Shown here one piece after another: positions 1-64,000 of a stretch of 64,000 nt of DNA. The notes beneath the pieces are model-generated. The model was not told the origin of the DNA. It did not search any database and saw nothing but the letters and a program-made list of their open reading frames with translations. How positions within the stretch are numbered: the first letter of the stretch is position 1; the number at the start of each line of letters is the position of its first letter. The position numbers were made by a program, and so were the translations under genes. This DNA comes from Escherichia phage vB_Eco_F26: sequence record OP870145.1, one strand, 5' to 3'.

Positions 1-1170
1 ATCAAGTTCTTCTTGAAGCAGTGCTATTTCATCAGCATGGTCAATAAACTCAGAAGATGCTTTTTCTATAGCTGCTTTAACTTTTTTGGCTTTATCTACC
101 GTCGTGATTAGAGATTGCTTTTTATTGCGAATATCATTTGCCAACGACTGTTGGGTTTTAATATTATCTCGGTATTCATCAACAAGAACTTTTAAATTAT
201 CACGATGTGTTGAAAGCTGTTCAAACGAATGCGTACATTCAGAAACTTTATCTTTAATTTTAGAAACAACTTTATCACCGGAACTCAATTGTGACAAACA
301 GGTTGGACATAATCCACCTTCGTGATACATATTAATGACTTTATTATACGAGTCAATTTTTGATTTAATTAAAAATGCTTCTTGACCGATTTTATTAAAT
401 GCATCAGTTGGGTCTTCATCCAAAACAATATTAACTAATCTTTCATTAGCTTCTTCTATTTCCGATTTTAGCGTTCTAGCTTCTTTTGCCAAATCATCAT
501 ACATATTTTGCAGACGAGTAAGGTTGTCACCCGTTAATTTTTTCTGGCGTTCAACGTTATCATTATATATTTTAATTTGTTGGATAATACTATCTTTTTT
601 AACATCAAGCACTTGGTTCTGCGAATTTAATTCGCGTATTAGTGCTTTATTAAGCTTATCCATTTCAGCTAATGTTCCTACCTCAAGCAGGTCTTCCACA
701 AGCTTTCTTCGTGCAGGGGTCGACAACCCCATGAAAGGGGTATACCCTGCTGTACCAAGGACAACAATCTGCTTGAAACTGGCATATGACATTCCGATAA
801 GCTGTTCAAATTCTGCTTGGAAATCTTTACTGCTGGCAGATTCATTAAGACGTGTACCGTTAACGGTGATTTCGAAAACGTTTGGTTTTTGTCCTCTTTT
901 GATATAATACTTTTTCTCATCATATTCCATCCACAGTTCAACTAAAAGTTCTTTCTTATTTGTGCTGTTTATTAATTGACCTTTCTTTACATCACGAAAT
1001 GGTTTGCCAAAAAGCCCAAATGTGATGGCTTCTAACATAGTAGACTTACCACCGCCATTTCGTCCAGTAATAAGAGTTTTTTGAACCTTATCTAATTGAA
1101 TGTCAACTCCATTTTGACCAACTGACATTATATTTTTATATTTTACTCTATTAAGTTTAAATGATTTCAT
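1..1170 (-). CDS. 46: Recombination endonuclease subunit gp46 (SbcC/Rad50-like ATPase); N-terminal ~390 codons, 3' end beyond window edge
   Basis: Minus-strand frame open to the window edge; ATG at 1170; translation MKSFKLNRVKYKNIMSVGQNG... with Walker A GRNGGGKST; matches recalled T4 gp46 N-terminus. Confidence 0.9.
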   Translation of the reverse strand, partial: MKSFKLNRVKYKNIMSVGQNGVDIQLDKVQKTLITGRNGGGKSTMLEAITFGLFGKPFRDVKKGQLINSTNKKELLVELWMEYDEKKYYIKRGQKPNVFEITVNGTRLNESASSKDFQAEFEQLIGMSYASFKQIVVLGTAGYTPFMGLSTPARRKLVEDLLEVGTLAEMDKLNKALIRELNSQNQVLDVKKDSIIQQIKIYNDNVERQKKLTGDNLTRLQNMYDDLAKEARTLKSEIEEANERLVNIVLDEDPTDAFNKIGQEAFLIKSKIDSYNKVINMYHEGGLCPTCLSQLSSGDKVVSKIKDKVSECTHSFEQLSTHRDNLKVLVDEYRDNIKTQQSLANDIRNKKQSLITTVDKAKKVKAAIEKASSEFIDHADEIALLQEELD

Positions 1171-1185
1171 TTTGTATCCAATTGT

Positions 1186-2040
1186 TCACAATGAAGAAAA
1201 TTCTTTAACTAAAGCCTGTAATGAAGCCTCTATTGGATATCCATTCTTAACTAACATTTTCCTAAACATCACATGTTTAGGACGATTATATGATATCCAC
1301 AATTCATACAATTTATCTTTATTATCCCAATGATAGCCTTTTCGTCGAGATGCTATATGAGCTTTTCTAATCTCCGGATTTTTCCAACTAGCAGCTACTG
1401 AATTTGATATAGCTATTTTATATTCAGGTTTTGATAAAGCAGCACGAACAGCCTTTTGGTGTTTAATTTTATTTTCTTCGTTATTAAACCATTCCCTTGA
1501 AGCCATTGAAATTTTTTGTTTTGTTTTAAAATTATTTAATCTTTCTTTGTTATCTTTCCTATTTTTTGCTACTGAAAAATATTTTAATGCCCTTTCTCTA
1601 GCAGCATTTCTATTTTGCGGATTTGAATAATATTGTTGAAGCCTTTTTGATATTGTGTCACTTACATCTTGTTTTATAAAACTATATTCAGCAGCTATTA
1701 AATCAACTTCGGCTAAAGATAAATTTTTATATGTTTTTCCTGACATCATTCTATTTAAAGCATTTAGCATTTTTCCATTTTTACCTTTTGCTAATAAGAA
1801 ATGTGCTTTAAAATGATTAAAATGACTTAAATTAACTAAATTCCATGTAGATTTTAAATATTCAGGAAATATTGATTTAGGAAGCACGTGATGTGCTTCC
1901 GTTTTACCTGGAGTTTTAACAGTTGAATTCATAGAAATAAAATTAATATAAGACTTGGCGTCTTCTTCACTCAACGCTAATTTTTCAACTAATTCCTTTA
2001 TTAAAAATTCATCATTAAGGTCAAGTTTAAAATTCTTCAC
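1186..2040 (-). CDS. HNH-family homing-endonuclease-like protein (free-standing, between genes 46 and 47)
   Basis: 284-aa ORF; HNH-like motif EAHHVLPKS...NLVNLSHFNHFKAH; basic C-terminal region with repeated DNA-binding-like modules. Confidence 0.6.
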   Translation of the reverse strand: MKNFKLDLNDEFLIKELVEKLALSEEDAKSYINFISMNSTVKTPGKTEAHHVLPKSIFPEYLKSTWNLVNLSHFNHFKAHFLLAKGKNGKMLNALNRMMSGKTYKNLSLAEVDLIAAEYSFIKQDVSDTISKRLQQYYSNPQNRNAARERALKYFSVAKNRKDNKERLNNFKTKQKISMASREWFNNEENKIKHQKAVRAALSKPEYKIAISNSVAASWKNPEIRKAHIASRRKGYHWDNKDKLYELWISYNRPKHVMFRKMLVKNGYPIEASLQALVKEFSSL

Positions 2041-2300
2041 AAAAGATTCCTTTTAATGTATCTTTTAGACCATTCTATCATATCATCATAATCTAAAAAG
2101 TATTCATCAAATTCAGCCATGCAAACAACACCTTGTGCTGCTTTTGATGTGATATAAATTATTCCAACATATCTAGAATCTTCTTCGGTATAATCAATAT
2201 TTGCTATGAATTCATCATTAATGTCAAATGTCGAAAACTTCACAATACGCATCCTTAATACAAGATACAGCCATATCTTGTAATGATTTAGGTGTGTCAT
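2037..2300 (-). CDS. Hypothetical small protein (overlaps upstream ORF; may be the 3' part of a frameshifted gene)
   Basis: 87-aa track ORF overlapping 2224-2487 by 77 nt in another frame; direct repeat gacatttgacatt at the overlap. Confidence 0.35.
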   Translation of the reverse strand: MTHLNHYKIWLYLVLRMRIVKFSTFDINDEFIANIDYTEEDSRYVGIIYITSKAAQGVVCMAEFDEYFLDYDDMIEWSKRYIKRNLL

Positions 2301-2487
2301 TATCTAAAATGTTGAAGTTAAAAGATACAGCCCAGTCAGTGCAGACCGTAACCTTTTTAATACAATTATCTTCAACCTCTAACGGTTCAAACCAATATTC
2401 AATAATTTCTTTATGACCAATATCATCTTTTACTTCGCATTCAAAATGCTGACTCATCATAACATTTTTAAATTCATCAAAAGTCAT
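2224..2487 (-). CDS. Hypothetical small protein
   Basis: 87-aa minus-strand ORF, start overlaps gene 47 stop (coupled). Confidence 0.45.
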   Translation of the reverse strand: MTFDEFKNVMMSQHFECEVKDDIGHKEIIEYWFEPLEVEDNCIKKVTVCTDWAVSFNFNILDNDTPKSLQDMAVSCIKDAYCEVFDI

Positions 2488-3503
2488 TGTGTTGCCTCTA
2501 CATATAGCTGATTTGCATATTGAATAAGTGCTTCACGATCAGAATCAGTGATGTCTGGAATTGCATTAATGTATTCTTCCATCAACGTCTGAAGAGATTG
2601 AACTTCAACTTCTTCACTGTCATCTGACTCGACAGAGTTATCAATCTTTGACACAACTCGTAATGAATGCACAACTTTTTCTAGTTCAGATTCGAACTTC
2701 GTTAGATTTTTGTCTACTTCAGTTACTATAACACGTACTGATAGATTTGTAAAATCTTTATAGTCAATTTTTCCTTTAAATGGATAATGAATTCTACGAT
2801 GCCAGGTAGTGTTGTTTGGAATAAATTCCATTCGTTCTGTTTCTGTATCAAACATCCAGAACCCACGAGGGTCATTCTCGTCACCTGCAGTTAGTGTCCA
2901 TGGTGTCCCAATATATCTGACGTTAGCAGCCTCAGAGATAGTATGGAAGTGACCAGACCACACTTCTTTATAAGTCTTAAGGAAATCAGGTTCAAGACCG
3001 TGAGATTTCATTCCTTTATAAAAATAAAATCCGTTCAGTTCCCAGTGACCAACACAAAAAGAAGCAGATGAAGTTTTGATGTGTTCAAGAATTTCACCAG
3101 TATTTTCTTCACACATCCAAGGAATCAAATCAATCAAACACCCGTCAAAATCTACTGTAGTAGGCTTATCATATACTTTAACATTAGGATATTTAGCCAA
3201 AAGCTCAGTAGAGGCATTTGGATGCATTACATTTTTATAGTGGAGATCGTGATTTCCTACAATAGTGTGTAATGTAATTCCAGCATCATCAAGCGTTTGA
3301 ACTATTTCACGGGCAAACTCCATAGTTTTATGTGTGATCGCTTTTCTCACATCAAAAATATCACCATATTGAATCCAGGTAGTAATTCCATTTTTCTTAG
3401 AATATTCTATTGCTTGTTTAATTCCATCAATTTGAATACCGCGAATCCACTCATCATCAGCTTTAACGCCTAAATGCCAATCACCCAAGTTTAGTATTTT
3501 CAT
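2484..3503 (-). CDS. 47: Recombination endonuclease subunit gp47 (Mre11/SbcD-like nuclease)
   Basis: 339 aa, same length as T4 gp47; calcineurin-like phosphoesterase motifs (GDWHLG, GNHD); synteny with gene 46. Confidence 0.92.
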   Translation of the reverse strand: MKILNLGDWHLGVKADDEWIRGIQIDGIKQAIEYSKKNGITTWIQYGDIFDVRKAITHKTMEFAREIVQTLDDAGITLHTIVGNHDLHYKNVMHPNASTELLAKYPNVKVYDKPTTVDFDGCLIDLIPWMCEENTGEILEHIKTSSASFCVGHWELNGFYFYKGMKSHGLEPDFLKTYKEVWSGHFHTISEAANVRYIGTPWTLTAGDENDPRGFWMFDTETERMEFIPNNTTWHRRIHYPFKGKIDYKDFTNLSVRVIVTEVDKNLTKFESELEKVVHSLRVVSKIDNSVESDDSEEVEVQSLQTLMEEYINAIPDITDSDREALIQYANQLYVEATQ

Positions 3504-4104
3504 GGTGTCTTTTCCATCCTAATTTAGCTGCTTTTGAAACTAGTTCTTTAATTTTTCCTTTTGTCCATTCAGGACCAGGAGGTTCATGACATAACATTTG
3601 CTTAACTCCGTTATTATACCATTTTTTACCTTTATTATGTGATGAAGCTTTAAATTTATTTGACCTTCCTTTTACATAACCTTCTGGAATATAAGGCAAA
3701 AAGGCAGATTTTCCTGTTAATGGATCATGTGAATGTATATTTCCTTTACAATTATGAGAACCATATAATGGATGATTTTGTCCTTTGTTATCTCTTCCAA
3801 ATGAACCTTTTGGAGCAGCATATGACATATTAAAGAATAATGGATTTTTAACTGCATCATGCAATCGTTGATAATATAACTCGCATTTAATAGCTTCTTC
3901 ACGCGTATCAAATTCAGCTAAAATGCATGAATCAAATAAGTGAGGATTATCTGAAAGCTCTTTATTATAAATTTTCTTATACTTTTTAGATAAAACTGAA
4001 CCATGATATCCAGCTAAATGCCTATCTAAAGACGTAGATCCAATATAAAAAGGAGGAAGTTTATCTCCACTATATATTGTTAAATAAGTTATATATTTTT
4101 TCAT
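3481..4104 (-). CDS. GIY-YIG homing-endonuclease-like protein (Seg-like)
   Basis: 207 aa; N-terminal YITYLTIYSG...FYIGST GIY-YIG-like module; basic C-terminal half. Confidence 0.6.
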   Translation of the reverse strand: MKKYITYLTIYSGDKLPPFYIGSTSLDRHLAGYHGSVLSKKYKKIYNKELSDNPHLFDSCILAEFDTREEAIKCELYYQRLHDAVKNPLFFNMSYAAPKGSFGRDNKGQNHPLYGSHNCKGNIHSHDPLTGKSAFLPYIPEGYVKGRSNKFKASSHNKGKKWYNNGVKQMLCHEPPGPEWTKGKIKELVSKAAKLGWKRHHENTKLG

Positions 4105-4264
4105 ATATCAAGAACCGTCATTGAAATGCAAAATAAAATTATTGAAATAAATCCATCTGGAGTGCTAAAGAACCCAATCCAACATGCTCTAGTGAATAGA
4201 TAAAATGCAAGAAAAAGTATCACATATCCAAGAAATATCATTATATCAAACTCCGTATAAAGCT

Positions 4265-4282
4265 AAAGGGCCGAAGCCCTTT
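4265..4282 (-). terminator. Stem-loop (GGGCCGAAGCCC) immediately downstream of a-gt; probable terminator/RNA-stability hairpin
   Basis: Perfect GC-rich hairpin with GAAG loop flanked by A/T runs. Confidence 0.5.
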
Positions 4283-5483
4283 ATTTTGTAATAATGTCAA
4301 ACTGTTCTTTAAAGCAGAAGCTTGAATCTTGATGCTGATACAAAAATTCATACGCTTTTTCTCGCTCACGGTCATAAAGAGCTCGGTCAGATGACAGTTC
4401 TTTAATACGTTCAAATGTTGATTCCATGTCATTTTCATCAAACCAAACGATACCGCTATCGTGTGAAATTAATGGAGTGTTATCAACACGGAATTTTAAA
4501 TTTTCGCCAGTAGATTTCCAAAATACTGGAATTGTTCCACATGCGCCAAGCTCGAGATGAGTATATTCTAAAGAACGTTGTAGATATTTTTTATCTAATT
4601 TACTCAGCTGATAACCAAATCCGGATTTACTCATGCGTTCAAGCATTTCGCTATTTACATAACGGTCGAGAATTTGCGTTGGCAAATTAGGAGCAATTTT
4701 AATTTGGTCTACTTGATGAAGACGATAATACTCGTATGGAATTCCTTTTTCTTTAATAGGAATGAACGCTGGAGAACGTTCCAGACCTTCCATAATAGTA
4801 CTTAGTCCTGCAGGTTTAAGATGTTTTTCATGAAAATCAAACATCTGATAAAAGCCTTTCCATGTAGTAGTACGACCAATCCAACGGTTGATATTCATGT
4901 TAATTTCAGAAACATCTTTCCAGTAGGTTGACCGAACCTTCGCAATATCCATAGGAGGCTGAAAATTATATACTGTTGGTGCTTCTTCAATATCATCAAA
5001 CAGAGAAACAGTTTCTGGATACCATTCTTTCATCAGAACTTTATTAAAATCGCCATTATCAGAATGACTAAAAATAACATCAGCTCGACGAACAGTTTCT
5101 TCTAATCCCAAATTTCGACGCAAAGAAAGAACAGAATGATCATGCTGATAAACTACAACACGAATAGAAGGTTTAATATTATCTAAAAGTTTTTTATAGT
5201 TATTAATCGTGGCTTCTTGAACGGAAGTAGCAGGAACAGAATTAATAATTAGAATATCACAATCATTTACCAGCTTAAGTGTTTTATCGTATTCTTTAGC
5301 TAAAATAACTGGAATTGAAAATGATTTATAATCATGCGCGCAATTACGGGTAAATGATTTATCTTTAGCATAAACCAAAGTTACTTCATGACCATTTTTA
5401 ATAAACCAATCACGCTGCTCAAGAGAAAATTTAGTTACACCGCAACCTTCAAGACCCCGAGCCAGAAAAATGCATACTTTCAT
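4281..5483 (-). CDS. a-gt: DNA alpha-glucosyltransferase (glucosylates hydroxymethylcytosine)
   Basis: 400 aa; MKVCIFLARGLEGCGVTKFSLEQRDWFIKNGHEVTLVYAKDKS... matches recalled T4 AGT nearly residue-for-residue. Confidence 0.95.
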   Translation of the reverse strand: MKVCIFLARGLEGCGVTKFSLEQRDWFIKNGHEVTLVYAKDKSFTRNCAHDYKSFSIPVILAKEYDKTLKLVNDCDILIINSVPATSVQEATINNYKKLLDNIKPSIRVVVYQHDHSVLSLRRNLGLEETVRRADVIFSHSDNGDFNKVLMKEWYPETVSLFDDIEEAPTVYNFQPPMDIAKVRSTYWKDVSEINMNINRWIGRTTTWKGFYQMFDFHEKHLKPAGLSTIMEGLERSPAFIPIKEKGIPYEYYRLHQVDQIKIAPNLPTQILDRYVNSEMLERMSKSGFGYQLSKLDKKYLQRSLEYTHLELGACGTIPVFWKSTGENLKFRVDNTPLISHDSGIVWFDENDMESTFERIKELSSDRALYDREREKAYEFLYQHQDSSFCFKEQFDIITK

Positions 5484-5550
5484 TTAATATCCTCTTTGTT
5501 TTGGTTTATTTTATCAAAAAATTTATAAAGCAATATAGGAGCCGAAGCTC

Positions 5551-5742
5551 CTATCCACATAATACGCCATACAGAGGCTCATTAGAACTTTTAAATTTTA
5601 TGCGCCTATATGTTATAGTTCCTTCTGCTTTAGCTTTATCATGAGACTCTTTAAAGCGTCTCATCATTTCCTCTTTAGAGGAACGAATTTTATTATAATC
5701 TATTTCAGAAGTCTGGTGTTCATCTTTCATAACTGCCACCAT
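5551..5742 (-). CDS. Hypothetical small protein
   Basis: 63-aa co-oriented ORF in tightly packed early block. Confidence 0.4.
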   Translation of the reverse strand: MVAVMKDEHQTSEIDYNKIRSSKEEMMRRFKESHDKAKAEGTITYRRIKFKSSNEPLYGVLCG

Positions 5743-5933
5743 TTTTTGACTTGATAAGAATCAACCCACACTTTCATATTAGGGTCTGCTCTTACAATAG
5801 GAGGATTAACTTCTTTAATTGAACTATCATGGTATTCTTTTTCAGAAATTTTCACACAAAGATGACCATTCAAAGATTCAGTAAATCCTGCATTAATTTT
5901 AAGACGCTTGAATTTTACGTGTGTAAGCATCAA
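5727..5933 (-). CDS. Hypothetical small protein
   Basis: 68-aa co-oriented ORF. Confidence 0.4.
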   Translation of the reverse strand: MMLTHVKFKRLKINAGFTESLNGHLCVKISEKEYHDSSIKEVNPPIVRADPNMKVWVDSYQVKKWWQL

Positions 5934-6216
5934 TCATATCCTCAATTTGCGATCTAGTAGTCTTCCAAAGAATACTGATGAGTTCATCGTTATATGGCTG
6001 TTTTAGAATATCCCGACTTTTCTTGATAGCATATTCGTATTGAGCAAAATTATTGTTTTCAGCTGCGATCTGAGCGTGCTTATAAAGACGATTCAGTTCG
6101 CGTTTGTTTTTAGACAATAACTTATTTGCTTTTCTTTCTGCTTCAAGACGGTTCTTTTCTTCAATAGAAGAAATAAGCTTTTCCACTTCATCATTAATTT
6201 CGGGTTTATCAGTCAT
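5899..6216 (-). CDS. Hypothetical protein (charged, helical)
   Basis: 105-aa co-oriented ORF. Confidence 0.45.
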   Translation of the reverse strand: MTDKPEINDEVEKLISSIEEKNRLEAERKANKLLSKNKRELNRLYKHAQIAAENNNFAQYEYAIKKSRDILKQPYNDELISILWKTTRSQIEDMIDAYTRKIQAS

Positions 6217-6217
6217 A

Positions 6218-6436
6218 TTATTTCTCTAATATAAAATAAAAATCATCATCTGTTAAATGATACCTGTAATTTAATTCTACACCATTAGATTTAAAAGCGG
6301 TATCATACGGATTTTCTGGATCAATATCAATGTCAAGAGCTAAAACTTCCCTGAGATACATTTTAAGTAAATAGGGAATAGCTTCAACTTCAGGTATTTC
6401 TTCCAAGAATCCGGAGAGGTTAATCGTTAGCCTCAT
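6218..6436 (-). CDS. Hypothetical small protein
   Basis: 72-aa ORF directly downstream of gene 55. Confidence 0.45.
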
Positions 6437-6977
6437 ATAAAAAATCCAAACTAGGAGAATCGTCTACAACACTTTTCTTTTCAGCCCCCGGTGTTCTATA
6501 GGTTGATTCTTCGTAATGCGTCATTTTATCGTAGATGTCTTGAATAAAAGTTTCATCCACTAACGCAACCATATCGTCGTCACGACTGTCATAGACATTG
6601 TGAACGAAGTAACTATATTTCTTTGCAACTTCCTTACGTTCTTTTTTAATACGTTGGACGAATGCATTAAAACAAGCTTGAGTTATATATGCATGTGGGT
6701 TTTTATATTTCGTTTCATCAAAATTATGAAGCCCCTTAATAGAAGCTTCTATACCATCTGCAATCATTTCTTGTTTCCAAGACTGGGTATATCCTGAAAA
6801 GTTGAAACGTTTAGATAAGCCTTCTGCAATAAGCATAATGGCTAATCCGATAGTATCATTCTGACGAACTACTTTATTTGGGTCTTTATTATTTGCTAAT
6901 TCTGTTTTCCAATCAATAATAGCCTGTAAAAGCTCTTTATTGTTTACGTAATTATATTTAGGCTTAGTTTCTGACAT
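6420..6977 (-). CDS. 55: Late-transcription sigma factor gp55
   Basis: Translation [33 protein letters not shown]... matches recalled T4 gp55 (185 aa); start moved to the second Met of the track ORF. Confidence 0.93.
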
Positions 6978-7308
6978 TTTCACCTCTTAGCTCAATTCAT
7001 AGATCTATTATATCATAATATTTGAAGATCTATCTTAAAGCATAGAGGATATCAGTTATCTAAGTAAGCAGTATGCTTGGAACACTTTCTCCATCATCTT
7101 TTTAAATTCATGAATATCTATGTAATGATCATTAATATCAGCGCGATATAAAAAGTCTAAAAACTTTTTATGGGTATTAGAGTTAATTCAGAAACATGGC
7201 TTTCCCAATATCCAACACCAGTTTTATTTGGGAAAAATGAAATTTTCATGTATTGGTCAACATAGAAAATACCAAAATTTTCAATAGCAATAGAAATATT
7301 AATTAATT

Positions 7309-7524
7309 TCATACATTCATCAACTTAGCCGCTTCAAGAGCTGCATCTAGTGAATCAAATTGGTCAACATATTCAATCAATTCGCCATAATTGGCATATA
7401 ACCACCATTGGCTAAATTCATACTCAAGGATGAATCCGTTTCCTTCAATTTGAGTTAAACCAATGCCATTTGTATTTACTTCATATCCAGCAAGACGCAA
7501 ATCGTTAATAAGAGCTTCGTTCAT
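7309..7524 (-). CDS. Hypothetical small protein
   Basis: 71-aa co-oriented ORF. Confidence 0.4.
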   Translation of the reverse strand: MNEALINDLRLAGYEVNTNGIGLTQIEGNGFILEYEFSQWWLYANYGELIEYVDQFDSLDAALEAAKLMNV

Positions 7525-7526
7525 AA

Positions 7527-7853
7527 TTATACCTTAGTAATTTTCAGGTCTGCAAATTTTTTCTTGCGTTGATTTTTCATGCGACGAATAGTCTTATCGG
7601 AAATTTCATGCTTTTGATAAGCTTTAGATTCTACACCAAAAGCTTTAACATCAAATTCTGACAAGATATATTGAACCAACAATTCACGGACAGTATTGCG
7701 TCCAATCTTCTGATCATTCTGTTTCATCGTCTGATGAAGCTCTTTTTCCCATTTATCCAAAATTTGAGGAGTTACAATATCGCCTTTTTCTAGCAAAGAA
7801 ACTACTTTATCATATGCGTAAGAATTAATGACGTTTTTAATTTGAATAGTCAT
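7527..7853 (-). CDS. Hypothetical protein
   Basis: 108-aa co-oriented ORF. Confidence 0.45.
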   Translation of the reverse strand: MTIQIKNVINSYAYDKVVSLLEKGDIVTPQILDKWEKELHQTMKQNDQKIGRNTVRELLVQYILSEFDVKAFGVESKAYQKHEISDKTIRRMKNQRKKKFADLKITKV

Positions 7854-7893
7854 ACATTATCCTCAATTACGTTAAAATTTTATTATCCAAAAA

Positions 7894-7905
7894 GGGCCGA
7901 AGCCC
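7894..7905 (-). terminator. Stem-loop GGGCCGAAGCCC
   Basis: Perfect hairpin, intergenic. Confidence 0.4.
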
Positions 7906-8106
7906 TTAGCTAAACTTTTTGGCACCCTTCCAGCCTTCGTACATCATTGCTACTGACAATGACAAAGCTCCTTCACATGCTGCATACTTATTATTCCAGA
8001 ACCAATTTAGAAAAACTTCATCCTCAATACCATTGTGTTTCATGTTCTGGAAAAATTTGGCGCGTTCTTCAGCAATTCGCTGCGATAATTTAGATTCAGG
8101 ATTCAT
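7906..8106 (-). CDS. Hypothetical small protein
   Basis: 66-aa ORF. Confidence 0.4.
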   Translation of the reverse strand: MNPESKLSQRIAEERAKFFQNMKHNGIEDEVFLNWFWNNKYAACEGALSLSVAMMYEGWKGAKKFS

Positions 8107-8115
8107 TTAAATTTT

Positions 8116-8322
8116 TCAGTTACCGTTTTCATCAATAAATTTAATCCAGTCATTTACTGACCACTTAGTTGTATCGCCTTTTGGAGTAACATTTAAAGTG
8201 TATAACCCTTGTTTAAAAAGCATTCGTTTGATATTCATATTTTCCTCAGCTGTAACGATAGCACTCGTTTGATTTACGCTTAGCAACTCGTTGAGAAGTA
8301 TTATAATCAAAATCATCGTCAA
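8116..8322 (-). CDS. Hypothetical small protein
   Basis: 68-aa ORF. Confidence 0.35.
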   Translation of the reverse strand: MTMILIIILLNELLSVNQTSAIVTAEENMNIKRMLFKQGLYTLNVTPKGDTTKWSVNDWIKFIDENGN

Positions 8323-8539
8323 TGTAAACTGATTTTTTCAACTTTCTTACTTCACCGCGTAATTGACGATTTAACTCATCTTTAACTTCTGAATCAATAC
8401 CTTTCATTCTACGCCATTTATCTGAGCGAAAAATGTTTTCAACCATATCTTTATGATTTACACCATCAGGAGCTTTACGCTTTCCGAAATAGTCATAATC
8501 ACGCACTTTTAAGTCTTTACGACGATACGTTTTACCCAT
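8246..8539 (-). CDS. Hypothetical basic protein
   Basis: Track ORF 8246-8584; start placed at internal Met (MGKTYRRKDLK...) to avoid overlap with upstream ORF. Confidence 0.4.
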   Translation of the reverse strand: MGKTYRRKDLKVRDYDYFGKRKAPDGVNHKDMVENIFRSDKWRRMKGIDSEVKDELNRQLRGEVRKLKKSVYIDDDFDYNTSQRVAKRKSNECYRYS

Positions 8540-8714
8540 GGAGTTTAATTTCCTTAGCAACTGAACTAAATACAGCACGGTCACAAATCATCTGTTTATG
8601 TAACTTGAGTATAAGATAATAAACTTCAAAACCGTTTACATAAGTAACACGAACAACATTACCATTAATAAAATAATACTGTCCCTTTTTAATTTCTTTA
8701 TCAACCACAACCAT
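8532..8714 (-). CDS. Hypothetical small protein
   Basis: 60-aa ORF downstream of an early promoter. Confidence 0.4.
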   Translation of the reverse strand: MVVVDKEIKKGQYYFINGNVVRVTYVNGFEVYYLILKLHKQMICDRAVFSSVAKEIKLHG

Positions 8715-8744
8715 ATCAATTCCTCAAAGGCAATTCATATGTTA

Positions 8745-8774
8745 ATAATACCACAGTTTGAACTTCTTGTAAAC
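8745..8774 (-). promoter_or_regulatory. Early (sigma70-type) promoter: -35 GTTTAC, 18-nt spacer, -10 TATTAT, A/T-rich upstream element
   Basis: Minus-strand reading ...ttttcacaaagttGTTTACaagaagttcaaactgtggTATTAT...; fits recalled T4 early promoter consensus. Confidence 0.6.
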
Positions 8775-8854
8775 AACTTTGTGAAAAATATTTTAGGGAA
8801 TGACAAGAAGGGAACGATAGCTTAGAATGGTAATATACAGAATGTGAGAAAGAA

Positions 8855-8870
8855 AGGCCCAGAGGGCCCG
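8855..8870 (-). terminator. GC-rich stem-loop (GGCCC-aga-GGGCC) downstream of nrdH
   Basis: Hairpin just 3' of ORF end. Confidence 0.4.
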
Positions 8871-8872
8871 CC

Positions 8873-9196
8873 TTAGTCTTCTATGATATCTCTATCATAT
8901 CCAAGTGAAATGAGAGTTTCTTTGAAGTGTTTAATGTTCTTTTGTCTAGAATCATTGATGAAAATGACTGGATAACGAATGTTAAGAGATGTGAATCCAG
9001 CGCGTTTAGCAAGAGATACAATCAGTGGACGATCATACTCAATCTTACCATTATTTGTAAGAACTTTATAGAAAGTAAAAGGAGCATTAAGCTCCTTTAG
9101 AAGTTTTGTAACTGATTGACATCCAGGACAACGACCTACTTCATCTGGAATTCCATAGACTTCAATCTTATTCTTTAAGTTCGAGTTTTGTTCCAC
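8873..9196 (-). CDS. nrdH: Glutaredoxin-like protein (NrdH-like); start uncertain, possibly GTG
   Basis: CPGC redox motif (EVGRCPGCQ) and glutaredoxin-like fold signature; no in-frame ATG after the upstream stop, GTG at 9196 preceded by AGGA. Confidence 0.6.
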   Translation of the reverse strand: MEQNSNLKNKIEVYGIPDEVGRCPGCQSVTKLLKELNAPFTFYKVLTNNGKIEYDRPLIVSLAKRAGFTSLNIRYPVIFINDSRQKNIKHFKETLISLGYDRDIIED

Positions 9197-9479
9197 GAGA
9201 AATAATTCCTTGGTAAGCCCAATAAGGAGGATTAACAGAATCCTCACCAGAGTTTTCTTCAGGAAAATAAACCTGGATAACGAAACCGGATTCATCAAAG
9301 GTAAAATAAACCGTAGGCAGTTCACCTAACAATTCGGCACGAGCATTAATTTCTTCGAGATCTCGTTCACGTCCAGCCCAAAAACTAGGATTTAGACTAC
9401 ATTCGTAAAAATAATAGTCATTACCGAACATATCAAAACCCTTCCAACTCTCGACCACATACCGCTCAAAACTAATCAT
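9168..9479 (-). CDS. Hypothetical protein
   Basis: 103-aa ORF. Confidence 0.45.
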   Translation of the reverse strand: MISFERYVVESWKGFDMFGNDYYFYECSLNPSFWAGRERDLEEINARAELLGELPTVYFTFDESGFVIQVYFPEENSGEDSVNPPYWAYQGIISRGTKLELKE

Positions 9480-9481
9480 AA

Positions 9482-9697
9482 TTAAGCCTTTTTATCAAGA
9501 ACAGAATTCAGCTTGTTAGTAATTTTATCCAGACGCCCATTGAATTCACTAGAAGATAAGCCCTTTTCTGGAGAAATTAAACTAATCACGAAAAATATAG
9601 CAATAAAAGGAATAAGGAAAATAGCTCCAACTGCCATAAACAGAAAGAATGTTACAGTTGTAAGAAAATCAGCTAAACCTTTACGAAATTTATACAT
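9482..9697 (-). CDS. Small predicted membrane protein
   Basis: 71 aa with a long hydrophobic segment (FFLFMAVGAIFLIPFIAIFFVISLI). Confidence 0.45.
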   Translation of the reverse strand: MYKFRKGLADFLTTVTFFLFMAVGAIFLIPFIAIFFVISLISPEKGLSSSEFNGRLDKITNKLNSVLDKKA

Positions 9698-9812
9698 ATT
9701 TTACCCTTAATTGATTAACCAAGCATTGATAAGCACTAAACTATACTGTGAATAAAATTCTGGACCAAAATGAAAAATCATATCATTTATAGTATCCATA
9801 ATGTAATTCAAT

Positions 9813-10283
9813 TTAATCATGTTTCCACACCCCATCGGTATTTGACCAAAGCCGCTGATTATCTGATCCTCTCCACAGCTTTTTAGTCGGAAGATTTTTC
9901 TCATACTTCCCATCAATAATAACATCAACATATTTAAGCATTTCTAGTTGTTTAATATCTTCAAACTTATATCCTGTCCACAACCAAATGCTTTTATTGG
10001 GATAAAGATTTTTTACTGTTTGAACGATGCAATGAATCACGTCTCTGTTATCAGGATAAAGAGGGTCACCTCCGGTTATAGTTAATCCTTCTATATAATC
10101 ATTATTCAAACATTCAATTAATTGTTCTAGTGTTTCACCAGTGAATGGAACGCCATTTCTAGCATTCCATGTTGATTTATTATAACACCCTTCGCATTTA
10201 TGCAAACAACCTGTAACGAAAAGAACGGTCCTGCATCCAGGACCATTAACAAAGCAGCACGGGTATATTCTGTCATAATTCAT
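9813..10283 (-). CDS. nrdG: Anaerobic ribonucleotide reductase activating protein (radical SAM)
   Basis: CxxxCxxC cluster motif (GCLHKCEGC); 156 aa from the second Met, the length recalled for T4 NrdG; adjacent to nrdD. Confidence 0.88.
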   Translation of the reverse strand: MNYDRIYPCCFVNGPGCRTVLFVTGCLHKCEGCYNKSTWNARNGVPFTGETLEQLIECLNNDYIEGLTITGGDPLYPDNRDVIHCIVQTVKNLYPNKSIWLWTGYKFEDIKQLEMLKYVDVIIDGKYEKNLPTKKLWRGSDNQRLWSNTDGVWKHD

Positions 10284-11110
10284 AATAATATCCAATTTTT
10301 CCAAGCTTCATCAGTAGAATTACAGCGTTTTAGTATAAGATGTCTAGAAACTTTTATGGCATTTGAGCACTTTTTAATTGAATCATATTTAATACCGTCA
10401 ACTGAAACGGTTTTGCTAGTTGGAGAAATTTTTCCATACATTGGATTTTTTGAACCAACTTGAAGTCCTTTTAAAGCTTTTGAAAGCTTTTGTCTAGATT
10501 CCAATGACATGGGAGAATTCTTTTTACCTTCAATAATTCGCTTGCGATGAAGTTCGCGTTCTTCTTCACTCAAAGAATTGTAATATTTTTTAACACCGTT
10601 TGATATAGATAATTTATCTTTCTCAGACCGCTCTCCAGCTAATTTACTTCTAACATCTTTTCGCTTCATAGCTATGCTTACAGCTTTATTTAAATTTGCT
10701 TGATGCTCTGGCGTACGTTTATATTTCTTTAAAGCACGTGAAATAGCTATTTTAGTTTCTTCTGTTCTCTTTTTACCTTTATTTGCTAAACTATTTTTGC
10801 GGCGATGCTCAAGTGTCTGTTCATAGGCAGTTCCACCTTTTCCACCAGGTTTAATATTATATGTGTTTTCTTTTAGACAATACTCTTCGGTTACAAGTTC
10901 AGCTTCTTTATCATACATTTGTTTTTCATTATCAAAAACATGTAAAATTTCTTTATTAAAATTTTTTCTACCATATTTTAATAAAGCGGCACGAATCAAT
11001 GTTCCTGATCCCATATAACCGTCATTTATGTTATCGGTGCTATGCGCACCGATATATTCCTTTGAATTAATTATATTTGTTATTTTATAAATTATATAAT
11101 ACCTATGCAT
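10280..11110 (-). CDS. GIY-YIG homing-endonuclease-like protein (free-standing, between nrdG and nrdD)
   Basis: 276 aa; N-terminal YYIIYKITNIINSKEYIGAHS GIY-YIG module; repeated basic DNA-binding-like modules in the C-terminal half. Confidence 0.65.
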   Translation of the reverse strand: MHRYYIIYKITNIINSKEYIGAHSTDNINDGYMGSGTLIRAALLKYGRKNFNKEILHVFDNEKQMYDKEAELVTEEYCLKENTYNIKPGGKGGTAYEQTLEHRRKNSLANKGKKRTEETKIAISRALKKYKRTPEHQANLNKAVSIAMKRKDVRSKLAGERSEKDKLSISNGVKKYYNSLSEEERELHRKRIIEGKKNSPMSLESRQKLSKALKGLQVGSKNPMYGKISPTSKTVSVDGIKYDSIKKCSNAIKVSRHLILKRCNSTDEAWKNWILL

Positions 11111-12400
11111 GTTTTACTCGTTTTACCATTTCTTTCATTTTACCTAAATTCCATGGAACAACGCTAGGAGTTCCAAGATATCCGCATGTTCTTCTTATTG
11201 TGTTCATCTTTTTAGGATCAGTTTCTCCACAAATAGAACAAACAAATCCGTTTTCAGTAGGAGTCATTTCATGGGTACTTCCACATGTAAAACATTTATC
11301 TACTGGCATATTAACACCAAAATAATCTAAATGTTGTGCAGCATAATCCCATACGGCCTCAAGGCCTTTCAAGTTATTTTTCATATCAGGAAGTTCAACA
11401 TAAGAAATGTGACCACCTGTCGCAATGAAATGATACGGAGCTTCGCGAGAAATCTTTTCAAACGGAGTAATATTTTCTTCTACTGAAACGTGGAAACTGT
11501 TAGTGTACCAGCCTTTATCGGTAACATCTTTTACACTTCCATATTTTTCGGTATCAAGTTTACAGAAGCGATAGCACAGGTTTTCAGCAGGAGTAGAATA
11601 CAAACTAAAAGCAAAACCGGTTCTTTCAGTCCACTGCTTAAGACGAGCATTCATTTTAGTCAAAATTTCCTGTCCAATATCACGACCGACAAGAATATTC
11701 AATTCGTGAATACCAATGTATCCTAGGGATACTGAACTTCTACCGTTTTTAAATAACTCAATTATGTCATCATCAGGTTTAAGACGAACCCCGAATGCAC
11801 CTTCTTGGTAAAGAATAGGAGCAACAGTAGCTTTAACTCCTTTTAAGGAACTAATTCTACACATCAAAGCTTCAAAACACAGGTCCATTCGCTCGTCGAA
11901 CAATTCAGTAAATTTCTGTTCATTGAACTGTGTTCCAATATAAGAATCTAACGCGATGCGAGGAAGATTCAGTGTTACAACGCCAAGATTATTACGACCG
12001 TCAAGAATTTCATTACCGGTCGAATCTTTCCATACGCTCAAGAAACTACGGCAGCCCATTGGAGAAACTGGAACTGAAGAACCAGTGATAGCTTTATTGT
12101 TCTTAGCTGAAATAATATCAGGATACATTCTTTTGCTTGCACATTCTAACGCAAGTTGTTTAATATCATAGTTTGGATCATCTTTATAAAGATTAACACC
12201 TTCTTCAACAAACATAACAAGTTTAGGAAAAATAGGAGTTATTCCATCACGACCAAGACCTTTAATGCGGTTTTTAAGAATTGCCTTCTGAATCATTCGT
12301 TCGGTCCAATCGGTTCCTGTACCAAATGTAATTGTTACAAAAGGCGTTTGTCCGTTTGAACTAAAAAGAGTATTTACTTCATCATTATATTCAGCATGAG
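11103..12400 (-). CDS. nrdD: Anaerobic ribonucleoside-triphosphate reductase NrdD, exon 2 (C-terminal ~430 aa); 5' boundary approximate
   Basis: Glycyl-radical motif RRTCGYLG and C-terminal Cys cluster; gene interrupted by an intron carrying an endonuclease ORF, as in T4 nrdD (sunY). Confidence 0.85.
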
Positions 12401-13430
12401 TCGCAAATTCATGCCCGTTTATATGAAACAACAAAATTTGGATAGTCCATAGATATGCAACGTTCTTTTATAGCGCTAGGATGAAAATTTAGCGCTTTAG
12501 CTGCTTCTATATAAGACGTATACTTAATACCGTCAACAACCACATATTCAGGAACTTTATGAATAGTAGTCTTAATACTCAAAACAAGAGGATGAGTTTC
12601 GACTTCACTTTCAGTGCAATTTAAATATTCCGCTGCTTTTTTAAAACTTCTAAAAGTTTTATTTTTAAGCTTTATCGATACTTGTTTTTTACTTTTTCGA
12701 CTATTGATATTATTTTGCACATGTTCCTTAGATCTTCCGTTTTTAGCATAATATTCAGCTACAGAAGATTTTATATTGTTTTTATGAGATTCGGATAACA
12801 CTTTACCCTTATGAGCATCTCTTAATTTTTGAATATGTTCTTCAGTATCCGGATGCTTATAAAACTTTTTACCGCCTATGGATTTATTTAAACATTTTTT
12901 GCTATAAAAATATTTACGTATGACCTCTTCTTCATGTTTTAATGCATCTTTATAACTATCAAATGTTTTTAAAATTATCCATTTAGTAGGTGTATCAGTT
13001 TTTAAGCGTTCATTTATATACTTAGATGACGTTGTGTAAGTTTTCCAGTTTGTGGGCTTGTTTTTAATTGTTCTAAATTTTTTATAACCGATATAAATGT
13101 CGCCATTAGAAAACTTAACTAAGTATGTAAATGCGTCTTTATCTTTTATTTTAGTACAACGTCTTTTTATCCATTTCATTGTTTCACCTCGTATTCATAA
13201 GATAATCTTATTTATACAAGATGACTGCTGCATGTCGCCATGCAGATTAGACTATATCTTCATCTTTCGATGCCGGCCGTTTCGAATAGCATTAGCTTCT
13301 ATTCTACACCGCTACATTCATCACGGTTAGTCGTTAGGCATTTAGTTCAAAAGAACATTTAGCACGGGATTGTCTACTAGAGAGGTTCCCCGTTTAGACC
13401 GGTTTTACATGAGCCTGAATTAAATTAACT
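12400..13430 (-). mobile_element. Group I intron in nrdD (approximate bounds) carrying a GIY-YIG endonuclease ORF
   Basis: About 1 kb separates the two nrdD coding segments; contains a 256-aa GIY-YIG ORF and a ~240-nt ORF-free structured region (13180-13420). Confidence 0.75.
12409..13179 (-). CDS. Intron-encoded GIY-YIG homing endonuclease (I-TevII-like)
   Basis: 256 aa; FTYLVKFSNGDIYIGYKK GIY-YIG module; lies inside the nrdD intron. Confidence 0.7.
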   Translation of the reverse strand: MKWIKRRCTKIKDKDAFTYLVKFSNGDIYIGYKKFRTIKNKPTNWKTYTTSSKYINERLKTDTPTKWIILKTFDSYKDALKHEEEVIRKYFYSKKCLNKSIGGKKFYKHPDTEEHIQKLRDAHKGKVLSESHKNNIKSSVAEYYAKNGRSKEHVQNNINSRKSKKQVSIKLKNKTFRSFKKAAEYLNCTESEVETHPLVLSIKTTIHKVPEYVVVDGIKYTSYIEAAKALNFHPSAIKERCISMDYPNFVVSYKRA

Positions 13431-13965
13431 CATACGCCTGGAATGCATCGTATACGTCTTTTTCTGTTTTAGATTGAGCATAATTCAACGCATCAGCGAT
13501 TTGCCATTTTTCTGCATCCTCAATATGTTTTGCATAGGTGCGTTTAACATAAGGAGAAAGTACTTTATCTACATTCGCAAAAGTCGTTCCGCCGTATTGG
13601 TGAGAAGCAACCTGTGCAGTAATTTGTGCCATAATTGCAGTAGCAACACCGATTGATTTAGGAGTTTCAATCTGTGCATTACCGAGCTTAAATCCGTTCT
13701 CAAGCATTCCTTTTAAATCTACTAAACAGCAATTAGTAAAAGGCAATGATATACTGTAATCTAAATCATGAAAATGAATTAATCCAACATTATGGGCATT
13801 TACAATATGACTTGGAAGAATACGACAAGCGATATGTTTAGAAACAATACCGGCCATTAAATCTCTTTTTGTTGGAAAGACGCGAGAATCTTTGTTGGCG
13901 TTTTCTGTATTTAATTCTTTATCTTTATTTGAAATAAAATTTAAAACATCTTTCTCTAAAGACAT
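13430..13965 (-). CDS. nrdD: NrdD exon 1 (N-terminal ~175 aa); 3' boundary approximate
   Basis: Open frame upstream of intron; sum of the two segments about equals the ~605 aa recalled for T4 NrdD. Confidence 0.8.
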
Positions 13966-14777
13966 AATTCTAATTTATCCTTTTGAAATTCTTCGTCTAA
14001 ATATGGGTTCCAACCCATTTTAAACCTTTTGATGAAATTATCAATTCTAAATTTCGGTAAGTTTAAATCCGCAAAAATAGATGATTTACTTTTAAAATCT
14101 GGACCTAAATAATCATATAAAATTTCTGCGTATTTTAACCATAATATATAAGTACCAGATTTAATTGCTCTCGGAGTTTTCCAAGGTTTTACACCATACA
14201 TCGGATTTCCACTTCCTTTATGCCTGATAGAAGATGAAATTCCAATTTTAATTTTAGCTTCCTTTGTGTGCGAAAATCCATGATGCGGATTTTCTTTCCA
14301 GTATTTTTTAGAAGCTTCTGATATTTTCTTTCTGGCTAAATTAGTATGATGCTTTCCATAAAATCCATGATTTTTACCTTTATTACGATTTCTTTTAATC
14401 ATGGTTATTGATTGCTTTTCTCTAGTTTCTTTAGAAGGAGAAATACCATACGTTGTAAATTGACCGTTAGCATATGCTAAATTGAAATACTCTTTATTCC
14501 ATATATCTTTTTCTATATTCTTTTGAAATTCAGCTTCAATGCTAGTTATTTGTTCATCTCCGACTAATTGAAAATATAATATTTCAACTTTCGGCGTTTC
14601 TTTCAATAGAGCTTTTTGAAATTCAGAAGATGACGAAGACGAATAATAAAATTTACCATTTTTATCAATAATATTCGTTCCATCAAAAGTGCAATTAGTT
14701 TTACTTCCAATGTAATAATATGGCGGGGTTTTAGCATTAATTCTATTAATAAATGATAGTTTATATACTACATTCAT
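13956..14777 (-). CDS. GIY-YIG homing-endonuclease-like protein (free-standing, between 49 and nrdD)
   Basis: 273 aa; VYKLSFINRINAKTPPYYYIGSKTN GIY-YIG module; repeated G-x-x-HG-like modules. Confidence 0.65.
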   Translation of the reverse strand: MNVVYKLSFINRINAKTPPYYYIGSKTNCTFDGTNIIDKNGKFYYSSSSSSEFQKALLKETPKVEILYFQLVGDEQITSIEAEFQKNIEKDIWNKEYFNLAYANGQFTTYGISPSKETREKQSITMIKRNRNKGKNHGFYGKHHTNLARKKISEASKKYWKENPHHGFSHTKEAKIKIGISSSIRHKGSGNPMYGVKPWKTPRAIKSGTYILWLKYAEILYDYLGPDFKSKSSIFADLNLPKFRIDNFIKRFKMGWNPYLDEEFQKDKLELCL

Positions 14778-15247
14778 TTTAAACTCTTTCTAAGCTGCTT
14801 CTTAAATGAAGCTATTAACTGTGTTTTAGTGTCAGATTCATTATATTCAAATCCTCTTTGAAGCATCTCAGCCATCATTTCCTCTTTTCCTAAACGAGAA
14901 AATTCCTTTGATTTATCTCCAACGAAGTTAGGGTGAATATTATTTTGGGTGTAATCGGATTTTAAATAAGTAAGTAAATTTTCTAACCATTCAAGATAAT
15001 CAACACCTTGTCCCTTTAAGCCAGAACGATTAAATTTATGCTTCATTTGACCTTCTGCGGCATTGCAGAGATTACAAAGCAATCCACGTACCTTTCCTGC
15101 TTTTGGTCCATTTAATTCATGGTCATGGTCGAGGTGATTAGCTTGAACATCAGGATTTAGTTCTCGTTGGCAAATTAAGCATTTACCATTTTGTGCATCA
15201 TAAAATTTCTGTTTTTCTTTTTTATATAATTTGCCAGTCAATAACAT
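14774..15247 (-). CDS. 49: Endonuclease VII (Holliday junction resolvase)
   Basis: 157 aa; MLLTGKLYKKEKQKFYDAQNGKCLICQRELNPDVQANHLDHDHELNGPKAG... matches recalled T4 gp49. Confidence 0.95.
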   Translation of the reverse strand: MLLTGKLYKKEKQKFYDAQNGKCLICQRELNPDVQANHLDHDHELNGPKAGKVRGLLCNLCNAAEGQMKHKFNRSGLKGQGVDYLEWLENLLTYLKSDYTQNNIHPNFVGDKSKEFSRLGKEEMMAEMLQRGFEYNESDTKTQLIASFKKQLRKSLK

Positions 15248-15288
15248 AATAAACCCTTACCTTAAATAGATAAGGGTATTTATTATTT

Positions 15289-15774
15289 TCAAGTATTGTA
15301 AAACATTTGATTCAATCGCTTATATTGCCGAATCTTTTGGTCAGAAAAAGAAATTTGAGTTTCAAGCCATTCAATGTACTCTGCGGCAGCTTGCATCAGG
15401 TTACCTTCATAGCCATCGTTATTTTCTTGTGCAGCTAATTTAGCTAATGCGTATGAAATACGTTCACCTTGAAAAGCGGCTTTAGGTTTATGAATAGCTT
15501 GATCAACTCGTTCTACGACTTCTTCAATTTCGCCATTTTCTACTGATTCAGTATTCCATAAGCACCAATACGTAATTGGCTTATCGTAGATGTTAATAAT
15601 CTTTCCGTCGGAAAGTTCAATTTCAATAATTCCAGTATCAGGTTCTATATCATCTTCACATTCTTTTGCAAGTTCACGAACTTTAAAGACAGTACCTGCG
15701 CTAAGTTCCGGCCAGTAATTACATAGCCCTGTATCAGCACGATTAATTCTAAACCACTTATCTACTGTAATCAT
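15289..15774 (-). CDS. pin: PinA-like protein (inhibitor of host Lon protease), by size and synteny
   Basis: 161 aa from the second Met, the length recalled for T4 PinA; directly upstream of gene 49. Confidence 0.55.
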   Translation of the reverse strand: MITVDKWFRINRADTGLCNYWPELSAGTVFKVRELAKECEDDIEPDTGIIEIELSDGKIINIYDKPITYWCLWNTESVENGEIEEVVERVDQAIHKPKAAFQGERISYALAKLAAQENNDGYEGNLMQAAAEYIEWLETQISFSDQKIRQYKRLNQMFYNT

Positions 15775-15897
15775 GTCCCATCTCCATATCAATTAAGTCA
15801 TTTATTGTTGGTTCATTATATACTATTTCTTCATCAGTGTAAACCGGTTCTTCCGGCTCTGGCTCTACAGTTTCCCATCTAGCCGCCCACCAAGGTT

Positions 15898-16218
15898 TTA
15901 TAGCGTAATCCATTCTCGTACTATCTGAGTTACTACACGTTCACGGGGCTCGACTAGTTCAACAGTCGGAACTGCATAATACCAGTCAGAATGATAAGAA
16001 CCTGACAGAGATTCATTTACCGCTACATGTACATTATGTTTTGGACTAAAGTAAACACACTGACGATATTGGCATTTACCATCTTGCACCCAGTCTTCTA
16101 TTTCGATAGGTTTAAGATAATCCGAAAAATCGAAATCATAATTTTCTGAAAATGCATCATGGTCTTCAATGATTTCACTAAGAACTGCATCAACATCTAA
16201 TTTATTTTCAATATTCAT
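15898..16218 (-). CDS. Hypothetical protein
   Basis: 106-aa acidic ORF. Confidence 0.45.
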   Translation of the reverse strand: MNIENKLDVDAVLSEIIEDHDAFSENYDFDFSDYLKPIEIEDWVQDGKCQYRQCVYFSPKHNVHVAVNESLSGSYHSDWYYAVPTVELVEPRERVVTQIVREWITL

Positions 16219-16228
16219 TTTTCACCAC

Positions 16229-16618
16229 TTAATTTCGCAATTTATTAAGTTCTTCATAATCAATCCAGGATTCTAGTCCTGATGGCAGGTCACATTCAAT
16301 TTCCCAAAGAAGTTCTTCAATTTTATGAAGACGATCTAGTTCTTCAGCAGGAATAGTAACCATTGACGGAGCTCTTGCTACATTAATATCGTAAATCATA
16401 TTTACCCCCAGTTTGACCATACAATCGCCGTATTTCCACTTAGAAATAGACTTTTCACCATTAGAATAATAAACTTCAAGTTTAGCACGATTATTTTTAA
16501 TTTGAATAACCTTTGCTGTCATCAAAGTTCCATACCCATAATAAACTGCAACTTCATCACCTACATATACCGCGCTTCCGCGGTAATCGTGAATATAGTC
16601 AGTTCCTTCGAGCATCAT
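16229..16618 (-). CDS. Hypothetical protein
   Basis: 129-aa ORF. Confidence 0.45.
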   Translation of the reverse strand: MMLEGTDYIHDYRGSAVYVGDEVAVYYGYGTLMTAKVIQIKNNRAKLEVYYSNGEKSISKWKYGDCMVKLGVNMIYDINVARAPSMVTIPAEELDRLHKIEELLWEIECDLPSGLESWIDYEELNKLRN

Positions 16619-16878
16619 TTAAAATATTCTCGCAGTTGGTCAAATCCACCAATATGACTTCCATCAGGAGCAAATACCTGGGGCATTGTCAAGCCGATTT
16701 GAGTATCACGACCTAGTTTAGTCAGAAGCTCAGCGATTTTCTCATCATCAAAAACACCTTTTTCCGGCATAATGTTGATAAATTCAAACGGCTGTTTCTT
16801 CACGGTCAAAAGACGTTTTGCATTATCACAATACACGCATTTATGAATGTTGCTATCATAACCATATACTTTAAACAT
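16615..16878 (-). CDS. nrdC: Thioredoxin/glutaredoxin (RNR reductant)
   Basis: 87 aa; MFKVYGYDSNIHKCVYCDNAKRLLTVKKQPFEF... matches recalled T4 NrdC; CVYC active site. Confidence 0.95.
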   Translation of the reverse strand: MFKVYGYDSNIHKCVYCDNAKRLLTVKKQPFEFINIMPEKGVFDDEKIAELLTKLGRDTQIGLTMPQVFAPDGSHIGGFDQLREYFK

Positions 16879-16879
16879 A

Positions 16880-17137
16880 TTATTCCTTAATTCCTAGTAC
16901 TTGTTTAAAAGTCTCGTCGTAATCAAGACTTTGGCCCGTTTGTTCTTTATGTTTGTATATAATATCACTTACTTCTAATAGCATATTTTTATATGAACGA
17001 GTTAAAGCAGATTTAAGCACGCTGTATCTATCAGGAAATTTACCATGTTCATTATAATAAGCTATTGCTAATTCACGGACTGCCTTTTCAGCAGTCTCCA
17101 TATATTCTTTACGCTTGGCCATTTTCTTCTCTCTCAA
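16880..17137 (-). CDS. Hypothetical small protein
   Basis: 85-aa ORF. Confidence 0.45.
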
Positions 17138-17426
17138 ATCGGTGTTTGCAATGACGACATTTATAACGAAGAATACTAGTCTGCCAATGAATCAATTGAA
17201 CCTGTTCAGTACCACATTTTGGGCAGTTCGGAACATTCTTAGAAGCCCTTTCGCGGCGTTCAACCATAACCATAATGGCATCCCAAGCAGGAGGTTTAAA
17301 GTCTAAATCGTCACAACCATGAATCTTTCCACGCATTTCCAGATCGTCTTCTTCACCAGCCATAATAATTTTAATTAGACTAGAATTACTTGAAGCTACA
17401 ATGTCTTCTAATAGACGCTTTTTCAT
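17109..17426 (-). CDS. Small zinc-ribbon protein
   Basis: 105 aa; CPKCG...18 aa...CRHCKH four-Cys ribbon. Confidence 0.45.
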
Positions 17427-18352
17427 TTCAATACCTCAATAGCATTACGTAAACCATTTGCTTTTGCATTAAGAGCTTTTAACAGTTTGGTGTGTTCGGC
17501 AATCTGGGCTTCAACTTCAATCAAACGAGCATTGAGATATTCACGTTCTTCACTCAGGTTATCAACCTTTTCTACTTTAGGTTCTTTTACAACTTGCTTA
17601 TATGTATTAGGGTTCTTCAGTTTAATTAGAATGCGTGAACTGTACAGCATTGAACCATTATCTTCGGTTTCGTCATACATTTCCACTACGTCCATCATCT
17701 CCACCATCGTGCAGAGTTTATAAGACAACGAACGAATAATTTTGTTGTGCTTATTAATTTCTCTAGCTGTCATGGTGCCGAGATTACGTGAGTAATAATA
17801 AGGAACCTGGATATTAATTAATACTGATGAACCACCTGGCTTGTGTGTTACTTCATCAGCAATAACCCAATCCTTAACATGAACTGTATTTGTACGGTCA
17901 TCGCCCGCGGTAAATAGTTTACGAGCATGCTTAAAAAGCATATTCACTTGGTCATTGAATTGACAAGCGAATTTATCAGCAAATTTAGTTTCGGGAATGG
18001 TAGATAACCAATCAGTCAAATGGGTCTTTTTAACATCGTTAACAATAGTAAATTCAACCAAATCGGTTATAGATGTCTCAGATTTAATGAAGCTCGGCTT
18101 CATAAAGTTTTTAATGTTATCACTAGCTACAGTAGAAGATAACAGACGAGAACGTTTAAACCATTGAAGCAAATTGCCTAACGAATGAGAATAAGCGTTT
18201 TGAGTATCTTTACAGATATGATTTTCCTGGCCAACATATTGAAGGAAATCACGAAGAATATTATTGATTACTGCCCTGTGTCCTATCTGATAATTACGAT
18301 GTTTAGTAATAAGACTGTCAAAATAATCAATATAATGTTTACGAGTTTTCAT
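17423..18352 (-). CDS. Hypothetical protein, member of a four-gene tandem paralog family with C-terminal coiled coil
   Basis: 309 aa; N-terminus MKTRKHY...; C-terminal heptad-like region ([42 protein letters not shown]). Confidence 0.5.
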   Translation of the reverse strand: MKTRKHYIDYFDSLITKHRNYQIGHRAVINNILRDFLQYVGQENHICKDTQNAYSHSLGNLLQWFKRSRLLSSTVASDNIKNFMKPSFIKSETSITDLVEFTIVNDVKKTHLTDWLSTIPETKFADKFACQFNDQVNMLFKHARKLFTAGDDRTNTVHVKDWVIADEVTHKPGGSSVLINIQVPYYYSRNLGTMTAREINKHNKIIRSLSYKLCTMVEMMDVVEMYDETEDNGSMLYSSRILIKLKNPNTYKQVVKEPKVEKVDNLSEEREYLNARLIEVEAQIAEHTKLLKALNAKANGLRNAIEVLK

Positions 18353-18404
18353 GTTCTTCTCACTTTGTTAATGATTTGTACTCCGAGCCATCCTTGGCTT
18401 TAAA

Positions 18405-19436
18405 TTACTTAATTAACTGTAAAGCTTGTTCTAGATGATCAAGACGATTAACGGATTCTTCCCAAATCTTTTTAGCCTGCTCATATTCTTTCTGCGCTTT
18501 ATTAGAAATTTCTAGAACTTCCTTATAAGCTTTTTCTAATGCAATAACTTCTGGACGAATTTCTACCGGTTCAGGTGAATCATCAAGACATTCCATTAGT
18601 TCCTCAAGGGTAGTTTCTTCTTTAGGAGTATTCACAATTTCATCACATTTTTGTTGGTAAATTTCTTTATCAGTCGGTGAGTACGCGCACTTTACTTCAC
18701 GAAGACTAATTACAATTTTATATCCTTCCCAACCGCATATATTCTTAAAAGGATAAGTATGAATATTTTCTACTGTTTCCATACAAAGTAATGCGGTCTC
18801 TAATTGACGAGTTATAGTGCTAGCAATTGAGAAAAATTTATTAATATTCTTTTGGTTAGTTTCTGGTGTAAAAAATCCATAATTCACAAAAATAGCTACT
18901 TTATTTTTATCAAGCTCATATTCTTTTACGATAATCATATCAGAAGCCAAAGGATGAATTTGACGATAATTGCCATAACATAATTTAGAAGCTGATTTTA
19001 GAATTTGTCCTTTGAAAAGTCTGAAATTACTAATCCAACGACGAGTAAAAATATTCTCAGGGTCTTCTTTATTATTAAGATGATAAGAATTAACATCACC
19101 GAACCAATTATATCCTACTACATCTTTAGTTCGTTTAATTTCTTTCCCAAATTTACCAAGAATATCTCTGTTGACTAAGTATGAAAGAAGACGAGACCCT
19201 TTAAAGGTTTTCTTAATGTCATCTTTATCTGTACGACTAGAAATTTCACGAACTTCGTGAATAAATCTGCTGGAAGAAACAATGCTTACATCAATATTAT
19301 TGAGCCATTGATTGATAATAGAAAGAACACTATTCTGACTAGACTTAGGTTTAACTTTATCATCAATAACACTGTTGAATGATTTGATATATTCGTTACG
19401 AGTCATATTAATCTCCTCAGTAGAAAGTAAGAACAT
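18405..19436 (-). CDS. Hypothetical protein, tandem paralog family member
   Basis: 343 aa; likely true start at internal MTRNEYIKSF; C-terminal coiled coil. Confidence 0.5.
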   Translation of the reverse strand: MFLLSTEEINMTRNEYIKSFNSVIDDKVKPKSSQNSVLSIINQWLNNIDVSIVSSSRFIHEVREISSRTDKDDIKKTFKGSRLLSYLVNRDILGKFGKEIKRTKDVVGYNWFGDVNSYHLNNKEDPENIFTRRWISNFRLFKGQILKSASKLCYGNYRQIHPLASDMIIVKEYELDKNKVAIFVNYGFFTPETNQKNINKFFSIASTITRQLETALLCMETVENIHTYPFKNICGWEGYKIVISLREVKCAYSPTDKEIYQQKCDEIVNTPKEETTLEELMECLDDSPEPVEIRPEVIALEKAYKEVLEISNKAQKEYEQAKKIWEESVNRLDHLEQALQLIK

Positions 19437-19464
19437 TATACCACATCCTTGTGGTAAAGTAAAC
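19435..19464 (-). promoter_or_regulatory. Early promoter: -35 GTTTAC, 18-nt spacer, -10 TATAAT
   Basis: Minus strand GTTTACtttaccacaaggatgtggTATAAT, 25 nt upstream of the ORF starting at 19436. Confidence 0.55.
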
Positions 19465-20492
19465 TAGTTCAGTGCATTTAGTGCATTGTTCAGTTTAGAA
19501 CGTTGCTTCGTGAGATTTTTGACTTTTTCTTGAGCTTTTTCTAGCATCTTTTCAGCTTCTAGCACTTCATTAGTTGCTTTAACGAGTTCATCATCTACTG
19601 CCTTGATAGACTTCTCAATCGCATCGGCATGCCATTTTTCAACAGGTTTAAGACTCGGATTTTCAACAGGAAGAAAATTCACTTTATTGAATTTCCATGC
19701 ATCCTTATTACCTGAACTATACATCCAAAATTTAGGATCGTTTGATGAGTAATTGGATAAATTTAAATTTAAGTTATCTTGCACTTCTTGCTTTTTCTCT
19801 TGCGGGACTTCGTCCTTTCTCAAAAAATCGTATTTAAATGAAACGATCATATCAAGTTCATATGATGTTGTATCTAACTTAAATCGTTCAAAACGAGGTA
19901 AAATCTTAGATTGAACAGCAGCAACAACATCCATATATTTAAATGCTTCTGTCAACTGTGATTTAAGGCATTCACAAATTGAAAGAGAATTTTTTGTATT
20001 AGGTTTAAAGCTAATTCGTGCAGTTCTATTATTTTCTTTTAATGGTCTTACTTCCATCTGAAGAGTATAACCATCAAATTTCAGGTTCTTTAAGTTAATG
20101 TCAGAACCTTTTAATCGACTAGCCGTCGACAAAATTTGCTTTAATTGTTTACGGAATAGAGCAATAAATCTCCATTCAATACGATAATGATTTGGATTGA
20201 AAAATCCAGATGATAAATCGACCTTACTCTGACCAACACCTTGAACAAACAGAGGATTTTTATAATCAATAGTTTTACAAAAATCGGTGAGCTGCTCACG
20301 GGCCGTCATTTGTGTAATATACCCTGCTTTACTAAAATTACGCACCCATTCACTGCTATTCGTATACTTAAAGTGATGAATAACACGATTAACTTTATCA
20401 GGGTCTAAATTATTTTCACACAAAAATGTCATAACATCACGAGTATAGCTGGCATTACGAACCATATCTTCAATTTGAGAACGAGTTTTCAT
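19464..20492 (-). CDS. Hypothetical protein, tandem paralog family member
   Basis: 342 aa; N-terminus MKTRSQIEDM; C-terminal coiled coil. Confidence 0.5.
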   Translation of the reverse strand: MKTRSQIEDMVRNASYTRDVMTFLCENNLDPDKVNRVIHHFKYTNSSEWVRNFSKAGYITQMTAREQLTDFCKTIDYKNPLFVQGVGQSKVDLSSGFFNPNHYRIEWRFIALFRKQLKQILSTASRLKGSDINLKNLKFDGYTLQMEVRPLKENNRTARISFKPNTKNSLSICECLKSQLTEAFKYMDVVAAVQSKILPRFERFKLDTTSYELDMIVSFKYDFLRKDEVPQEKKQEVQDNLNLNLSNYSSNDPKFWMYSSGNKDAWKFNKVNFLPVENPSLKPVEKWHADAIEKSIKAVDDELVKATNEVLEAEKMLEKAQEKVKNLTKQRSKLNNALNALN

Positions 20493-20500
20493 GGTATTCC

Positions 20501-21409
20501 TTAAGATTTAAGTAAATCAACGATTTTAATTAACTTTTCACGCTCAGATTTAGCTTTACTACTCAATCCAGATAGTCTGAAAATTTCATCGTCATATTGT
20601 TGAATAGAAATATTCAGCTCTTCAATTTGCTTATTAAAATAATCAATTTGTTCAGAATGTTTTTCGTTACTACGAACTGGTACAGGTTTTGTAGGCAATT
20701 TAGTTGAACTGGATTCATCCGGGCGATAAATTAAAATACAACTTGAACCAATAGGGCATTTTGCACCAGATGAATATTCTAATGTTCCAGCTTCTTTTAA
20801 AACTTCAAAAGCCAAACAGAGATGATGCCCCATATTAACATAATCTGTAGAGCGAGCTCTGACGTAATAATCATCGCCGCGAATACTAAATTTAAAGCAT
20901 TTAAGGTCTTCTGTATTATTGGTCTTAAAAATCATTTGTTTATCTAGACCTTTAGCTAATCGAGCGCCTAATGCTAATAATCGTCGTTGATTTTCCCACA
21001 AATCTGCGATCATTTGGTCAAATGATAATTTCGGCATTAGTCGACCGTAAAGATCATAGCCTTTATTATAATTGCGAAGAATTTCACTTGCATTAATATG
21101 AGACAACGCTCCAATTTTATTAAGGGCTTTCATGATGCGATTAGATAAAAGCATTCCAGATCCGTTTGTTCGTTGTAAATGTTTTTCTAATCCAAATCCA
21201 ATATCAACTTTAAACTTATCTAAAATTTCGGCGTGAACATCTTTATCAATAACATTTAAATTTAGTACTGGGTTAAATTTATGAAAAAATTTATCTGACT
21301 CGTCGCGTTGAAGTACAGTCCATTCATTTGATTTTTTATTAACTAAAGATTTAATTACTGCATTGACATTATTAATTGCTACTGACATATTTTCCTCACT
21401 CAATTTCAA
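20501..21409 (-). CDS. Hypothetical protein, tandem paralog family member (most divergent)
   Basis: 302 aa; C-terminal coiled coil. Confidence 0.45.
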   Translation of the reverse strand: MKLSEENMSVAINNVNAVIKSLVNKKSNEWTVLQRDESDKFFHKFNPVLNLNVIDKDVHAEILDKFKVDIGFGLEKHLQRTNGSGMLLSNRIMKALNKIGALSHINASEILRNYNKGYDLYGRLMPKLSFDQMIADLWENQRRLLALGARLAKGLDKQMIFKTNNTEDLKCFKFSIRGDDYYVRARSTDYVNMGHHLCLAFEVLKEAGTLEYSSGAKCPIGSSCILIYRPDESSSTKLPTKPVPVRSNEKHSEQIDYFNKQIEELNISIQQYDDEIFRLSGLSSKAKSEREKLIKIVDLLKS

Positions 21410-21803
21410 TTTTACTAAATACGCAGAATATGATGGAAAAGACTATATAAGCACCGCATACAGATTGAACTAATACCATTCCAAAGAACCAAATAATATT
21501 ATCAAACAATGTCTGTTTTACGTCGAAAGGACGTAAACTTACAGTAATATTATCGCCTTTTTCTATTGAAGAATACATCTCTGGTGAAATATATTCACTA
21601 AATCTATAACCGTCATTTAGTTCATATACAGCAATAAACGATAAACTAGACCCCTTTCCTTGAGTTCCTGTAAGGGTATTAACTACAGTAACATCATAAT
21701 CTTTATAATGCATATAATCATTAATTGCGTAATAACCATATGCAATTACTATACATAAACAACATATCAATAAATTCAATCTTTTAATTATCAACTGTTT
21801 CAT
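21396..21803 (-). CDS. Predicted membrane protein
   Basis: 135 aa with N- and C-terminal hydrophobic helices. Confidence 0.45.
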   Translation of the reverse strand: MKQLIIKRLNLLICCLCIVIAYGYYAINDYMHYKDYDVTVVNTLTGTQGKGSSLSFIAVYELNDGYRFSEYISPEMYSSIEKGDNITVSLRPFDVKQTLFDNIIWFFGMVLVQSVCGAYIVFSIIFCVFSKIEIE

Positions 21804-21858
21804 AATAATCTCAATTAAAAGGGCTTAGAACCATTATACCATCCTTGGTATAAAGCGG

Positions 21859-22386
21859 TTATGCGAGTACCGTCTTTAACCGTTCTTCAAACTTCCGAAG
21901 AGTATTTTGGCGTTCAGCTCTTTGCTTTTTGTAAGTTTCAATACGCTCTGAAATGAGAGTGTATCGTTCATTTACTGATTCTTTCATAAAATCAGGAATT
22001 TCACGAGAAGCTTTAATCTCGTCAAATTTATCAATAACAGCTTGCTCTTCAGCAATTAAGTTATCATACATCAAAATATCTTTCTTGATGAACTCAATAT
22101 CTTCTTGAGTTACACGAGATAATTTAGATGCTTTATCCTTTTTGTACTGTTCGTTAGTATCACGAGACCAGTGTAATGTACGATTTTTATTCGTATTCTT
22201 GTAAATTTCTACAATACCAATCTCATCAATAATAACGATCCAATTCCAACGGGATTTGTAAATTTGTCCTCCATCAACAGTGATTTCACCTCCGATTGAG
22301 ATGTCATTAAAGAACTTGCTTTGTGCTTCAGATTTAAATTTACCATCGTTGTAATTTACCAAGTTGAAAATATCTTTAGCGTTCAT
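21859..22386 (-). CDS. Hypothetical protein
   Basis: 175-aa ORF downstream of an early promoter. Confidence 0.5.
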   Translation of the reverse strand: MNAKDIFNLVNYNDGKFKSEAQSKFFNDISIGGEITVDGGQIYKSRWNWIVIIDEIGIVEIYKNTNKNRTLHWSRDTNEQYKKDKASKLSRVTQEDIEFIKKDILMYDNLIAEEQAVIDKFDEIKASREIPDFMKESVNERYTLISERIETYKKQRAERQNTLRKFEERLKTVLA

Positions 22387-22414
22387 TTTGTGTTCCTCCG
22401 TAGTTGATAGTTGT

Positions 22415-22444
22415 ATAGTACCACAGAGGAACGGTCTTGTAAAC
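22415..22444 (-). promoter_or_regulatory. Early promoter (-35 GTTTAC / -10 TACTAT) within a conserved module tagttgatagttgtatagtaccac
   Basis: One of five copies of this module (also near 24551, 28123, 38181, 38531). Confidence 0.55.
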
Positions 22445-22446
22445 CA

Positions 22447-22761
22447 CTAAAAGAAACTTCTTTCACAATTTTTTCCACTGAACCACGCGCTCACTGCTTT
22501 CTTAGTCTCAGGAGCAGTGTTATCCATAAACCATTCAAAGGCAGCCTTTTTATGATTCTGGAGGGCTTCTCGAGCTTTAATCTGCTCACGGTCTATTAAC
22601 ACTAACATATGAGCCTTTCTTGTCACCAAGGGCTTCTTATGATTCTTGGAGTATTCCCAGTCATTTGTCCATCGCATCGTTGTTGCGAATTGAAGTACAG
22701 CTTCTTTAATTTTAGTTTCGTAAATTTCACGAGCCTTTGAGTATAACATCATTACCTCCAT
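22447..22761 (-). CDS. Hypothetical protein
   Basis: 104-aa ORF. Confidence 0.45.
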   Translation of the reverse strand: MEVMMLYSKAREIYETKIKEAVLQFATTMRWTNDWEYSKNHKKPLVTRKAHMLVLIDREQIKAREALQNHKKAAFEWFMDNTAPETKKAVSAWFSGKNCERSFF

Positions 22762-22831
22762 TTACCAGTTTAATTCTAGTCATCTTTTTAATGGCAGTCC
22801 ATATAATCTATTTCTGAACTTCCTTTTTGTC

Positions 22832-23551
22832 TTAGGATTCTTCTAAATGTCTTTTCTGAAAAGTTGATACCATACTACGATACGGTTCATTTGGATATCC
22901 GTGTTTTATAGCTTCCTTTGTAAATTTTCTCCATCCATATTTAGTTTCTTTCCAAAGCTCGAATAATTCATCTTCATACTGCCATATAGTTAAATGAGAA
23001 CGCTTTGCAGCTTTAATTCCATTAATATGCTTTTCTTTTACTGTAGGATTGCTTAGTTTCTTTTTAATAATATTACTAACTTTTCTAACAAAAACTGGGT
23101 CCTTATATCGTTGCGAAGTTTTTATTGAAGTGTTTAATTTAGCTTCCGGCGTGGATGTGACCTCTTTCATCTTTTTCTTCATATGCTGTATATGATTAGG
23201 ATTTTTCCATAAATTTATAGAATGCTTTTTGCATTTTATCCTAGTTTCATCTGCAACCTTTCCTCCTTCACCCCCGTATGACAGGTTAACACAGTTTTTT
23301 CCATATTTCAATTTACCTGCCATGATATATAATATTTCAGCTTGTACCATTTTATCATAATTATCAAAAACTTCTAAAACCGTTTTTGATAATATGTGGT
23401 CATTTGACACTTTTACACGTTCTATATAATTTCCACTACCAACATACGAATCATTGATGTTATTAGTTATATGTCGACCATAATAGTATTTCTTAATACC
23501 TGTCTTTAAATTTAATATTTCAGTTTTATAGATAGTAAAATATTTTTTCAT
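22832..23551 (-). CDS. GIY-YIG homing-endonuclease-like protein (free-standing)
   Basis: 239 aa; YFTIYKTEILNLKTGIKKYYYGRH...GSG GIY-YIG module; basic C-terminus. Confidence 0.6.
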   Translation of the reverse strand: MKKYFTIYKTEILNLKTGIKKYYYGRHITNNINDSYVGSGNYIERVKVSNDHILSKTVLEVFDNYDKMVQAEILYIMAGKLKYGKNCVNLSYGGEGGKVADETRIKCKKHSINLWKNPNHIQHMKKKMKEVTSTPEAKLNTSIKTSQRYKDPVFVRKVSNIIKKKLSNPTVKEKHINGIKAAKRSHLTIWQYEDELFELWKETKYGWRKFTKEAIKHGYPNEPYRSMVSTFQKRHLEES

Positions 23552-24528
23552 TTTAATAATACCGTTTCAGCAATTTCTTCCCAATGGTTTTTGTCGGTCA
23601 TAATAAAGTCAGCAAGATAAAGAGCAGTACGCAGTGAAACATTGCGTAAACGATTAACATTGACTTTCATCCATGATAATGCTTTATAAGTTTCTTCATC
23701 AGAAAGACCGCGCTTTTGCATCATGTCAGTTGAAAGAATAACATCTTCAACCCTGACCATAATTTCTTCATTAGTGTGAACACCCAAATCCAAATAAACT
23801 GAGCGGGACACTAATGCTTGTAAATGTGGAGCAAGTTTAGTACCACGGTCTAATTCGCGGTCAATATCAACGTTTGTGATAAAAACAATCGTTCCTTTAA
23901 ATTCAAACTCACGCTCAATGCCTTTTTCTTCTAAGTAAGAAGATGCAGTGCTCCAGCAGACTTTACGGGTCTCTCCAGTGTCCAGAGCAGCTTTCAGAAG
24001 ATTAAGAATGTCCATATCAGAGAAAACATCCACATCATCAATCAAAAGGACAGAATTCTCTTCACGATTATTCCAAAGCTGTTCATAAAGACCGATACCA
24101 GAGATTTTACCATTAATGCTTTTATACTCAATGTATCCAATATCATTTGCTTTATTCAAAGCTTTATCTAAAGAATACGTTTTACCAATACCTGCCGCAC
24201 CAGAGATAATTAATGAACGAATGTTTCCGTTAATAATACCATTCGTCATCATTCCCATAACATTAAATCTTTTATTAATGCGGGTTTTCATATCTTCATA
24301 TGATTCTTTAACTTCTTCAACTTTTACACCATCATATGAAATGTCTGATTTGTAAACCCAAACACCGCGACGCTTACCGTCAATTTCAACAAAAACTTTA
24401 CCATCTCCTTGTGCATCTACCGGAGCATTATCTGGGAACCATTCGCCTAAGAGCTCAAAAGTTCCAGAGATTTCTTTACCGAAGTAGATACCCTTATTGA
24501 TAGTTACAGTTTTCATTTTATTCTCCAA
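23548..24528 (-). CDS. AAA+/P-loop ATPase
   Basis: 326 aa; Walker A GAAGIGKT, Walker B LLIDDVD. Confidence 0.6.
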   Translation of the reverse strand: MENKMKTVTINKGIYFGKEISGTFELLGEWFPDNAPVDAQGDGKVFVEIDGKRRGVWVYKSDISYDGVKVEEVKESYEDMKTRINKRFNVMGMMTNGIINGNIRSLIISGAAGIGKTYSLDKALNKANDIGYIEYKSINGKISGIGLYEQLWNNREENSVLLIDDVDVFSDMDILNLLKAALDTGETRKVCWSTASSYLEEKGIEREFEFKGTIVFITNVDIDRELDRGTKLAPHLQALVSRSVYLDLGVHTNEEIMVRVEDVILSTDMMQKRGLSDEETYKALSWMKVNVNRLRNVSLRTALYLADFIMTDKNHWEEIAETVLLK

Positions 24529-24550
24529 ATCTGTATCAGTTGATAGTTGT

Positions 24551-24580
24551 ATAGTACCATAAAGCTTTATGCTTGTAAAC
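24551..24580 (-). promoter_or_regulatory. Early promoter (-35 GTTTAC / -10 TACTAT) with upstream A/T element
   Basis: Conserved module; upstream of the ATPase ORF. Confidence 0.55.
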
Positions 24581-24610
24581 AGTTTTGTGAAAAAATTTTG
24601 AAATAAAAAA

Positions 24611-24628
24611 GGGAGCCCGAAGGCTCCC
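24611..24628 (-). terminator. Stem-loop GGGAGCCCGAAGGCTCCC
   Basis: Perfect 7-bp stem, CGAA loop, directly downstream of ORF 24631-25644. Confidence 0.5.
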
Positions 24629-24630
24629 TA

Positions 24631-25644
24631 TCATTTATAATAACTTCGGTGGTTTTCAAGATAGACCTTCTCAAGGAAGTCATCCCAGAAACTCATGTCT
24701 ACTTTTTGTTGCATACCATTCTTAGAAGCTTCAGTAGATGCTGCTTCTACTTGATCGACCACATCTTCCAAAAACTCTTGAACTGTTTTAAATGGATGTT
24801 TACCCAACTTCACGTCGAGAATAAATGGAGCATCTTGGAGTGGATAAATCAAGTCGCCAGTTTTGTAAATTTCCAATAGTTGAAGTCCACCACGACAAGC
24901 ATGACTTAGTGCTTTCCAGTCAATACCTTCATTGGCTTCGGCCTTACGAGCGCGTTCACCATATTCAGCATCTAATTTGTTCAGTGACTGCTTAAGCTCA
25001 ATAAGAGAAAGAGTTGTCTGATATTTACGACCCAACACAGTGTAGAACGTTTGTGGGCCTGTTTTCTCATGATTATGGAACACCCATTCACAGAATTCGT
25101 TTTCTGGAAGACGATGCTTAATATCTTCAACTTTAGTACGACGCTGCTTAATGGAACCGTCTTCTTGGTAATCAACCCATTGCTCGGGGATTTGATTAAC
25201 TACTTTCAATACATCGCGTAATGCAGCCAAACGAGAACCCTTGACACCGTATTTAGAAGCTTGCTTGCGGACATATCCTAAATAGGATTTCATGTTAGTC
25301 GTATAAAAACGAGAACGGTTGTCTTGAATAAACTTCCACACATCAGGCAAATCGGATTTAACCACTAGTTCAGGTGGAGTGTGAAGCATATCCAACGCTA
25401 CAGTTTCACCATCTGCTGCTAATTTAAAGAAATACTTAAGACTGTATAGTTCATGGTCAATATCATCTTTAGTGTTTTTAGATGATGTGTTGTTAGTGTT
25501 TTTACTCATGTGCTCTTTGACATTTCCGATAAGAATATCGCGAGCAGGAGGAACAAAGATTTCTTTAAAATCTACATCAGATTCTGGGGTAGAAGTTCCA
25601 TAAAGATGACTACCAAAATAGCTTTTCATTACTGTTTTCATCAT
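24631..25644 (-). CDS. Predicted nucleotidyltransferase-fold protein (Pol-beta superfamily)
   Basis: 337 aa; N-terminal GS-x-LYGT-x5-SDVD motif typical of the NTase fold. Confidence 0.5.
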   Translation of the reverse strand: MMKTVMKSYFGSHLYGTSTPESDVDFKEIFVPPARDILIGNVKEHMSKNTNNTSSKNTKDDIDHELYSLKYFFKLAADGETVALDMLHTPPELVVKSDLPDVWKFIQDNRSRFYTTNMKSYLGYVRKQASKYGVKGSRLAALRDVLKVVNQIPEQWVDYQEDGSIKQRRTKVEDIKHRLPENEFCEWVFHNHEKTGPQTFYTVLGRKYQTTLSLIELKQSLNKLDAEYGERARKAEANEGIDWKALSHACRGGLQLLEIYKTGDLIYPLQDAPFILDVKLGKHPFKTVQEFLEDVVDQVEAASTEASKNGMQQKVDMSFWDDFLEKVYLENHRSYYK

Positions 25645-26102
25645 TCAGCCTTATATTCAATAACAGGACATACTTTAGCTTTACGAGCTTTTAAAAATTC
25701 GACGATAATCGATTTCTTGGGTTGAATAGGAGGTAAACCTTTATACGCCCTATCAATATTTTCTACGTGTAAAGCATAATCCTTTTTCCATTTATAATCT
25801 TTATATTTTTCACGCAAATGTGCAGGAATAACAAATGAACTGATAATAAGTAAAACAACCAAAAGCGCAAGTATAAATGCTGATGGAAGCAAAGTCCATA
25901 AACTACCAAAAATAATCCAACGTTGTAGGCTTTCTGCACAAATAATTGTTAGCCCTACGAGTATAGCACATCCAAAAATAGAAACGAAAAATGTAGGAAT
26001 GGCAATAGACCAAAAATATGCGCACAGTGTCTTAGGTCGTTGCCATTCATCGTTAAACATTTTGAATAATTTATAGTGCCAAGAGTTTTCATTAATAATC
26101 AT
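25641..26102 (-). CDS. Predicted membrane protein
   Basis: 153 aa with 3-4 hydrophobic helices. Confidence 0.45.
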   Translation of the reverse strand: MIINENSWHYKLFKMFNDEWQRPKTLCAYFWSIAIPTFFVSIFGCAILVGLTIICAESLQRWIIFGSLWTLLPSAFILALLVVLLIISSFVIPAHLREKYKDYKWKKDYALHVENIDRAYKGLPPIQPKKSIIVEFLKARKAKVCPVIEYKAE

Positions 26103-26104
26103 AA

Positions 26105-26626
26105 TTATCCTTTCATTGAAGGCGTAACAGTTGTTAAATACTTAATCATAGCTTCAGCTTCTGATTTTGATAGTGAAATTTCTTCACCGTTTTGGCGAAT
26201 AGAAACAAAATCTGGATGACGATCACCACCAGCTTTTAAAACACACATATAAGTATCAGCTTCGCCTTCAATATTTGAAATGATTGAAGCAGTTCCACAT
26301 GAATGCGGTTTTTGATAAATCAATACAGCTTTTCTTCCACCATTTGACTGTTCATAGGCTTTTAATACATCAAGCAAATCAGTTCTTTTATCAATAGCTA
26401 AGATGTTATTTTCATCTTCAATATTAAATCCTTCGGATACTTCATAAAGAGTTACCCATAAATCACCGATGTCAATAACAGCATTTACTTTTCCACGGCT
26501 TTCAAGAGTATGACAAATTTTCTTGATTTCGTCATAACTCATTTTAATAATATCATCTCCTTGAATAAGAAAGATGTCATTTTTAAATTCAACACGAATT
26601 AAACCACTTTCACTTGAAATAAACAT
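26105..26626 (-). CDS. Hypothetical protein, paralog of the adjacent upstream ORF
   Basis: 173 aa; shares GFNIE and ...EA-A-KYL-V-P-M C-terminal motifs with ORF 26633-27178. Confidence 0.45.
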   Translation of the reverse strand: MFISSESGLIRVEFKNDIFLIQGDDIIKMSYDEIKKICHTLESRGKVNAVIDIGDLWVTLYEVSEGFNIEDENNILAIDKRTDLLDVLKAYEQSNGGRKAVLIYQKPHSCGTASIISNIEGEADTYMCVLKAGGDRHPDFVSIRQNGEEISLSKSEAEAMIKYLTTVTPSMKG

Positions 26627-26632
26627 ATTTCC

Positions 26633-27178
26633 TCACTTTGAAATCATAGTTGGAATGACAGAATCAAGATAAGTCTTTAGCGCAATAGCTTCGTCTTTGG
26701 TAAATGTGACAATATGTGCTCGAAAATCATCAATTTGACGAATAGTTAAGACATCTCCATCTTCATAACATTTTGATACGTTTAAAACAGTTTCATCATT
26801 CTGATTGCAAGCGTTAGTAATAATAGCATTGCAATTTTTAAACCATTTTAAACTATGTTTTCTTTCATTAGAATAATAAAAATATTTAATCTTATCTATA
26901 AAACTATCCCAATGGATAACTGATAAGCATATTGACTCGCTTTCAATATTAAATCCTGGGCATGAAGAATAAAAATGAATTTTATGCTCATCATTAATGC
27001 TTACAATTTTATCAGTATAAGGATTTTCAATTTTGGTTAAATGAATGATTTCACTAGGCGTAAAATACAGCATATCGTCTTCTTGTGTCAAACGATACAT
27101 ATTATTTACTTTTTCTATAGCCAATTCACCAAAAAGTGAACTAACTTCTAATACTAATCGTTTCGCCGCTACCGTCAT
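26633..27178 (-). CDS. Hypothetical protein, paralog of the adjacent downstream ORF
   Basis: 181-aa ORF. Confidence 0.45.
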   Translation of the reverse strand: MTVAAKRLVLEVSSLFGELAIEKVNNMYRLTQEDDMLYFTPSEIIHLTKIENPYTDKIVSINDEHKIHFYSSCPGFNIESESICLSVIHWDSFIDKIKYFYYSNERKHSLKWFKNCNAIITNACNQNDETVLNVSKCYEDGDVLTIRQIDDFRAHIVTFTKDEAIALKTYLDSVIPTMISK

Positions 27179-27310
27179 TACATACTCCTCTGAATCATAT
27201 CAATAATGTTGTTCACCAGATTATAAGTAAACATTGGGTAATTATATTGAATCACCACATACACAACAAGCAAAACTTTCATTCTCTTCTCCTTGGCAGT
27301 TGACAAGATT

Positions 27311-27340
27311 ACTATACCATAACCTTGCCAACTTGTAAAC
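27311..27340 (-). promoter_or_regulatory. Early promoter (-35 GTTTAC / -10 TATAGT)
   Basis: Minus strand GTTTACaagttggcaaggttatggTATAGT. Confidence 0.5.
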
Positions 27341-27342
27341 CA

Positions 27343-27516
27343 TTAAATGACGTTTTCAATAAAATTCTGAAGCTTTGTGTGAGCATCAACCATGATTTTC
27401 ATTTCTTCCTTTGCGAAAGCTGTACCTCTTTCCCGAGCAGAATACTCATAGTCAGAAACTGCATTAGCATATTCTTCAATTAGCTTCATTAAAAACATCT
27501 GCTTTTCAGTTTTCAT
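27343..27516 (-). CDS. Small hypothetical protein (57 aa, below ORF-track threshold)
   Basis: Hand translation MKTEKQMFLMKLIEEYANAVSDYEYSAREREGT...; co-oriented. Confidence 0.3.
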   Translation of the reverse strand: MKTEKQMFLMKLIEEYANAVSDYEYSARERGTAFAKEEMKIMVDAHTKLQNFIENVI

Positions 27517-27700
27517 TATTCCACCTAATCATTTCAAGATATTGAACTAACTTAGCTTTAGATTTATCCAAATCCTTTTTAGCTGCTTCTATACCGTCGT
27601 ATGAATATCCTTCACAATGCTCAACTGCTAATTGATATGAATCTATTTCAATATCACGTGCTAATTTAATGATTTTTTCAAACTGTTCGAGTGTTAGCAT
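27506..27700 (-). CDS. Hypothetical small protein
   Basis: 64-aa ORF. Confidence 0.4.
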   Translation of the reverse strand: MLTLEQFEKIIKLARDIEIDSYQLAVEHCEGYSYDGIEAAKKDLDKSKAKLVQYLEMIRWNNEN

Positions 27701-27702
27701 AA

Positions 27703-27942
27703 TTAAACTCTCGTATTATGATCGATAATTTCATCAAGAAACATATCTAACGCTTCTAAAGCATTATCAACTTTAGTTTCAAAGTCTTTAATGCCTTTAT
27801 TCGAAATACCCGATGAATACCAAGCAAAGTCAATCAGCTCTTCATCTGCTTTACGAATTGAAGCCACTAATTCCTTGATTTTATCTGCTTGCTCTATACT
27901 AATCATTATTCCACCACATATGACAGAGAGAATATTGCACAC
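27703..27942 (-). CDS. Hypothetical small protein
   Basis: 79-aa ORF. Confidence 0.4.
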
Positions 27943-28139
27943 GCCATATGCGTTGCAGCTTCATCACACATATTATAACGTTTCTTCAAAACTTCAACAA
28001 GTTCTTCACTAGTAACTTCATCCATGTTGACGAAAAAATCACCATTAATGATGACGTAGATATTTCCTTCTTGATTGAGTGCTTCAATTTTCATGATGTT
28101 CTCCTCTTTATCCGATAGTTGTATAGTACCACAGCTCAA
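27906..28139 (-). CDS. Hypothetical small protein
   Basis: 77-aa ORF downstream of an early promoter. Confidence 0.4.
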
Positions 28140-28152
28140 ACGGAAAGTAAAC
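28123..28152 (-). promoter_or_regulatory. Early promoter (-35 GTTTAC / -10 TACTAT), conserved module
   Basis: Minus strand GTTTACtttccgtttgagctgtggTACTAT. Confidence 0.55.
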
Positions 28153-28167
28153 CGGTAAAATGAAAAA

Positions 28168-28185
28168 AGTCTCCCGAAGGAGACT
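28168..28185 (-). terminator. Stem-loop AGTCTCCCGAAGGAGACT
   Basis: Perfect hairpin downstream of ORF 28190-28576. Confidence 0.45.
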
Positions 28186-28189
28186 AATG

Positions 28190-28576
28190 TTATTCGAGGG
28201 AAAGAAGATACTTACTCTGGTAAAACATTCCAGTAATATCATCTATCGTGCTTTGGATGGCTGGAGGCATTTCTTTATAAATGCTGTTAGATTGGTCTAG
28301 TATGCGATCAATCATTTTAATTGTGTCGGTAGGAAGTTTACTGGCATCTGGAATTGAAGGTGTGTATTTTCTACCAGAATACCCCAAATATTGCTCACCA
28401 AATTTATCAATCAAATCTGGCAACTCGGAGAAAATAAAATCGTATGCTTTGTGTCTAGCATAACTTTTAGTTTCAAAATGTGCAGAATGAAAATAAGCTT
28501 GTGCAGCCATTAATAAACCTAAGTATTCATCTGCCTTTGAAGGTTTTCCACTTTGTGAAAAGTCGCTGAATTTCAT
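28190..28576 (-). CDS. Hypothetical protein
   Basis: 128-aa ORF immediately downstream of rI. Confidence 0.45.
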
Positions 28577-28866
28577 TCAGTCTCCAATTTAATGTTCATA
28601 ATTCTAGCGTATGATTGTGCCATCTCCGCGCCTCGCTCTATACATTCAAAATCAGAAGAGCACGGGTCATTTTTATAAGTCGTTCGCATAAAACTATAGA
28701 ACTGTTCAGATGATTCTACGCTTTTATTTTCAAAAAGCATATAAACGTGTCTAATACCAGATTCCATAAATTTATCAAAATGAGGATCGACATTCGCTTC
28801 AATCGGTGGAGACAAAGCAAATGCTAATCCTAGCATGGCAAATAGTGCCGTTGCTTTTAAGGCCAT
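28573..28866 (-). CDS. rI: Lysis-inhibition regulator RI (periplasmic antiholin)
   Basis: 97 aa; MALKATALFAMLGLAFALSPPIEANVDPHFDKFMESGIRHVYMLFENKS... matches recalled T4 RI. Confidence 0.93.
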   Translation of the reverse strand: MALKATALFAMLGLAFALSPPIEANVDPHFDKFMESGIRHVYMLFENKSVESSEQFYSFMRTTYKNDPCSSDFECIERGAEMAQSYARIMNIKLETE

Positions 28867-28878
28867 AAAGGCCTCCTA

Positions 28879-29091
28879 TCATTTTTGTCCTGTATTTACT
28901 TTATGCCGATGCACGGCCTTAACTTTATCAAGGTATTTTTCAAAATTTCGCAATCTAGTATAGTCTGCCGGAGATTGGTTGAGTGATACTTCTCGACGCA
29001 AAGCTGAAATGATATTTCCAACTTCCCTACGAATTTCATCTAATTGAAGAACAGTAAGATTGCGAAGTTGCTTTTCAGTTAATTGTAGCAT
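28879..29091 (-). CDS. Hypothetical small protein
   Basis: 70-aa ORF. Confidence 0.4.
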
Positions 29092-29133
29092 ATATACCCC
29101 TTTAGTTAGATAAACCTATTTATAACTTTTGCA

Positions 29134-29715
29134 CTAACCGAGCTTTTTAGTTAATTCATTCCAATGTTTTCTGCACAAAGAAACATAAATTTCATCACCA
29201 ATACAGATTTGATTACCTTCTTTAACTGGTGTTCCATCTTCCATTAATCGAGCTGTCATAATAGCTTTTTTACCACAATGACAAACTGCTTTTAGTTCAA
29301 TAAGTTTATCTGCAATCGCCAAAAGTTCTTTAGAACCTTCAAATAATTTTCCAGCGAAATCAGTCCTTAATCCATAAGCCATAACAGGAACATTATATGT
29401 ATCAACAATTCGACTTAATTGATGCACTTGTTCAGTTTTTAAAAACTGAGCTTCATCTACAAATACGCAATGAATATCTTTTTGTGCTTCAGCCCATTTA
29501 TAGAACTCGAAAATATCCATATCATCTGTAATAATATTCGCTTCCTGTTTAATTCCAATGCGAGAAACAACTTCACAGACAGAATCGCGAGTATCAATAG
29601 CAGGCTTAAGAACTAATACACTCATTCCACGTTCTTTATAATTATGTGCAGCAGTCAAAAGAGAAGCAGATTTTCCAGCATTCATTGCTGCATAAGTAAA
29701 AATTAAACTCGCCAT
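29134..29715 (-). CDS. tk: Thymidine kinase
   Basis: 193 aa; P-loop AMNAGKS and C-terminal Cys motifs of type II thymidine kinase; matches recalled T4 Tk. Confidence 0.93.
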   Translation of the reverse strand: MASLIFTYAAMNAGKSASLLTAAHNYKERGMSVLVLKPAIDTRDSVCEVVSRIGIKQEANIITDDMDIFEFYKWAEAQKDIHCVFVDEAQFLKTEQVHQLSRIVDTYNVPVMAYGLRTDFAGKLFEGSKELLAIADKLIELKAVCHCGKKAIMTARLMEDGTPVKEGNQICIGDEIYVSLCRKHWNELTKKLG

Positions 29716-29716
29716 C

Positions 29717-29905
29717 TTAGTCCTTAGTTAAATTTTCTAAATATGTTTTTAAATCATTTTCAGCTTTATCGATAGATTTTACTAATTCGTAATATGTTTC
29801 GGCATCTCCATATTCAGAAGATATTTCAAAAGACAAATCCTTTTCTAAACTAATAATTTCACCAACTAAAAATAATATTTCGTTCTTTTGTTCGCGAGTA
29901 ATCAT
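29717..29905 (-). CDS. Hypothetical small protein
   Basis: 62-aa ORF. Confidence 0.4.
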   Translation of the reverse strand: MITREQKNEILFLVGEIISLEKDLSFEISSEYGDAETYYELVKSIDKAENDLKTYLENLTKD

Positions 29906-30093
29906 AAGGAATTTATATAATTAATAAGTTCTTGTTCTTTATTATCGAATTCTTTAGAAAGTTCTTCGTACTCGTTTGCACTAAAAGGACCGCATTCATT
30001 ACAAACTTTTTCCAATTCACTATTTTTATCCATAACTTCGTGGATAAGAGAAAAGAGTTTGTCTTTTTGTTCTTTACTTAAACTCATAACCAT
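29902..30093 (-). CDS. Hypothetical small protein
   Basis: 63-aa ORF. Confidence 0.4.
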   Translation of the reverse strand: MVMSLSKEQKDKLFSLIHEVMDKNSELEKVCNECGPFSANEYEELSKEFDNKEQELINYINSL

Positions 30094-30311
30094 GTCACCT
30101 TTAAGCAGTATTCTTCTACATGCTGTTTACGACCTTTCTTATCAATAAAGGTATATTCAACGAATGTTCCAATGTAGTCTTTATCTACATCATGTGGACT
30201 ATTAATTGGACATTTAGTACGGCAAATGCGTTCCCATTGACGAATAATTACTGCCTTATTCTTTGGGTCATATGGATGTGGATAATGTATATTCATAATA
30301 ATGGTTCCCAA
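30084..30311 (-). CDS. Hypothetical small protein
   Basis: 75-aa ORF. Confidence 0.4.
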   Translation of the reverse strand: MGTIIMNIHYPHPYDPKNKAVIIRQWERICRTKCPINSPHDVDKDYIGTFVEYTFIDKKGRKQHVEEYCLKVTWL

Positions 30312-30760
30312 TCAACAATCACAATTTCTAATTTAGAGGAATATGTATCTAAAATCCCCTCAATAATATCCCAGTTTCCTTTACCTATGCCTGCACCAAT
30401 CCTAGGCATATAGATTGTAGGTTTAATCAGTTTATTTTCACCAAACTCATTTAATTCTAACATACAATTCATTAAAGCGGAATATTCAAAATTTGGCCCT
30501 GGTTGAAATTGAGTATAAAGATTAAAGCAGTAAGCTTTATGAGTCCTAAAGTATTTTTCATAGACTGAGTAAGAACCAAGTTTAGTTACATCACCCCATT
30601 CAGTCTGTAATTTATCAGCTTCCAAAATTTTAGGGAAAGCTTTGGTTAATTGACCTGCGACTCCAGCTTTCATCGTATGAAAACAATTGCATCCATGCGC
30701 AATATTTTTACCTTCAGTGAAAAGGGCGACAATATCGCCCTTGATATATTTTACAATCAT
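30293..30760 (-). CDS. Macro-domain (ADP-ribose-binding/processing) protein
   Basis: 155 aa; GDI...AHGCNCFHTMKAGVAG N-terminal signature typical of macro domains. Confidence 0.55.
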   Translation of the reverse strand: MIVKYIKGDIVALFTEGKNIAHGCNCFHTMKAGVAGQLTKAFPKILEADKLQTEWGDVTKLGSYSVYEKYFRTHKAYCFNLYTQFQPGPNFEYSALMNCMLELNEFGENKLIKPTIYMPRIGAGIGKGNWDIIEGILDTYSSKLEIVIVDWEPLL

Positions 30761-31104
30761 CTAGTACTCAATCCTCGATTATAAGAATCTACCAAACGGT
30801 CAACCATTGAATGACAAGCGGCTTTATCTTTCTCCTCCGCAACTGAACATTCTAATGTATTCCACTTTTTAGCATATCGTTTTAATAATGTATCGTTTTT
30901 GTATCTGCTTGATTTATCTCTTTCTCCGTCTTTATATGCATATATTAATTTCTGCGCAAATTCAGCTTGGCATGCTTTATTTTTCCCACAATAATCTGCC
31001 GCAGTGCGATTTACATATTCTCTAATTTCAGTATATGATGTATCTGCTGACGCAGAAGCAGAAAATGAAATTAATCCTATACATAAAACCAAAATTTTAG
31101 TCAT
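30757..31104 (-). CDS. Small secreted protein (N-terminal signal peptide); position and size correspond to T4 vs
   Basis: 115 aa; MTKILVLCIGLISFSASASA signal-like N-terminus, several Cys. Confidence 0.4.
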   Translation of the reverse strand: MTKILVLCIGLISFSASASADTSYTEIREYVNRTAADYCGKNKACQAEFAQKLIYAYKDGERDKSSRYKNDTLLKRYAKKWNTLECSVAEEKDKAACHSMVDRLVDSYNRGLSTR

Positions 31105-31642
31105 TTACTATTTCCAAAAGTTTATTATTTTTAAGGTAATTAGCCTTTTCTAGGACTTCAGAAGCATATTTAGAACCAGCTTTAACATTCCATCCCGAAT
31201 TATAAGAGGATATCGCCTTTCTTATATCGCCCTTATGTATATTTAACCAATAAGAAAGTTCAATGTACGCCCAGGAAGCTGAATTGGACCGTTTATTCAA
31301 CATTCTTTTTATTTCAGCATCGGTCATATTATAACCAAGTTCCTTAACTCTTGCTCGCATAGTAGGCAAATAATTTTGGAACATTCCGTAGGCGTGATGC
31401 TTTGGTTTAGATTTTAAATTAACTCCGCCAGAGCTTTCTTGCCATAAAATAGCAGCCATTATATGACCTAATCCGCTCTTGTGGATATTTTTATGTGTTT
31501 TATATTTTCCATCCTTAGAAAATTGTTCCCCGAATTGATACGCGTAACGCATGTTATCGAGTTGGACATTACTGAAAGTATGCTCGGAGCTATGTGCCAT
31601 CATTGAAATGGCCAATAGACCAGCGAGTAGTGCTTTTCTCAT
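31097..31642 (-). CDS. Secreted lytic-transglycosylase-like protein
   Basis: 181 aa; signal-like N-terminus MRKALLAGLLAISMMAHS; AILWQESSGG resembles the SLT catalytic E-S motif. Confidence 0.45.
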   Translation of the reverse strand: MRKALLAGLLAISMMAHSSEHTFSNVQLDNMRYAYQFGEQFSKDGKYKTHKNIHKSGLGHIMAAILWQESSGGVNLKSKPKHHAYGMFQNYLPTMRARVKELGYNMTDAEIKRMLNKRSNSASWAYIELSYWLNIHKGDIRKAISSYNSGWNVKAGSKYASEVLEKANYLKNNKLLEIVND

Positions 31643-31649
31643 GCTTACC

Positions 31650-32111
31650 TCATTGAGTTTTAATTACTGCTTTAGAAGCCTTTCCTGGTAAACGACGACT
31701 GTTAATAATTGCCATCCTACATTGAAGTGACGGGTCTTTGAACTTCTCATTAGGTTTACAAACTGTAAATCCAAGCCAAAGATTTCCATCTGTGATTTCT
31801 AAACGTCCAGGACGATATTCAATTCCATCAATAAAATCCTCGTCAATGTCAGGACGCGGAGGCATACTCAGGAATTCATTAACTTCTAAAACATGGTCTT
31901 TTATTTTATGGAATAATTCAAAAACGTATGTCTCATCAATCTCCCGTTGAATTGCGCGATCAAGAAGATGTTGAGAATATTTTAGATGAAACGATGAGAC
32001 TCCTGCTGCTTTTGATGCCTCACGAATCTCATTGTTAATTTGACGAAACTCCGACTCAAAGTGACGACGAAGCTTATTTCGACGGATAAAAACTTCTGTA
32101 TTGATAGTCAT
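31650..32111 (-). CDS. regB: RegB site-specific endoribonuclease
   Basis: 153 aa; MTINTEVFIRRNKLRRHFESEFRQINNEIREASKAAGVSSFHLKYSQ... matches recalled T4 RegB. Confidence 0.93.
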   Translation of the reverse strand: MTINTEVFIRRNKLRRHFESEFRQINNEIREASKAAGVSSFHLKYSQHLLDRAIQREIDETYVFELFHKIKDHVLEVNEFLSMPPRPDIDEDFIDGIEYRPGRLEITDGNLWLGFTVCKPNEKFKDPSLQCRMAIINSRRLPGKASKAVIKTQ

Positions 32112-32127
32112 GTTGTTCTCCTCTTGA

Positions 32128-32157
32128 CTGATAGAAAAATTATACCACAGTCAAGAG
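32128..32157 (-). promoter_or_regulatory. Early promoter (-35 GTTTAC / -10 TATAAT) for regB
   Basis: Minus strand GTTTACttttcctcttgactgtggTATAAT about 17 nt upstream of the regB start. Confidence 0.6.
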
Positions 32158-32170
32158 GAAAAGTAAACAG

Positions 32171-32491
32171 TTATTCTTTAAATCTAATCAATTTATTCAT
32201 AGACTTTGAAACTTCTGCACGAACCTCATGTAGATTTTTGAGCTGTTCAAGACGCTGCTCATAGTAAGCAATTTCATCTTCTTCGAGACAGTCCTGTGAA
32301 TCTTCTTTAAGATAGCGTGCATAGTCCTGGAAAGCGTTACGGACTACTTCCTGGAAATCATCAAGACTTTGAATTTTCTTAGGAGCAACAGATACACGAC
32401 GAGGGGCAGTATAATACTCATAACCAAACCCTGCGCTTAATTGAGCCATTAATATTTTTCCTCTGGTTGGAACACAGCACGACAAGCCCAC
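32171..32491 (-). CDS. Hypothetical protein
   Basis: 106-aa ORF. Confidence 0.45.
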
Positions 32492-32751
32492 ATACTGGCT
32501 TCTTTGAGTTTCGTTTTAGCAATAGTTAACTGATCGAGGCTTTCGGCATAATTCTTCGCGAATTCACAGTCTTCACAATTATCTAGTGCTTCCCAGAATT
32601 CATCGTATAAAGCATCAAAGATAAGTCCTAAACGAACTTCAGCGTCTTTGATGGCATTCACTTTACCGATTTTCTTTTCAGTATGCGGCTTATAACCCTT
32701 AATATCTTCAATCATATTTGACTTCCTCACCAGTACATAAATCATATTCAA
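32449..32751 (-). CDS. Hypothetical protein
   Basis: 100-aa ORF. Confidence 0.4.
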
Positions 32752-32929
32752 CTAAACGAATAGGTTCATGAATGCCATATCCCTGAACAGAAATTTCTGT
32801 AGTAGGATAAATTCCATCAATATCACCCATGTTCCATGCTTCGTTAAATTGCTGTTCGCCTGAATTACTAAACCATTCGGCGAAAGCATTTAGCACATCT
32901 TCAGAACCTTCAATAATTATCTTTGCCAT
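32708..32929 (-). CDS. Hypothetical small acidic protein
   Basis: 73-aa ORF. Confidence 0.4.
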   Translation of the reverse strand: MAKIIIEGSEDVLNAFAEWFSNSGEQQFNEAWNMGDIDGIYPTTEISVQGYGIHEPIRLVEYDLCTGEEVKYD

Positions 32930-33291
32930 TACAAACTCTCGGTAAAGGTACGAGCAATAACGTCGCGTTGCTGTTCCGGAGTCAGAGAGTTAAAGCGAAC
33001 TGCATAACCGGATACACGGATGGTCAGCTGCGGATATTTTTCCGGATGCTTAACTGCATCTTCCAGAGTTTCACGACGCAGAACGTTAACGTTCAGGTGT
33101 TGACCACCTTCAATTTTAACTGTAGGCTGTTGCTCAATTTCAATTTCACGGGCATGCAAACCGTAGAAAATTTCTGGGTCTACAAAAGAGTCCTCTTTAA
33201 AGGTTTTAGAGACAATAATTCGTGCTTGAATACCATCTTCAAAATAAATAGTACCTTTATGTGTGCCTTCAAGAATTTGATATGCTTTCAT
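32929..33291 (-). CDS. Autonomous glycyl-radical cofactor (GrcA/YfiD-like)
   Basis: 120 aa; C-terminal ~65 aa ([61 protein letters not shown]) matches recalled E. coli GrcA/PFL C-terminus including the RVSGY glycyl-radical motif. Confidence 0.8.
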
Positions 33292-33298
33292 ATAAACC

Positions 33299-33679
33299 TC
33301 AATTAAAAAATAAATTTATCCAAGATTGTTCTTTAATTAAAAATGGCTCAGAATCATATGCCATTAAACTCTGTGTGATTAGTCCTTTAAAAGGCCCATC
33401 AATAAATTCCATGGTAAAATATGGAATTTTATTCATTAGCCGTGCATTAGGAGCAGTACATAAAACTCTGCATCCTTTGAATACACCCTTTTGTAATTTG
33501 TATTGCTTGGGATAAAATTCGCTCAAAATGTTATTATTCGCTAAAATTTCAAAATGATTCACCAATTTATTTTTAATAGTTTTTGGTGAAAAATAGAGAT
33601 ATTCGAAAAGCTGTGCGTCTGTCATCATTGCATTCCGATTACGAAAAACTGTGGACGAGTAATACCACCAATGCAACAT
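33299..33679 (-). CDS. Hypothetical protein
   Basis: 126-aa ORF. Confidence 0.4.
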
Positions 33680-34164
33680 TTACTATTGCAACAGTACTGT
33701 ACAGTGTCAATATGAGCATCATAAATCTTATCCATATCAGGAGATTTGACAGGCTCGTCAATTATATACAAAATTCGCGAAAGCGATAAACCTCTGAACT
33801 TGCTTCCTTTATTACCAATAAAACTGCGCACAGAATCAGTAAATAAACGAAAACGTATATCATCATTAGAATAACGCGAAAATTCCTTTTTAATGTCATC
33901 TGCGGAATTTTTAGCATAAACTGAAGTATTAGAAAGAACAATAACTGTTCCGCCATCATACAACCAGTTAGCAGCGAAGTTAGTCACAGCAATTGATTTA
34001 CCGGATTGACGTCCACCATCTATACGAAGTGTGCAATACTGCTTAAGTAAGTCTTCAAATGGCGGGATATATTCGTTTTTACAAATTTCTTCTACTCTAG
34101 CATCAGAATGGTGTGTAAAAGCATTCATCAGGGATAGATAAGGACCAGTTAAAAATGTTCTCAT
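33625..34164 (-). CDS. P-loop NTPase-like hypothetical protein
   Basis: 179 aa; Walker A-like GGRQSGKS and Walker B-like ILYIIDE; occupies the position where T4 has denV. Confidence 0.45.
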   Translation of the reverse strand: MRTFLTGPYLSLMNAFTHHSDARVEEICKNEYIPPFEDLLKQYCTLRIDGGRQSGKSIAVTNFAANWLYDGGTVIVLSNTSVYAKNSADDIKKEFSRYSNDDIRFRLFTDSVRSFIGNKGSKFRGLSLSRILYIIDEPVKSPDMDKIYDAHIDTVQYCCNSKCCIGGITRPQFFVIGMQ

Positions 34165-34220
34165 TTAGTTTCTCTTTTAGGTTGGGCCATTCCTTGGCGC
34201 ATGAATTGTCCATTTCTGTA

Positions 34221-34275
34221 TTTACCCCTCCAAGTAATTATGAATATACTATCACAATTCTAGGAGAAAGTAAAC
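34221..34275. repeat. Promoter-containing direct repeat, copy A (flanks IP cassette)
   Basis: caagtaa-t-tgaatatactatcacaattctaggagaaagtaaac shared with 34611-34665. Confidence 0.7.
34246..34275 (-). promoter_or_regulatory. Early promoter (-35 GTTTAC / -10 TAGTAT)
   Basis: Part of a ~45-bp repeat also present at 34611-34665. Confidence 0.5.
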
Positions 34276-34277
34276 TG

Positions 34278-34580
34278 TTATTTACCTTTAATTACTTTAG
34301 CTGCTTCGATAGCCGCTTGCTGAAGGTCATCCATAGACATACCGAATTTAGAAGCAAAGTTATCAATTTTCTTTTCGACAGCATTCAAAGGCTTGGCCTG
34401 TTTACCTTCATTAGCGCCAGGAAGAGCGAGAATACGCTCTTTGTCAATATAAAGGCTTACAAGTTTCTTACGGTCTTTATCGGACAAATCATGAAATGAA
34501 TGGGCCTTTTTATTTATAGCGGCTTCTAATTTACCTGCACTCACTCGCGCTTCAGTAATAAATTCTTGATATGTTTTCAT
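34278..34580 (-). CDS. Internal-protein (IP)-like capsid-injected protein with capsid-targeting sequence
   Basis: 100 aa; N-terminus MKTYQEFITEA matches the T4 IP capsid-targeting consensus with an LxE-type protease site. Confidence 0.7.
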   Translation of the reverse strand: MKTYQEFITEARVSAGKLEAAINKKAHSFHDLSDKDRKKLVSLYIDKERILALPGANEGKQAKPLNAVEKKIDNFASKFGMSMDDLQQAAIEAAKVIKGK

Positions 34581-34610
34581 ATGTTTCCTTTAAATATTTT
34601 AATTAATAAT

Positions 34611-34665
34611 TTATCTATTCAAGTAACTGTGAATATACTATCACAATTCTAGGAGAAAGTAAACA
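34611..34665. repeat. Promoter-containing direct repeat, copy B
   Basis: Same ~45-bp element as 34221-34275; contains -35 GTTTAC. Confidence 0.7.
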
Positions 34666-34668
34666 ACT

Positions 34669-35199
<531 letters not shown>

Positions 35200-35655
35200 T
35201 TAAAAGAGGCTGTTCATTATTCGGTAAAGTGAAGGACCCATCACGTATTGCCACTGAGTACGAGGAATAAGAGCAAAAGCGTCCATCTCTGGAATCATAA
35301 CACCATCTTTATTTTCAAAATAAGACTCACAATAGCAATTTCTGAACATCTCATGCTCTACTGGAATCGTATAATAAAATAACTGTAAGTCTTTATTACT
35401 AGAATATTTAAATACACCTAGGTCTTCTAGAAGGTCTGGATTATAATTGCTAAAACCGGTCTCTTCTAAACATTCTCTTCGTGCTGCATCTAGTGCACTT
35501 AAATCAGAATTTTCTACACGGCCCTTTGGAATATCCCAGCGATGTGCCATCATTCCAGGCTTACGAGAACCAGTAACCCGACCCATAAATAAATCTTTAT
35601 CTTCTGTCATGAAGATAATACCAGCTGATAATGTTTTCATTTTAATTTCCTGCAA
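35200..35655 (-). CDS. nudE: Nudix hydrolase NudE
   Basis: 151 aa; Nudix box GRVENSDLSALDAARRECLEETG; immediately upstream of e as in T4. Confidence 0.85.
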   Translation of the reverse strand: MQEIKMKTLSAGIIFMTEDKDLFMGRVTGSRKPGMMAHRWDIPKGRVENSDLSALDAARRECLEETGFSNYNPDLLEDLGVFKYSSNKDLQLFYYTIPVEHEMFRNCYCESYFENKDGVMIPEMDAFALIPRTQWQYVMGPSLYRIMNSLF

Positions 35656-35999
35656 TCACTCACAAACTCTTTCATTGATTCATTTTCAATATAAGACATG
35701 TAGCTATTATATTCTTTTAATTGTATTTTGTAATCCTTTTTTCTTTGCCAATTTATTTTAAAATTATCATAATGAAAATATAGCATGGTACCAAAGAATG
35801 AAAATAATGAAATAATTTTAGTATAGCGAAGTTCACTCCAAACTTCTATTATATTTACTGTGCCGTCGATGTTTAAAATAAGACAGTCAATTAATAATCC
35901 AAAAAGACTACCCGCAAGAGCTGCAGCCAACGCCACAGCAAAAATTAAAAATGACTCAGGAAGCGAATATTTGACTTTATTTAGTTTTGGCTTTTGCAT
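35637..35999 (-). CDS. Predicted membrane protein
   Basis: 120 aa with two hydrophobic helices. Confidence 0.45.
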   Translation of the reverse strand: MQKPKLNKVKYSLPESFLIFAVALAAALAGSLFGLLIDCLILNIDGTVNIIEVWSELRYTKIISLFSFFGTMLYFHYDNFKINWQRKKDYKIQLKEYNSYMSYIENESMKEFVSDCRKLK

Positions 36000-36394
36000 C
36001 GTGATTCCTTAACAAATTTCATAATTTCATCAAATTCATACGCAGCAAGTTTAAGCTGATGTTCCTTTTTAATCTTTTTACACTGTGCTTTCCAATCACG
36101 TACGCGTTTACGATAATGCCTTCCTTGATACCAGTATCCTACCCAATTTACAGGTACTAATAAAAGTGGAACTATTAATGGAAGAATTAGCATTAACACA
36201 AGTATTTCGCCAGAATCAATATCAGTCATAACATCTAAAACACCTCCAATAATCAATAGAATTACAAATGATATGAGTATAACAGGACCTATTAATACAT
36301 CAGTAGGAATTAGCTGGCGCTTTGATTCATACTTCAAAGGTTTACTTGGAAGGTATAGTGATGGCTTTGACATATTCTCTACATTCCTTAACAA
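35981..36394 (-). CDS. Predicted membrane protein
   Basis: 137 aa with hydrophobic helices. Confidence 0.45.
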   Translation of the reverse strand: MLRNVENMSKPSLYLPSKPLKYESKRQLIPTDVLIGPVILISFVILLIIGGVLDVMTDIDSGEILVLMLILPLIVPLLLVPVNWVGYWYQGRHYRKRVRDWKAQCKKIKKEHQLKLAAYEFDEIMKFVKESRCKSQN

Positions 36395-36950
36395 ATTTTT
36401 CTAGTAATAAATCACTTTCAAAATTAGGATTTTCCACTAATTTATCAAAAAGATCATCAACAATATTCAAGATATTTCTTTTACTAAGAATACGTTTATT
36501 TTCATGCTTCGTTTCAGAATCAACTATAAGAGTAAAGAAATATTTCTTTCCCTGAAATTTTACTGTAGTATCAATATAGAATAAATTTGACTTTTGTAAG
36601 TTACGTTTAAACCATGCGTCACTTAAACTATAAACACCGAGATAATCAAAATCGTCGTTTAAATAACAAACTGTCCATTCAGGAGAAATGAAATCAGTAA
36701 ATTCAACATCAAAATCACATGTCAATAAATGAATTGATTCAATATTGTTAATAAGTATTCCAGGACGTATTAAAGACTTTTTACCTCTGGAAAATCTTCC
36801 AGAAAGACTTTCATCAGTTTCATATGAAGAACCCCAATAATAATTACGTCCTTCTGCCATACGTTTAAGAGCATTTAGTAATTGATCTGGAACATCAACC
36901 TGTCTTTGGAACTCTTCAAACATTGAATTGAAATCACTTTGCATTTTCAT
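36342..36950 (-). CDS. Hypothetical protein
   Basis: 202-aa ORF. Confidence 0.45.
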   Translation of the reverse strand: MKMQSDFNSMFEEFQRQVDVPDQLLNALKRMAEGRNYYWGSSYETDESLSGRFSRGKKSLIRPGILINNIESIHLLTCDFDVEFTDFISPEWTVCYLNDDFDYLGVYSLSDAWFKRNLQKSNLFYIDTTVKFQGKKYFFTLIVDSETKHENKRILSKRNILNIVDDLFDKLVENPNFESDLLLEKFVKECREYVKAITIPSK

Positions 36951-36971
36951 TCCTATTTACTCCAAGTAATA

Positions 36972-36985
36972 GGGGCCGAAGCCCC
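36972..36985 (-). terminator. Stem-loop GGGGCCGAAGCCCC
   Basis: Perfect hairpin. Confidence 0.45.
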
Positions 36986-36991
36986 TTATCA

Positions 36992-37585
36992 TTATTTCAG
37001 AGAATTAATGTATTCCTGAACATCGGCAGAAGTAGTTTCAACCCCAGAAATATTACCGTTAAAGGTTTCAACTCGAGCAAGGGTATCTTCAATATCAACC
37101 TTAGTCAGTGCTGCAATTTCAACTACATCATCAGCAGTACTAATTCCAAGGGCATTTGCTGCACGAGTTTCACGGATATATTCCAATTTAACTGCAAGTT
37201 CTTGGCGAGCATCATCCAATTCAACTACTTTCTTGGCGATTTCAATTCGCATTTCAGCATACCCATCAGCTTTAGTAGTCAACTGTTCAGCTGTTCGACG
37301 ATATAGCAAGCCGAGTTTAGCATGCATTGTTACATCTTGACCTTCGGAAAGAAGCTTGCGAATTTCACGCTCTTTTGATTCAGCCTGTTTATTCTTTTCA
37401 ATAACAAGTTCACGAATACGTTTTTCTTCATTAATAGATTTAACAGAAGCAGTTTTTAGGTCTTTAATTTTATCAAGTAATTTTGCTGCTGCAGCAGTGT
37501 ACTGTTCTTCAACAGATAGATTTTTAGCCATAGCAGAACCAAGTTTAGTGCGAATAAAATCAACAATTTTCTTCAGTGTGTTCAT
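36992..37585 (-). CDS. Coiled-coil protein, PspA/IM30-like
   Basis: 197 aa, almost entirely heptad-rich helical sequence. Confidence 0.35.
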
Positions 37586-37633
37586 AGTATTTCCTTAGGT
37601 TAATTAAGATTTAAAATCCATGAGAGTATTATA

Positions 37634-37810
37634 CTCCGGATAGTTTGTAAACTATTTCAACATCGCCTTTTGCTGCTTTATAACCTTCAGCCCAAGATAC
37701 AACCGAGTTTTTATCTGAAGATTCAAATTCTGGCATTGGACTTTCATCAATGTTCACACAGTATGTTTCTTCATTTTCGTCAAACCAAATAGTTAAAGTA
37801 GTCATTTATT
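37634..37810 (-). CDS. Small hypothetical protein (58 aa, below ORF-track threshold)
   Basis: Hand translation MTTLTIWFDENEETYCVNIDESPMPEFESSDKNS... Confidence 0.3.
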
Positions 37811-37873
37811 TCTCCGCTTCTGTGATTGTTTTGATAAGTCTATAATAACACCGTCCTTGGTGTTTGTACACAC

Positions 37874-38137
37874 TTATTTCATATTATTGAAATATTCTTC
37901 TGCGATTTCATCGTTATCGTGGTAAACTTTAGAAGACAGTTTAACATAACCTTCAGCAGTGAACATATTAATCACAACTTTTACAGTATACCACTGACCG
38001 TCTTCATTACCCATTACTGCGTAAGTTTCAAACATCGGATGGTCAGGACCGATAACTTTAATATCATTCACTGTACGACCGAAATCTTCTGAAACGCATT
38101 TCATAAAGAAGTTGAACAGTTCGCCGTAATTATCCAT
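37874..38137 (-). CDS. Hypothetical small protein (start region duplicated in the adjacent tandem repeat)
   Basis: 87 aa from ATG at 38137 (MDNYGELFNFF...), GGAG 7 nt upstream; track ORF uses an upstream TTG. Confidence 0.5.
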   Translation of the reverse strand: MDNYGELFNFFMKCVSEDFGRTVNDIKVIGPDHPMFETYAVMGNEDGQWYTVKVVINMFTAEGYVKLSSKVYHDNDEIAEEYFNNMK

Positions 38138-38180
38138 TTCATTCTCCAAGTTGTTTTCTGTATCAGTAGTTGATAGTTGT

Positions 38181-38210
38181 ATAGTACCACGGAAGAACAG
38201 AGATGTAAAC
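38181..38210 (-). promoter_or_regulatory. Early promoter (-35 GTTTAC / -10 TACTAT), conserved module; copy 1
   Basis: Minus strand ttcacaaaactGTTTACatctctgttcttccgtggTACTAT. Confidence 0.55.
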
Positions 38211-38530
38211 AGTTTTGTGAAAAATTTTTTAAAAAGTTTTAGGGAATTCTAGGGAAGGGAGGGGCAATTAAAGGATAGGATAATATATTATAAAGGGTAG
38301 AAACTAAATGATGCCTAGAGAGGTCCAGAAAGGCCTAGATGCCAAAAAGCCCTATCATTTAGATAGGGATTTAAAATTATTTATCTAGTTTAGTTATTAT
38401 AGCTTCTACGGCAGCTTTTAGCTTAGATGCGGTGTTAATACGATTTTTAATTTCAGTATACGCGAACAGTTCGCCGTAATTATCCATTTCATTCTCCAAG
38501 TTGTTTTCTGTATCAGTAGTTGATAGTTGT

Positions 38531-38560
38531 ATAGTACCACGGAAGAACAGAGATGTAAAC
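38531..38560 (-). promoter_or_regulatory. Early promoter, duplicate copy 2 inside the tandem repeat
   Basis: Identical to 38181-38210 at +350. Confidence 0.5.
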
Positions 38561-38726
38561 AGTTTTGTGAAAAATTTTTTAAAAAGTTTTAGGGAATTCT
38601 AGGGAAGGGAGGGGCAATTAAAGGATAGGATAATATATTATAAAGGGTAGAAACTAAATGATGCCTAGAGAGGTCCAGAAAGGCCTAGATGCCAAAAAGC
38701 CCTATCATTTAGATAGGGATTTAAAA

Positions 38727-39290
38727 TTATTTATCTAGTTTAGTTATTATAGCTTCTACGGCAGCTTTTAGCTTAGATGCGGTGTTAATACGATTTTTAA
38801 TTTCAGTATACGCATCGCCAAGAACATCAAGGCTATCAGAATAAACACTTACACTATTGCGTTCGCTATTTGAAATAGAACCTTTAGTTTTACGATCAAA
38901 ATCGGTGTACACGTCTTGAAGATCACGCGCTGCCTTCTTTGCATCATCCAATGCATCAAGAGCTTTATTCAAAGCATTAACGTATTTTTTAGTGTCGAAC
39001 ATATTCTTAGAAATTTTAGCAGGTGCACGTTCAGGAGTAGCTAATACAGATTTAGGAACCTGAGCGCCAGATGCCAATTTCTTAGAAATTTTGAAAAACG
39101 CTTTATTGAATTTATTTTCTTGACTCATCGTAAAAGAACTATTATCGATGTTGTACATTTCAATAGCTTTAGCTTTCCACTTAAGAAAATCGCCGCGGTC
39201 TTTTGGGTCCAAGTGGAAAAATACTTTAGTAAGATCTGCTTCAGATGGTAATTTTGCTGCTTCGGTTAAAAATTCGGCATAGGTTTTCAT
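38727..39290 (-). CDS. Internal-protein (IP)-like capsid-injected protein
   Basis: 187 aa; N-terminus MKTYAEFLTEA matches the IP capsid-targeting consensus. Confidence 0.65.
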   Translation of the reverse strand: MKTYAEFLTEAAKLPSEADLTKVFFHLDPKDRGDFLKWKAKAIEMYNIDNSSFTMSQENKFNKAFFKISKKLASGAQVPKSVLATPERAPAKISKNMFDTKKYVNALNKALDALDDAKKAARDLQDVYTDFDRKTKGSISNSERNSVSVYSDSLDVLGDAYTEIKNRINTASKLKAAVEAIITKLDK

Positions 39291-39385
39291 TTAAAATCCT
39301 TGAAATAATTTATCGGTTGGTTATTAATTATTTATTACTTTGTTATTATCCGTAACAGCATTCTCTATGTGATTCAAACTAAAAA

Positions 39386-39405
39386 CCCCAACCTTTCGGT
39401 CGGGG
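39386..39405 (-). terminator. Rho-independent terminator (CCCCGACC-GAAA-GGTTGGGG followed by T-run on minus strand)
   Basis: 8-bp stem, GAAA tetraloop, TTTTT. Confidence 0.6.
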
Positions 39406-39414
39406 CTAAGAATG

Positions 39415-39887
39415 TTATTTGATTTGTTTAGCAGACCAAATGCGGTCTTTGATGATTTTTTGAATGTCTTCAACATACTCAAGAGAGTGAACATGTGGAT
39501 TATCTTTGAAACTATAAGCACGGGCTAACTTTTGGCCTTCGGTTTTGATTACTAAAAGCTCTTTAAGGATAGCTTCATATTTAGCGATAATTCCTTTAAC
39601 GATATTTTTTCTTGTGCAGCTTTAGGATCTGCTTTAGGAGCAGGTTTACCCGAAGCCTTTGCAAAAGCAGCACCAGTAGCAACTAAACTTTTCCAGGCCA
39701 TACTAACCGCATTTCCTGTAAATCCTTCTGCTTTCATGTCGCGAGCAAACTGGAATCGTGATTCGTCAGAAGCATCTTTATAGGAATATTTACCCGCTGC
39801 AATGGCTGCTTTTGCGACAGCTTGAATTTCGGTGCTAGATGCTTCATTTAACACCGCTTCATTTAAAAATTGAGCATATGATTTCAT
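39415..39887 (-). pseudogene. IP-like gene disrupted by a frameshift at a homopolymer (or sequencing error)
   Basis: Frame 1 (MKSYAQFLNEA..., capsid-targeting-like) stops at 39552; a +2 frame continues from the T6 run at 39605-39610 to a stop at 39415 right before the terminator; restoring one base would give a ~157-aa protein. Confidence 0.5.
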
Positions 39888-39927
39888 CTTATTTCCTGTT
39901 TTAATTCGTGGATTTAATATACTACTA

Positions 39928-39935
39928 TATTTATA
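39928..39935 (-). promoter_or_regulatory. Late promoter TATAAATA
   Basis: Exact TATAAATA on minus strand ~40 nt upstream of the IP-like gene start. Confidence 0.55.
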
Positions 39936-39943
39936 CTAAAAAG

Positions 39944-39963
39944 CCCCAACCTTTCGGTCGGGG
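39944..39963 (-). terminator. Rho-independent terminator (second copy of the CCCCGACC-GAAA-GGTTGGGG hairpin + T-run)
   Basis: Near-identical to 39386-39405; ends the tRNA/ncRNA transcription unit. Confidence 0.6.
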
Positions 39964-39970
39964 CTAAGCC

Positions 39971-40270
39971 TTGCGGCAACCTTGTCGGGGTTCCACCTGC
40001 TAAGGCAAGTGTTTGTACGAAACGCCGGGATTCGAACCCGGTTATTAAGCAGTTGACGCTACTTAATATTTTTAAAAGGCCATATCTCGACCATATCCGA
40101 ACGTTCCGTCAAAAACGCTACTCGGCTTACGGCAAAGATATTTCCTCGAATCGATAATTCGGTGCGCCGTTTCTGCTGTGATGTAAGAGGGCATCAACAA
40201 ATCATAAAGATTTATTAACACAATTCCTTACCCAGGGAACATCAGTCCGACGACTTACCGGTAGCGACCC
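39971..40270 (-). ncRNA. ORF-free structured region with tRNA-like elements (candidate small stable RNAs, analogous to T4 tRNA-cluster species RNAs)
   Basis: ~300 nt without ORF; T-arm-like CCGGGTTCGAATCCCGG with a pairing acceptor-like stem; bounded by terminator. Confidence 0.4.
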
Positions 40271-40276
40271 GGTTTC

Positions 40277-40627
40277 TTAATATTCTTTTAAAGCATCAAT
40301 CTGTTCACGACGTTTACGCCATAAATCAATTGCTTCATACGCAGATTCAGCATTTCGAATTGGACGGCATTTATATAAAGACTTGTGATTTTGATATTGC
40401 GTAGATAACGGAATTTTATCTAAAAGGTCTTTACGTTCAAAGTATTCGTAACCATCTAAGCCAAATGAACGATTTTTGAGAAATTGCCAATGACCGTATT
40501 CGTTTTCGACATAAACATAATCTGCGTGCTGATAAAGCAAATTAATTACACGTTCAGAAATAACAGTGTCATTATGATTAAAATAGAATGTTAAATCATG
40601 AACTACTAAATAAACATTACCTTTCAT
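40277..40627 (-). CDS. Hypothetical protein
   Basis: 116-aa ORF between tRNA-Arg and the ncRNA region. Confidence 0.45.
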   Translation of the reverse strand: MKGNVYLVVHDLTFYFNHNDTVISERVINLLYQHADYVYVENEYGHWQFLKNRSFGLDGYEYFERKDLLDKIPLSTQYQNHKSLYKCRPIRNAESAYEAIDLWRKRREQIDALKEY

Positions 40628-40643
40628 ATTTTCCTCACTTAAT

Positions 40644-40719
40644 TGGTCGAGACAGTAGGGATCGAACCTACGACCTAGGACTTAGAAGGTCCTTGCTCTT
40701 CCTTCTGAGCTATGCCCCG
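40644..40719 (-). tRNA. tRNA-Arg (anticodon UCU), CCA encoded
   Basis: Hand-folded cloverleaf: 7-bp acceptor stem, T-loop GGTTCGATCC, anticodon loop CTTCTAA. Confidence 0.8.
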
Positions 40720-40723
40720 TAAT

Positions 40724-40799
40724 TGGGGTGACCGATGGGAGTCGAACCCATGACTACGAGAATCACAATCTCGAGTTCTACCAACTGAACTACGGCCAC
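40724..40799 (-). tRNA. tRNA with anticodon GUG (His-like), C73 discriminator, no encoded G-1; CCA encoded
   Basis: Hand fold: acceptor GTGGCCG/CGGTCAC, anticodon stem CGAGA/TCTCG, loop TTGTGAT. Confidence 0.65.
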
Positions 40800-40913
40800 A
40801 TTAATACCTACTCCAACAATCAAGATGTCTTCACACGAAATTAAGAGAAGAGTGATCAGTTCAACCCCTATAATCGCGTCAAGTAGATATTAATGTGACA
40901 GTTGTCACAAATT

Positions 40914-40988
40914 TGGCGGACGTGATAGGATTCGAACCTATAACCAATCGCTTAACAGGCGATCGCTCTGCCATTGAGCTACACATCC
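40914..40988 (-). tRNA. tRNA-Asn (anticodon GUU), CCA encoded
   Basis: Hand fold: acceptor GGATGTG/CACGTCC, anticodon loop CTGTTAA, G73. Confidence 0.7.
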
Positions 40989-40992
40989 AAAT

Positions 40993-41079
40993 TGGTGGGG
41001 AGTGGTGGAGTCGAACCACCCGAGTCGCAATGACAATGGATTTACAGTCCACACCGCTACCTCTACGGGATAACTCCCC
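40993..41079 (-). tRNA. tRNA-Tyr (anticodon GUA), type II long variable arm, CCA encoded
   Basis: Hand fold: acceptor GGGGAGT/ACTCCCC, anticodon loop CTGTAAA, A73. Confidence 0.7.
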
Positions 41080-41088
41080 AAATTAATT

Positions 41089-41163
41089 TGGTGGCCCTGG
41101 GTGGAATTGAACCACCATCTGGCGATTATGAGTCGCTTGCTTGAACCTTCCAGCTACAGGGCC
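41089..41163 (-). tRNA. tRNA with anticodon CAU (Met, or Ile if C34 is lysidine-modified), CCA encoded
   Basis: Hand fold: acceptor GGCCCTG/CAGGGCC, anticodon loop CTCATAA. Confidence 0.65.
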
Positions 41164-41171
41164 AAATTTTC

Positions 41172-41657
41172 TTATTTTATGTAATATTTATTTAAAAACT
41201 TTCTAGCTTGAGTATGGCTAACATTTATAGCGTTTGCATAATTTTTAATAAAACCTCGTTCATCCATATTAAAATTTTCTAATATTTTTAATCGTCTAGT
41301 TATCTCATCTTGGCTTAAGGTACTTGCATTATTTTTAGAAATTTTTTCTAAGGACTGTGCCGAGTGTTTTCGACCATTAAAATTAAAATTTTTAGATTTT
41401 GGAGGAAATCTATTATTTAGTCTCGCATCTTTTGTATTTTGATTATTAGTTGCGCAATATATGTTATTTAATGAATATGGTCCTTTATCGCCGAAACGGC
41501 ACATGCAGTATTCATGACCCTTTCTTCCACGCTTATCATATTTTCCCGTTGATTTCCACCAATGCAGCCATTCATCAAAAGTTAAATTCCATTCAATGTT
41601 TCTACGTATAGCAGAATTCCGCTGAGAAATATATTTTGCATAATCTTCTTTCATCAC
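41172..41657 (-). CDS. Putative HNH-type homing-endonuclease-like protein embedded in the tRNA cluster
   Basis: 161 aa; HEYCMCRFGDKGPYSLNNIYCATNNQN His/Cys/Asn-rich core; splits the tRNA cluster. Confidence 0.4.
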   Translation of the reverse strand: MMKEDYAKYISQRNSAIRRNIEWNLTFDEWLHWWKSTGKYDKRGRKGHEYCMCRFGDKGPYSLNNIYCATNNQNTKDARLNNRFPPKSKNFNFNGRKHSAQSLEKISKNNASTLSQDEITRRLKILENFNMDERGFIKNYANAINVSHTQARKFLNKYYIK

Positions 41658-41701
41658 AAATTTCTCTACTTATTCAATACACCAAGCTAAATCAGCAAAA
41701 C

Positions 41702-41791
41702 TGGCGGAGGCGATAGGATTTGAACCTATGAGTCGCCGGAGCGACTGCCGGTTTTCAAGACCGATGCATTAAACCACTCTGCCACGCCTCC
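41702..41791 (-). tRNA. tRNA-Ser (anticodon UGA), type II, CCA encoded
   Basis: Hand fold: acceptor GGAGGCG/CGCCTCC, anticodon loop CTTGAAA, long variable arm. Confidence 0.8.
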
Positions 41792-41793
41792 AG

Positions 41794-41867
41794 TCTCCGT
41801 GGCAGGATTTGAACCTACGACATTCTGCTCCCAAAGCAGACGCTCTACCAAACTGAGCTACACGGAG
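41794..41867 (-). tRNA. tRNA-Pro (anticodon UGG), CCA not encoded
   Basis: Hand fold: acceptor CTCCGTG/CACGGAG, anticodon loop TTTGGGA; only 2 nt separate it from tRNA-Ser. Confidence 0.75.
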
Positions 41868-41877
41868 TAAATTAAAT

Positions 41878-41951
<74 letters not shown>

Positions 41952-41956
41952 AAATT

Positions 41957-42043
41957 TGGTGCGAGAAGTGGGACTCGAACCCACAAGGAAATCATTCCGC
42001 AGCATTTTAAGTGCTGTGCCTTTACCAATTTGACCATTCTCGC
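41957..42043 (-). tRNA. tRNA-Leu (anticodon UAA), type II, CCA encoded
   Basis: Hand fold: acceptor GCGAGAA/TTCTCGC, anticodon loop CTTAAAA, long variable arm. Confidence 0.8.
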
Positions 42044-42044
42044 G

Positions 42045-42117
42045 CTGGGAATAAAGGACTCGAACCTTTGCATCTAGCAGTCAAAGTGCTATGCCTTACC
42101 AACTTGGCTAATTCCCA
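42045..42117 (-). tRNA. tRNA-Gln (anticodon UUG), CCA not encoded
   Basis: Hand fold: acceptor TGGGAAT/ATTCCCA, anticodon loop CTTTGAC. Confidence 0.75.
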
Positions 42118-42214
42118 ATTATTAACAAAGGCTCTCAAACAAGAACCCTTGATGATAGAGGGTATTAATCAGTGCGGTATGAGTTAATAATAACAAATAA
42201 TTCTTAAAGCATAT

Positions 42215-42508
42215 TTACCATTTATGATGATACATACTTACGATGCATTCAAGACCTAAAGGATTCTTGAAAATATCATATTCAAGAGGACCTTTTTCTG
42301 TTTCAATAAAGAAATCAAAATTTACTGTATTAAATTTACGGTCTTCCTTTACTAATTTAACTTGAGAAGATGAACGGTCAATGTAAACCTTTTCAACTTC
42401 AAAACACGTTAAAATGCCATAATCATCAATCAAGGCTTTAGCTGCTTCTTGATCATATTTATATCCATTTTCAATGGATGATACTTTAGCATAAAGAATC
42501 ATTATCAA
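42215..42508 (-). CDS. Hypothetical protein
   Basis: 97-aa ORF. Confidence 0.45.
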   Translation of the reverse strand: MIMILYAKVSSIENGYKYDQEAAKALIDDYGILTCFEVEKVYIDRSSSQVKLVKEDRKFNTVNFDFFIETEKGPLEYDIFKNPLGLECIVSMYHHKW

Positions 42509-42687
42509 CCTTTAGAAATTTTATCCATAACGATAGCAATTAAACCAATTAAAAATGCTACTACAAGTGAAAACACATTTTCTGCTGTAGTTAATAATCC
42601 ACATATAAATCCAACAAACATTGAAAAGCTAAATGCAGAAGCAGAAATTGCAATAGCAACATTTCGAATTAATTCACAACGTTTCAT
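42505..42687 (-). CDS. Small predicted membrane protein
   Basis: 60 aa, mostly hydrophobic. Confidence 0.4.
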   Translation of the reverse strand: MKRCELIRNVAIAISASAFSFSMFVGFICGLLTTAENVFSLVVAFLIGLIAIVMDKISKG

Positions 42688-42710
42688 TTTATTCTCCTCG
42701 GTAGTTGATA

Positions 42711-42768
42711 GGGTAATAGTATCACAACTAAAACCCTATGTAAACAACTTTGTGAAATTATTTTAAAT
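42711..42768. repeat. Promoter-containing direct repeat, copy A (flanks IP cassette)
   Basis: ...aatagtatcac...gtaaacaactttgtgaaattattttaaat; 28-bp exact core shared with 43071-43098. Confidence 0.7.
42716..42745 (-). promoter_or_regulatory. Early promoter (-35 GTTTAC / -10 TACTAT)
   Basis: Within repeat shared with 43041-43098. Confidence 0.5.
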
Positions 42769-43015
42769 CTTCTAATCGTTTCTTCATCTTAGAACCATTT
42801 TTAGCGATTTCGCCTGCATCAGAGCATAATGCTAAAAGCGCTTTAACTTTAGTTTGGTCTCCTTTAAAAGATGAAGGATCGACTGCAGCAGCAAGTTCTT
42901 TAATACGAGAGAAAAGACGCTCAGCTTCAGCTAAAGCCATTCCAAGCTTTACTTCCATACCGTGTGAAGATTCAGTGATAGTAGTTTTTGTAGCAAACTC
43001 TTTGAAAGTTTTCAT
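42758..43015 (-). CDS. Internal-protein (IP)-like capsid-injected protein (ipI position)
   Basis: 85 aa; MKTFKEFATKTTITE capsid-targeting-like N-terminus; immediately downstream of 57B as ipI is in T4. Confidence 0.6.
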   Translation of the reverse strand: MKTFKEFATKTTITESSHGMEVKLGMALAEAERLFSRIKELAAAVDPSSFKGDQTKVKALLALCSDAGEIAKNGSKMKKRLEDLK

Positions 43016-43040
43016 TTTATTTTCCTAATTAATTTTGATG

Positions 43041-43784
<744 letters not shown>

Positions 43785-43785
<1 letters not shown>

Positions 43786-44510
43786 TATAGTACCTTTAGT
43801 GTATTTTTAATTTTAGAAAAAAGTTCTTCAAGAGAACCATCGTTTGTAATTACTAAATCGCCATCACGAATTGGCAATCCAGCTTCTGTAATATGTGTAT
43901 CATTGGATTTTTGACCAGGACGAACTACATGAATTACTGTAGCACCCATCGCCCTAGCCGCATCCATTTCATGATCTTGACGAGTATCAGGAACGATATA
44001 ATAATCATAACCTGAGTTAAATTTATCAAGATAATCTAAAGCAAATAATTTTACCCAGTACATGCGATCGAAGTTATTAACAATCAAATCCGTACCTAGG
44101 GCTTGCATCAGACGACGGACTGACCATTGATCTTCAATATTATTTATAACGTCAATAATCTTGTTAAATGCTACGGAATTAACTGATTCTTGTCCTTCGT
44201 CATCAAAAACAAACACACCCTTAATTGGGCTTTTACCATCAAGATAGCAAAATGCTTGTTCCATAATCGTGATTACTTCTGATTTAGTCAGATTTAAATT
44301 AGTCTCACGATCATAGTCAATTCCTTCAAACTCTTTACGAGTTAAGCAAGGATAGTCAGTGTTTGCTGCAAATACGCCCCATGCATAAGCCAATGCATCC
44401 TTAATAGGACCAGCAAGTTGGTATTTAACTGCAGAATAATTGCTCATGATAAAATCAGCAGTAGTATCTTTTCCACTACGCTTTACACCGCTTAAAAAGA
44501 TTAGTTTCAT
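43785..44510 (-). CDS. 1: Deoxynucleoside monophosphate kinase gp1
   Basis: 241 aa from MKLIFLSGVKRSGKDTTADF (P-loop), matching recalled T4 gp1; start moved to the internal Met. Confidence 0.93.
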
Positions 44511-44559
44511 GTGTTTCTCCTCAAATTTAATTAAGATTATAACACACAAAACTGAAGCA

Positions 44560-45087
44560 TTAAACTTCTGCTATAATTTTTCCATCTTTTTCTACTTGAA
44601 AATAGGTGTAAGGAATCGTTGCAGTACATACTAAAGCTGGGTCTGAATCTTCCGTATAGCTAAATTCTACTTCAGATAGGTCAGAAACCCAAGGCTTATA
44701 AAAATTTATTGACATCACGATTTCAGTTTTGCTATTATCTAAAATGTAAAGCGTAATGTACTCAGGACCTGTTTTTTGGGCAGTATTTTCACCTGTAAGA
44801 TAGTTGCTAGTTCCTAGCATCCATTCATACATTCCTATCCACGACTTAAGTTCTTCATCAACTATAAATCTCACAATGAGTGGATCATACTCAAATGTAA
44901 CACCCGGTCGTTGTGCTCGACCTAGTCCAAACGGCCCAGTCACGGTATCAGTAACAGGTATTCTAATTCCTGGAATAGGAACTGACTGAGCATTTAAAGT
45001 AAAAGCAGATGTAGTATTACTGTGTGGTATTGATACTACAAAGTTAGTTGTATTTGCTTGGTTAAAAATTTGTTGCAGAGCTTGCGA
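44560..45087 (-). CDS. 3: Tail completion / sheath-stabiliser protein gp3
   Basis: 176 aa from MSQALQQIFNQANTTNFVV..., matching recalled T4 gp3; start moved to the internal Met. Confidence 0.9.
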   Translation of the reverse strand, partial: SQALQQIFNQANTTNFVVSIPHSNTTSAFTLNAQSVPIPGIRIPVTDTVTGPFGLGRAQRPGVTFEYDPLIVRFIVDEELKSWIGMYEWMLGTSNYLTGENTAQKTGPEYITLYILDNSKTEIVMSINFYKPWVSDLSEVEFSYTEDSDPALVCTATIPYTYFQVEKDGKIIAEV

Positions 45088-45196
45088 CATATATTCCTCA
45101 TAATGCTTTATAATTGTTGGTGGTATAATGGGTCTAAGTCCCTTCCATTCAATTCCATTTAGAACAAACAACAGAAAAGAATGGAAGATAATAGAA

Positions 45197-46021
45197 TTAG
45201 ATATTTGACCAGACTTTGTTTGCAGAGAAACGTTTTCCTTTGGAGTAGAAGCTTTGAAGTGGCATTAACACAACGTTCGCCCAGTCTTTCGGGGCGATTT
45301 CAACAAGGCTACCCATAATATTACCAGGTATATATGCCTTAATCATTTGGTCTGCACCCCTAAATCCTTTCACTTGACTCCAATCAATTTTTAATTTCGT
45401 TTTATTAGTAATAGTAGGTGTATTTGCATATTGCTTTAAAAGCTCTTCTAGAAATTGCTGACGAGCTTTAGGTGGAATATAGTGCAAGTTTAATCCGTAC
45501 ATTAAATTATGCTTACCTAAACCAAGGTAAATTATCAAAGGAAATTTATCCCAGTAAGGAAGAGTTTCCTTGTGTTTAGCATCGTAAGCAAAAGCATATA
45601 TTCGTCCCGGCTGCGGGCGAACAACTTTATGTCCTTTTATCTGCTTAATAGTTTCAGCAAACCACTTTCTGGTTTTATTATTAATTGCTGCACCTTCATT
45701 ACGAATTTTATCACGCAATGTTTGTCTGAATGAATTTATCATAAGCAGTTGTCTTTCTTGCTTATTGAGTTTATTCATTGGTTTTGATTCAAGCTTTTGA
45801 ATCTTTTCAGCCGTTTTAATTCCTGAAGCATATTTTGACATTGCTGAAGTAAACGTAGAGTATTTAATTCCTCTTTCTTCAGCAAATTGCTTTCCTGTCA
45901 TTCCTTTTGCTTTGGCCTTTTTGTATTCAAGACCTATCTGAATCCATTTCTTTTCGTTTAATGATTGCTTAACCTTTGGAACTTGGGGAGTGCTTTCATT
46001 AATTATTTGAAAAATAGCCAT
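45197..46021 (-). CDS. 2: DNA end-protector protein gp2
   Basis: 274 aa, same length as T4 gp2; synteny. Confidence 0.88.
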
Positions 46022-46473
46022 TATGCCCCCTTAAAGCCAAGAGCTCGTAATCCATCTTCTGTTAGAATTCTAAATTTTATTCCACGCTTTTCAGCTAAAG
46101 ATTGTGCTGCTTTCCATTTGTCAGTGTTCACAGACCAGGTATAAATTTCATTCATAAATCTTTTCTTCGCTGCAGTTGTTAGATGTGCTGGTTTAACTGG
46201 TGGTTGTGTTTCTTTTTTAGGTTTTATTTCAATAAAAAATTCTTGCCCAGAAGAATCTTTCATCCAAATATCCATGAAGTATCTACGTTTTTTCCCTTCT
46301 GCATTACAAAAATAAGGAATTACTGCTGTTTCACTACCCCATGCAATAATTTCTGGATTTTTATCTAACCATTCAAAAAAGAATTTTTCCCAATTTGATC
46401 TATACGTAATTTTTTTAGGGTCACCTCTATACTTTGATATATTTTTAGGAACCCATTTTCCAGAATATGCCAT
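46021..46473 (-). CDS. 4: Head completion protein gp4
   Basis: 150 aa, same length as T4 gp4; synteny. Confidence 0.88.
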
Positions 46474-46484
46474 TGGATTCTCCT

Positions 46485-46492
46485 TATAAATA
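46485..46492 (+). promoter_or_regulatory. Late promoter TATAAATA upstream of gene 53
   Basis: Exact TATAAATA 29 nt upstream of the ATG, followed by RBS AGGAGGG; lies in the divergent region between gene 4 (minus) and gene 53 (plus). Confidence 0.65.
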
Positions 46493-46520
46493 GATAATAT
46501 ATTTATAAACAGGAGGGCCC

Positions 46521-47111
46521 ATGCTCTTTACATTTTTTGATCCGATTGAATATGCGGCCAAAACGGTGAATAAAAACGCGCCGACTATTCCTATGACAGA
46601 TATTTTTAGAAACTATAAAGACTATTTTAAACGTGCTCTTGCGGGATACCGCTTACGTACTTATTATATCAAAGGTTCACCACGCCCGGAAGAATTAGCA
46701 AATGCTATATATGGAAATCCACAGCTGTATTGGGTTTTATTGATGTGTAATGATAATTATGACCCGTATTATGGATGGATTACTTCACAAGAAGCTGCTT
46801 ATCAAGCATCTATACAAAAATACAAAAACGTAGGTGGAGACCAAATAGTATATCATGTGAATGAGAACGGTGAAAAATTTTATAATTTAATATCATACGA
46901 TGATAATCCATATGTTTGGTATGATAAAGGCGATAAAGCTAGAAAATATCCTCAATATGAAGGAGCACTTGCTGCGGTCGATACGTATGAAGCGGCTGTT
47001 CTTGAAAATGAAAAACTTCGTCAAATAAAAATAATAGCAAAATCAGACATCAATTCATTTATGAACGACCTTATACGTATAATGGAGAAATCTTATGGAA
47101 ATGATAAGTAA
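46521..47111 (+). CDS. 53: Baseplate wedge protein gp53
   Basis: 196 aa, same length as T4 gp53; first gene of the plus-strand baseplate operon. Confidence 0.88.
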   Translation: MLFTFFDPIEYAAKTVNKNAPTIPMTDIFRNYKDYFKRALAGYRLRTYYIKGSPRPEELANAIYGNPQLYWVLLMCNDNYDPYYGWITSQEAAYQASIQKYKNVGGDQIVYHVNENGEKFYNLISYDDNPYVWYDKGDKARKYPQYEGALAAVDTYEAAVLENEKLRQIKIIAKSDINSFMNDLIRIMEKSYGNDK

Positions 47112-48867
47112 TAACCTCAACTGGTTTGTTGGTGTTGTTGAAGATAGAATGGACCCATTAAAATTAGGTCGTGTTCGTGTTCGTGTGGTTGGTCTGCATC
47201 CACCTCAAAGAGCGCAAGGCGACGTAATGGGTATTCCAACTGAAAAATTACCATGGATGTCAGTTATTCAACCTATAACTTCTGCAGCAATGTCTGGAAT
47301 TGGAGGTTCTGTTACTGGACCGGTAGAAGGAACTAGAGTTTATGGTCATTTTTTGGACAAATGGAAAACTAACGGAATTGTCCTTGGCACGTATGGCGGA
47401 ATAGTTCGCGAAAAACCGAATAGACTTGAAGGATTTTCTGACCCAACTGGGCAATATCCTAGACGTTTAGGAAATGATACTAACGTACTAAACCAAGGCG
47501 GAGAAGTAGGATATGATTCGTCTTCTAATATTATCCAAGATAGTAACTTAGACACCGCAATAAATCCCGATGATAGACCGTTATCAGAAATTCCAACCGA
47601 TGATAATCCAAATATGTCAATGGCTGAAATGCTTCGCCGTGATGAAGGATTAAGACTAAAAGTTTATTGGGATACCGAAGGATATCCGACAATTGGTATT
47701 GGTCATCTTATCATGAAGCAGCCAGTTCGTGATATGGCTCAAATTAATAAAGTTTTATCGAAACAAGTTGGTCGTGAAATTACAGGAAATCCAGGTTCTA
47801 TTACAATGGAAGAGGCGACGACTTTATTTGAGCGTGATTTGGCTGATATGCAACGTGACATTAAATCACATTCTAAAGTAGGACCAGTCTGGCAAGCTGT
47901 CAACCGTTCTCGCCAAATGGCATTAGAAAATATGGCATTTCAGATGGGTGTTGGCGGTGTAGCTAAATTTAACACAATGTTAACTGCTATGTTAGCAGGA
48001 GATTGGGAAAAAGCATATAAAGCCGGTCGTGATTCATTGTGGTATCAACAGACAAAAGGCCGTGCATCCCGTGTTACTATGATTATTCTTACGGGAAATT
48101 TGGAATCATATGGTGTTGAAGTGAAAACCCCAGCTAGGTCTCTATCAGCAATGGCTGCTACTGTAGCTAAATCTTCTGACCCTGCTGATCCTCCTATTCC
48201 AAATGACTCGAGAATTTTATTCAAAGAACCAGTTTCTTCATATAAAGGCGAATATCCTTATGTGCATACAATGGAAACTGAAAGCGGACATATTCAGGAA
48301 TTTGATGATACCCCTGGGCAAGAACGATACAGATTAGTTCATCCGACTGGAACATATGAGGAAGTATCACCGTCAGGAAGAAGAACAAGAAAAACTGTTG
48401 ATAATTTGTATGATATAACAAATGCTGATGGTAATTTTTTGGTAGCCGGTGATAAAAAGACTAACGTCGGTGGATCAGAAATTTATTACAACATGGACAA
48501 TCGTCTTCACCAAATAGATGGAAGCAATACAATATTTGTGCGCGGCGATGAAACTAAGACGGTTGAAGGTAATGGAACTATCCTAGTTAAAGGTAATGTT
48601 AAAGTAGTTATTCAAGGAACAGCAGATATAACTGTTGAACAGGAAGCATACATAACTGTTGAAAAAGACACGACTGTTAATGTTAACCAAAACGCAGACA
48701 TAAGTGTTAAAAATAAAGCAACTGTTAATGCTGAAAATATGGATGTCAACGTTGAGCAAGATTTAAATTTTTCAGCGACAAATATTAATTTAAGTGCATC
48801 TAATACTGTTCATATGGATGGCGGGGTTCTTTCTAAAGTATCAGGTGGAAACGTACAGGTTGGTTAA
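47095..48867 (+). CDS. 5: Baseplate hub / cell-puncturing protein with lysozyme domain gp5
   Basis: 590 aa; MEMISNNLNWFVGVVED... OB-fold N-terminus, central T4-lysozyme-like domain (MAEMLRRDEGLRLKVYWDTEGYPTIGIGHL), C-terminal repeat-rich beta-helix. Confidence 0.93.
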   Translation: MEMISNNLNWFVGVVEDRMDPLKLGRVRVRVVGLHPPQRAQGDVMGIPTEKLPWMSVIQPITSAAMSGIGGSVTGPVEGTRVYGHFLDKWKTNGIVLGTYGGIVREKPNRLEGFSDPTGQYPRRLGNDTNVLNQGGEVGYDSSSNIIQDSNLDTAINPDDRPLSEIPTDDNPNMSMAEMLRRDEGLRLKVYWDTEGYPTIGIGHLIMKQPVRDMAQINKVLSKQVGREITGNPGSITMEEATTLFERDLADMQRDIKSHSKVGPVWQAVNRSRQMALENMAFQMGVGGVAKFNTMLTAMLAGDWEKAYKAGRDSLWYQQTKGRASRVTMIILTGNLESYGVEVKTPARSLSAMAATVAKSSDPADPPIPNDSRILFKEPVSSYKGEYPYVHTMETESGHIQEFDDTPGQERYRLVHPTGTYEEVSPSGRRTRKTVDNLYDITNADGNFLVAGDKKTNVGGSEIYYNMDNRLHQIDGSNTIFVRGDETKTVEGNGTILVKGNVKVVIQGTADITVEQEAYITVEKDTTVNVNQNADISVKNKATVNAENMDVNVEQDLNFSATNINLSASNTVHMDGGVLSKVSGGNVQVG

Positions 48868-48868
48868 T

Positions 48869-50905
48869 ATGAATTATAACGAAATTGTTGATGAATTAGT
48901 TGATACCATACAATCAGCTTGTTCAATTATTCCCGAAGGTTATTATAGACGAGTTAAATGGGAATTATACAATCCCAATAAAGAAATGATTCAACCCGAT
49001 AATGGGGTTGAATGGGACACTGAAATTATTAAATTAGATACCCATCTTTACACTGAAAATCCATTTGGTCATTCTTCTGATACATTTACTGAATCATCTG
49101 ATGGAGAAACCCAAACTGGTGTTTTTTGTCATAAAATCGGCGTGTATTTTCCAACTCAAACTGCGTTAGAAGATTACGTTGAACAAATTGGTGCAACTTT
49201 ACTTCCGGGTAATACTTGGTATGGTGCTGATTTATCGAAACGTGAATTTTTTAAAACTGAAATTGAATATGATATGTATCGCATTGAAAATCGCGGAGGT
49301 ACATGGCATCATACGGGTCCTAGAATAGATGCTAGGACAATGATCGGTGTTAACAATGACTATACAATGTATGTTAACTTTAACGGTTTAGGAGATTATC
49401 GAAGAGCATATTTAAAATATTATGAAGATAAACCATGTACATATGTCGGTTTAACACTAAATTTAAATATAGATACATCAATTCCCGGTATTCCTTATTC
49501 ACCTCCATCAATTATTGGAGAGCTTCCACTTAATGCAATTTCATGCGTTAATTTTACTGCCCAATTTCCATACAATGGCTTAACATCTGCAATTATTGAG
49601 GCTTGGAACACCTCAAGAGATTCATTTAAACTATATTGGGATATGTTGCCTGGTATGCCGGCAATTAGCGGAAGTGATTTCGAAAAATATTTTAATTCGG
49701 CATATACACATTTATCTGTAGCAATGGAAGAGCTTGGAAATTCGGCAATTGCTATGTGTCAATATGTTCAGCAACAAGCCTTTATGGTTTTTAAAAATTC
49801 TGTTTCACAAGTTCTAAATATTGTCGGTGGCGGATGGGATTTATTAAAAAGTTTTTTACCTAAAATAACAATAATGGGCATATCTATTGATATTGAAGAT
49901 TTATGTACATCAACAGATGGTGTTCAAAAATTGAAGGAAACCTTTGAAAATTTTAATCTGGAAGATACTATTAGTTCAATTTATTCTGCAATGGGTTCTG
50001 CATATGACTATTCTATAGAACGCGTTAAAATGTATTCGCGGGATTTAGTTGATGCAATAACAGATTTATATGATTGGGCCTGGTCAAAATTAATGATGGC
50101 TGGTGTCGCTTTATCAAAATTATGTGTTGATTTAGCACAAATCTGGAGCATGCCACCAATTATTCCAAATCCAGTGTGGTCTGTTATCACTTTAGTGAAG
50201 GAAATGATGAAACAAATTCCTCCATTAGATATGATTATGTCAGGTAATTTTCCTGGATTTACTGCTTCTGATGTATATCAGATGGTTATGTCTATTGTAT
50301 CTGAAAAAATTAAACAAGTTTATACTGAAATAGAATCATTAAAAACCCAAGCATTGGATGTATGGAATGAAATTAAACTAAAAACACAGGAATATAAAAA
50401 GCAAACGATTGAATTTAAACAATATTTATCAGGAATGGCTGAAAAGGTTGAAGATGAAATAACTATAGCAAAAGAGAAAGCATTACAAGAAGCTGAATCC
50501 GCTTTAAATGTTTTAAAGGATAAATATAACAGTATTAAAGACTTAATAAAAAATAAGCAGATTTCTGTGTCTGATGTATTAGATTTAGCTTTGACTGAAT
50601 TTCGAAAAATTCCATTAATTTCACAAATGGAATCATTATTATCTTTAGCTGGAGCATCTATCGATGATATAATGAAAGTATATGAAAATAGCGTTACTAA
50701 AGCAAAATCATTATATCACGAATTCACCGATGGCGCTCGGTCAATGAAAGATCTATGCAAATCATTATACAATCAAATTTCGACTTTATGTTTGAGTAAG
50801 GTTGTGCAATGGATTAATAAAATGCTTGGAATATTTGGATTAAGTATTACATTTCCAACAGTATCAATATGCATTCCATGCTTAAAAACTCCTATGAGGA
50901 ATTAA
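48869..50905 (+). CDS. Large hypothetical protein between genes 5 and 6
   Basis: 678 aa from ATG 48869 (1 nt after gp5 stop); track ORF start at 48794 overlaps gp5 and is probably not used; coiled-coil-rich C-terminal third and hydrophobic C-terminus. Confidence 0.6.
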   Translation: MNYNEIVDELVDTIQSACSIIPEGYYRRVKWELYNPNKEMIQPDNGVEWDTEIIKLDTHLYTENPFGHSSDTFTESSDGETQTGVFCHKIGVYFPTQTALEDYVEQIGATLLPGNTWYGADLSKREFFKTEIEYDMYRIENRGGTWHHTGPRIDARTMIGVNNDYTMYVNFNGLGDYRRAYLKYYEDKPCTYVGLTLNLNIDTSIPGIPYSPPSIIGELPLNAISCVNFTAQFPYNGLTSAIIEAWNTSRDSFKLYWDMLPGMPAISGSDFEKYFNSAYTHLSVAMEELGNSAIAMCQYVQQQAFMVFKNSVSQVLNIVGGGWDLLKSFLPKITIMGISIDIEDLCTSTDGVQKLKETFENFNLEDTISSIYSAMGSAYDYSIERVKMYSRDLVDAITDLYDWAWSKLMMAGVALSKLCVDLAQIWSMPPIIPNPVWSVITLVKEMMKQIPPLDMIMSGNFPGFTASDVYQMVMSIVSEKIKQVYTEIESLKTQALDVWNEIKLKTQEYKKQTIEFKQYLSGMAEKVEDEITIAKEKALQEAESALNVLKDKYNSIKDLIKNKQISVSDVLDLALTEFRKIPLISQMESLLSLAGASIDDIMKVYENSVTKAKSLYHEFTDGARSMKDLCKSLYNQISTLCLSKVVQWINKMLGIFGLSITFPTVSICIPCLKTPMRN

Positions 50906-50906
50906 A

Positions 50907-52886
50907 ATGACAACCCCTGTAAATTATCAATTAACAAGAACAGCAAATGCTATTCCCGAGATATTCGTCGGGGGTACGTTTGCTGAAATAAAACAAAACC
51001 TCATTGAATGGCTTAATGGCCAAAATGAATTTTTGGATTATGATTTTGAAGGCTCAAGATTAAACGTTCTGTGTGACCTTTTGGCTTATAATACGCTGTA
51101 CATTCAACAGTTTGGTAATGCTGCTGTGTATGAAAGCTTTATGCGTACTGCTAACTTACGAAGTTCAGTTGTTCAAGCTGCACAAGATAACGGATATTTA
51201 CCTACTTCAAAATCCGCTGCGCAGACCGAAATTATGTTAACATGCACCGACGCATTGAATAGGAATTACATTACTATTCCTCGCGGAACTCGCTTTTTAG
51301 CATATGCAAAAGATACTTCTGTTAATCCATATAACTTCGTTTCTACCGAAGACGTTATTGCCATTCGTGATAAAAATAACCAATATTTTCCACGTTTAAA
51401 ATTGGCCCAGGGACGTATAGTAAGAACTGAAATCATTTATGATAAATTAACACCTATTATCATTTATGATAAAAATATTGATAGAAACCAGGTTAAATTA
51501 TATGTTGATGGAGCGGAATGGATTAACTGGACGAGAAAGTCAATGGTTCATGCTGGTTCAACATCAACGATTTATTATATGCGTGAAACTATTGATGGAA
51601 ACACTGAATTCTATTTTGGTGAAGGTGAAATTTCTGTTAATGCTTCTGAAGGAGCTTTGACCGCTAATTATATCGGAGGTCTTAAACCTACTCAGAACTC
51701 TACGATTGTTATTGAGTACATCAGTACTAATGGTGCTGACGCGAACGGAGCAGTCGGATTTTCATACGCAGATACATTAACAAATATAACTGTCATCAAT
51801 ATTAATGAAAATCCAAACGATGACCCAGATTTTGTTGGTGCAGATGGCGGCGGTGATCCAGAAGATATTGAGCGTATTCGCGAATTGGGTACTATTAAAC
51901 GCGAAACCCAGCAACGCTGCGTAACTGCAACTGACTATGATACATTCGTTTCAGAAAGATTTGGTTCTATTATTCAAGCAGTTCAGACTTTCACTGATTC
52001 TACTAAACCTGGTTATGCATTTATTGCTGCTAAACCTAAATCAGGTCTGTATTTAACTACTGTACAGCGCGAAGATATTAAAAATTATCTCAAAGACTAT
52101 AATTTAGCTCCTATTACGCCATCAATTATTTCTCCTAATTATCTTTTTATTAAGACTAATTTAAAAGTCACATATGCTTTAAATAAACTGCAAGAATCCG
52201 AACAGTGGCTCGAAGGTCAAATAATTGATAAAATTGATCGTTATTATACCGAAGATGTAGAAATTTTTAACTCGTCTTTCGCTAAATCTAAGATGTTAAC
52301 TTATGTAGATGATGCAGATCATTCTATCATTGGTTCATCAGCGACAATTCAAATTGTTCGTGAAGTACAAAACTTCTATAAAACGCCTGAAGCAGGTATT
52401 AAATACAATAATCAAATAAAAGATCGTTCTATGGAATCTAATACGTTTTCATTTAATTCTGGACGAAAGGTTGTAAATCCTGATACTGGTTTAGAAGAAG
52501 ATGTATTATATGACGTTCGCATAGTATCAACAGACCGAGATTCTAAAGGAATTGGTAAAGTTATTATTGGTCCATTTGCTTCTGGCGATGTTACAGAAAA
52601 TGAAAACATTCAGCCGTATACAGGCAATGATTTTAATAAATTAGCAAATTCTGATGGACGTGACAAATATTATATTATCGGTGAAATAAATTATCCAGCT
52701 GACATGATTTATTGGAATATCGCTAAAATTAATTTAACATCTGAAAAATTTGAAGTTCAGACCATTGAATTATATTCTGACCCAACCGATGATGTTATCT
52801 TTACTCGCGATGGTTCACTGATTGTATTTGAAAATGACTTACGTCCACAATACTTAACTATCGATTTGGAGCCTATATCACAATGA
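50907..52886 (+). CDS. 6: Baseplate wedge protein gp6
   Basis: 659 aa (T4 gp6 ~660); synteny. Confidence 0.9.
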   Translation: MTTPVNYQLTRTANAIPEIFVGGTFAEIKQNLIEWLNGQNEFLDYDFEGSRLNVLCDLLAYNTLYIQQFGNAAVYESFMRTANLRSSVVQAAQDNGYLPTSKSAAQTEIMLTCTDALNRNYITIPRGTRFLAYAKDTSVNPYNFVSTEDVIAIRDKNNQYFPRLKLAQGRIVRTEIIYDKLTPIIIYDKNIDRNQVKLYVDGAEWINWTRKSMVHAGSTSTIYYMRETIDGNTEFYFGEGEISVNASEGALTANYIGGLKPTQNSTIVIEYISTNGADANGAVGFSYADTLTNITVININENPNDDPDFVGADGGGDPEDIERIRELGTIKRETQQRCVTATDYDTFVSERFGSIIQAVQTFTDSTKPGYAFIAAKPKSGLYLTTVQREDIKNYLKDYNLAPITPSIISPNYLFIKTNLKVTYALNKLQESEQWLEGQIIDKIDRYYTEDVEIFNSSFAKSKMLTYVDDADHSIIGSSATIQIVREVQNFYKTPEAGIKYNNQIKDRSMESNTFSFNSGRKVVNPDTGLEEDVLYDVRIVSTDRDSKGIGKVIIGPFASGDVTENENIQPYTGNDFNKLANSDGRDKYYIIGEINYPADMIYWNIAKINLTSEKFEVQTIELYSDPTDDVIFTRDGSLIVFENDLRPQYLTIDLEPISQ

Positions 52887-55800
52887 CAGTAAAAGCACCT
52901 TCAGTCACTAGTCTCAGAATTTCCAAGTTATCCGCAAATCAGGTGCAAGTACGCTGGGATGACGTTGGTGCTAATTTCTACTATTTTGTAGAAATCGCTG
53001 AGACAAAAACAAACTCGGGGGAAAAACTCCCGAGTGATCAATATCGTTGGATTAATTTAGGATATACAGCAAATAATAGTTTCTTTTTTGATGATGCTGA
53101 TCCATTAACAACATACATTATTAGAGTAGCTACGGCGGCGCAAGATTTTGAGCAGTCTGATTGGATTTATACCGAAGAGTTTGAAACTTTTGCTACAAAT
53201 GCTTATACATTTCAAAACATGATTGAAATGCAATTAGCTAATAAATTCATTCAGGAAAAATTTACTCTTAATAATTCTGATTATGTTAATTTTAATAATG
53301 ACACTATAATGGCTGCATTGATGAATGAATCATTTCAATTCAGCCCATCATATGTTGATGTTTCATCAATCAGTAATTTTATTATTGGTGAAAATGAGTA
53401 TCATGAAATACAAGGTTCTATTCAGCAAGTATGTAAGGATATTAACCGAGTTTATTTGATGGAATCAGAAGGGATTCTATATCTTTTTGAGCGTTATCAA
53501 CCTGTAGTTAAAGTATCTAATGATAAAGGACAAACCTGGAAAGCTGTAAAGCTCTTCAATGACCGCGTAGGATATCCTTTATCTAAGACTGTATATTACC
53601 AATCTGCAAACACAACATACGTTCTAGGATACGACAAGGTCTTCTATGGCCGTAAATCGACTGACGTTAGATGGTCAGCCGATGATGTCAGATTTAGTTC
53701 TCAGGATATAACATTTGCTAAATTAGGAGACCAACTTCATTTAGGATTCGATGTTGAAATCTTCGCTACTTATGCTACTTTACCAGCGAATGTATACCGT
53801 ATAGCTGAGGCTATTACTTGCACGGATGATTATATCTATGTTGTTGCCAGAGATAAAGTTAGATACATAAAAACGAGTAATGCACCTATAGATTCTGACC
53901 CATTATCTCCAACATATTCGGAAAGACTTTTTGAACCTGACACAATGACTATAACCGGAAATCCTAAAGCAGTATGCTATAAAATGGATTCTGTTGGTGA
54001 TAAAGTTTTTGCTCTTATTATTGGTGAAGTTGAAACATTAAATGCCAATCCGAGAACTTCAAAAATAATTGATTCCTCTGATAAAGGAATATATGTTTTA
54101 AATCATGACACAAAAACGTGGAAAAGAGTTTTTGGTAATACCGAAGAAGAAAGAAGACGTATTCAACCCGGATATGCGAATATGTCAACTGATGGTAAAT
54201 TAGTTTCTCTGTCTTCGAGTAATTTTAAATTTTTAAGCGATAATGTTGTTAATGACCCTGAAACTGTGGTGAAATATCAGTTAATCGGTGCTGTTAAATA
54301 TGAATTTCCTCGTGAATGGTTAGCTGATAAGCATTATCATATGATGGCATTTATAGCGGATGAAAAATCTGATTGGGAGACTTTTACTCCTCAACCAATG
54401 AAATACTACGCAGAACCATTCTTTAACTGGTCTAAAAAATCTAACACACGTTGTTGGATAAACAACTCCGATAGGGTTGTAGTAGTTTATGCTGATTTAA
54501 AATACACCAAAGTTATAGAAAATATTCCGGAAACATCACCAGATAGATTAGTTCATGAATACTGGGATGATGGTGATTGCACTATAGTAATGCCAAATGT
54601 TAAATTCACTGGATTTAAAAAATACGCATCAGGAATGCTTTTCTACAAAGCCTCCGGTGAAATAATTTCTTACTATGATTTTAACTATCGTGTGAGAGAT
54701 ACAGTAGAAATTATTTGGAAACCTACTGAAGTATTTTTGAAAGCATTTTTACAAAACCAAGAGCATGAGACTCCTTGGTCACCAGAAGAAGAGCGTGGAC
54801 TAGCTGACCCCGATTTAAGACCATTAATTGGCACAATGATGCCTGATTCTTATTTGCTACAGGATTCGAATTTTGAAGCATTTTGCGAAGCATATATTCA
54901 GTATCTTTCTGATGGATATGGAACTCAATACAATAATTTACGAAATTTAATTCGTAACAAATATCCACGAGAAGAGCATGCATGGGAATATTTGTGGTCA
55001 GAGATATATAAAAGAAACATTTATTTAAATGCTGATAAACGCGATGCTGTTGCGAGATTCTTTGAATCACGTAGCTACGATTTTTATTCTACTAAAGGAA
55101 TTGAAGCATCATACAAGTTTCTTTTTAAAGTTCTTTATAATGAAGAAGTTGAAATTGAAATTGAATCTGGGGCTGGTACTGAATATGATATAATCGTTCA
55201 ATCTGATTCTTTGACTGAAGATTTAGTAGGACAAACGATTTATACAGCTACAGGAAGATGTAATGTTACTTATATAGAAAGAAGCTATTCTAATGGTAAA
55301 TTGCAATGGACCGTAACTATTCATAATCTTTTGGGACGATTAATTGCTGGTCAAGAAGTTAAAGCAGAAAGACTCCCTAGTTTTGAAGGCGAAATTATTC
55401 GTGGCGTTAAAGGAAAGGATTTGCTTCAAAACAATATAGACTATATTAATAGAAGTAGATCATACTATGTAATGAAAATTAAATCCAATTTACCTTCTTC
55501 CCGCTGGAAATCTGACGTTATTCGTTTTGTTCATCCAGTAGGATTTGGATTTATAGCAATTACCCTTTTAACAATGTTTATTAATGTTGGTTTAACTCTT
55601 AAACATACAGAGACTATAATTAATAAATACAAAAACTATAAATGGGATTCTGGATTGCCTACTGAATACGCTGGTAGAGTAGCTAAATTAACTCCAGCTG
55701 GTGAAATTGAACATGATCCAGTAACAGGCGAAGCAATTTATGAACCTGGTCCAAAGGCTGGTGTAAAATATCCTCTTCCTGATGACTATAATGCTGAAAA

Positions 55801-55981
55801 TAATAATTCAATATTTCAAGGTCAATTGCCGTCTGAACGACGTAAATTAATGAGTCCTTTATTTGATGCATCTGGAACAACATTTGCGCAATTTAGGGAT
55901 TTAGTTAATAAACGTCTAAAAGATAATATAGGAAATCCAAGAGACCCTGAAAATCCAACACAGGTTAAAATAGATGAATGA
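52883..55981 (+). CDS. 7: Baseplate wedge initiator gp7
   Basis: 1032 aa, same length as T4 gp7; synteny. Confidence 0.9.
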   Translation: MTVKAPSVTSLRISKLSANQVQVRWDDVGANFYYFVEIAETKTNSGEKLPSDQYRWINLGYTANNSFFFDDADPLTTYIIRVATAAQDFEQSDWIYTEEFETFATNAYTFQNMIEMQLANKFIQEKFTLNNSDYVNFNNDTIMAALMNESFQFSPSYVDVSSISNFIIGENEYHEIQGSIQQVCKDINRVYLMESEGILYLFERYQPVVKVSNDKGQTWKAVKLFNDRVGYPLSKTVYYQSANTTYVLGYDKVFYGRKSTDVRWSADDVRFSSQDITFAKLGDQLHLGFDVEIFATYATLPANVYRIAEAITCTDDYIYVVARDKVRYIKTSNAPIDSDPLSPTYSERLFEPDTMTITGNPKAVCYKMDSVGDKVFALIIGEVETLNANPRTSKIIDSSDKGIYVLNHDTKTWKRVFGNTEEERRRIQPGYANMSTDGKLVSLSSSNFKFLSDNVVNDPETVVKYQLIGAVKYEFPREWLADKHYHMMAFIADEKSDWETFTPQPMKYYAEPFFNWSKKSNTRCWINNSDRVVVVYADLKYTKVIENIPETSPDRLVHEYWDDGDCTIVMPNVKFTGFKKYASGMLFYKASGEIISYYDFNYRVRDTVEIIWKPTEVFLKAFLQNQEHETPWSPEEERGLADPDLRPLIGTMMPDSYLLQDSNFEAFCEAYIQYLSDGYGTQYNNLRNLIRNKYPREEHAWEYLWSEIYKRNIYLNADKRDAVARFFESRSYDFYSTKGIEASYKFLFKVLYNEEVEIEIESGAGTEYDIIVQSDSLTEDLVGQTIYTATGRCNVTYIERSYSNGKLQWTVTIHNLLGRLIAGQEVKAERLPSFEGEIIRGVKGKDLLQNNIDYINRSRSYYVMKIKSNLPSSRWKSDVIRFVHPVGFGFIAITLLTMFINVGLTLKHTETIINKYKNYKWDSGLPTEYAGRVAKLTPAGEIEHDPVTGEAIYEPGPKAGVKYPLPDDYNAENNNSIFQGQLPSERRKLMSPLFDASGTTFAQFRDLVNKRLKDNIGNPRDPENPTQVKIDE

Positions 55982-56978
55982 TTCAAGTGTTATCTATCGT
56001 GCGATAGTTACTTCAAAATTTAGAACAGAAAAAATGTTGAATTTTTATAATTCAATTGGAAGTGGTCCGGATAAAAACACTATCTTTATCACATTTGGAA
56101 GATCAGAACCGTGGTCATCAAATGAAAATGAGGTGGGCTTTGCCCCACCTTATCCAACCGATTCTGTATTAGGCGTAACTGACATGTGGACGCATATGAT
56201 GGGAACAGTAAAAGTTCTTCCATCAATGCTTGATGCAGTTATTCCTCGTAGAGATTGGGGAGATACTCGATATCCTGATCCATACACATTTAGAATTAAT
56301 GACATTGTAGTGTGTAACTCAGCTCCTTACAACGCTACTGAATCCGGCGCAGGCTGGTTAGTATATCGTTGTTTAGACGTTCCTGATACTGGAATGTGCT
56401 CAATAGCATCTTTAACTGATAAGGATGAATGCCTTAAATTAGGCGGAAAATGGACACCTTCTGTTAGATCAATGACTCCTCCTGAAGGTCGAGGAGATGC
56501 TGAAGGAACAATTGAACCCGGAGACGGGTATGTGTGGGAATATCTATTTGAGATTCCGCCTGATGTATCTATAAATAGATGCACAAATGAATATATCGTA
56601 GTTCCTTGGCCAGAGGAATTAAAAGAAGACCCGACTAGATGGGGATATGAAGATAATCTCACTTGGCAACAAGATGATTTTGGATTAATTTATCGCGTTA
56701 AGGCAAATACTATCCGGTTTAAAGCATATTTAGATTCAGTTTATTTTCCTGAAGCTGCATTGCCGGGAAATAAAGGATTTAGACAAATATCAATAATCAC
56801 GAATCCTCTTGAAGCTAAAGCTAATCCAAATGACCCAAACGTTAAAGCTGAAAAGGATTATTATGATCCGGAAGATTTAATGAGACATTCGGGCGAAATG
56901 ATTTATATGGAAAATAGGCCACCTATTATCATGGCAATGGATCAAACAGAAGAAATCAATATTCTGTTTACATTTTAA
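55974..56978 (+). CDS. 8: Baseplate wedge protein gp8
   Basis: 334 aa, same length as T4 gp8. Confidence 0.9.
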   Translation: MNDSSVIYRAIVTSKFRTEKMLNFYNSIGSGPDKNTIFITFGRSEPWSSNENEVGFAPPYPTDSVLGVTDMWTHMMGTVKVLPSMLDAVIPRRDWGDTRYPDPYTFRINDIVVCNSAPYNATESGAGWLVYRCLDVPDTGMCSIASLTDKDECLKLGGKWTPSVRSMTPPEGRGDAEGTIEPGDGYVWEYLFEIPPDVSINRCTNEYIVVPWPEELKEDPTRWGYEDNLTWQQDDFGLIYRVKANTIRFKAYLDSVYFPEAALPGNKGFRQISIITNPLEAKANPNDPNVKAEKDYYDPEDLMRHSGEMIYMENRPPIIMAMDQTEEINILFTF

Positions 56979-56984
56979 CTTAAG

Positions 56985-57002
56985 GGAGCCCATGGGCTCC
57001 CT
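56985..57002 (+). terminator. Stem-loop GGGAGCCCATGGGCTCCC followed by TTTTTCTTT
   Basis: Perfect hairpin plus T-run directly after the gene 8 stop. Confidence 0.6.
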
Positions 57003-57009
57003 TTTTCTT

Positions 57010-57017
57010 TATAAATA
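57010..57017 (+). promoter_or_regulatory. Late promoter TATAAATA upstream of gene 9
   Basis: Exact TATAAATA ~25 nt upstream of the gp9 ATG. Confidence 0.65.
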
Positions 57018-57041
57018 CTATAAACTCATAAGGAAACCGCT

Positions 57042-57908
57042 ATGTTCATTCAAGAACCAAAGAAATTGATTGATACCGGCGAAATTGGTAACGCTTCTAC
57101 TGGTGATATCTTATTCGACGGTGGTAATAAAATTAATAGTGATTTTAACGCAATTTATAATGCGTTTGGCGATCAACGTAAAATGGCAGTAGCAAATGGC
57201 ACTGGAGCAGATGGTCAAATTATCCATGCTACTGGATATTATCAAAAACACTCTATTATAGAGTACGCAACTCCAGTAAAAGTTGGCACTAGACATGATA
57301 TTGATACCTCTACTGTAGGTGTTAAAGTTATCATTGAAAGAGGCGAACTCGGCGATTGTGTTGAATTCATTAACTCTAATGGATCAATATCAGTTACTAA
57401 TCCTTTGACAATTCAAGCTATTGATTCAATTAAAGGTGTTTCAGGTAATTTAGTAGTAACTAGCCCATATAGTAAAGTAACTTTACGCTGTATTTCATCT
57501 GATAATTCTACTTCGGTTTGGAATTATTCTATTGAAAGTATGTTTGGACAAAAGGAATCACCAGCTGAAGGTACATGGAATATTTCTACATCTGGATCAG
57601 TTGACATTCCATTATTTCATCGCACTGAATACAATATGGCTAAATTGCTCGTTACGTGCCAATCGGTAGATGGAAGAAAAATTAAAACAGCAGAAATAAA
57701 TATTCTTGTGGATACTGTTAATTCAGAGGTAATTTCTTCTGAATATGCTGTCATGCGAGTTGGGAATGAAACCGAAGAAGACGAAATCGCTAATATTGCA
57801 TTTAGTATTAAAGAAAATTATGTAACGGCGACTATAAGTTCTTCAACTGTCGGTATGAGAGCAGCAGTTAAAGTTATCGCTACGCAGAAAATCGGGGTGG
57901 CTCAATAA
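57042..57908 (+). CDS. 9: Baseplate wedge / long-tail-fibre socket protein gp9
   Basis: 288 aa, same length as T4 gp9. Confidence 0.9.
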   Translation: MFIQEPKKLIDTGEIGNASTGDILFDGGNKINSDFNAIYNAFGDQRKMAVANGTGADGQIIHATGYYQKHSIIEYATPVKVGTRHDIDTSTVGVKVIIERGELGDCVEFINSNGSISVTNPLTIQAIDSIKGVSGNLVVTSPYSKVTLRCISSDNSTSVWNYSIESMFGQKESPAEGTWNISTSGSVDIPLFHRTEYNMAKLLVTCQSVDGRKIKTAEINILVDTVNSEVISSEYAVMRVGNETEEDEIANIAFSIKENYVTATISSSTVGMRAAVKVIATQKIGVAQ

Positions 57909-59716
57909 TGAAACAAAATATTAATATCGGTAATGTTGTAGATGATGGTACCGGTGACTACCTGCGTAAAGGTGGTATAAAAATAAATGAAAACTTTGAT
58001 GAGCTTTATTATGAACTTGGTGATGGTGATGTTCCATATTCAGCCGGTGCCTGGAAAACTTATAATGCTTCATCAGGACAAACATTAACAGCAGAATGGG
58101 GAAAATCATACGCTATTAATACATCTTCTGGAAGAGTGACTATAAATCTTCCAAAGGGCACAGTTAATGATTACAACAAGGTAATTAGAGCTAGAGACGT
58201 ATTTGCTACATGGAACGTCAACCCAGTTACACTAGTAGCTGCTTCCGGCGATACGATTAAAGGGTCTGCAGTACCAGTTGAAATTAATGTTCAATTCAGC
58301 GATTTAGAACTAGTGTATTGTGCCCCAGGACGTTGGGAATATGTCAAAAATAAACAAATTGACAAAATTACCAGTTCAGACATTAGTAATGTAGCTCGTA
58401 AAGAATTTTTAGTTGAAGTTCAAGGACAAACAGACTTTTTAGATGTTTTCCGTGGAACTAGTTATAATGTAAATAACATCAGAGTAAAACATCGTGGTAA
58501 CGAATTGTATTACGGTGATGTATTTAGCGAAAACAGCGATTTTGGCTCTCCGGGCGAAAATGAAGGAGAACTAGTTCCTCTTGATGGATTTAATATTCGA
58601 TTAAGACAGCCTTGTAATATTGGTGACACTGTTCAAATTGAAACATTTATGGATGGTGTATCGCAGTGGAGAAGTTCATATACAAGACGTCAAATTAGAT
58701 TGTTAGATTCAAAATTAACGTCAAAAACTTCTTTAGAAGGAAGCATTTACGTTACTGATTTATCAACAATGAAATCAATTCCATTTTCTGCTTTTGGATT
58801 AATTCCAGGAGAACCTATTAATCCTAACTCTCTTGAGGTTCGTTTTAACGGGATTTTGCAGGAATTGGCTGGCACAGTTGGAATGCCATTATTTCATTGT
58901 GTTGGTGCCGATTCAGACGATGAAGTAGAATGCTCTGTTTTAGGTGGAACTTGGGAACAATCTCATACCGATTATTCAATTGAAACTGATGAAAACGGCA
59001 TACCGGAAATTTTACATTTCGATAGAGTATTTGAGCATGGTGACATTATCAATATCACCTGGTTTAATAATGATTTGGGTACATTATTAACAAAAGACGA
59101 GATTATTGATGAAACTGATAATCTCTATGTATCGCAAGGGCCGGGAGTAGATATTTCTGGCGATGTAAATTTAACAGACTTCGATAAAATTGGTTGGCCA
59201 AATGTAGAAGCAGTTCAATCTTATCAACGCGAATTTAATGCTGTTTCAAATATCTTTGATACGATTTATCCTATTGGAACTATATATGAAAACGCTGTTA
59301 ATCCAAACAACCCTGTTACATATATGGGATTCGGCTCATGGAAATTATTTGGGCAAGGAAAAGTTTTAGTTGGATGGAATGAAGATATTTCGGATCCGAA
59401 TTTCGCTCTAAATAACAACGATTTAGATTCTGGTGGAAGTCCTTCGCATACTGCAGGTGGAACAGGTGGTTCTACTTCGGTTACATTGGAAAATGCTAAT
59501 CTTCCTGCAACTGAAACAGATGAAGAAGTTCTAATAGTTGATGAAAATGGATCAGTCATTGTTGGTGGGTGTCAATACGATCCAGATGAATCCGGTCCAA
59601 TTTACACTAAATACCGTGAAGCTAAAGCATCTACTAACTCTACTCACACTCCGCCAACATCAATAACTAACATTCAACCATATATTACAGTTTATCGTTG
59701 GATAAGGATTGCATAA
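57908..59716 (+). CDS. 10: Baseplate wedge protein gp10 (short-tail-fibre attachment)
   Basis: 602 aa, same length as T4 gp10. Confidence 0.9.
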
Positions 59717-60375
59717 TGAGTTTACTTAATAATAAAGCGGGAGTTATTTCCCGCTTAGCCGATTTTCTTGGTTTTAGACCTAAAGCTGGTAATATAGATG
59801 TAATGAATCGTCAATCAGTTGGGTCAGTGACAATTTCTCAATTAGCGAAAGGATTTTATGAACCAAACGTAGAATCAGCTATTAATGACGTTCATAATTT
59901 TTCTATAAAAGACGTTGGTACAATTATTACTAATAAAACTGGTGTTTCTCCTGAGGGTGTTTCTCAAACCGATTATTGGGCATTTTCTGGAACTGTAACA
60001 GACGATTCTCTTCCTCCGGGTTCTCCTGTTACGGTATTAGTATTTGGTCTTCCAGTTTCAGCAACAACCGGAATGACGGCAATTGAGTTTGTTGCAAAAG
60101 TTCGTGTTGCCCTTCAAGAAGCTATTGCGTCATTTACTGCTATCAACTCATATAAAGACCATCCAACAGATGGTAGTAAATTAGAAGTTACTTATTTAGA
60201 TAATCAAAAACATGTATTAAGCACATATTCTACATATGGAATAACTATTTCGCAGGAAATTATTTCTGAGTCTAAACCTGGCTACGGTACATGGAATTTA
60301 TTAGGCGCACAAACGGTAACTTTAGATAATCAGCAGACTCCTACAGTATTTTATCATTTTGAGAGAACAGCATGA
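59716..60375 (+). CDS. 11: Baseplate wedge protein gp11
   Basis: 219 aa from [10 protein letters not shown]... (TAATG overlap with the gp10 stop), the length recalled for T4 gp11. Confidence 0.88.
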
Positions 60376-61955
60376 GTAATAATACATATCAACACGTTTC
60401 TAATGAATCTCGTTATGTAAAATTTGATCCTACCGATACGAATTTTCCACCAGAGATTACTGATGTTCAGGCTGCTATAGCAGCCATTTCTCCTGCTGGC
60501 GTAAATGGAGTTCCTGATGCATCGTCAACAACAAAGGGAATTTTATTTCTTGCCACTGAACAGGAAGTTATAGATGGAACTAATAATACCAAAGCAGTTA
60601 CACCAGCAACGTTGGCAACAAGATTATCTTATCCAAATGCGACTGAAACTGTTTACGGATTAACAAGATATTCAACCAATGATGAAGCCATTGCCGGAGT
60701 TAATAACGAATCTTCTATAACTCCAGCTAAATTTACTGTTGCTCTTAATAATGCGTTTGAAACTCGTGTTTCAACTGAATCCTCGAATGGTGTTATTAAA
60801 ATTTCATCTCTACCGCAAGCATTAGCTGGTGCAGATGATACTACTGCAATGACTCCGTTAAAAACTCAACAGTTAGCTATTAAACTAATTGCGCAAATTG
60901 CTCCTTCTGAAACTGCAGCTACCGAATCGGCCCAAGGCGTTGTTCAATTAGCAACAGTAGCACAGGTTCGTCAAGGAACTTTAAGAGAAGGTTATGCAAT
61001 TTCTCCTTATACGTTTATGAATTCTACTGCTACTGAAGAGTATAAAGGTGTAATTAAATTAGGAACACAGTCAGAAGTTAACTCAAATAATGCTTCTGTT
61101 GCTGTTACTGGTGCAACTCTTAATGGTCGTGGTTCTACAACGTCAATGAGAGGCGTAGTTAAATTAACTACAACCGCCGGCTCACAGAGTGGAGGTGATG
61201 CTTCATCAGCATTAGCTTGGAATGCTGATGTTATCCACCAAAGAGGTGGTCAAACTATTAATGGAACACTCCGCATTAATAACACGCTTACAATAGCTTC
61301 AGGTGGAGCAAATATTACCGGAACAGTTAACATGACCGGTGGTTATATTCAAGGTAAGCGTGTCGTAACACAAAATGAAATTGATAGAACTATTCCTGTC
61401 GGAGCTATTATGATGTGGGCCGCTGATAGTCTTCCTAGTGATGCTTGGCGTTTTTGTCACGGTGGAACTGTTTCAGCGTCAGATTGTCCATTATATGCTT
61501 CTAGAATTGGAACAAGATACGGCGGAAGCTCATCAAATCCTGGATTGCCTGACATGCGTGGTCTTTTTGTTCGTGGCTCTGGTCGTGGCTCTCACTTAAC
61601 AAATCCAAATGTTAATGGTAATGACCAATTCGGCAAGCCTAGATTAGGCGTAGGTTGTACTGGTGGGTATGTTGGCGAAGTACAAAAACAGCAGATGTCT
61701 TATCATAAACACGCTGGCGGATTTGGTGAGCATGATGATTCTGGAGCATTCGGTAATACCCGTAGATCAAATTTTGTTGGTACACGTAAAGGACTTGACT
61801 GGGATAACCGTTCATACTTCACCAATGATGGATATGAAATTGACCCAGCATCACAGCGAAATTCCAAATATACATTAAATCGTCCCGAATTAATTGGAAA
61901 TGAAACACGTCCATGGAACATTTCTTTAAACTACATAATTAAGGTAAAAGAATGA
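60372..61955 (+). CDS. 12: Short tail fibre protein gp12
   Basis: 527 aa, same length as T4 gp12; repeat-rich fibrous N-terminal region. Confidence 0.9.
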
Positions 61956-63415
61956 CAGATATTGTACTGAATGACTTACCATTCGTTGACGGCCCTCCTG
62001 CAAAGGGCCAGAGCCGCATTTCCTGGATTAAAAACGGCGAAGAAATATTAGGAGCTGACACACAGTATGGAAGTGAAGGCTCAATGAATAGACCTACGGT
62101 TTCTGTACTAAGAAATGTTGAAGTTCTTGATAAAAACATTGGAATACTTAAAACATCTTTAGAAACCGCAAATAGTGATATTAAAACCATCCAGGGCATC
62201 TTAGATGTATCTGGTGATATAGAAGCTTTAGCACAAATAAGTATCAATAAAAAGGATATTTCTGATCTCAAAACGCTAACCAGTGAACATACAGAAATAT
62301 TAAATGGAACTAATAGTACTGTTGACAGCATTCTTGCTGATATTGGTCCATTTAACTCCGAGGCCAACTCTGTATACAGAACGATCAGAAATGATTTACT
62401 GTGGATAAAGCGTGAACTTGGACAATACACTGGTCAAGATATTAATGGTCTTCCTGTTGTAGGAAATCCTAGTAGTGGAATGAAGCATCGCATTATTAAT
62501 AATACTGATGTCATTACTTCACAGGGAATACGTTTAAGTGAATTAGAAACAAAATTTATTGAATCTGATGTAGGTTCTTTGACCATTGAAGTTGGTAATC
62601 TTCGCGAAGAGCTTGGACCGAAACCACCGTCTTTTTCACAAAACATTTACAGCCGCTTAAATGAAATTGACACTAAACAGACAACAGTTGAGTCTGACAT
62701 TAGTGCTATTAAGACCTCAATAGGATATCCAGGAAATAATTCGATTATTACGAGTGTTAATACAAACACTGATAATATTGCATCTATTAATTTAGAGCTA
62801 AATCAAAGTGGAGGTATTAAACAGCGTTTAACAGTTATTGAAACTTCCATTGGTTCAGATGATATTCCTTCGAGTATTAAAGGTCAAATCAAAGATAATA
62901 CAACTTCAATCGAATCTCTAAATGGAATCGTCGGTGAAAACACTTCATCTGGTTTAAGAGCGAATGTTTCATGGTTAAACCAAATTGTTGGAACTGATTC
63001 TAGCGGTGGACAACCTTCTCCTCCTGGGTCTCTTTTAAACCGAGTTTCTACAATTGAAACTTCTGTTTCAGGCTTGAATAATGATGTTCAAAACCTACAA
63101 GTAGAGATTGGTAATAACAGCACAGGAATTAAAGGGCAAGTTGTAGCGTTAAATACTTTAGTAAATGGAACTAATCCAAACGGTTCAACTGTCGAAGAGC
63201 GCGGATTAACCAATTCAATAAAAGCTAACGAAACCAACATTGCATCAGTTACACAAGAAGTGAATACAGCTAAAGGCAATATATCTTCTTTACAAGGCGA
63301 TGTTCAAGCTCTCCAAGAAGCTGGTTATATTCCTGAAGCGCCAAGAGATGGGCAAGCTTACGTTCGTAAAGACGGCGAATGGGTATTGCTTTCTACCTTT
63401 TTATCACCAGCATAA
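61952..63415 (+). CDS. wac: Fibritin (whisker antigen control, wac)
   Basis: 487 aa, same length as T4 fibritin; long segmented coiled coil; C-terminal foldon-like [27 protein letters not shown]. Confidence 0.95.
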
Positions 63416-63418
63416 CAT

Positions 63419-63432
63419 GGGCCGCAAGGCCC
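63419..63432 (+). terminator. Stem-loop GGGCCGCAAGGCCC downstream of wac
   Basis: Perfect hairpin 4 nt after the wac stop; weak T-run. Confidence 0.4.
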
Positions 63433-63444
63433 AAAGGATTTTAA

Positions 63445-64000
<556 letters not shown>

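Follow-up and report, generated by a model that had tools for sequence, protein, structure and literature searches.

Orthologues of two stable T4 RNAs, rnaD and rnaC, at the 3' end of a phage tRNA transcription unit, and a covariation-supported fold for rnaC

Identity and layout of the locus

On the minus strand of the window—by which term we designate the entire 64,000-nt stretch of the T4-like Escherichia phage vB_Eco_F26 (OP870145.1) that was analysed—a 116-aa ORF and an intrinsic terminator are separated by about 310 nt in which no ORF is conserved, and that interval contains a canonical T arm; the question that this locus raises is what it encodes. A sequence-only reading had delimited positions 39971 to 40270 and had suggested either divergent counterparts of the two stable RNAs that T4 encodes in the equivalent place, or a degenerate tRNA. 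Alignment with T4 bore out the first suggestion as to identity, though not as to divergence: the interval carries the orthologues of the T4 rnaD and rnaC, on the minus strand (a correction to that reading) and at the 3' end of the tRNA transcription unit. As a kind, the feature is already known, being the expected copy of two T4 RNAs that have been on record since the 1970s; the new part is structural, and consists of a fold for rnaC that is backed by covariation and of a pair of complementary loops within that fold.

The window and the T4 genome (NC_000866) align base for base, with 95% identity across the whole unit including the trailer and the terminator. The rnaC orthologue (40016–40154, minus; 139 nt by the T4 annotation) shares 136 of its 139 bases (97.8%) with the T4 rnaC (NC_000866 70908–71046), and the rnaD orthologue (40161–40280, minus; about 120 nt) is 91.7% identical over 120 nt to the T4 rnaD (71053–71171 of the same record), while the identity of the trailer plus the terminator amounts to 94.9%. 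In the T4 record, rnaD is entered as a misc_RNA, 'small, stable RNA; species 2 RNA', and rnaC as 'species 1 RNA'. The order rnaD, rnaC, trailer, terminator is common to both phages, so that the T4 rnaC has the same strand and the same neighbours as the present copy. Two of the three substitutions that separate the two rnaC sequences lie in the hairpin designated P4 below, where pairing is kept; in rnaD, for its part, the 5' and the 3' blocks are the same, and it is mainly at the tip of the central arm that the two sequences differ. An 801-base query across the region matched 769 phage records, mostly of Escherichia and Shigella T-even phages, and a sensitive search of the GenBank phage records with the region matched 810; in the records of RB7 and ATK47, rnaC and/or rnaD are annotated under the same match.

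The unit contains a cluster of ten tRNA genes (40644–42117, minus), which includes tRNA-Arg(tct) at 40719–40644. The region had been placed downstream of this last gene, but does not follow it directly: the 116-aa ORF (phrog_3355; 40627–40277, minus) intervenes, and the first bases of rnaD overlap the TAA stop codon of that ORF. In T4, tRNA-Arg abuts rnaD, whereas the window has the intervening ORF, as has T2; we regard this as a difference in layout, and not as evidence against the homology of rnaD. At its upstream side the feature reaches about 40280, so that the limit of 40270 originally proposed cuts through the 5' hairpin of rnaD. The neighbouring ORFs matched only PHROGs of unknown function and no Pfam domain, and therefore furnished no functional clue. 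Between rnaD and rnaC there is an A/U-rich spacer, GAAUUA (40155–40160, minus), which we take to resemble an RNase E cleavage site (motif RAUUW).

Downstream of rnaC, a 3' trailer (39966–40011, minus) is predicted to form three small hairpins, the first of them CACUUGC-CUUA-GCAGGUG, and is followed by the intrinsic terminator of the tRNA/stable-RNA transcription unit (39937–39965, minus), found by terminator scan as AGCCCCGACC-GAAA-GGUUGGGGCU and then a U tract. The hairpin itself (39965–39942, minus), with its 10-bp stem containing seven G-C pairs, its GAAA loop, and its T run, is identical in T4. The strong terminator with which the region had been said to end is thus real, even if it is located just outside position 39971. 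Just upstream of rnaD, a promoter scan detected no convincing site, neither sigma-70-like nor of the form TATAAATA.

The absence of any ORF of at least 60 aa from 39971–40270 was confirmed, the longest ones comprising 49 aa (40072–40221, minus) and 34 aa (40053–40157, plus). These two ORFs, together with the 45-aa 'hypothetical protein' that the records of Klebsiella phage EI and Marfa show over the rnaC homologue, might be taken to mean that the region codes for small proteins, to which reading we grant next to no probability and which we rejected: neither ORF is retained in frame and position among relatives, even close ones of which differ in the frame, position, and length of their ORFs; the length differences among the rnaC homologues are not multiples of three; and the substitutions track base-pairing rather than codon position.

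A four-way junction without an anticodon arm

We assembled a set of 28 distinct rnaC homologues from at least nine named T4-like genera along with unplaced phages and metagenome sequences. For nine sequences belonging to the more divergent subtype, RNAalifold, run unguided, returned a four-way junction in which 15 of the 42 pairs were compensatory, and the minimum-free-energy (MFE) structure of the window rnaC alone is that same fold. Counted on the 28 sequences, 92.7% of the cells were paired, compared with 34–46% when the partners were slid by one to three columns; 17 pairs exhibited changes on both sides, and none of 500 shuffles reached the observed values. The MFE of the window copy is -50.1 kcal/mol (z = -4.45), a stability not equalled by any of 200 shuffled sequences. 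The sequence-only reading had named structure prediction as a check, and had counted the lack of a secondary structure conserved across relatives among the observations that would speak against it; for rnaC, such a structure is conserved. Of another check that it had named, the Rfam covariance-model search, we obtained no answer, since Rfam is without a family for either RNA: at the gathering thresholds and at E values up to 10 no family was found for rnaC or rnaD, and the weak matches (to tRNA-Sec, isrK, anti-hemB, and others) were far under the cut-offs.

The two ends of rnaC form the stem P1, whose 5' strand CGAUUCG (40147–40153, minus) pairs with CGUUUCG (40024–40018) to give an acceptor-like stem of seven positions, consisting of five Watson–Crick pairs and a central tandem U.U. 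That tandem was present in all 28 sequences; four of the pairs are invariant, and the third is G-C in 18 sequences and A-U in ten, with zero mismatches. The 7-bp acceptor-like stem that had been described earlier was a correct observation insofar as a stem with the 3' strand CGUUUCG does exist, but the partner probably meant, the internal CGGAACG (40108–40102), is unsupported, and we rejected it: that pairing displayed no compensatory change, was mismatched at the third pair in 16 of the 28 sequences, and conflicts with the loop–loop contact discussed below. By the comparative evidence, then, the acceptor-like pairing joins the ends of the 139-nt rnaC and not those of an internal segment of some 95 nt.

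The T arm, CCGGG-UUCGAAU-CCCGG, which had been recognized at the outset and which we located on the minus strand at 40041–40025, runs without a break into the 3' strand of P1, just as it would in tRNA; the middle pair of the T stem covaries among U-A, G-C, and A-U. The RNA ends in the tail UACAA (40013–40017, minus), which resembles a discriminator base, here U, plus a CCA changed in one base to ACA, and which is found in most homologues, the Marfavirus-type sequences having UCCAA, that is, an encoded CCA.

The position that the D arm holds in tRNA is occupied here by a long arm of roughly 70 nt (40077–40146, minus), obtained from both the MFE structure and RNAalifold. Directly after P1 comes the short stem AGG/CCU, and then, in succession, AUAUCUU/GAGAUAU, GCCGUA/UAUGGU, CCGA/UCGG, a bulge, and the apical stem AGCGUUU/GAACGUU, which is closed by the terminal loop UUGACG (40112–40107). 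For the nine sequences of the other subtype, RNAalifold gave an arm of like build, every helix of which shows compensatory changes, and in the apical stem five of five pairs had changes on both sides. Beside the AGG/CCU stem, which stands in the D-stem position, a conserved GG (40081–40080) remains unpaired. An A/U-rich single-stranded linker leads from the long arm to the hairpin P4 (40043–40068, minus), a stem of 10 bp with the loop CGUCAA (40058–40053), of which nine of the ten pairs have changed on both sides. A check by eye of the long arm for K-turn or sarcin–ricin motifs led nowhere.

Two unrelated long-arm sequences are in circulation, one that we call type A (as in T4) and another that we call type B (as in PEi20 and EnC15), with the total length and the loops being kept in both; the two types co-circulate within Karam-, Kanagawa-, and Moonvirus. 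The retention of length and loops by two arms of unrelated sequence suggests that selection acts on the shape.

The terminal loop of the long arm and the loop of P4 are exact reverse complements, and this complementarity extends over six of six positions in each of the 28 sequences. In the four sequences of the Marfavirus type the loops read UUGGCG and CGCCAA, in a coordinated change of A-U to G-C, which covariation—since the four sequences are related and represent one evolutionary event—lends suggestive rather than statistical support to the contact. We infer that the two loops kiss, thereby locking the lower part of rnaC into a compact two-helix body. If stacked on one another, the 7 bp of the apical stem, the 6 bp of the kiss, and the 10 bp of P4 would add up to about 23 bp, and that stack could run alongside the roughly 20 bp of the lower long arm; such an arrangement would explain why total length and loops stay constant across long arms of unrelated sequence.

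How tRNA-like, then, is this RNA? With tRNA (RF00005), and in particular with the class II tRNAs that have a long variable arm, rnaC shares the four-way junction, the acceptor-like stem contiguous with a 5-bp T stem, the U-U-C-R-A loop, the tail resembling a discriminator plus CCA, and a location within a tRNA cluster at tRNA-like spacing. Unlike tRNA, it has a helix of about 62 nt in place of the D loop, and a tandem U.U in the acceptor stem. An anticodon arm with a 7-nt loop is absent from the covariation-supported fold, in which we found no other candidate arm. By covariation, then, the comparison of the homologues shows rnaC to be an RNA of tRNA-like shape, a four-way junction without an anticodon arm, and one that cannot decode. 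ARAGORN and the Rfam tRNA model called no tRNA in 39971–40280; the best match within the tRNA clan, to tRNA-Sec, scored 17.3 bits, where the gathering score is 47. Our own covariance model of rnaC had a single match in the window (40155–40012, 163 bits) and, elsewhere, weak matches of 13–19 bits to true tRNAs.

The likeness has left its traces in the databases. ARAGORN called the homologue in id4496 a 95-nt tRNA, the KKP_3262 record annotates its copy as a 96-nt tRNA-Phe, and several records carry the label of a 95–96-nt tRNA-Met or tRNA-Phe; in all, many GenBank records mis-annotate rnaC either as a hypothetical protein or as an odd tRNA. The T-loop variants (UUCGAAU, UUCAAAU, UUCGAGU, UUCAAGU, and UUCGAGC) keep U54, U55, C56, R57, and A58, with the exception of the IME523/meta29 lineage, whose T loop, UGCAUGC, is not of the tRNA type. 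That single lineage, in which U55 has become G, is also the only one with CG instead of GG at 40081–40080, so that a contact of the G18–U55 type may have been replaced there by a C-G pair; this one case, anecdotal as it is, would fit a retained elbow.

Non-decoding copies of the acceptor stem, the T arm, and the elbow occur in other RNAs, such as the YrlA Y-like RNAs, the tRNA-like domain of tmRNA, and the tRNA-like structures of plant viruses. A search of 39850–40700 with the Rfam families of YrlA, tmRNA, and other tRNA mimics, at E values up to 10, returned no match, and ARAGORN detected no tmRNA. Compared with YrlA and the other mimics, rnaC differs in that its own ends form the acceptor-like stem, in lacking an evident Ro-binding stem, and in having a lower body that is presumably locked by the loop–loop contact.

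Two independent cassettes

The searches of the GenBank phage records revealed rnaC in Tequatrovirus, Mosigvirus, Gaprivervirus, Moonvirus, Karamvirus, Kanagawavirus, Gelderlandvirus, and Marfavirus, as well as in unplaced Citrobacter, Enterobacter, and Erwinia phages and in metagenome contigs, so that an rnaC family is now defined beyond T4, in at least nine genera. A Hafnia phage carries exactly the copy that the window has. The scan of a viral contig collection yielded only eight rnaC loci, and that of metagenome contigs three true matches plus two chance matches in GC-rich contigs; a scan of genome contigs gave one archaeal match of 14.7 bits, which we judged to be a product of chance. With no cellular homologue in the contig collections scanned, and with so few contig loci, we took the sequence diversity from the GenBank phage records.

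The two RNAs do not always travel together. The rnaC of Moon-, Karam-, and Gelderlandvirus has tRNA-Trp on one side and tRNA-Gly on the other, each across a spacer of about 4–8 nt, and has no rnaD next to it; Dhakavirus and the Mosigvirus ESCO47 have rnaD together with the trailer and the terminator but show a precise absence of rnaC, with ...GCACCGAA / CACUUGCC... as the sequence of the junction. Since each RNA occurs without the other, we regard rnaC and rnaD as independent cassettes that phages have gained and lost.

This coming and going bears on the suggestion of a degenerate tRNA, according to which rnaC would be a decaying tRNA pseudogene and rnaD a spacer, both being passively carried. 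Entire clades are indeed without one RNA or the other, the T arm and the acceptor-like stem do resemble the remnant of a tRNA, and ARAGORN and some annotators do call an odd tRNA of 95–96 nt; but the parts of rnaC that are not tRNA-like are conserved and covary across at least nine genera, the fold has accumulated its 17 compensatory pairs at a constant total length, the tandem U.U and the complementary loops are invariant in the 28 sequences, and a Hafnia phage has the very same copy as the window. We consequently disfavor passive decay, and deem it very improbable.

We detected rnaD in 15 loci belonging to Tequatro-, Mosig-, Gapriver-, and Dhakavirus, in whose consensus structure 96.9% of the cells are paired and six pairs are compensatory. 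Hardly any variation occurs in roughly the first 45 nt and roughly the last 25. RNAalifold and the single-sequence fold agree on a 5' hairpin, ACCGG-GUCGCUA-CCGGU (40257–40273, minus), whose closing pair varies among A-U, G-U, and G-C. A central arm follows (40183–40233, minus), which is structurally conserved: its base stem, GGGUAAGG/CCUCUUAC in the window and RUAAG/CUUAY in general, covaries from G-C to A-U (six versus six sequences), and its tip (40192–40222) has been swapped between lineages, being known in three unrelated versions, namely, that of T4 and the window, that of T2, and that of Dhaka and Gapriver. A predicted long-range closing stem, GUCGUCG (40254–40248) with CGGCG-C-AC (40169–40162), encloses the central arm (40162–40254, minus); that stem is invariant in 14 sequences, so that covariation speaks neither for nor against it. 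The single-sequence fold of the window rnaD is only modestly better than those of shuffled sequences (z = -1.75). The terminal ACCA of the T4 rnaD does not represent a conserved CCA end, in that the corresponding bases are ACCG in the window and ACCG or ACAG in relatives. The complementarity between rnaD and rnaC, sought by eye, came to only 6 bp (GAAACG with CGUUUC) and was dropped. Judging from these comparisons, rnaD is a separate structured RNA and an independent module, and its nearly invariant 5' block of 45 nt points to a sequence-specific recognition.

Proposed processing and possible roles

Our best overall explanation, to which we assign a probability of roughly 0.55, is that the locus comprises the orthologues of the T4 rnaD and rnaC, that rnaC is a non-decoding mimic of the top half of a tRNA and is processed as a tRNA would be, and that rnaD is a separate RNA. 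Under this explanation, rnaC would be cut out of the polycistronic transcript by the host tRNA-maturation enzymes, with RNase P acting on the minihelix formed by the acceptor-like stem and the T arm, RNase E cleaving the A/U spacer between rnaD and rnaC, and 3' exonucleases trimming the end. We propose this excision because RNase P recognizes an acceptor/T-arm minihelix and because the spacing matches that of tRNA genes, and it would explain the accumulation of rnaC as a discrete stable RNA. Reportedly, older work had RNase P, RNase E, and RNase III process the precursor of the species 1 RNA. Recognition by RNase P or by the CCA-adding enzyme is nevertheless not assured, as the tandem U.U weakens the acceptor stem and the tail in most of the phages is ACA; moreover, the 5' end annotated for the T4 rnaC lies one base upstream of the first pair of P1, which end is not that of a textbook RNase P product.

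If, alternatively, the discrete RNAs were only by-products, the significance of the locus might reside in cis, with the whole being a 3' structure of the tRNA operon that protects the latter against exonucleases or orders its processing. In Tequatrovirus and Mosigvirus the pair is positioned at the very 3' end and is succeeded by the structured trailer and the terminator, and both RNAs would be released by processing, without an obvious promoter of their own, which features are all compatible with such a function. In contrast, the rnaC of Moon-, Karam-, and Gelderlandvirus is internal, between two tRNA genes, where it cannot serve as a 3' cap; Dhakavirus drops rnaC and yet keeps the trailer and the terminator; and a role in cis leaves unexplained the complementarity of the loops, the tandem U.U, and the tRNA-type T loop. 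We accordingly consider that role unlikely.

Returning to the reading of rnaC as a processed tRNA mimic, we would propose, tentatively and at distinctly less than even odds, that the RNA presents only the top half of a tRNA—the acceptor end, the T arm, and the elbow—and so serves as a decoy or competing ligand for some factor of host or phage that recognizes this part of tRNA, candidates for which would be a nuclease or toxin aimed at the 3' ends of tRNAs, or a tRNA-processing enzyme. A more specific version, which is more speculative in the same measure, would make of rnaC a late-acting decoy or inhibitor of a host factor that attacks or processes the acceptor end or the elbow of tRNAs (for example, a tRNA-targeting defense toxin), with the kissing-loop bundle replacing the anticodon half, and of rnaD a second, host-specific countermeasure. 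In T4, loss of the tRNA region by deletion is compatible with viability on laboratory hosts, in which circumstance any function of these RNAs would be conditional. Should rnaC prove to be a decoy of tRNA ends, a classic orphan RNA would become linked to the anti-phage defenses that target tRNA.

The roles of RNAC and RNAD have repeatedly been called unknown (PMC3014915, PMC9697503, PMC12685909), and after some 50 years this function is among the oldest open items in the biology of T4. The comparison makes the question testable, for the fold gives specific predictions: an end-to-end acceptor-like stem with a tandem U.U, a loop–loop contact, and possibly a contact at the elbow. As to the time of expression, an omics study of 2022 placed RNAC and RNAD among the late RNAs and, by a northern blot of T4 with an RNAC probe, confirmed RNAC (PMC9697503).

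For rnaD, finally, a different kind of action deserves consideration, one in which it or both of the RNAs would regulate phage or host mRNAs in trans through base-pairing. That notion is most plausible for rnaD, whose first 45 nt or so are near-invariant across four genera, beyond what its helices need, and of which a single base change was selected three times during adaptation to a host (PMC12685909). Most of the conserved bases of rnaC, by comparison, are located in covarying helices or in the loop–loop contact; after processing, neither RNA would keep a terminator hairpin and U tail of its own; and, according to a review of 2010, T4 was by then without a functionally characterized trans-acting regulatory RNA (PMC3014915). 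On balance, we see little likelihood of regulation by base-pairing for one or both RNAs. In the adaptation experiment itself, an evolution study of 2025, the host to which a T4-like phage was adapted was a semi-permissive E. coli strain, and the same single SNP in rnaD appeared in all three lines (PMC12685909), which recurrence would be explained if rnaD were the host-specific countermeasure proposed above.

A structured element within the tRNA cluster

The tRNA cluster of the window comprises 10 genes on the minus strand (40644-42117), encoding the tRNAs for Gln, Leu, Gly, Pro, Ser, Met, Tyr, Asn, His, and Arg, while those for Thr and Ile are absent; the set differs from that of T4, and the tRNA-Arg(tct) is unrelated in sequence to the tRNA-Arg of the latter phage. 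The tRNA-Tyr passed only narrowly, with 30.3 bits against an Rfam threshold of 29. Between the tRNA-Asn (40914-40988) and the tRNA-His (40724-40799) lies a gap of 114 nt, which holds an unannotated structured element on the minus strand (40803-40891). The folding energy of this element was -32.7 kcal/mol (z = -4.36), the predicted fold consisting of an 11-bp closing stem plus two inner hairpins, in which structure 7 pairs exhibited changes on both sides with the pairing kept, as judged from only four sequences. The element was matched by 355 phage records, among them records of T4-like phages of Klebsiella, Enterobacter, Erwinia, and Salmonella at 77-87% identity; T4 is devoid of the part of the tRNA cluster that holds it in the window. 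We consider that the element may constitute a third conserved RNA of the T-even tRNA clusters.

Open reading frames in and beside the cluster

The cluster is split between the tRNA-Ser and the tRNA-Met by a 161-aa ORF (41172-41657, minus strand) that matched phrog_16521, of unknown function, and for which the Pfam search gave no match; in T4, the homing endonuclease segB is located where that phage's own cluster is split. Between the tRNA-Arg and rnaD is found a 116-aa ORF (40277-40627, minus strand), assigned by its PHROG match to phrog_3355, likewise of unknown function and with no domain in the Pfam search; the conserved bases that begin rnaD overlap the stop codon of this ORF. T4 has nothing at this position, whereas T2 carries an ORF there, annotated as similar to RB69ORF150c.

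The terminator hairpin AGCCCCGACCGAAAGGTTGGGG is present in two copies on the minus strand (39384-39407 and 39942-39965), each followed by a phrog_2280 ORF: one of 187 aa (38727-39290) and one of 111 aa (39552-39887), the latter matching the first half only of the family profile. After the second terminator copy comes TATAAATA, at 39935-39928. It appears that a module made up of terminator, promoter, and gene has been duplicated in tandem here.

Variant and misannotated rnaC homologues

In the rnaC homologues of Enterobacter phage IME523 and of a metagenome contig, UGCAUGC takes the place of UUCGAAU in the T loop, and CG that of the conserved unpaired GG, which two changes may represent a compensating tertiary pair; alternatively, this variant may be a decaying copy. 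Other homologues are wrongly annotated in public records (loci L014, 496-633; L035, 314-451; L003, 754-848; and L017, 476-571): in Klebsiella phages EI and Marfa the homologue was entered as a 'hypothetical protein' of 45 aa, for which an RBS is also listed, and in Enterobacter phages id4496 and KKP_3262 as a tRNA-Met or tRNA-Phe of 95-96 nt.

Follow-up and report, generated by a model that had tools for sequence, protein, structure and literature searches.

The baseplate operon of Escherichia phage vB_Eco_F26 raises the question of what a 678-aa open reading frame (ORF), lying directly between genes 5 and 6, contributes to a tail that appears to have no gene for a small spike-tip protein at that place. 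We examined this question in a 64,000-nt stretch of DNA from this phage (sequence record OP870145.1; hereafter the window). A first-pass annotation, made from the letters alone, had left the ORF as a protein of unknown function.

Gene context of the ORF

The ORF occupies positions 48869-50905 on the plus strand, from an ATG at 48869 to a TAA stop codon at 50903-50905. A single base separates its start codon from the TAA stop codon of gp5 (48865-48867), and the ATG of gp6 follows at 50907, one base past the ORF stop; the length, the coordinates and the 1-nt junctions on both sides given at first pass were reproduced. A mechanical ORF call reads the frame at its longest from a GTG at 48794, which gives 703 aa. 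In an alignment of 61 homologues, M1 and Y3 of the MxY N-terminus are nearly invariant, which supports the ATG at 48869 over the GTG at 48794 as the start codon.

Searches against Pfam (E-values from 1e‒40 to 1e‒197) called the neighbours as gp53 (46521-47111, plus strand), gp5 (47095-48867, plus strand, 590 aa), the baseplate wedge protein gp6 (50907-52886, plus strand), gp7 (52883-55981) and gp8 (55974-56978), which bears out the earlier placement of the ORF in a baseplate operon. A T4-type late promoter motif, TATAAATA, lies just upstream of gene 53 (46485..46492, plus strand), and the next such motif on the plus strand occurs only at 56570. Such motifs are no more frequent across the window than chance would give, and only the position of this one is informative; since no other plus-strand motif intervenes before 56570, genes 53, 5, the ORF, 6, 7 and 8 probably form one late transcription unit. 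Read most simply from the sequence, the ORF is probably transcribed late, on the same transcript as the baseplate genes. The ORF itself had no Pfam match at E ≤ 0.01, in agreement with the earlier statement that it carries no recognisable catalytic motif, and the other ORFs between genes 5 and 6 are all nested and no longer than 60 aa.

Family membership and relatives of the ORF

The ORF matched PHROG 5296 (itself labelled ‘unknown function’) with an E-value of 0 and 1123 bits over residues 1-673 of 678, and is a full-length member of this family, to which RB43 orf205w and gp203 of Klebsiella phage Helios belong. A tblastn search found the gene in 215 of 50,697 phage records, RB43 included, with 213 of these being near full length (99-100% query cover). 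The counterpart in WG01 (Dhakavirus) shows 72% identity by tblastn and 73.5% in a global alignment, the global values lying 1-2 points above those of tblastn; it is followed by those of KM16 (Moonvirus, 60-62%), Proteus phage PM2 (Bragavirus, 56-57%) and RB43 (Pseudotevenvirus, 42-44%), and by those of KP15-type Klebsiella phages and of Cronobacter, Citrobacter, Enterobacter and Yersinia phages (about 41% by tblastn). A word-indexed search of 5.8 billion proteins returned 65 matches, all of the PHROG 5296-type family, and when 1.84 billion cluster representatives were searched exhaustively with a profile, only about eight full-length clusters at 50% identity, plus fragments, were recovered. 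This makes the PHROG 5296-type family a narrow one, restricted to T4-like phages.

Past the true family, the profile search gave E-values of 1e‒8 to 1e‒4 against amphipathic helical parts of tape-measure proteins, weak matches to tape-measure PHROGs (E about 1e‒5) were also obtained, and GenBank carries the label ‘tail length tape measure’ in Roth22 and phi1_146002, all of which would suit a second tape-measure-like protein. Like tape-measure proteins, the ORF product is predicted to have long amphipathic helices; however, the matches are limited to amphipathic, apolipoprotein-like helical stretches and leave out the tape-measure domains of those proteins, neither of the signature domains PhageMin_Tail (PF10145) and TMP_3 (PF20155) is present, the N-terminal domain is globular within a compact predicted fold, and the closest complete genome, that of phage vB_EcoM_G8 (hereafter G8), has its own gp29 tail-length protein. 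The likeness is compositional, of an apolipoprotein-like repeat type, and a tape-measure identity, which we consider hardly tenable, is effectively refuted. This corrects the database label ‘tape measure protein’ on some homologues.

The position of the gene is also shared by its relatives. The ORF directly follows gene 5 in the window, G8, RB43, WG01, KM16, PM2, S13 and the metagenomic contig L011, with 0-2 nt between the stop codon of gene 5 and the start of the ORF in every case examined. In Cronobacter phage S13, the pair is kept although unrelated minus-strand genes, and not gene 6, come next; it is likewise kept in L011, where gp25 is placed before gene 6.

The family has a published history, so that the label of unknown function proved outdated. 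In 2006, the RB43 counterpart was catalogued simply as a novel ORF. The structure of T4 gp5.4 on the gp5 beta-helix was later solved by Mattenberger et al., and the same work describes that RB43, RB16 and Lw1 lack gene 5.4 and have at their 5.1-5.4 locus orf205w, a gene for about 690 aa of which residues 1-220 are alpha/beta and the rest helical (bioRxiv 10.1101/2025.08.28.672839). [quoted passage not shown] According to a 2026 paper in Viruses, Helios gp203 is a protein of the same kind, modelled with AF3 on the gp5 trimer and proposed to be the structural counterpart of gp5.1 and gp5.4 combined (PMC13611949). The gene studied here is a further member, in a T4-genus background, of this family, which was already proposed in 2025-2026 as a large, non-PAAR putative spike tip. 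We found no virion proteomics for the ORF family: the table for Morganella phage MP1 is uninformative, as it does not contain gp5 itself, and a Jiaodavirus virion proteomics paper concerns gp5.4-bearing phages and is uninformative on this family.

A mosaic gp5 and the imported cassette

The 7 kb around the ORF are 97-98.7% identical to those of about six Tequatrovirus phages (vB_EcoM_G8, SG1, sutha, JEP6, PD112 and BYEP01), and hundreds of other T4-genus records match in the flanks only (67% of the query). At the same site, slur07, a typical T4-genus phage, has genes 5.1 and 5.4, whose products are 164 aa and 97 aa long, the latter being annotated as PAAR. By Pfam, the gp5 of the window contains Gp5_OB (1e‒65), Phage_lysozyme and Gp5_C domains. 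Its body (aa 1-502; 47095..48601, plus strand), which comprises the OB domain, the lysozyme and most of the beta-helix, is of the T4 (Tequatrovirus) type, with 99.8% identity to slur07 and 66% to WG01. In contrast, the C-terminal tip of the beta-helix (aa 503-590; 48602..48867, plus strand), with the end ...SGGNVQVG, is of the RB43/Dhakavirus type and shows 31.7% identity to slur07 and 89.8% to WG01. The gene for the 678-aa ORF is absent from slur07, and its WG01 counterpart is 73.5% identical. In the DNA, identity to the T4 type is lost near 48601 and recovered at the start codon of gp6, which is the right boundary of the cassette; the N-terminus of gp6 in the window is one codon shorter than in slur07.

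The divergence between the window and G8 provided a line of evidence independent of this identity mosaic. Within the cassette (48602-50905), only 8 of 2304 nt differ (0.35%), compared with 2.1% in the left flank and 1.3% in the right flank (Fisher p = 1e‒7); to the left of the cassette, the nearest difference lies at 48561. In the ORF, these differences amount to five synonymous and two nonsynonymous codons. The low divergence of the cassette, together with the breakpoints, indicates that the tip of the gp5 beta-helix and the ORF belong to a single, discrete unit. These results demonstrate that one 2.3-kb cassette brought both the C-terminal ~88 residues of gp5 and the ORF into a genome of the T4 genus. 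Judging from this divergence, the cassette appears to be younger than the Tequatrovirus backgrounds that carry it, or to be spreading among them.

We then compared the C-terminal ends of gp5. The window gp5 ends in KVSGGNVQVG, and the pattern K[VI][ST]G[GA][NT]VQVG describes the gp5 end in the window, WG01, KM16, PM2, S13 and RB43; upstream of the most distant homologue (31% identity, contig L011), gp5 ends in FTGGTVSVG, and the T4-type gp5 end is IDGSRIDIG. The motif of the window gp5 recurs in six other carriers, and the gp5 of every ORF-bearing phage examined ends in ...GG(N/T)VQVG or, for L011, in ...GGTVSVG. The RB43-type gp5 tip (aa 503-590) is presumed to be the docking platform for the ORF product, and simple linkage could account for part of the co-transfer of the two.

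The strict linkage to, and co-transfer with, the RB43-type gp5 tip would also be compatible with a non-virion assembly factor or chaperone that folds or trimerises the RB43-type end of the gp5 beta-helix and is then discarded. T4 morphogenesis employs several dedicated chaperones whose genes lie beside those of their clients. However, the known phage chaperones are small, unlike this protein of 678 aa, whose fold is compact and predicted with confidence, and the extra tip density seen by cryo-EM in RB43 has no other candidate in these genomes (bioRxiv 10.1101/2025.08.28.672839), which makes a discarded chaperone quite improbable. The patchy distribution and apparently recent spread of the cassette, at a 5.1-5.4 locus that is variable among T4-like phages, might instead recall an unrelated gene, accessory or selfish, that merely happens to have inserted between genes 5 and 6, for example one for defence or counter-defence. 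We consider this very improbable, since the ORF is part of a late structural operon and is separated from each neighbour by 1 nt, the matching gp5 tip always travels along, no nuclease, mobility or defence domain is present, and the window and G8 copies differ only by the few codons given above.

Search for a gp5.4 or PAAR protein

Here, G8, as the closest complete genome, served as a stand-in for the DNA of F26 outside the window. With T4-type gp5.4 as the tblastn query, the best E-value against the window was 3, and neither this query nor T4-type gp5.1 picked up anything by tblastn in the window or in the remaining G8 sequence. A gp5.4 HMM built from 31 homologues, which detected slur07 gp5.4 as a positive control at 6.5e‒56, reached a best E-value of 4 against the six-frame translations of the window and the rest of the G8 genome. 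When the profile of the ORF family was compared with the 31-sequence gp5.4 profile by hhalign, the probability was 0.04%, and the ORF product does not have the small conical beta-structure of the PAAR-repeat fold. A PAAR hidden within the ORF, or elsewhere in the window or in G8, was rejected, the tblastn searches, the gp5.4 HMM and the profile-profile comparison all being negative. The absence of a gp5.4-type ORF between gp5 and gp6, as reported at first pass, therefore holds at the locus and extends to the rest of the G8 genome. The ORF product is not a PAAR, and it has no enzyme domain.

Predicted structure and conservation

An AlphaFold2 model of the ORF product, computed from the 61-sequence alignment, had a mean pLDDT of 87.7 and a pTM of 0.80. 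In the N-terminal alpha/beta region (aa 1-285; 48869..49723, plus strand), DSSP on the model assigns mixed strands and helices up to residue ~280; this region holds 23 of the 41 invariant columns of the alignment, and its fold found no match in the PDB. It is followed by a helical region (aa 285-655; 49721..50833, plus strand), so that the coiled-coil-rich C-terminal third described at first pass is helical in the model as claimed, but the helical part is larger than a third.

Three helices of this region (H285-319, H389-426 and H622-655) form a conserved core. [quoted passage not shown] An internal pseudo-threefold repeat of the three core helix segments was also considered and is unsupported (hhalign probabilities of 1-13%). 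Between the second and third core helices, a long antiparallel helical hairpin (aa 466-566, H466-520/H529-566; 50264..50566, plus strand) is the least conserved part of the protein. The hydrophobic, Cys-containing tail noted earlier was recovered at aa 651-673 (GIFGLSITFPTVSICIPCL; 50819..50887, plus strand), with a Kyte-Doolittle maximum of 1.76 and two cysteines, C668, which is nearly invariant, and C671; aa 664-673 are predicted to form an extended C-terminal strand. Overall, conservation peaks in the core helices and at aa 621-660 and is lowest in the hairpin (aa 481-580), and conserved hydrophobic segments lie at aa 408-447 and 651-673. Such a distribution is consistent with a docking base that is conserved and a host-facing end that varies, the hairpin presumably being this distal end.

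Foldseek searches with the model returned nothing at E < 0.1, and the best PDB sequence match was a weak one to Hbl-B (E = 0.011). This match, a likeness of the hairpin to translocators and pore formers, the two conserved hydrophobic segments, the weak matches to helical parts of tape-measure proteins and a length of 678 aa, far beyond the size that a cap needs, hint at a protein borne on the spike mainly as a delivered, membrane-active cargo rather than as a passive sharpening tip. Such a cargo would detach after penetration, place its hydrophobic segments or hairpin into a host membrane, and might, like alpha-helical pore formers or translocators, form or prime a conduit for the DNA. However, the hairpin is the only part of the ORF with even generic structural matches, prefoldin and designed bundles scoring as well or better, no Foldseek match reaches the above threshold, and the hydrophobicity maximum is borderline for a transmembrane helix. 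We therefore regard a mainly membrane-active cargo as unlikely.

Discussion

Overall, these results make it likely that the ORF encodes a putative spike tip of the RB43 orf205w type, a single copy of which caps the gp5 trimer and replaces gp5.4, and perhaps gp5.1. In the virion, the protein would be seated on the gp5 beta-helix trimer, at its flat triangular end, where ordinary T4-type phages have the small PAAR tip gp5.4 (gp5.1 would probably be displaced as well), and would reach the outer membrane ahead of the rest of the tail when the sheath contracts. It would be expressed late, its translation being coupled to that of gene 5. Docking specificity would be set by the matched C-terminal strands of gp5, with the conserved core helices and the hydrophobic segments next to them making the contact, and the variable helical hairpin would be directed away from the tail. 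We infer this docking surface from another group’s AF3 model of Helios gp203, as described in a figure legend of PMC13611949.

With regard to the first-pass annotation as a whole, its picture of a real, non-catalytic gene lacking a separate PAAR tip stands, but the family had already been described, and the exchange of the ~88-residue gp5 tip had been missed. What is new here are the boundaries of the cassette, the co-transfer of the gp5 tip with the ORF, the genome-wide absence of a PAAR (with G8 as proxy) and a confident model with an orphan N-terminal fold.

A bolder interpretation joins two propositions, namely that the spike tip consists of two parts (the last ~88 gp5 residues plus the matching tip protein) that are exchanged as a module by recombination between Straboviridae genera, and that its 678-aa version is an orphan-fold, membrane-active device that engages or inserts into the host envelope via the hairpin and the hydrophobic segments. 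We find the two together doubtful; if they were true, the carriers would differ in penetration mechanism or host-envelope dependence from their ~98% identical, gp5.4-bearing siblings.

The large RB43-type tip protein has resisted biochemical study. Phages of the G8/SG1/PD112 type are ~98% identical to gp5.4-bearing T4-genus phages save for the 2.3-kb cassette and thus offer a natural, near-isogenic comparison. Because this background is of the T4 type, for which the genetic tools are best developed, the function of the large tip becomes directly testable.

The likely spike-tip role can be set beside several known systems. T4 gp5.4, the PAAR-repeat spike tip (PDB 4KU0; Pfam PF05488), resembles the ORF product in its place after gene 5 and in the role proposed here, as it is a single protein capping the C-terminal platform of the gp5 trimer. 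Another kind of spike end is found in phage P1, where, as cited in PMC13611949, the helical tripod UpfB stands on the PAAR protein UpfC (PDB 9VZK); like the ORF product, it extends the very end of a contractile-tail spike by alpha-helices that carry a distal loop. The closest likeness is to the RB43 orf205w/Helios gp203 family, which shares with the ORF its place after gene 5, full-length homology, the lack of gene 5.4, a partner gp5 ending in ...VQVG and an architecture in which helices come after an alpha/beta N-terminal region of ~220-280 aa. The AlphaFold confidence reported for orf205w in the RB43 paper was low, whereas the present model is confident (pLDDT 87.7). The genomic setting differs as well: the orf205w family resides in Pseudotevenvirus, Slopekvirus, Dhakavirus, Moonvirus, Bragavirus and related Straboviridae, whereas the gene in the window lies in a Tequatrovirus, almost all relatives of which carry genes 5.1 and 5.4 where this genome instead has the large ORF.

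Conservation and annotation of the gene 5–putative tip gene pair

Homologues of the 678-aa ORF (the putative large non-PAAR spike tip gene) are also found next to gene 5 in other genomic settings. In Cronobacter phage S13 (L007, 708-4555), small genes on the minus strand, not gp6, come after the gp5–ORF pair, while in a metagenomic contig carrying the most distant homologue of the ORF (L011, 237-2967), a gp25-like gene lies between this homologue and gp6. The gp5–ORF pair is kept intact in both cases, though the baseplate gene order around it differs. The homologues in PQ657795.1 (Roth22) and PP889458.1 (phi1_146002) are labelled "tail length tape measure protein", which is probably a mis-annotation caused by a weak coiled-coil resemblance to tape-measure PHROGs. 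Furthermore, the tblastn match in Escherichia phage phT4A (NC_055712.1, 101438-102904) was limited to residues 190-673 of the ORF, and this copy of the tip gene may be N-terminally truncated or frameshifted.

Variation elsewhere in the window

The early-gene half of the window differs from vB_EcoM_G8, the closest complete genome, by several indels and by identity falling to 92-97%, with the variable stretches located at 1161-2023, 3503-4098, 5474-5506, 10283-11171, and 12444-12794. Because vB_EcoM_G8 carries homing-endonuclease genes in this region, these differences suggest ordinary mobile-element variation. A 350-bp unit is duplicated in tandem at 38114-38813, the two copies being 100% identical; this could be either a real recent event or an assembly artefact. 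The duplicated stretch contains the 3' end of a 187-aa ORF (38727-39290, minus strand) and the 5' end of a 91-aa ORF (37874-38149), and the duplication has produced a 40-aa hybrid ORF (38377-38499), in which the N-terminus of one of these two ORFs is joined to the C-terminus of the other. Two clusters of tRNA genes, ten genes in all, lie on the minus strand at 40644-42117, the first with Arg, His, Asn, Tyr, and Met and the second with Ser, Pro, Gly, Leu, and Gln; this is presumably ordinary for a T4-type genome.

Right junction of the exchanged cassette

The cassette, comprising the gp5 C-terminal tip and the 678-aa ORF, has its right junction at the gp6 start codon (50897-50915, the ORF/gp6 junction). 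This position, together with the differing N-terminus and length of gp6, indicates that the recombination changed the first gp6 residues: the protein begins with M-T-T-P and has 659 aa in the window, whereas that of slur07, a typical T4-genus phage with genes 5.1 and 5.4, begins with M-A-N-T-P and has 660 aa.
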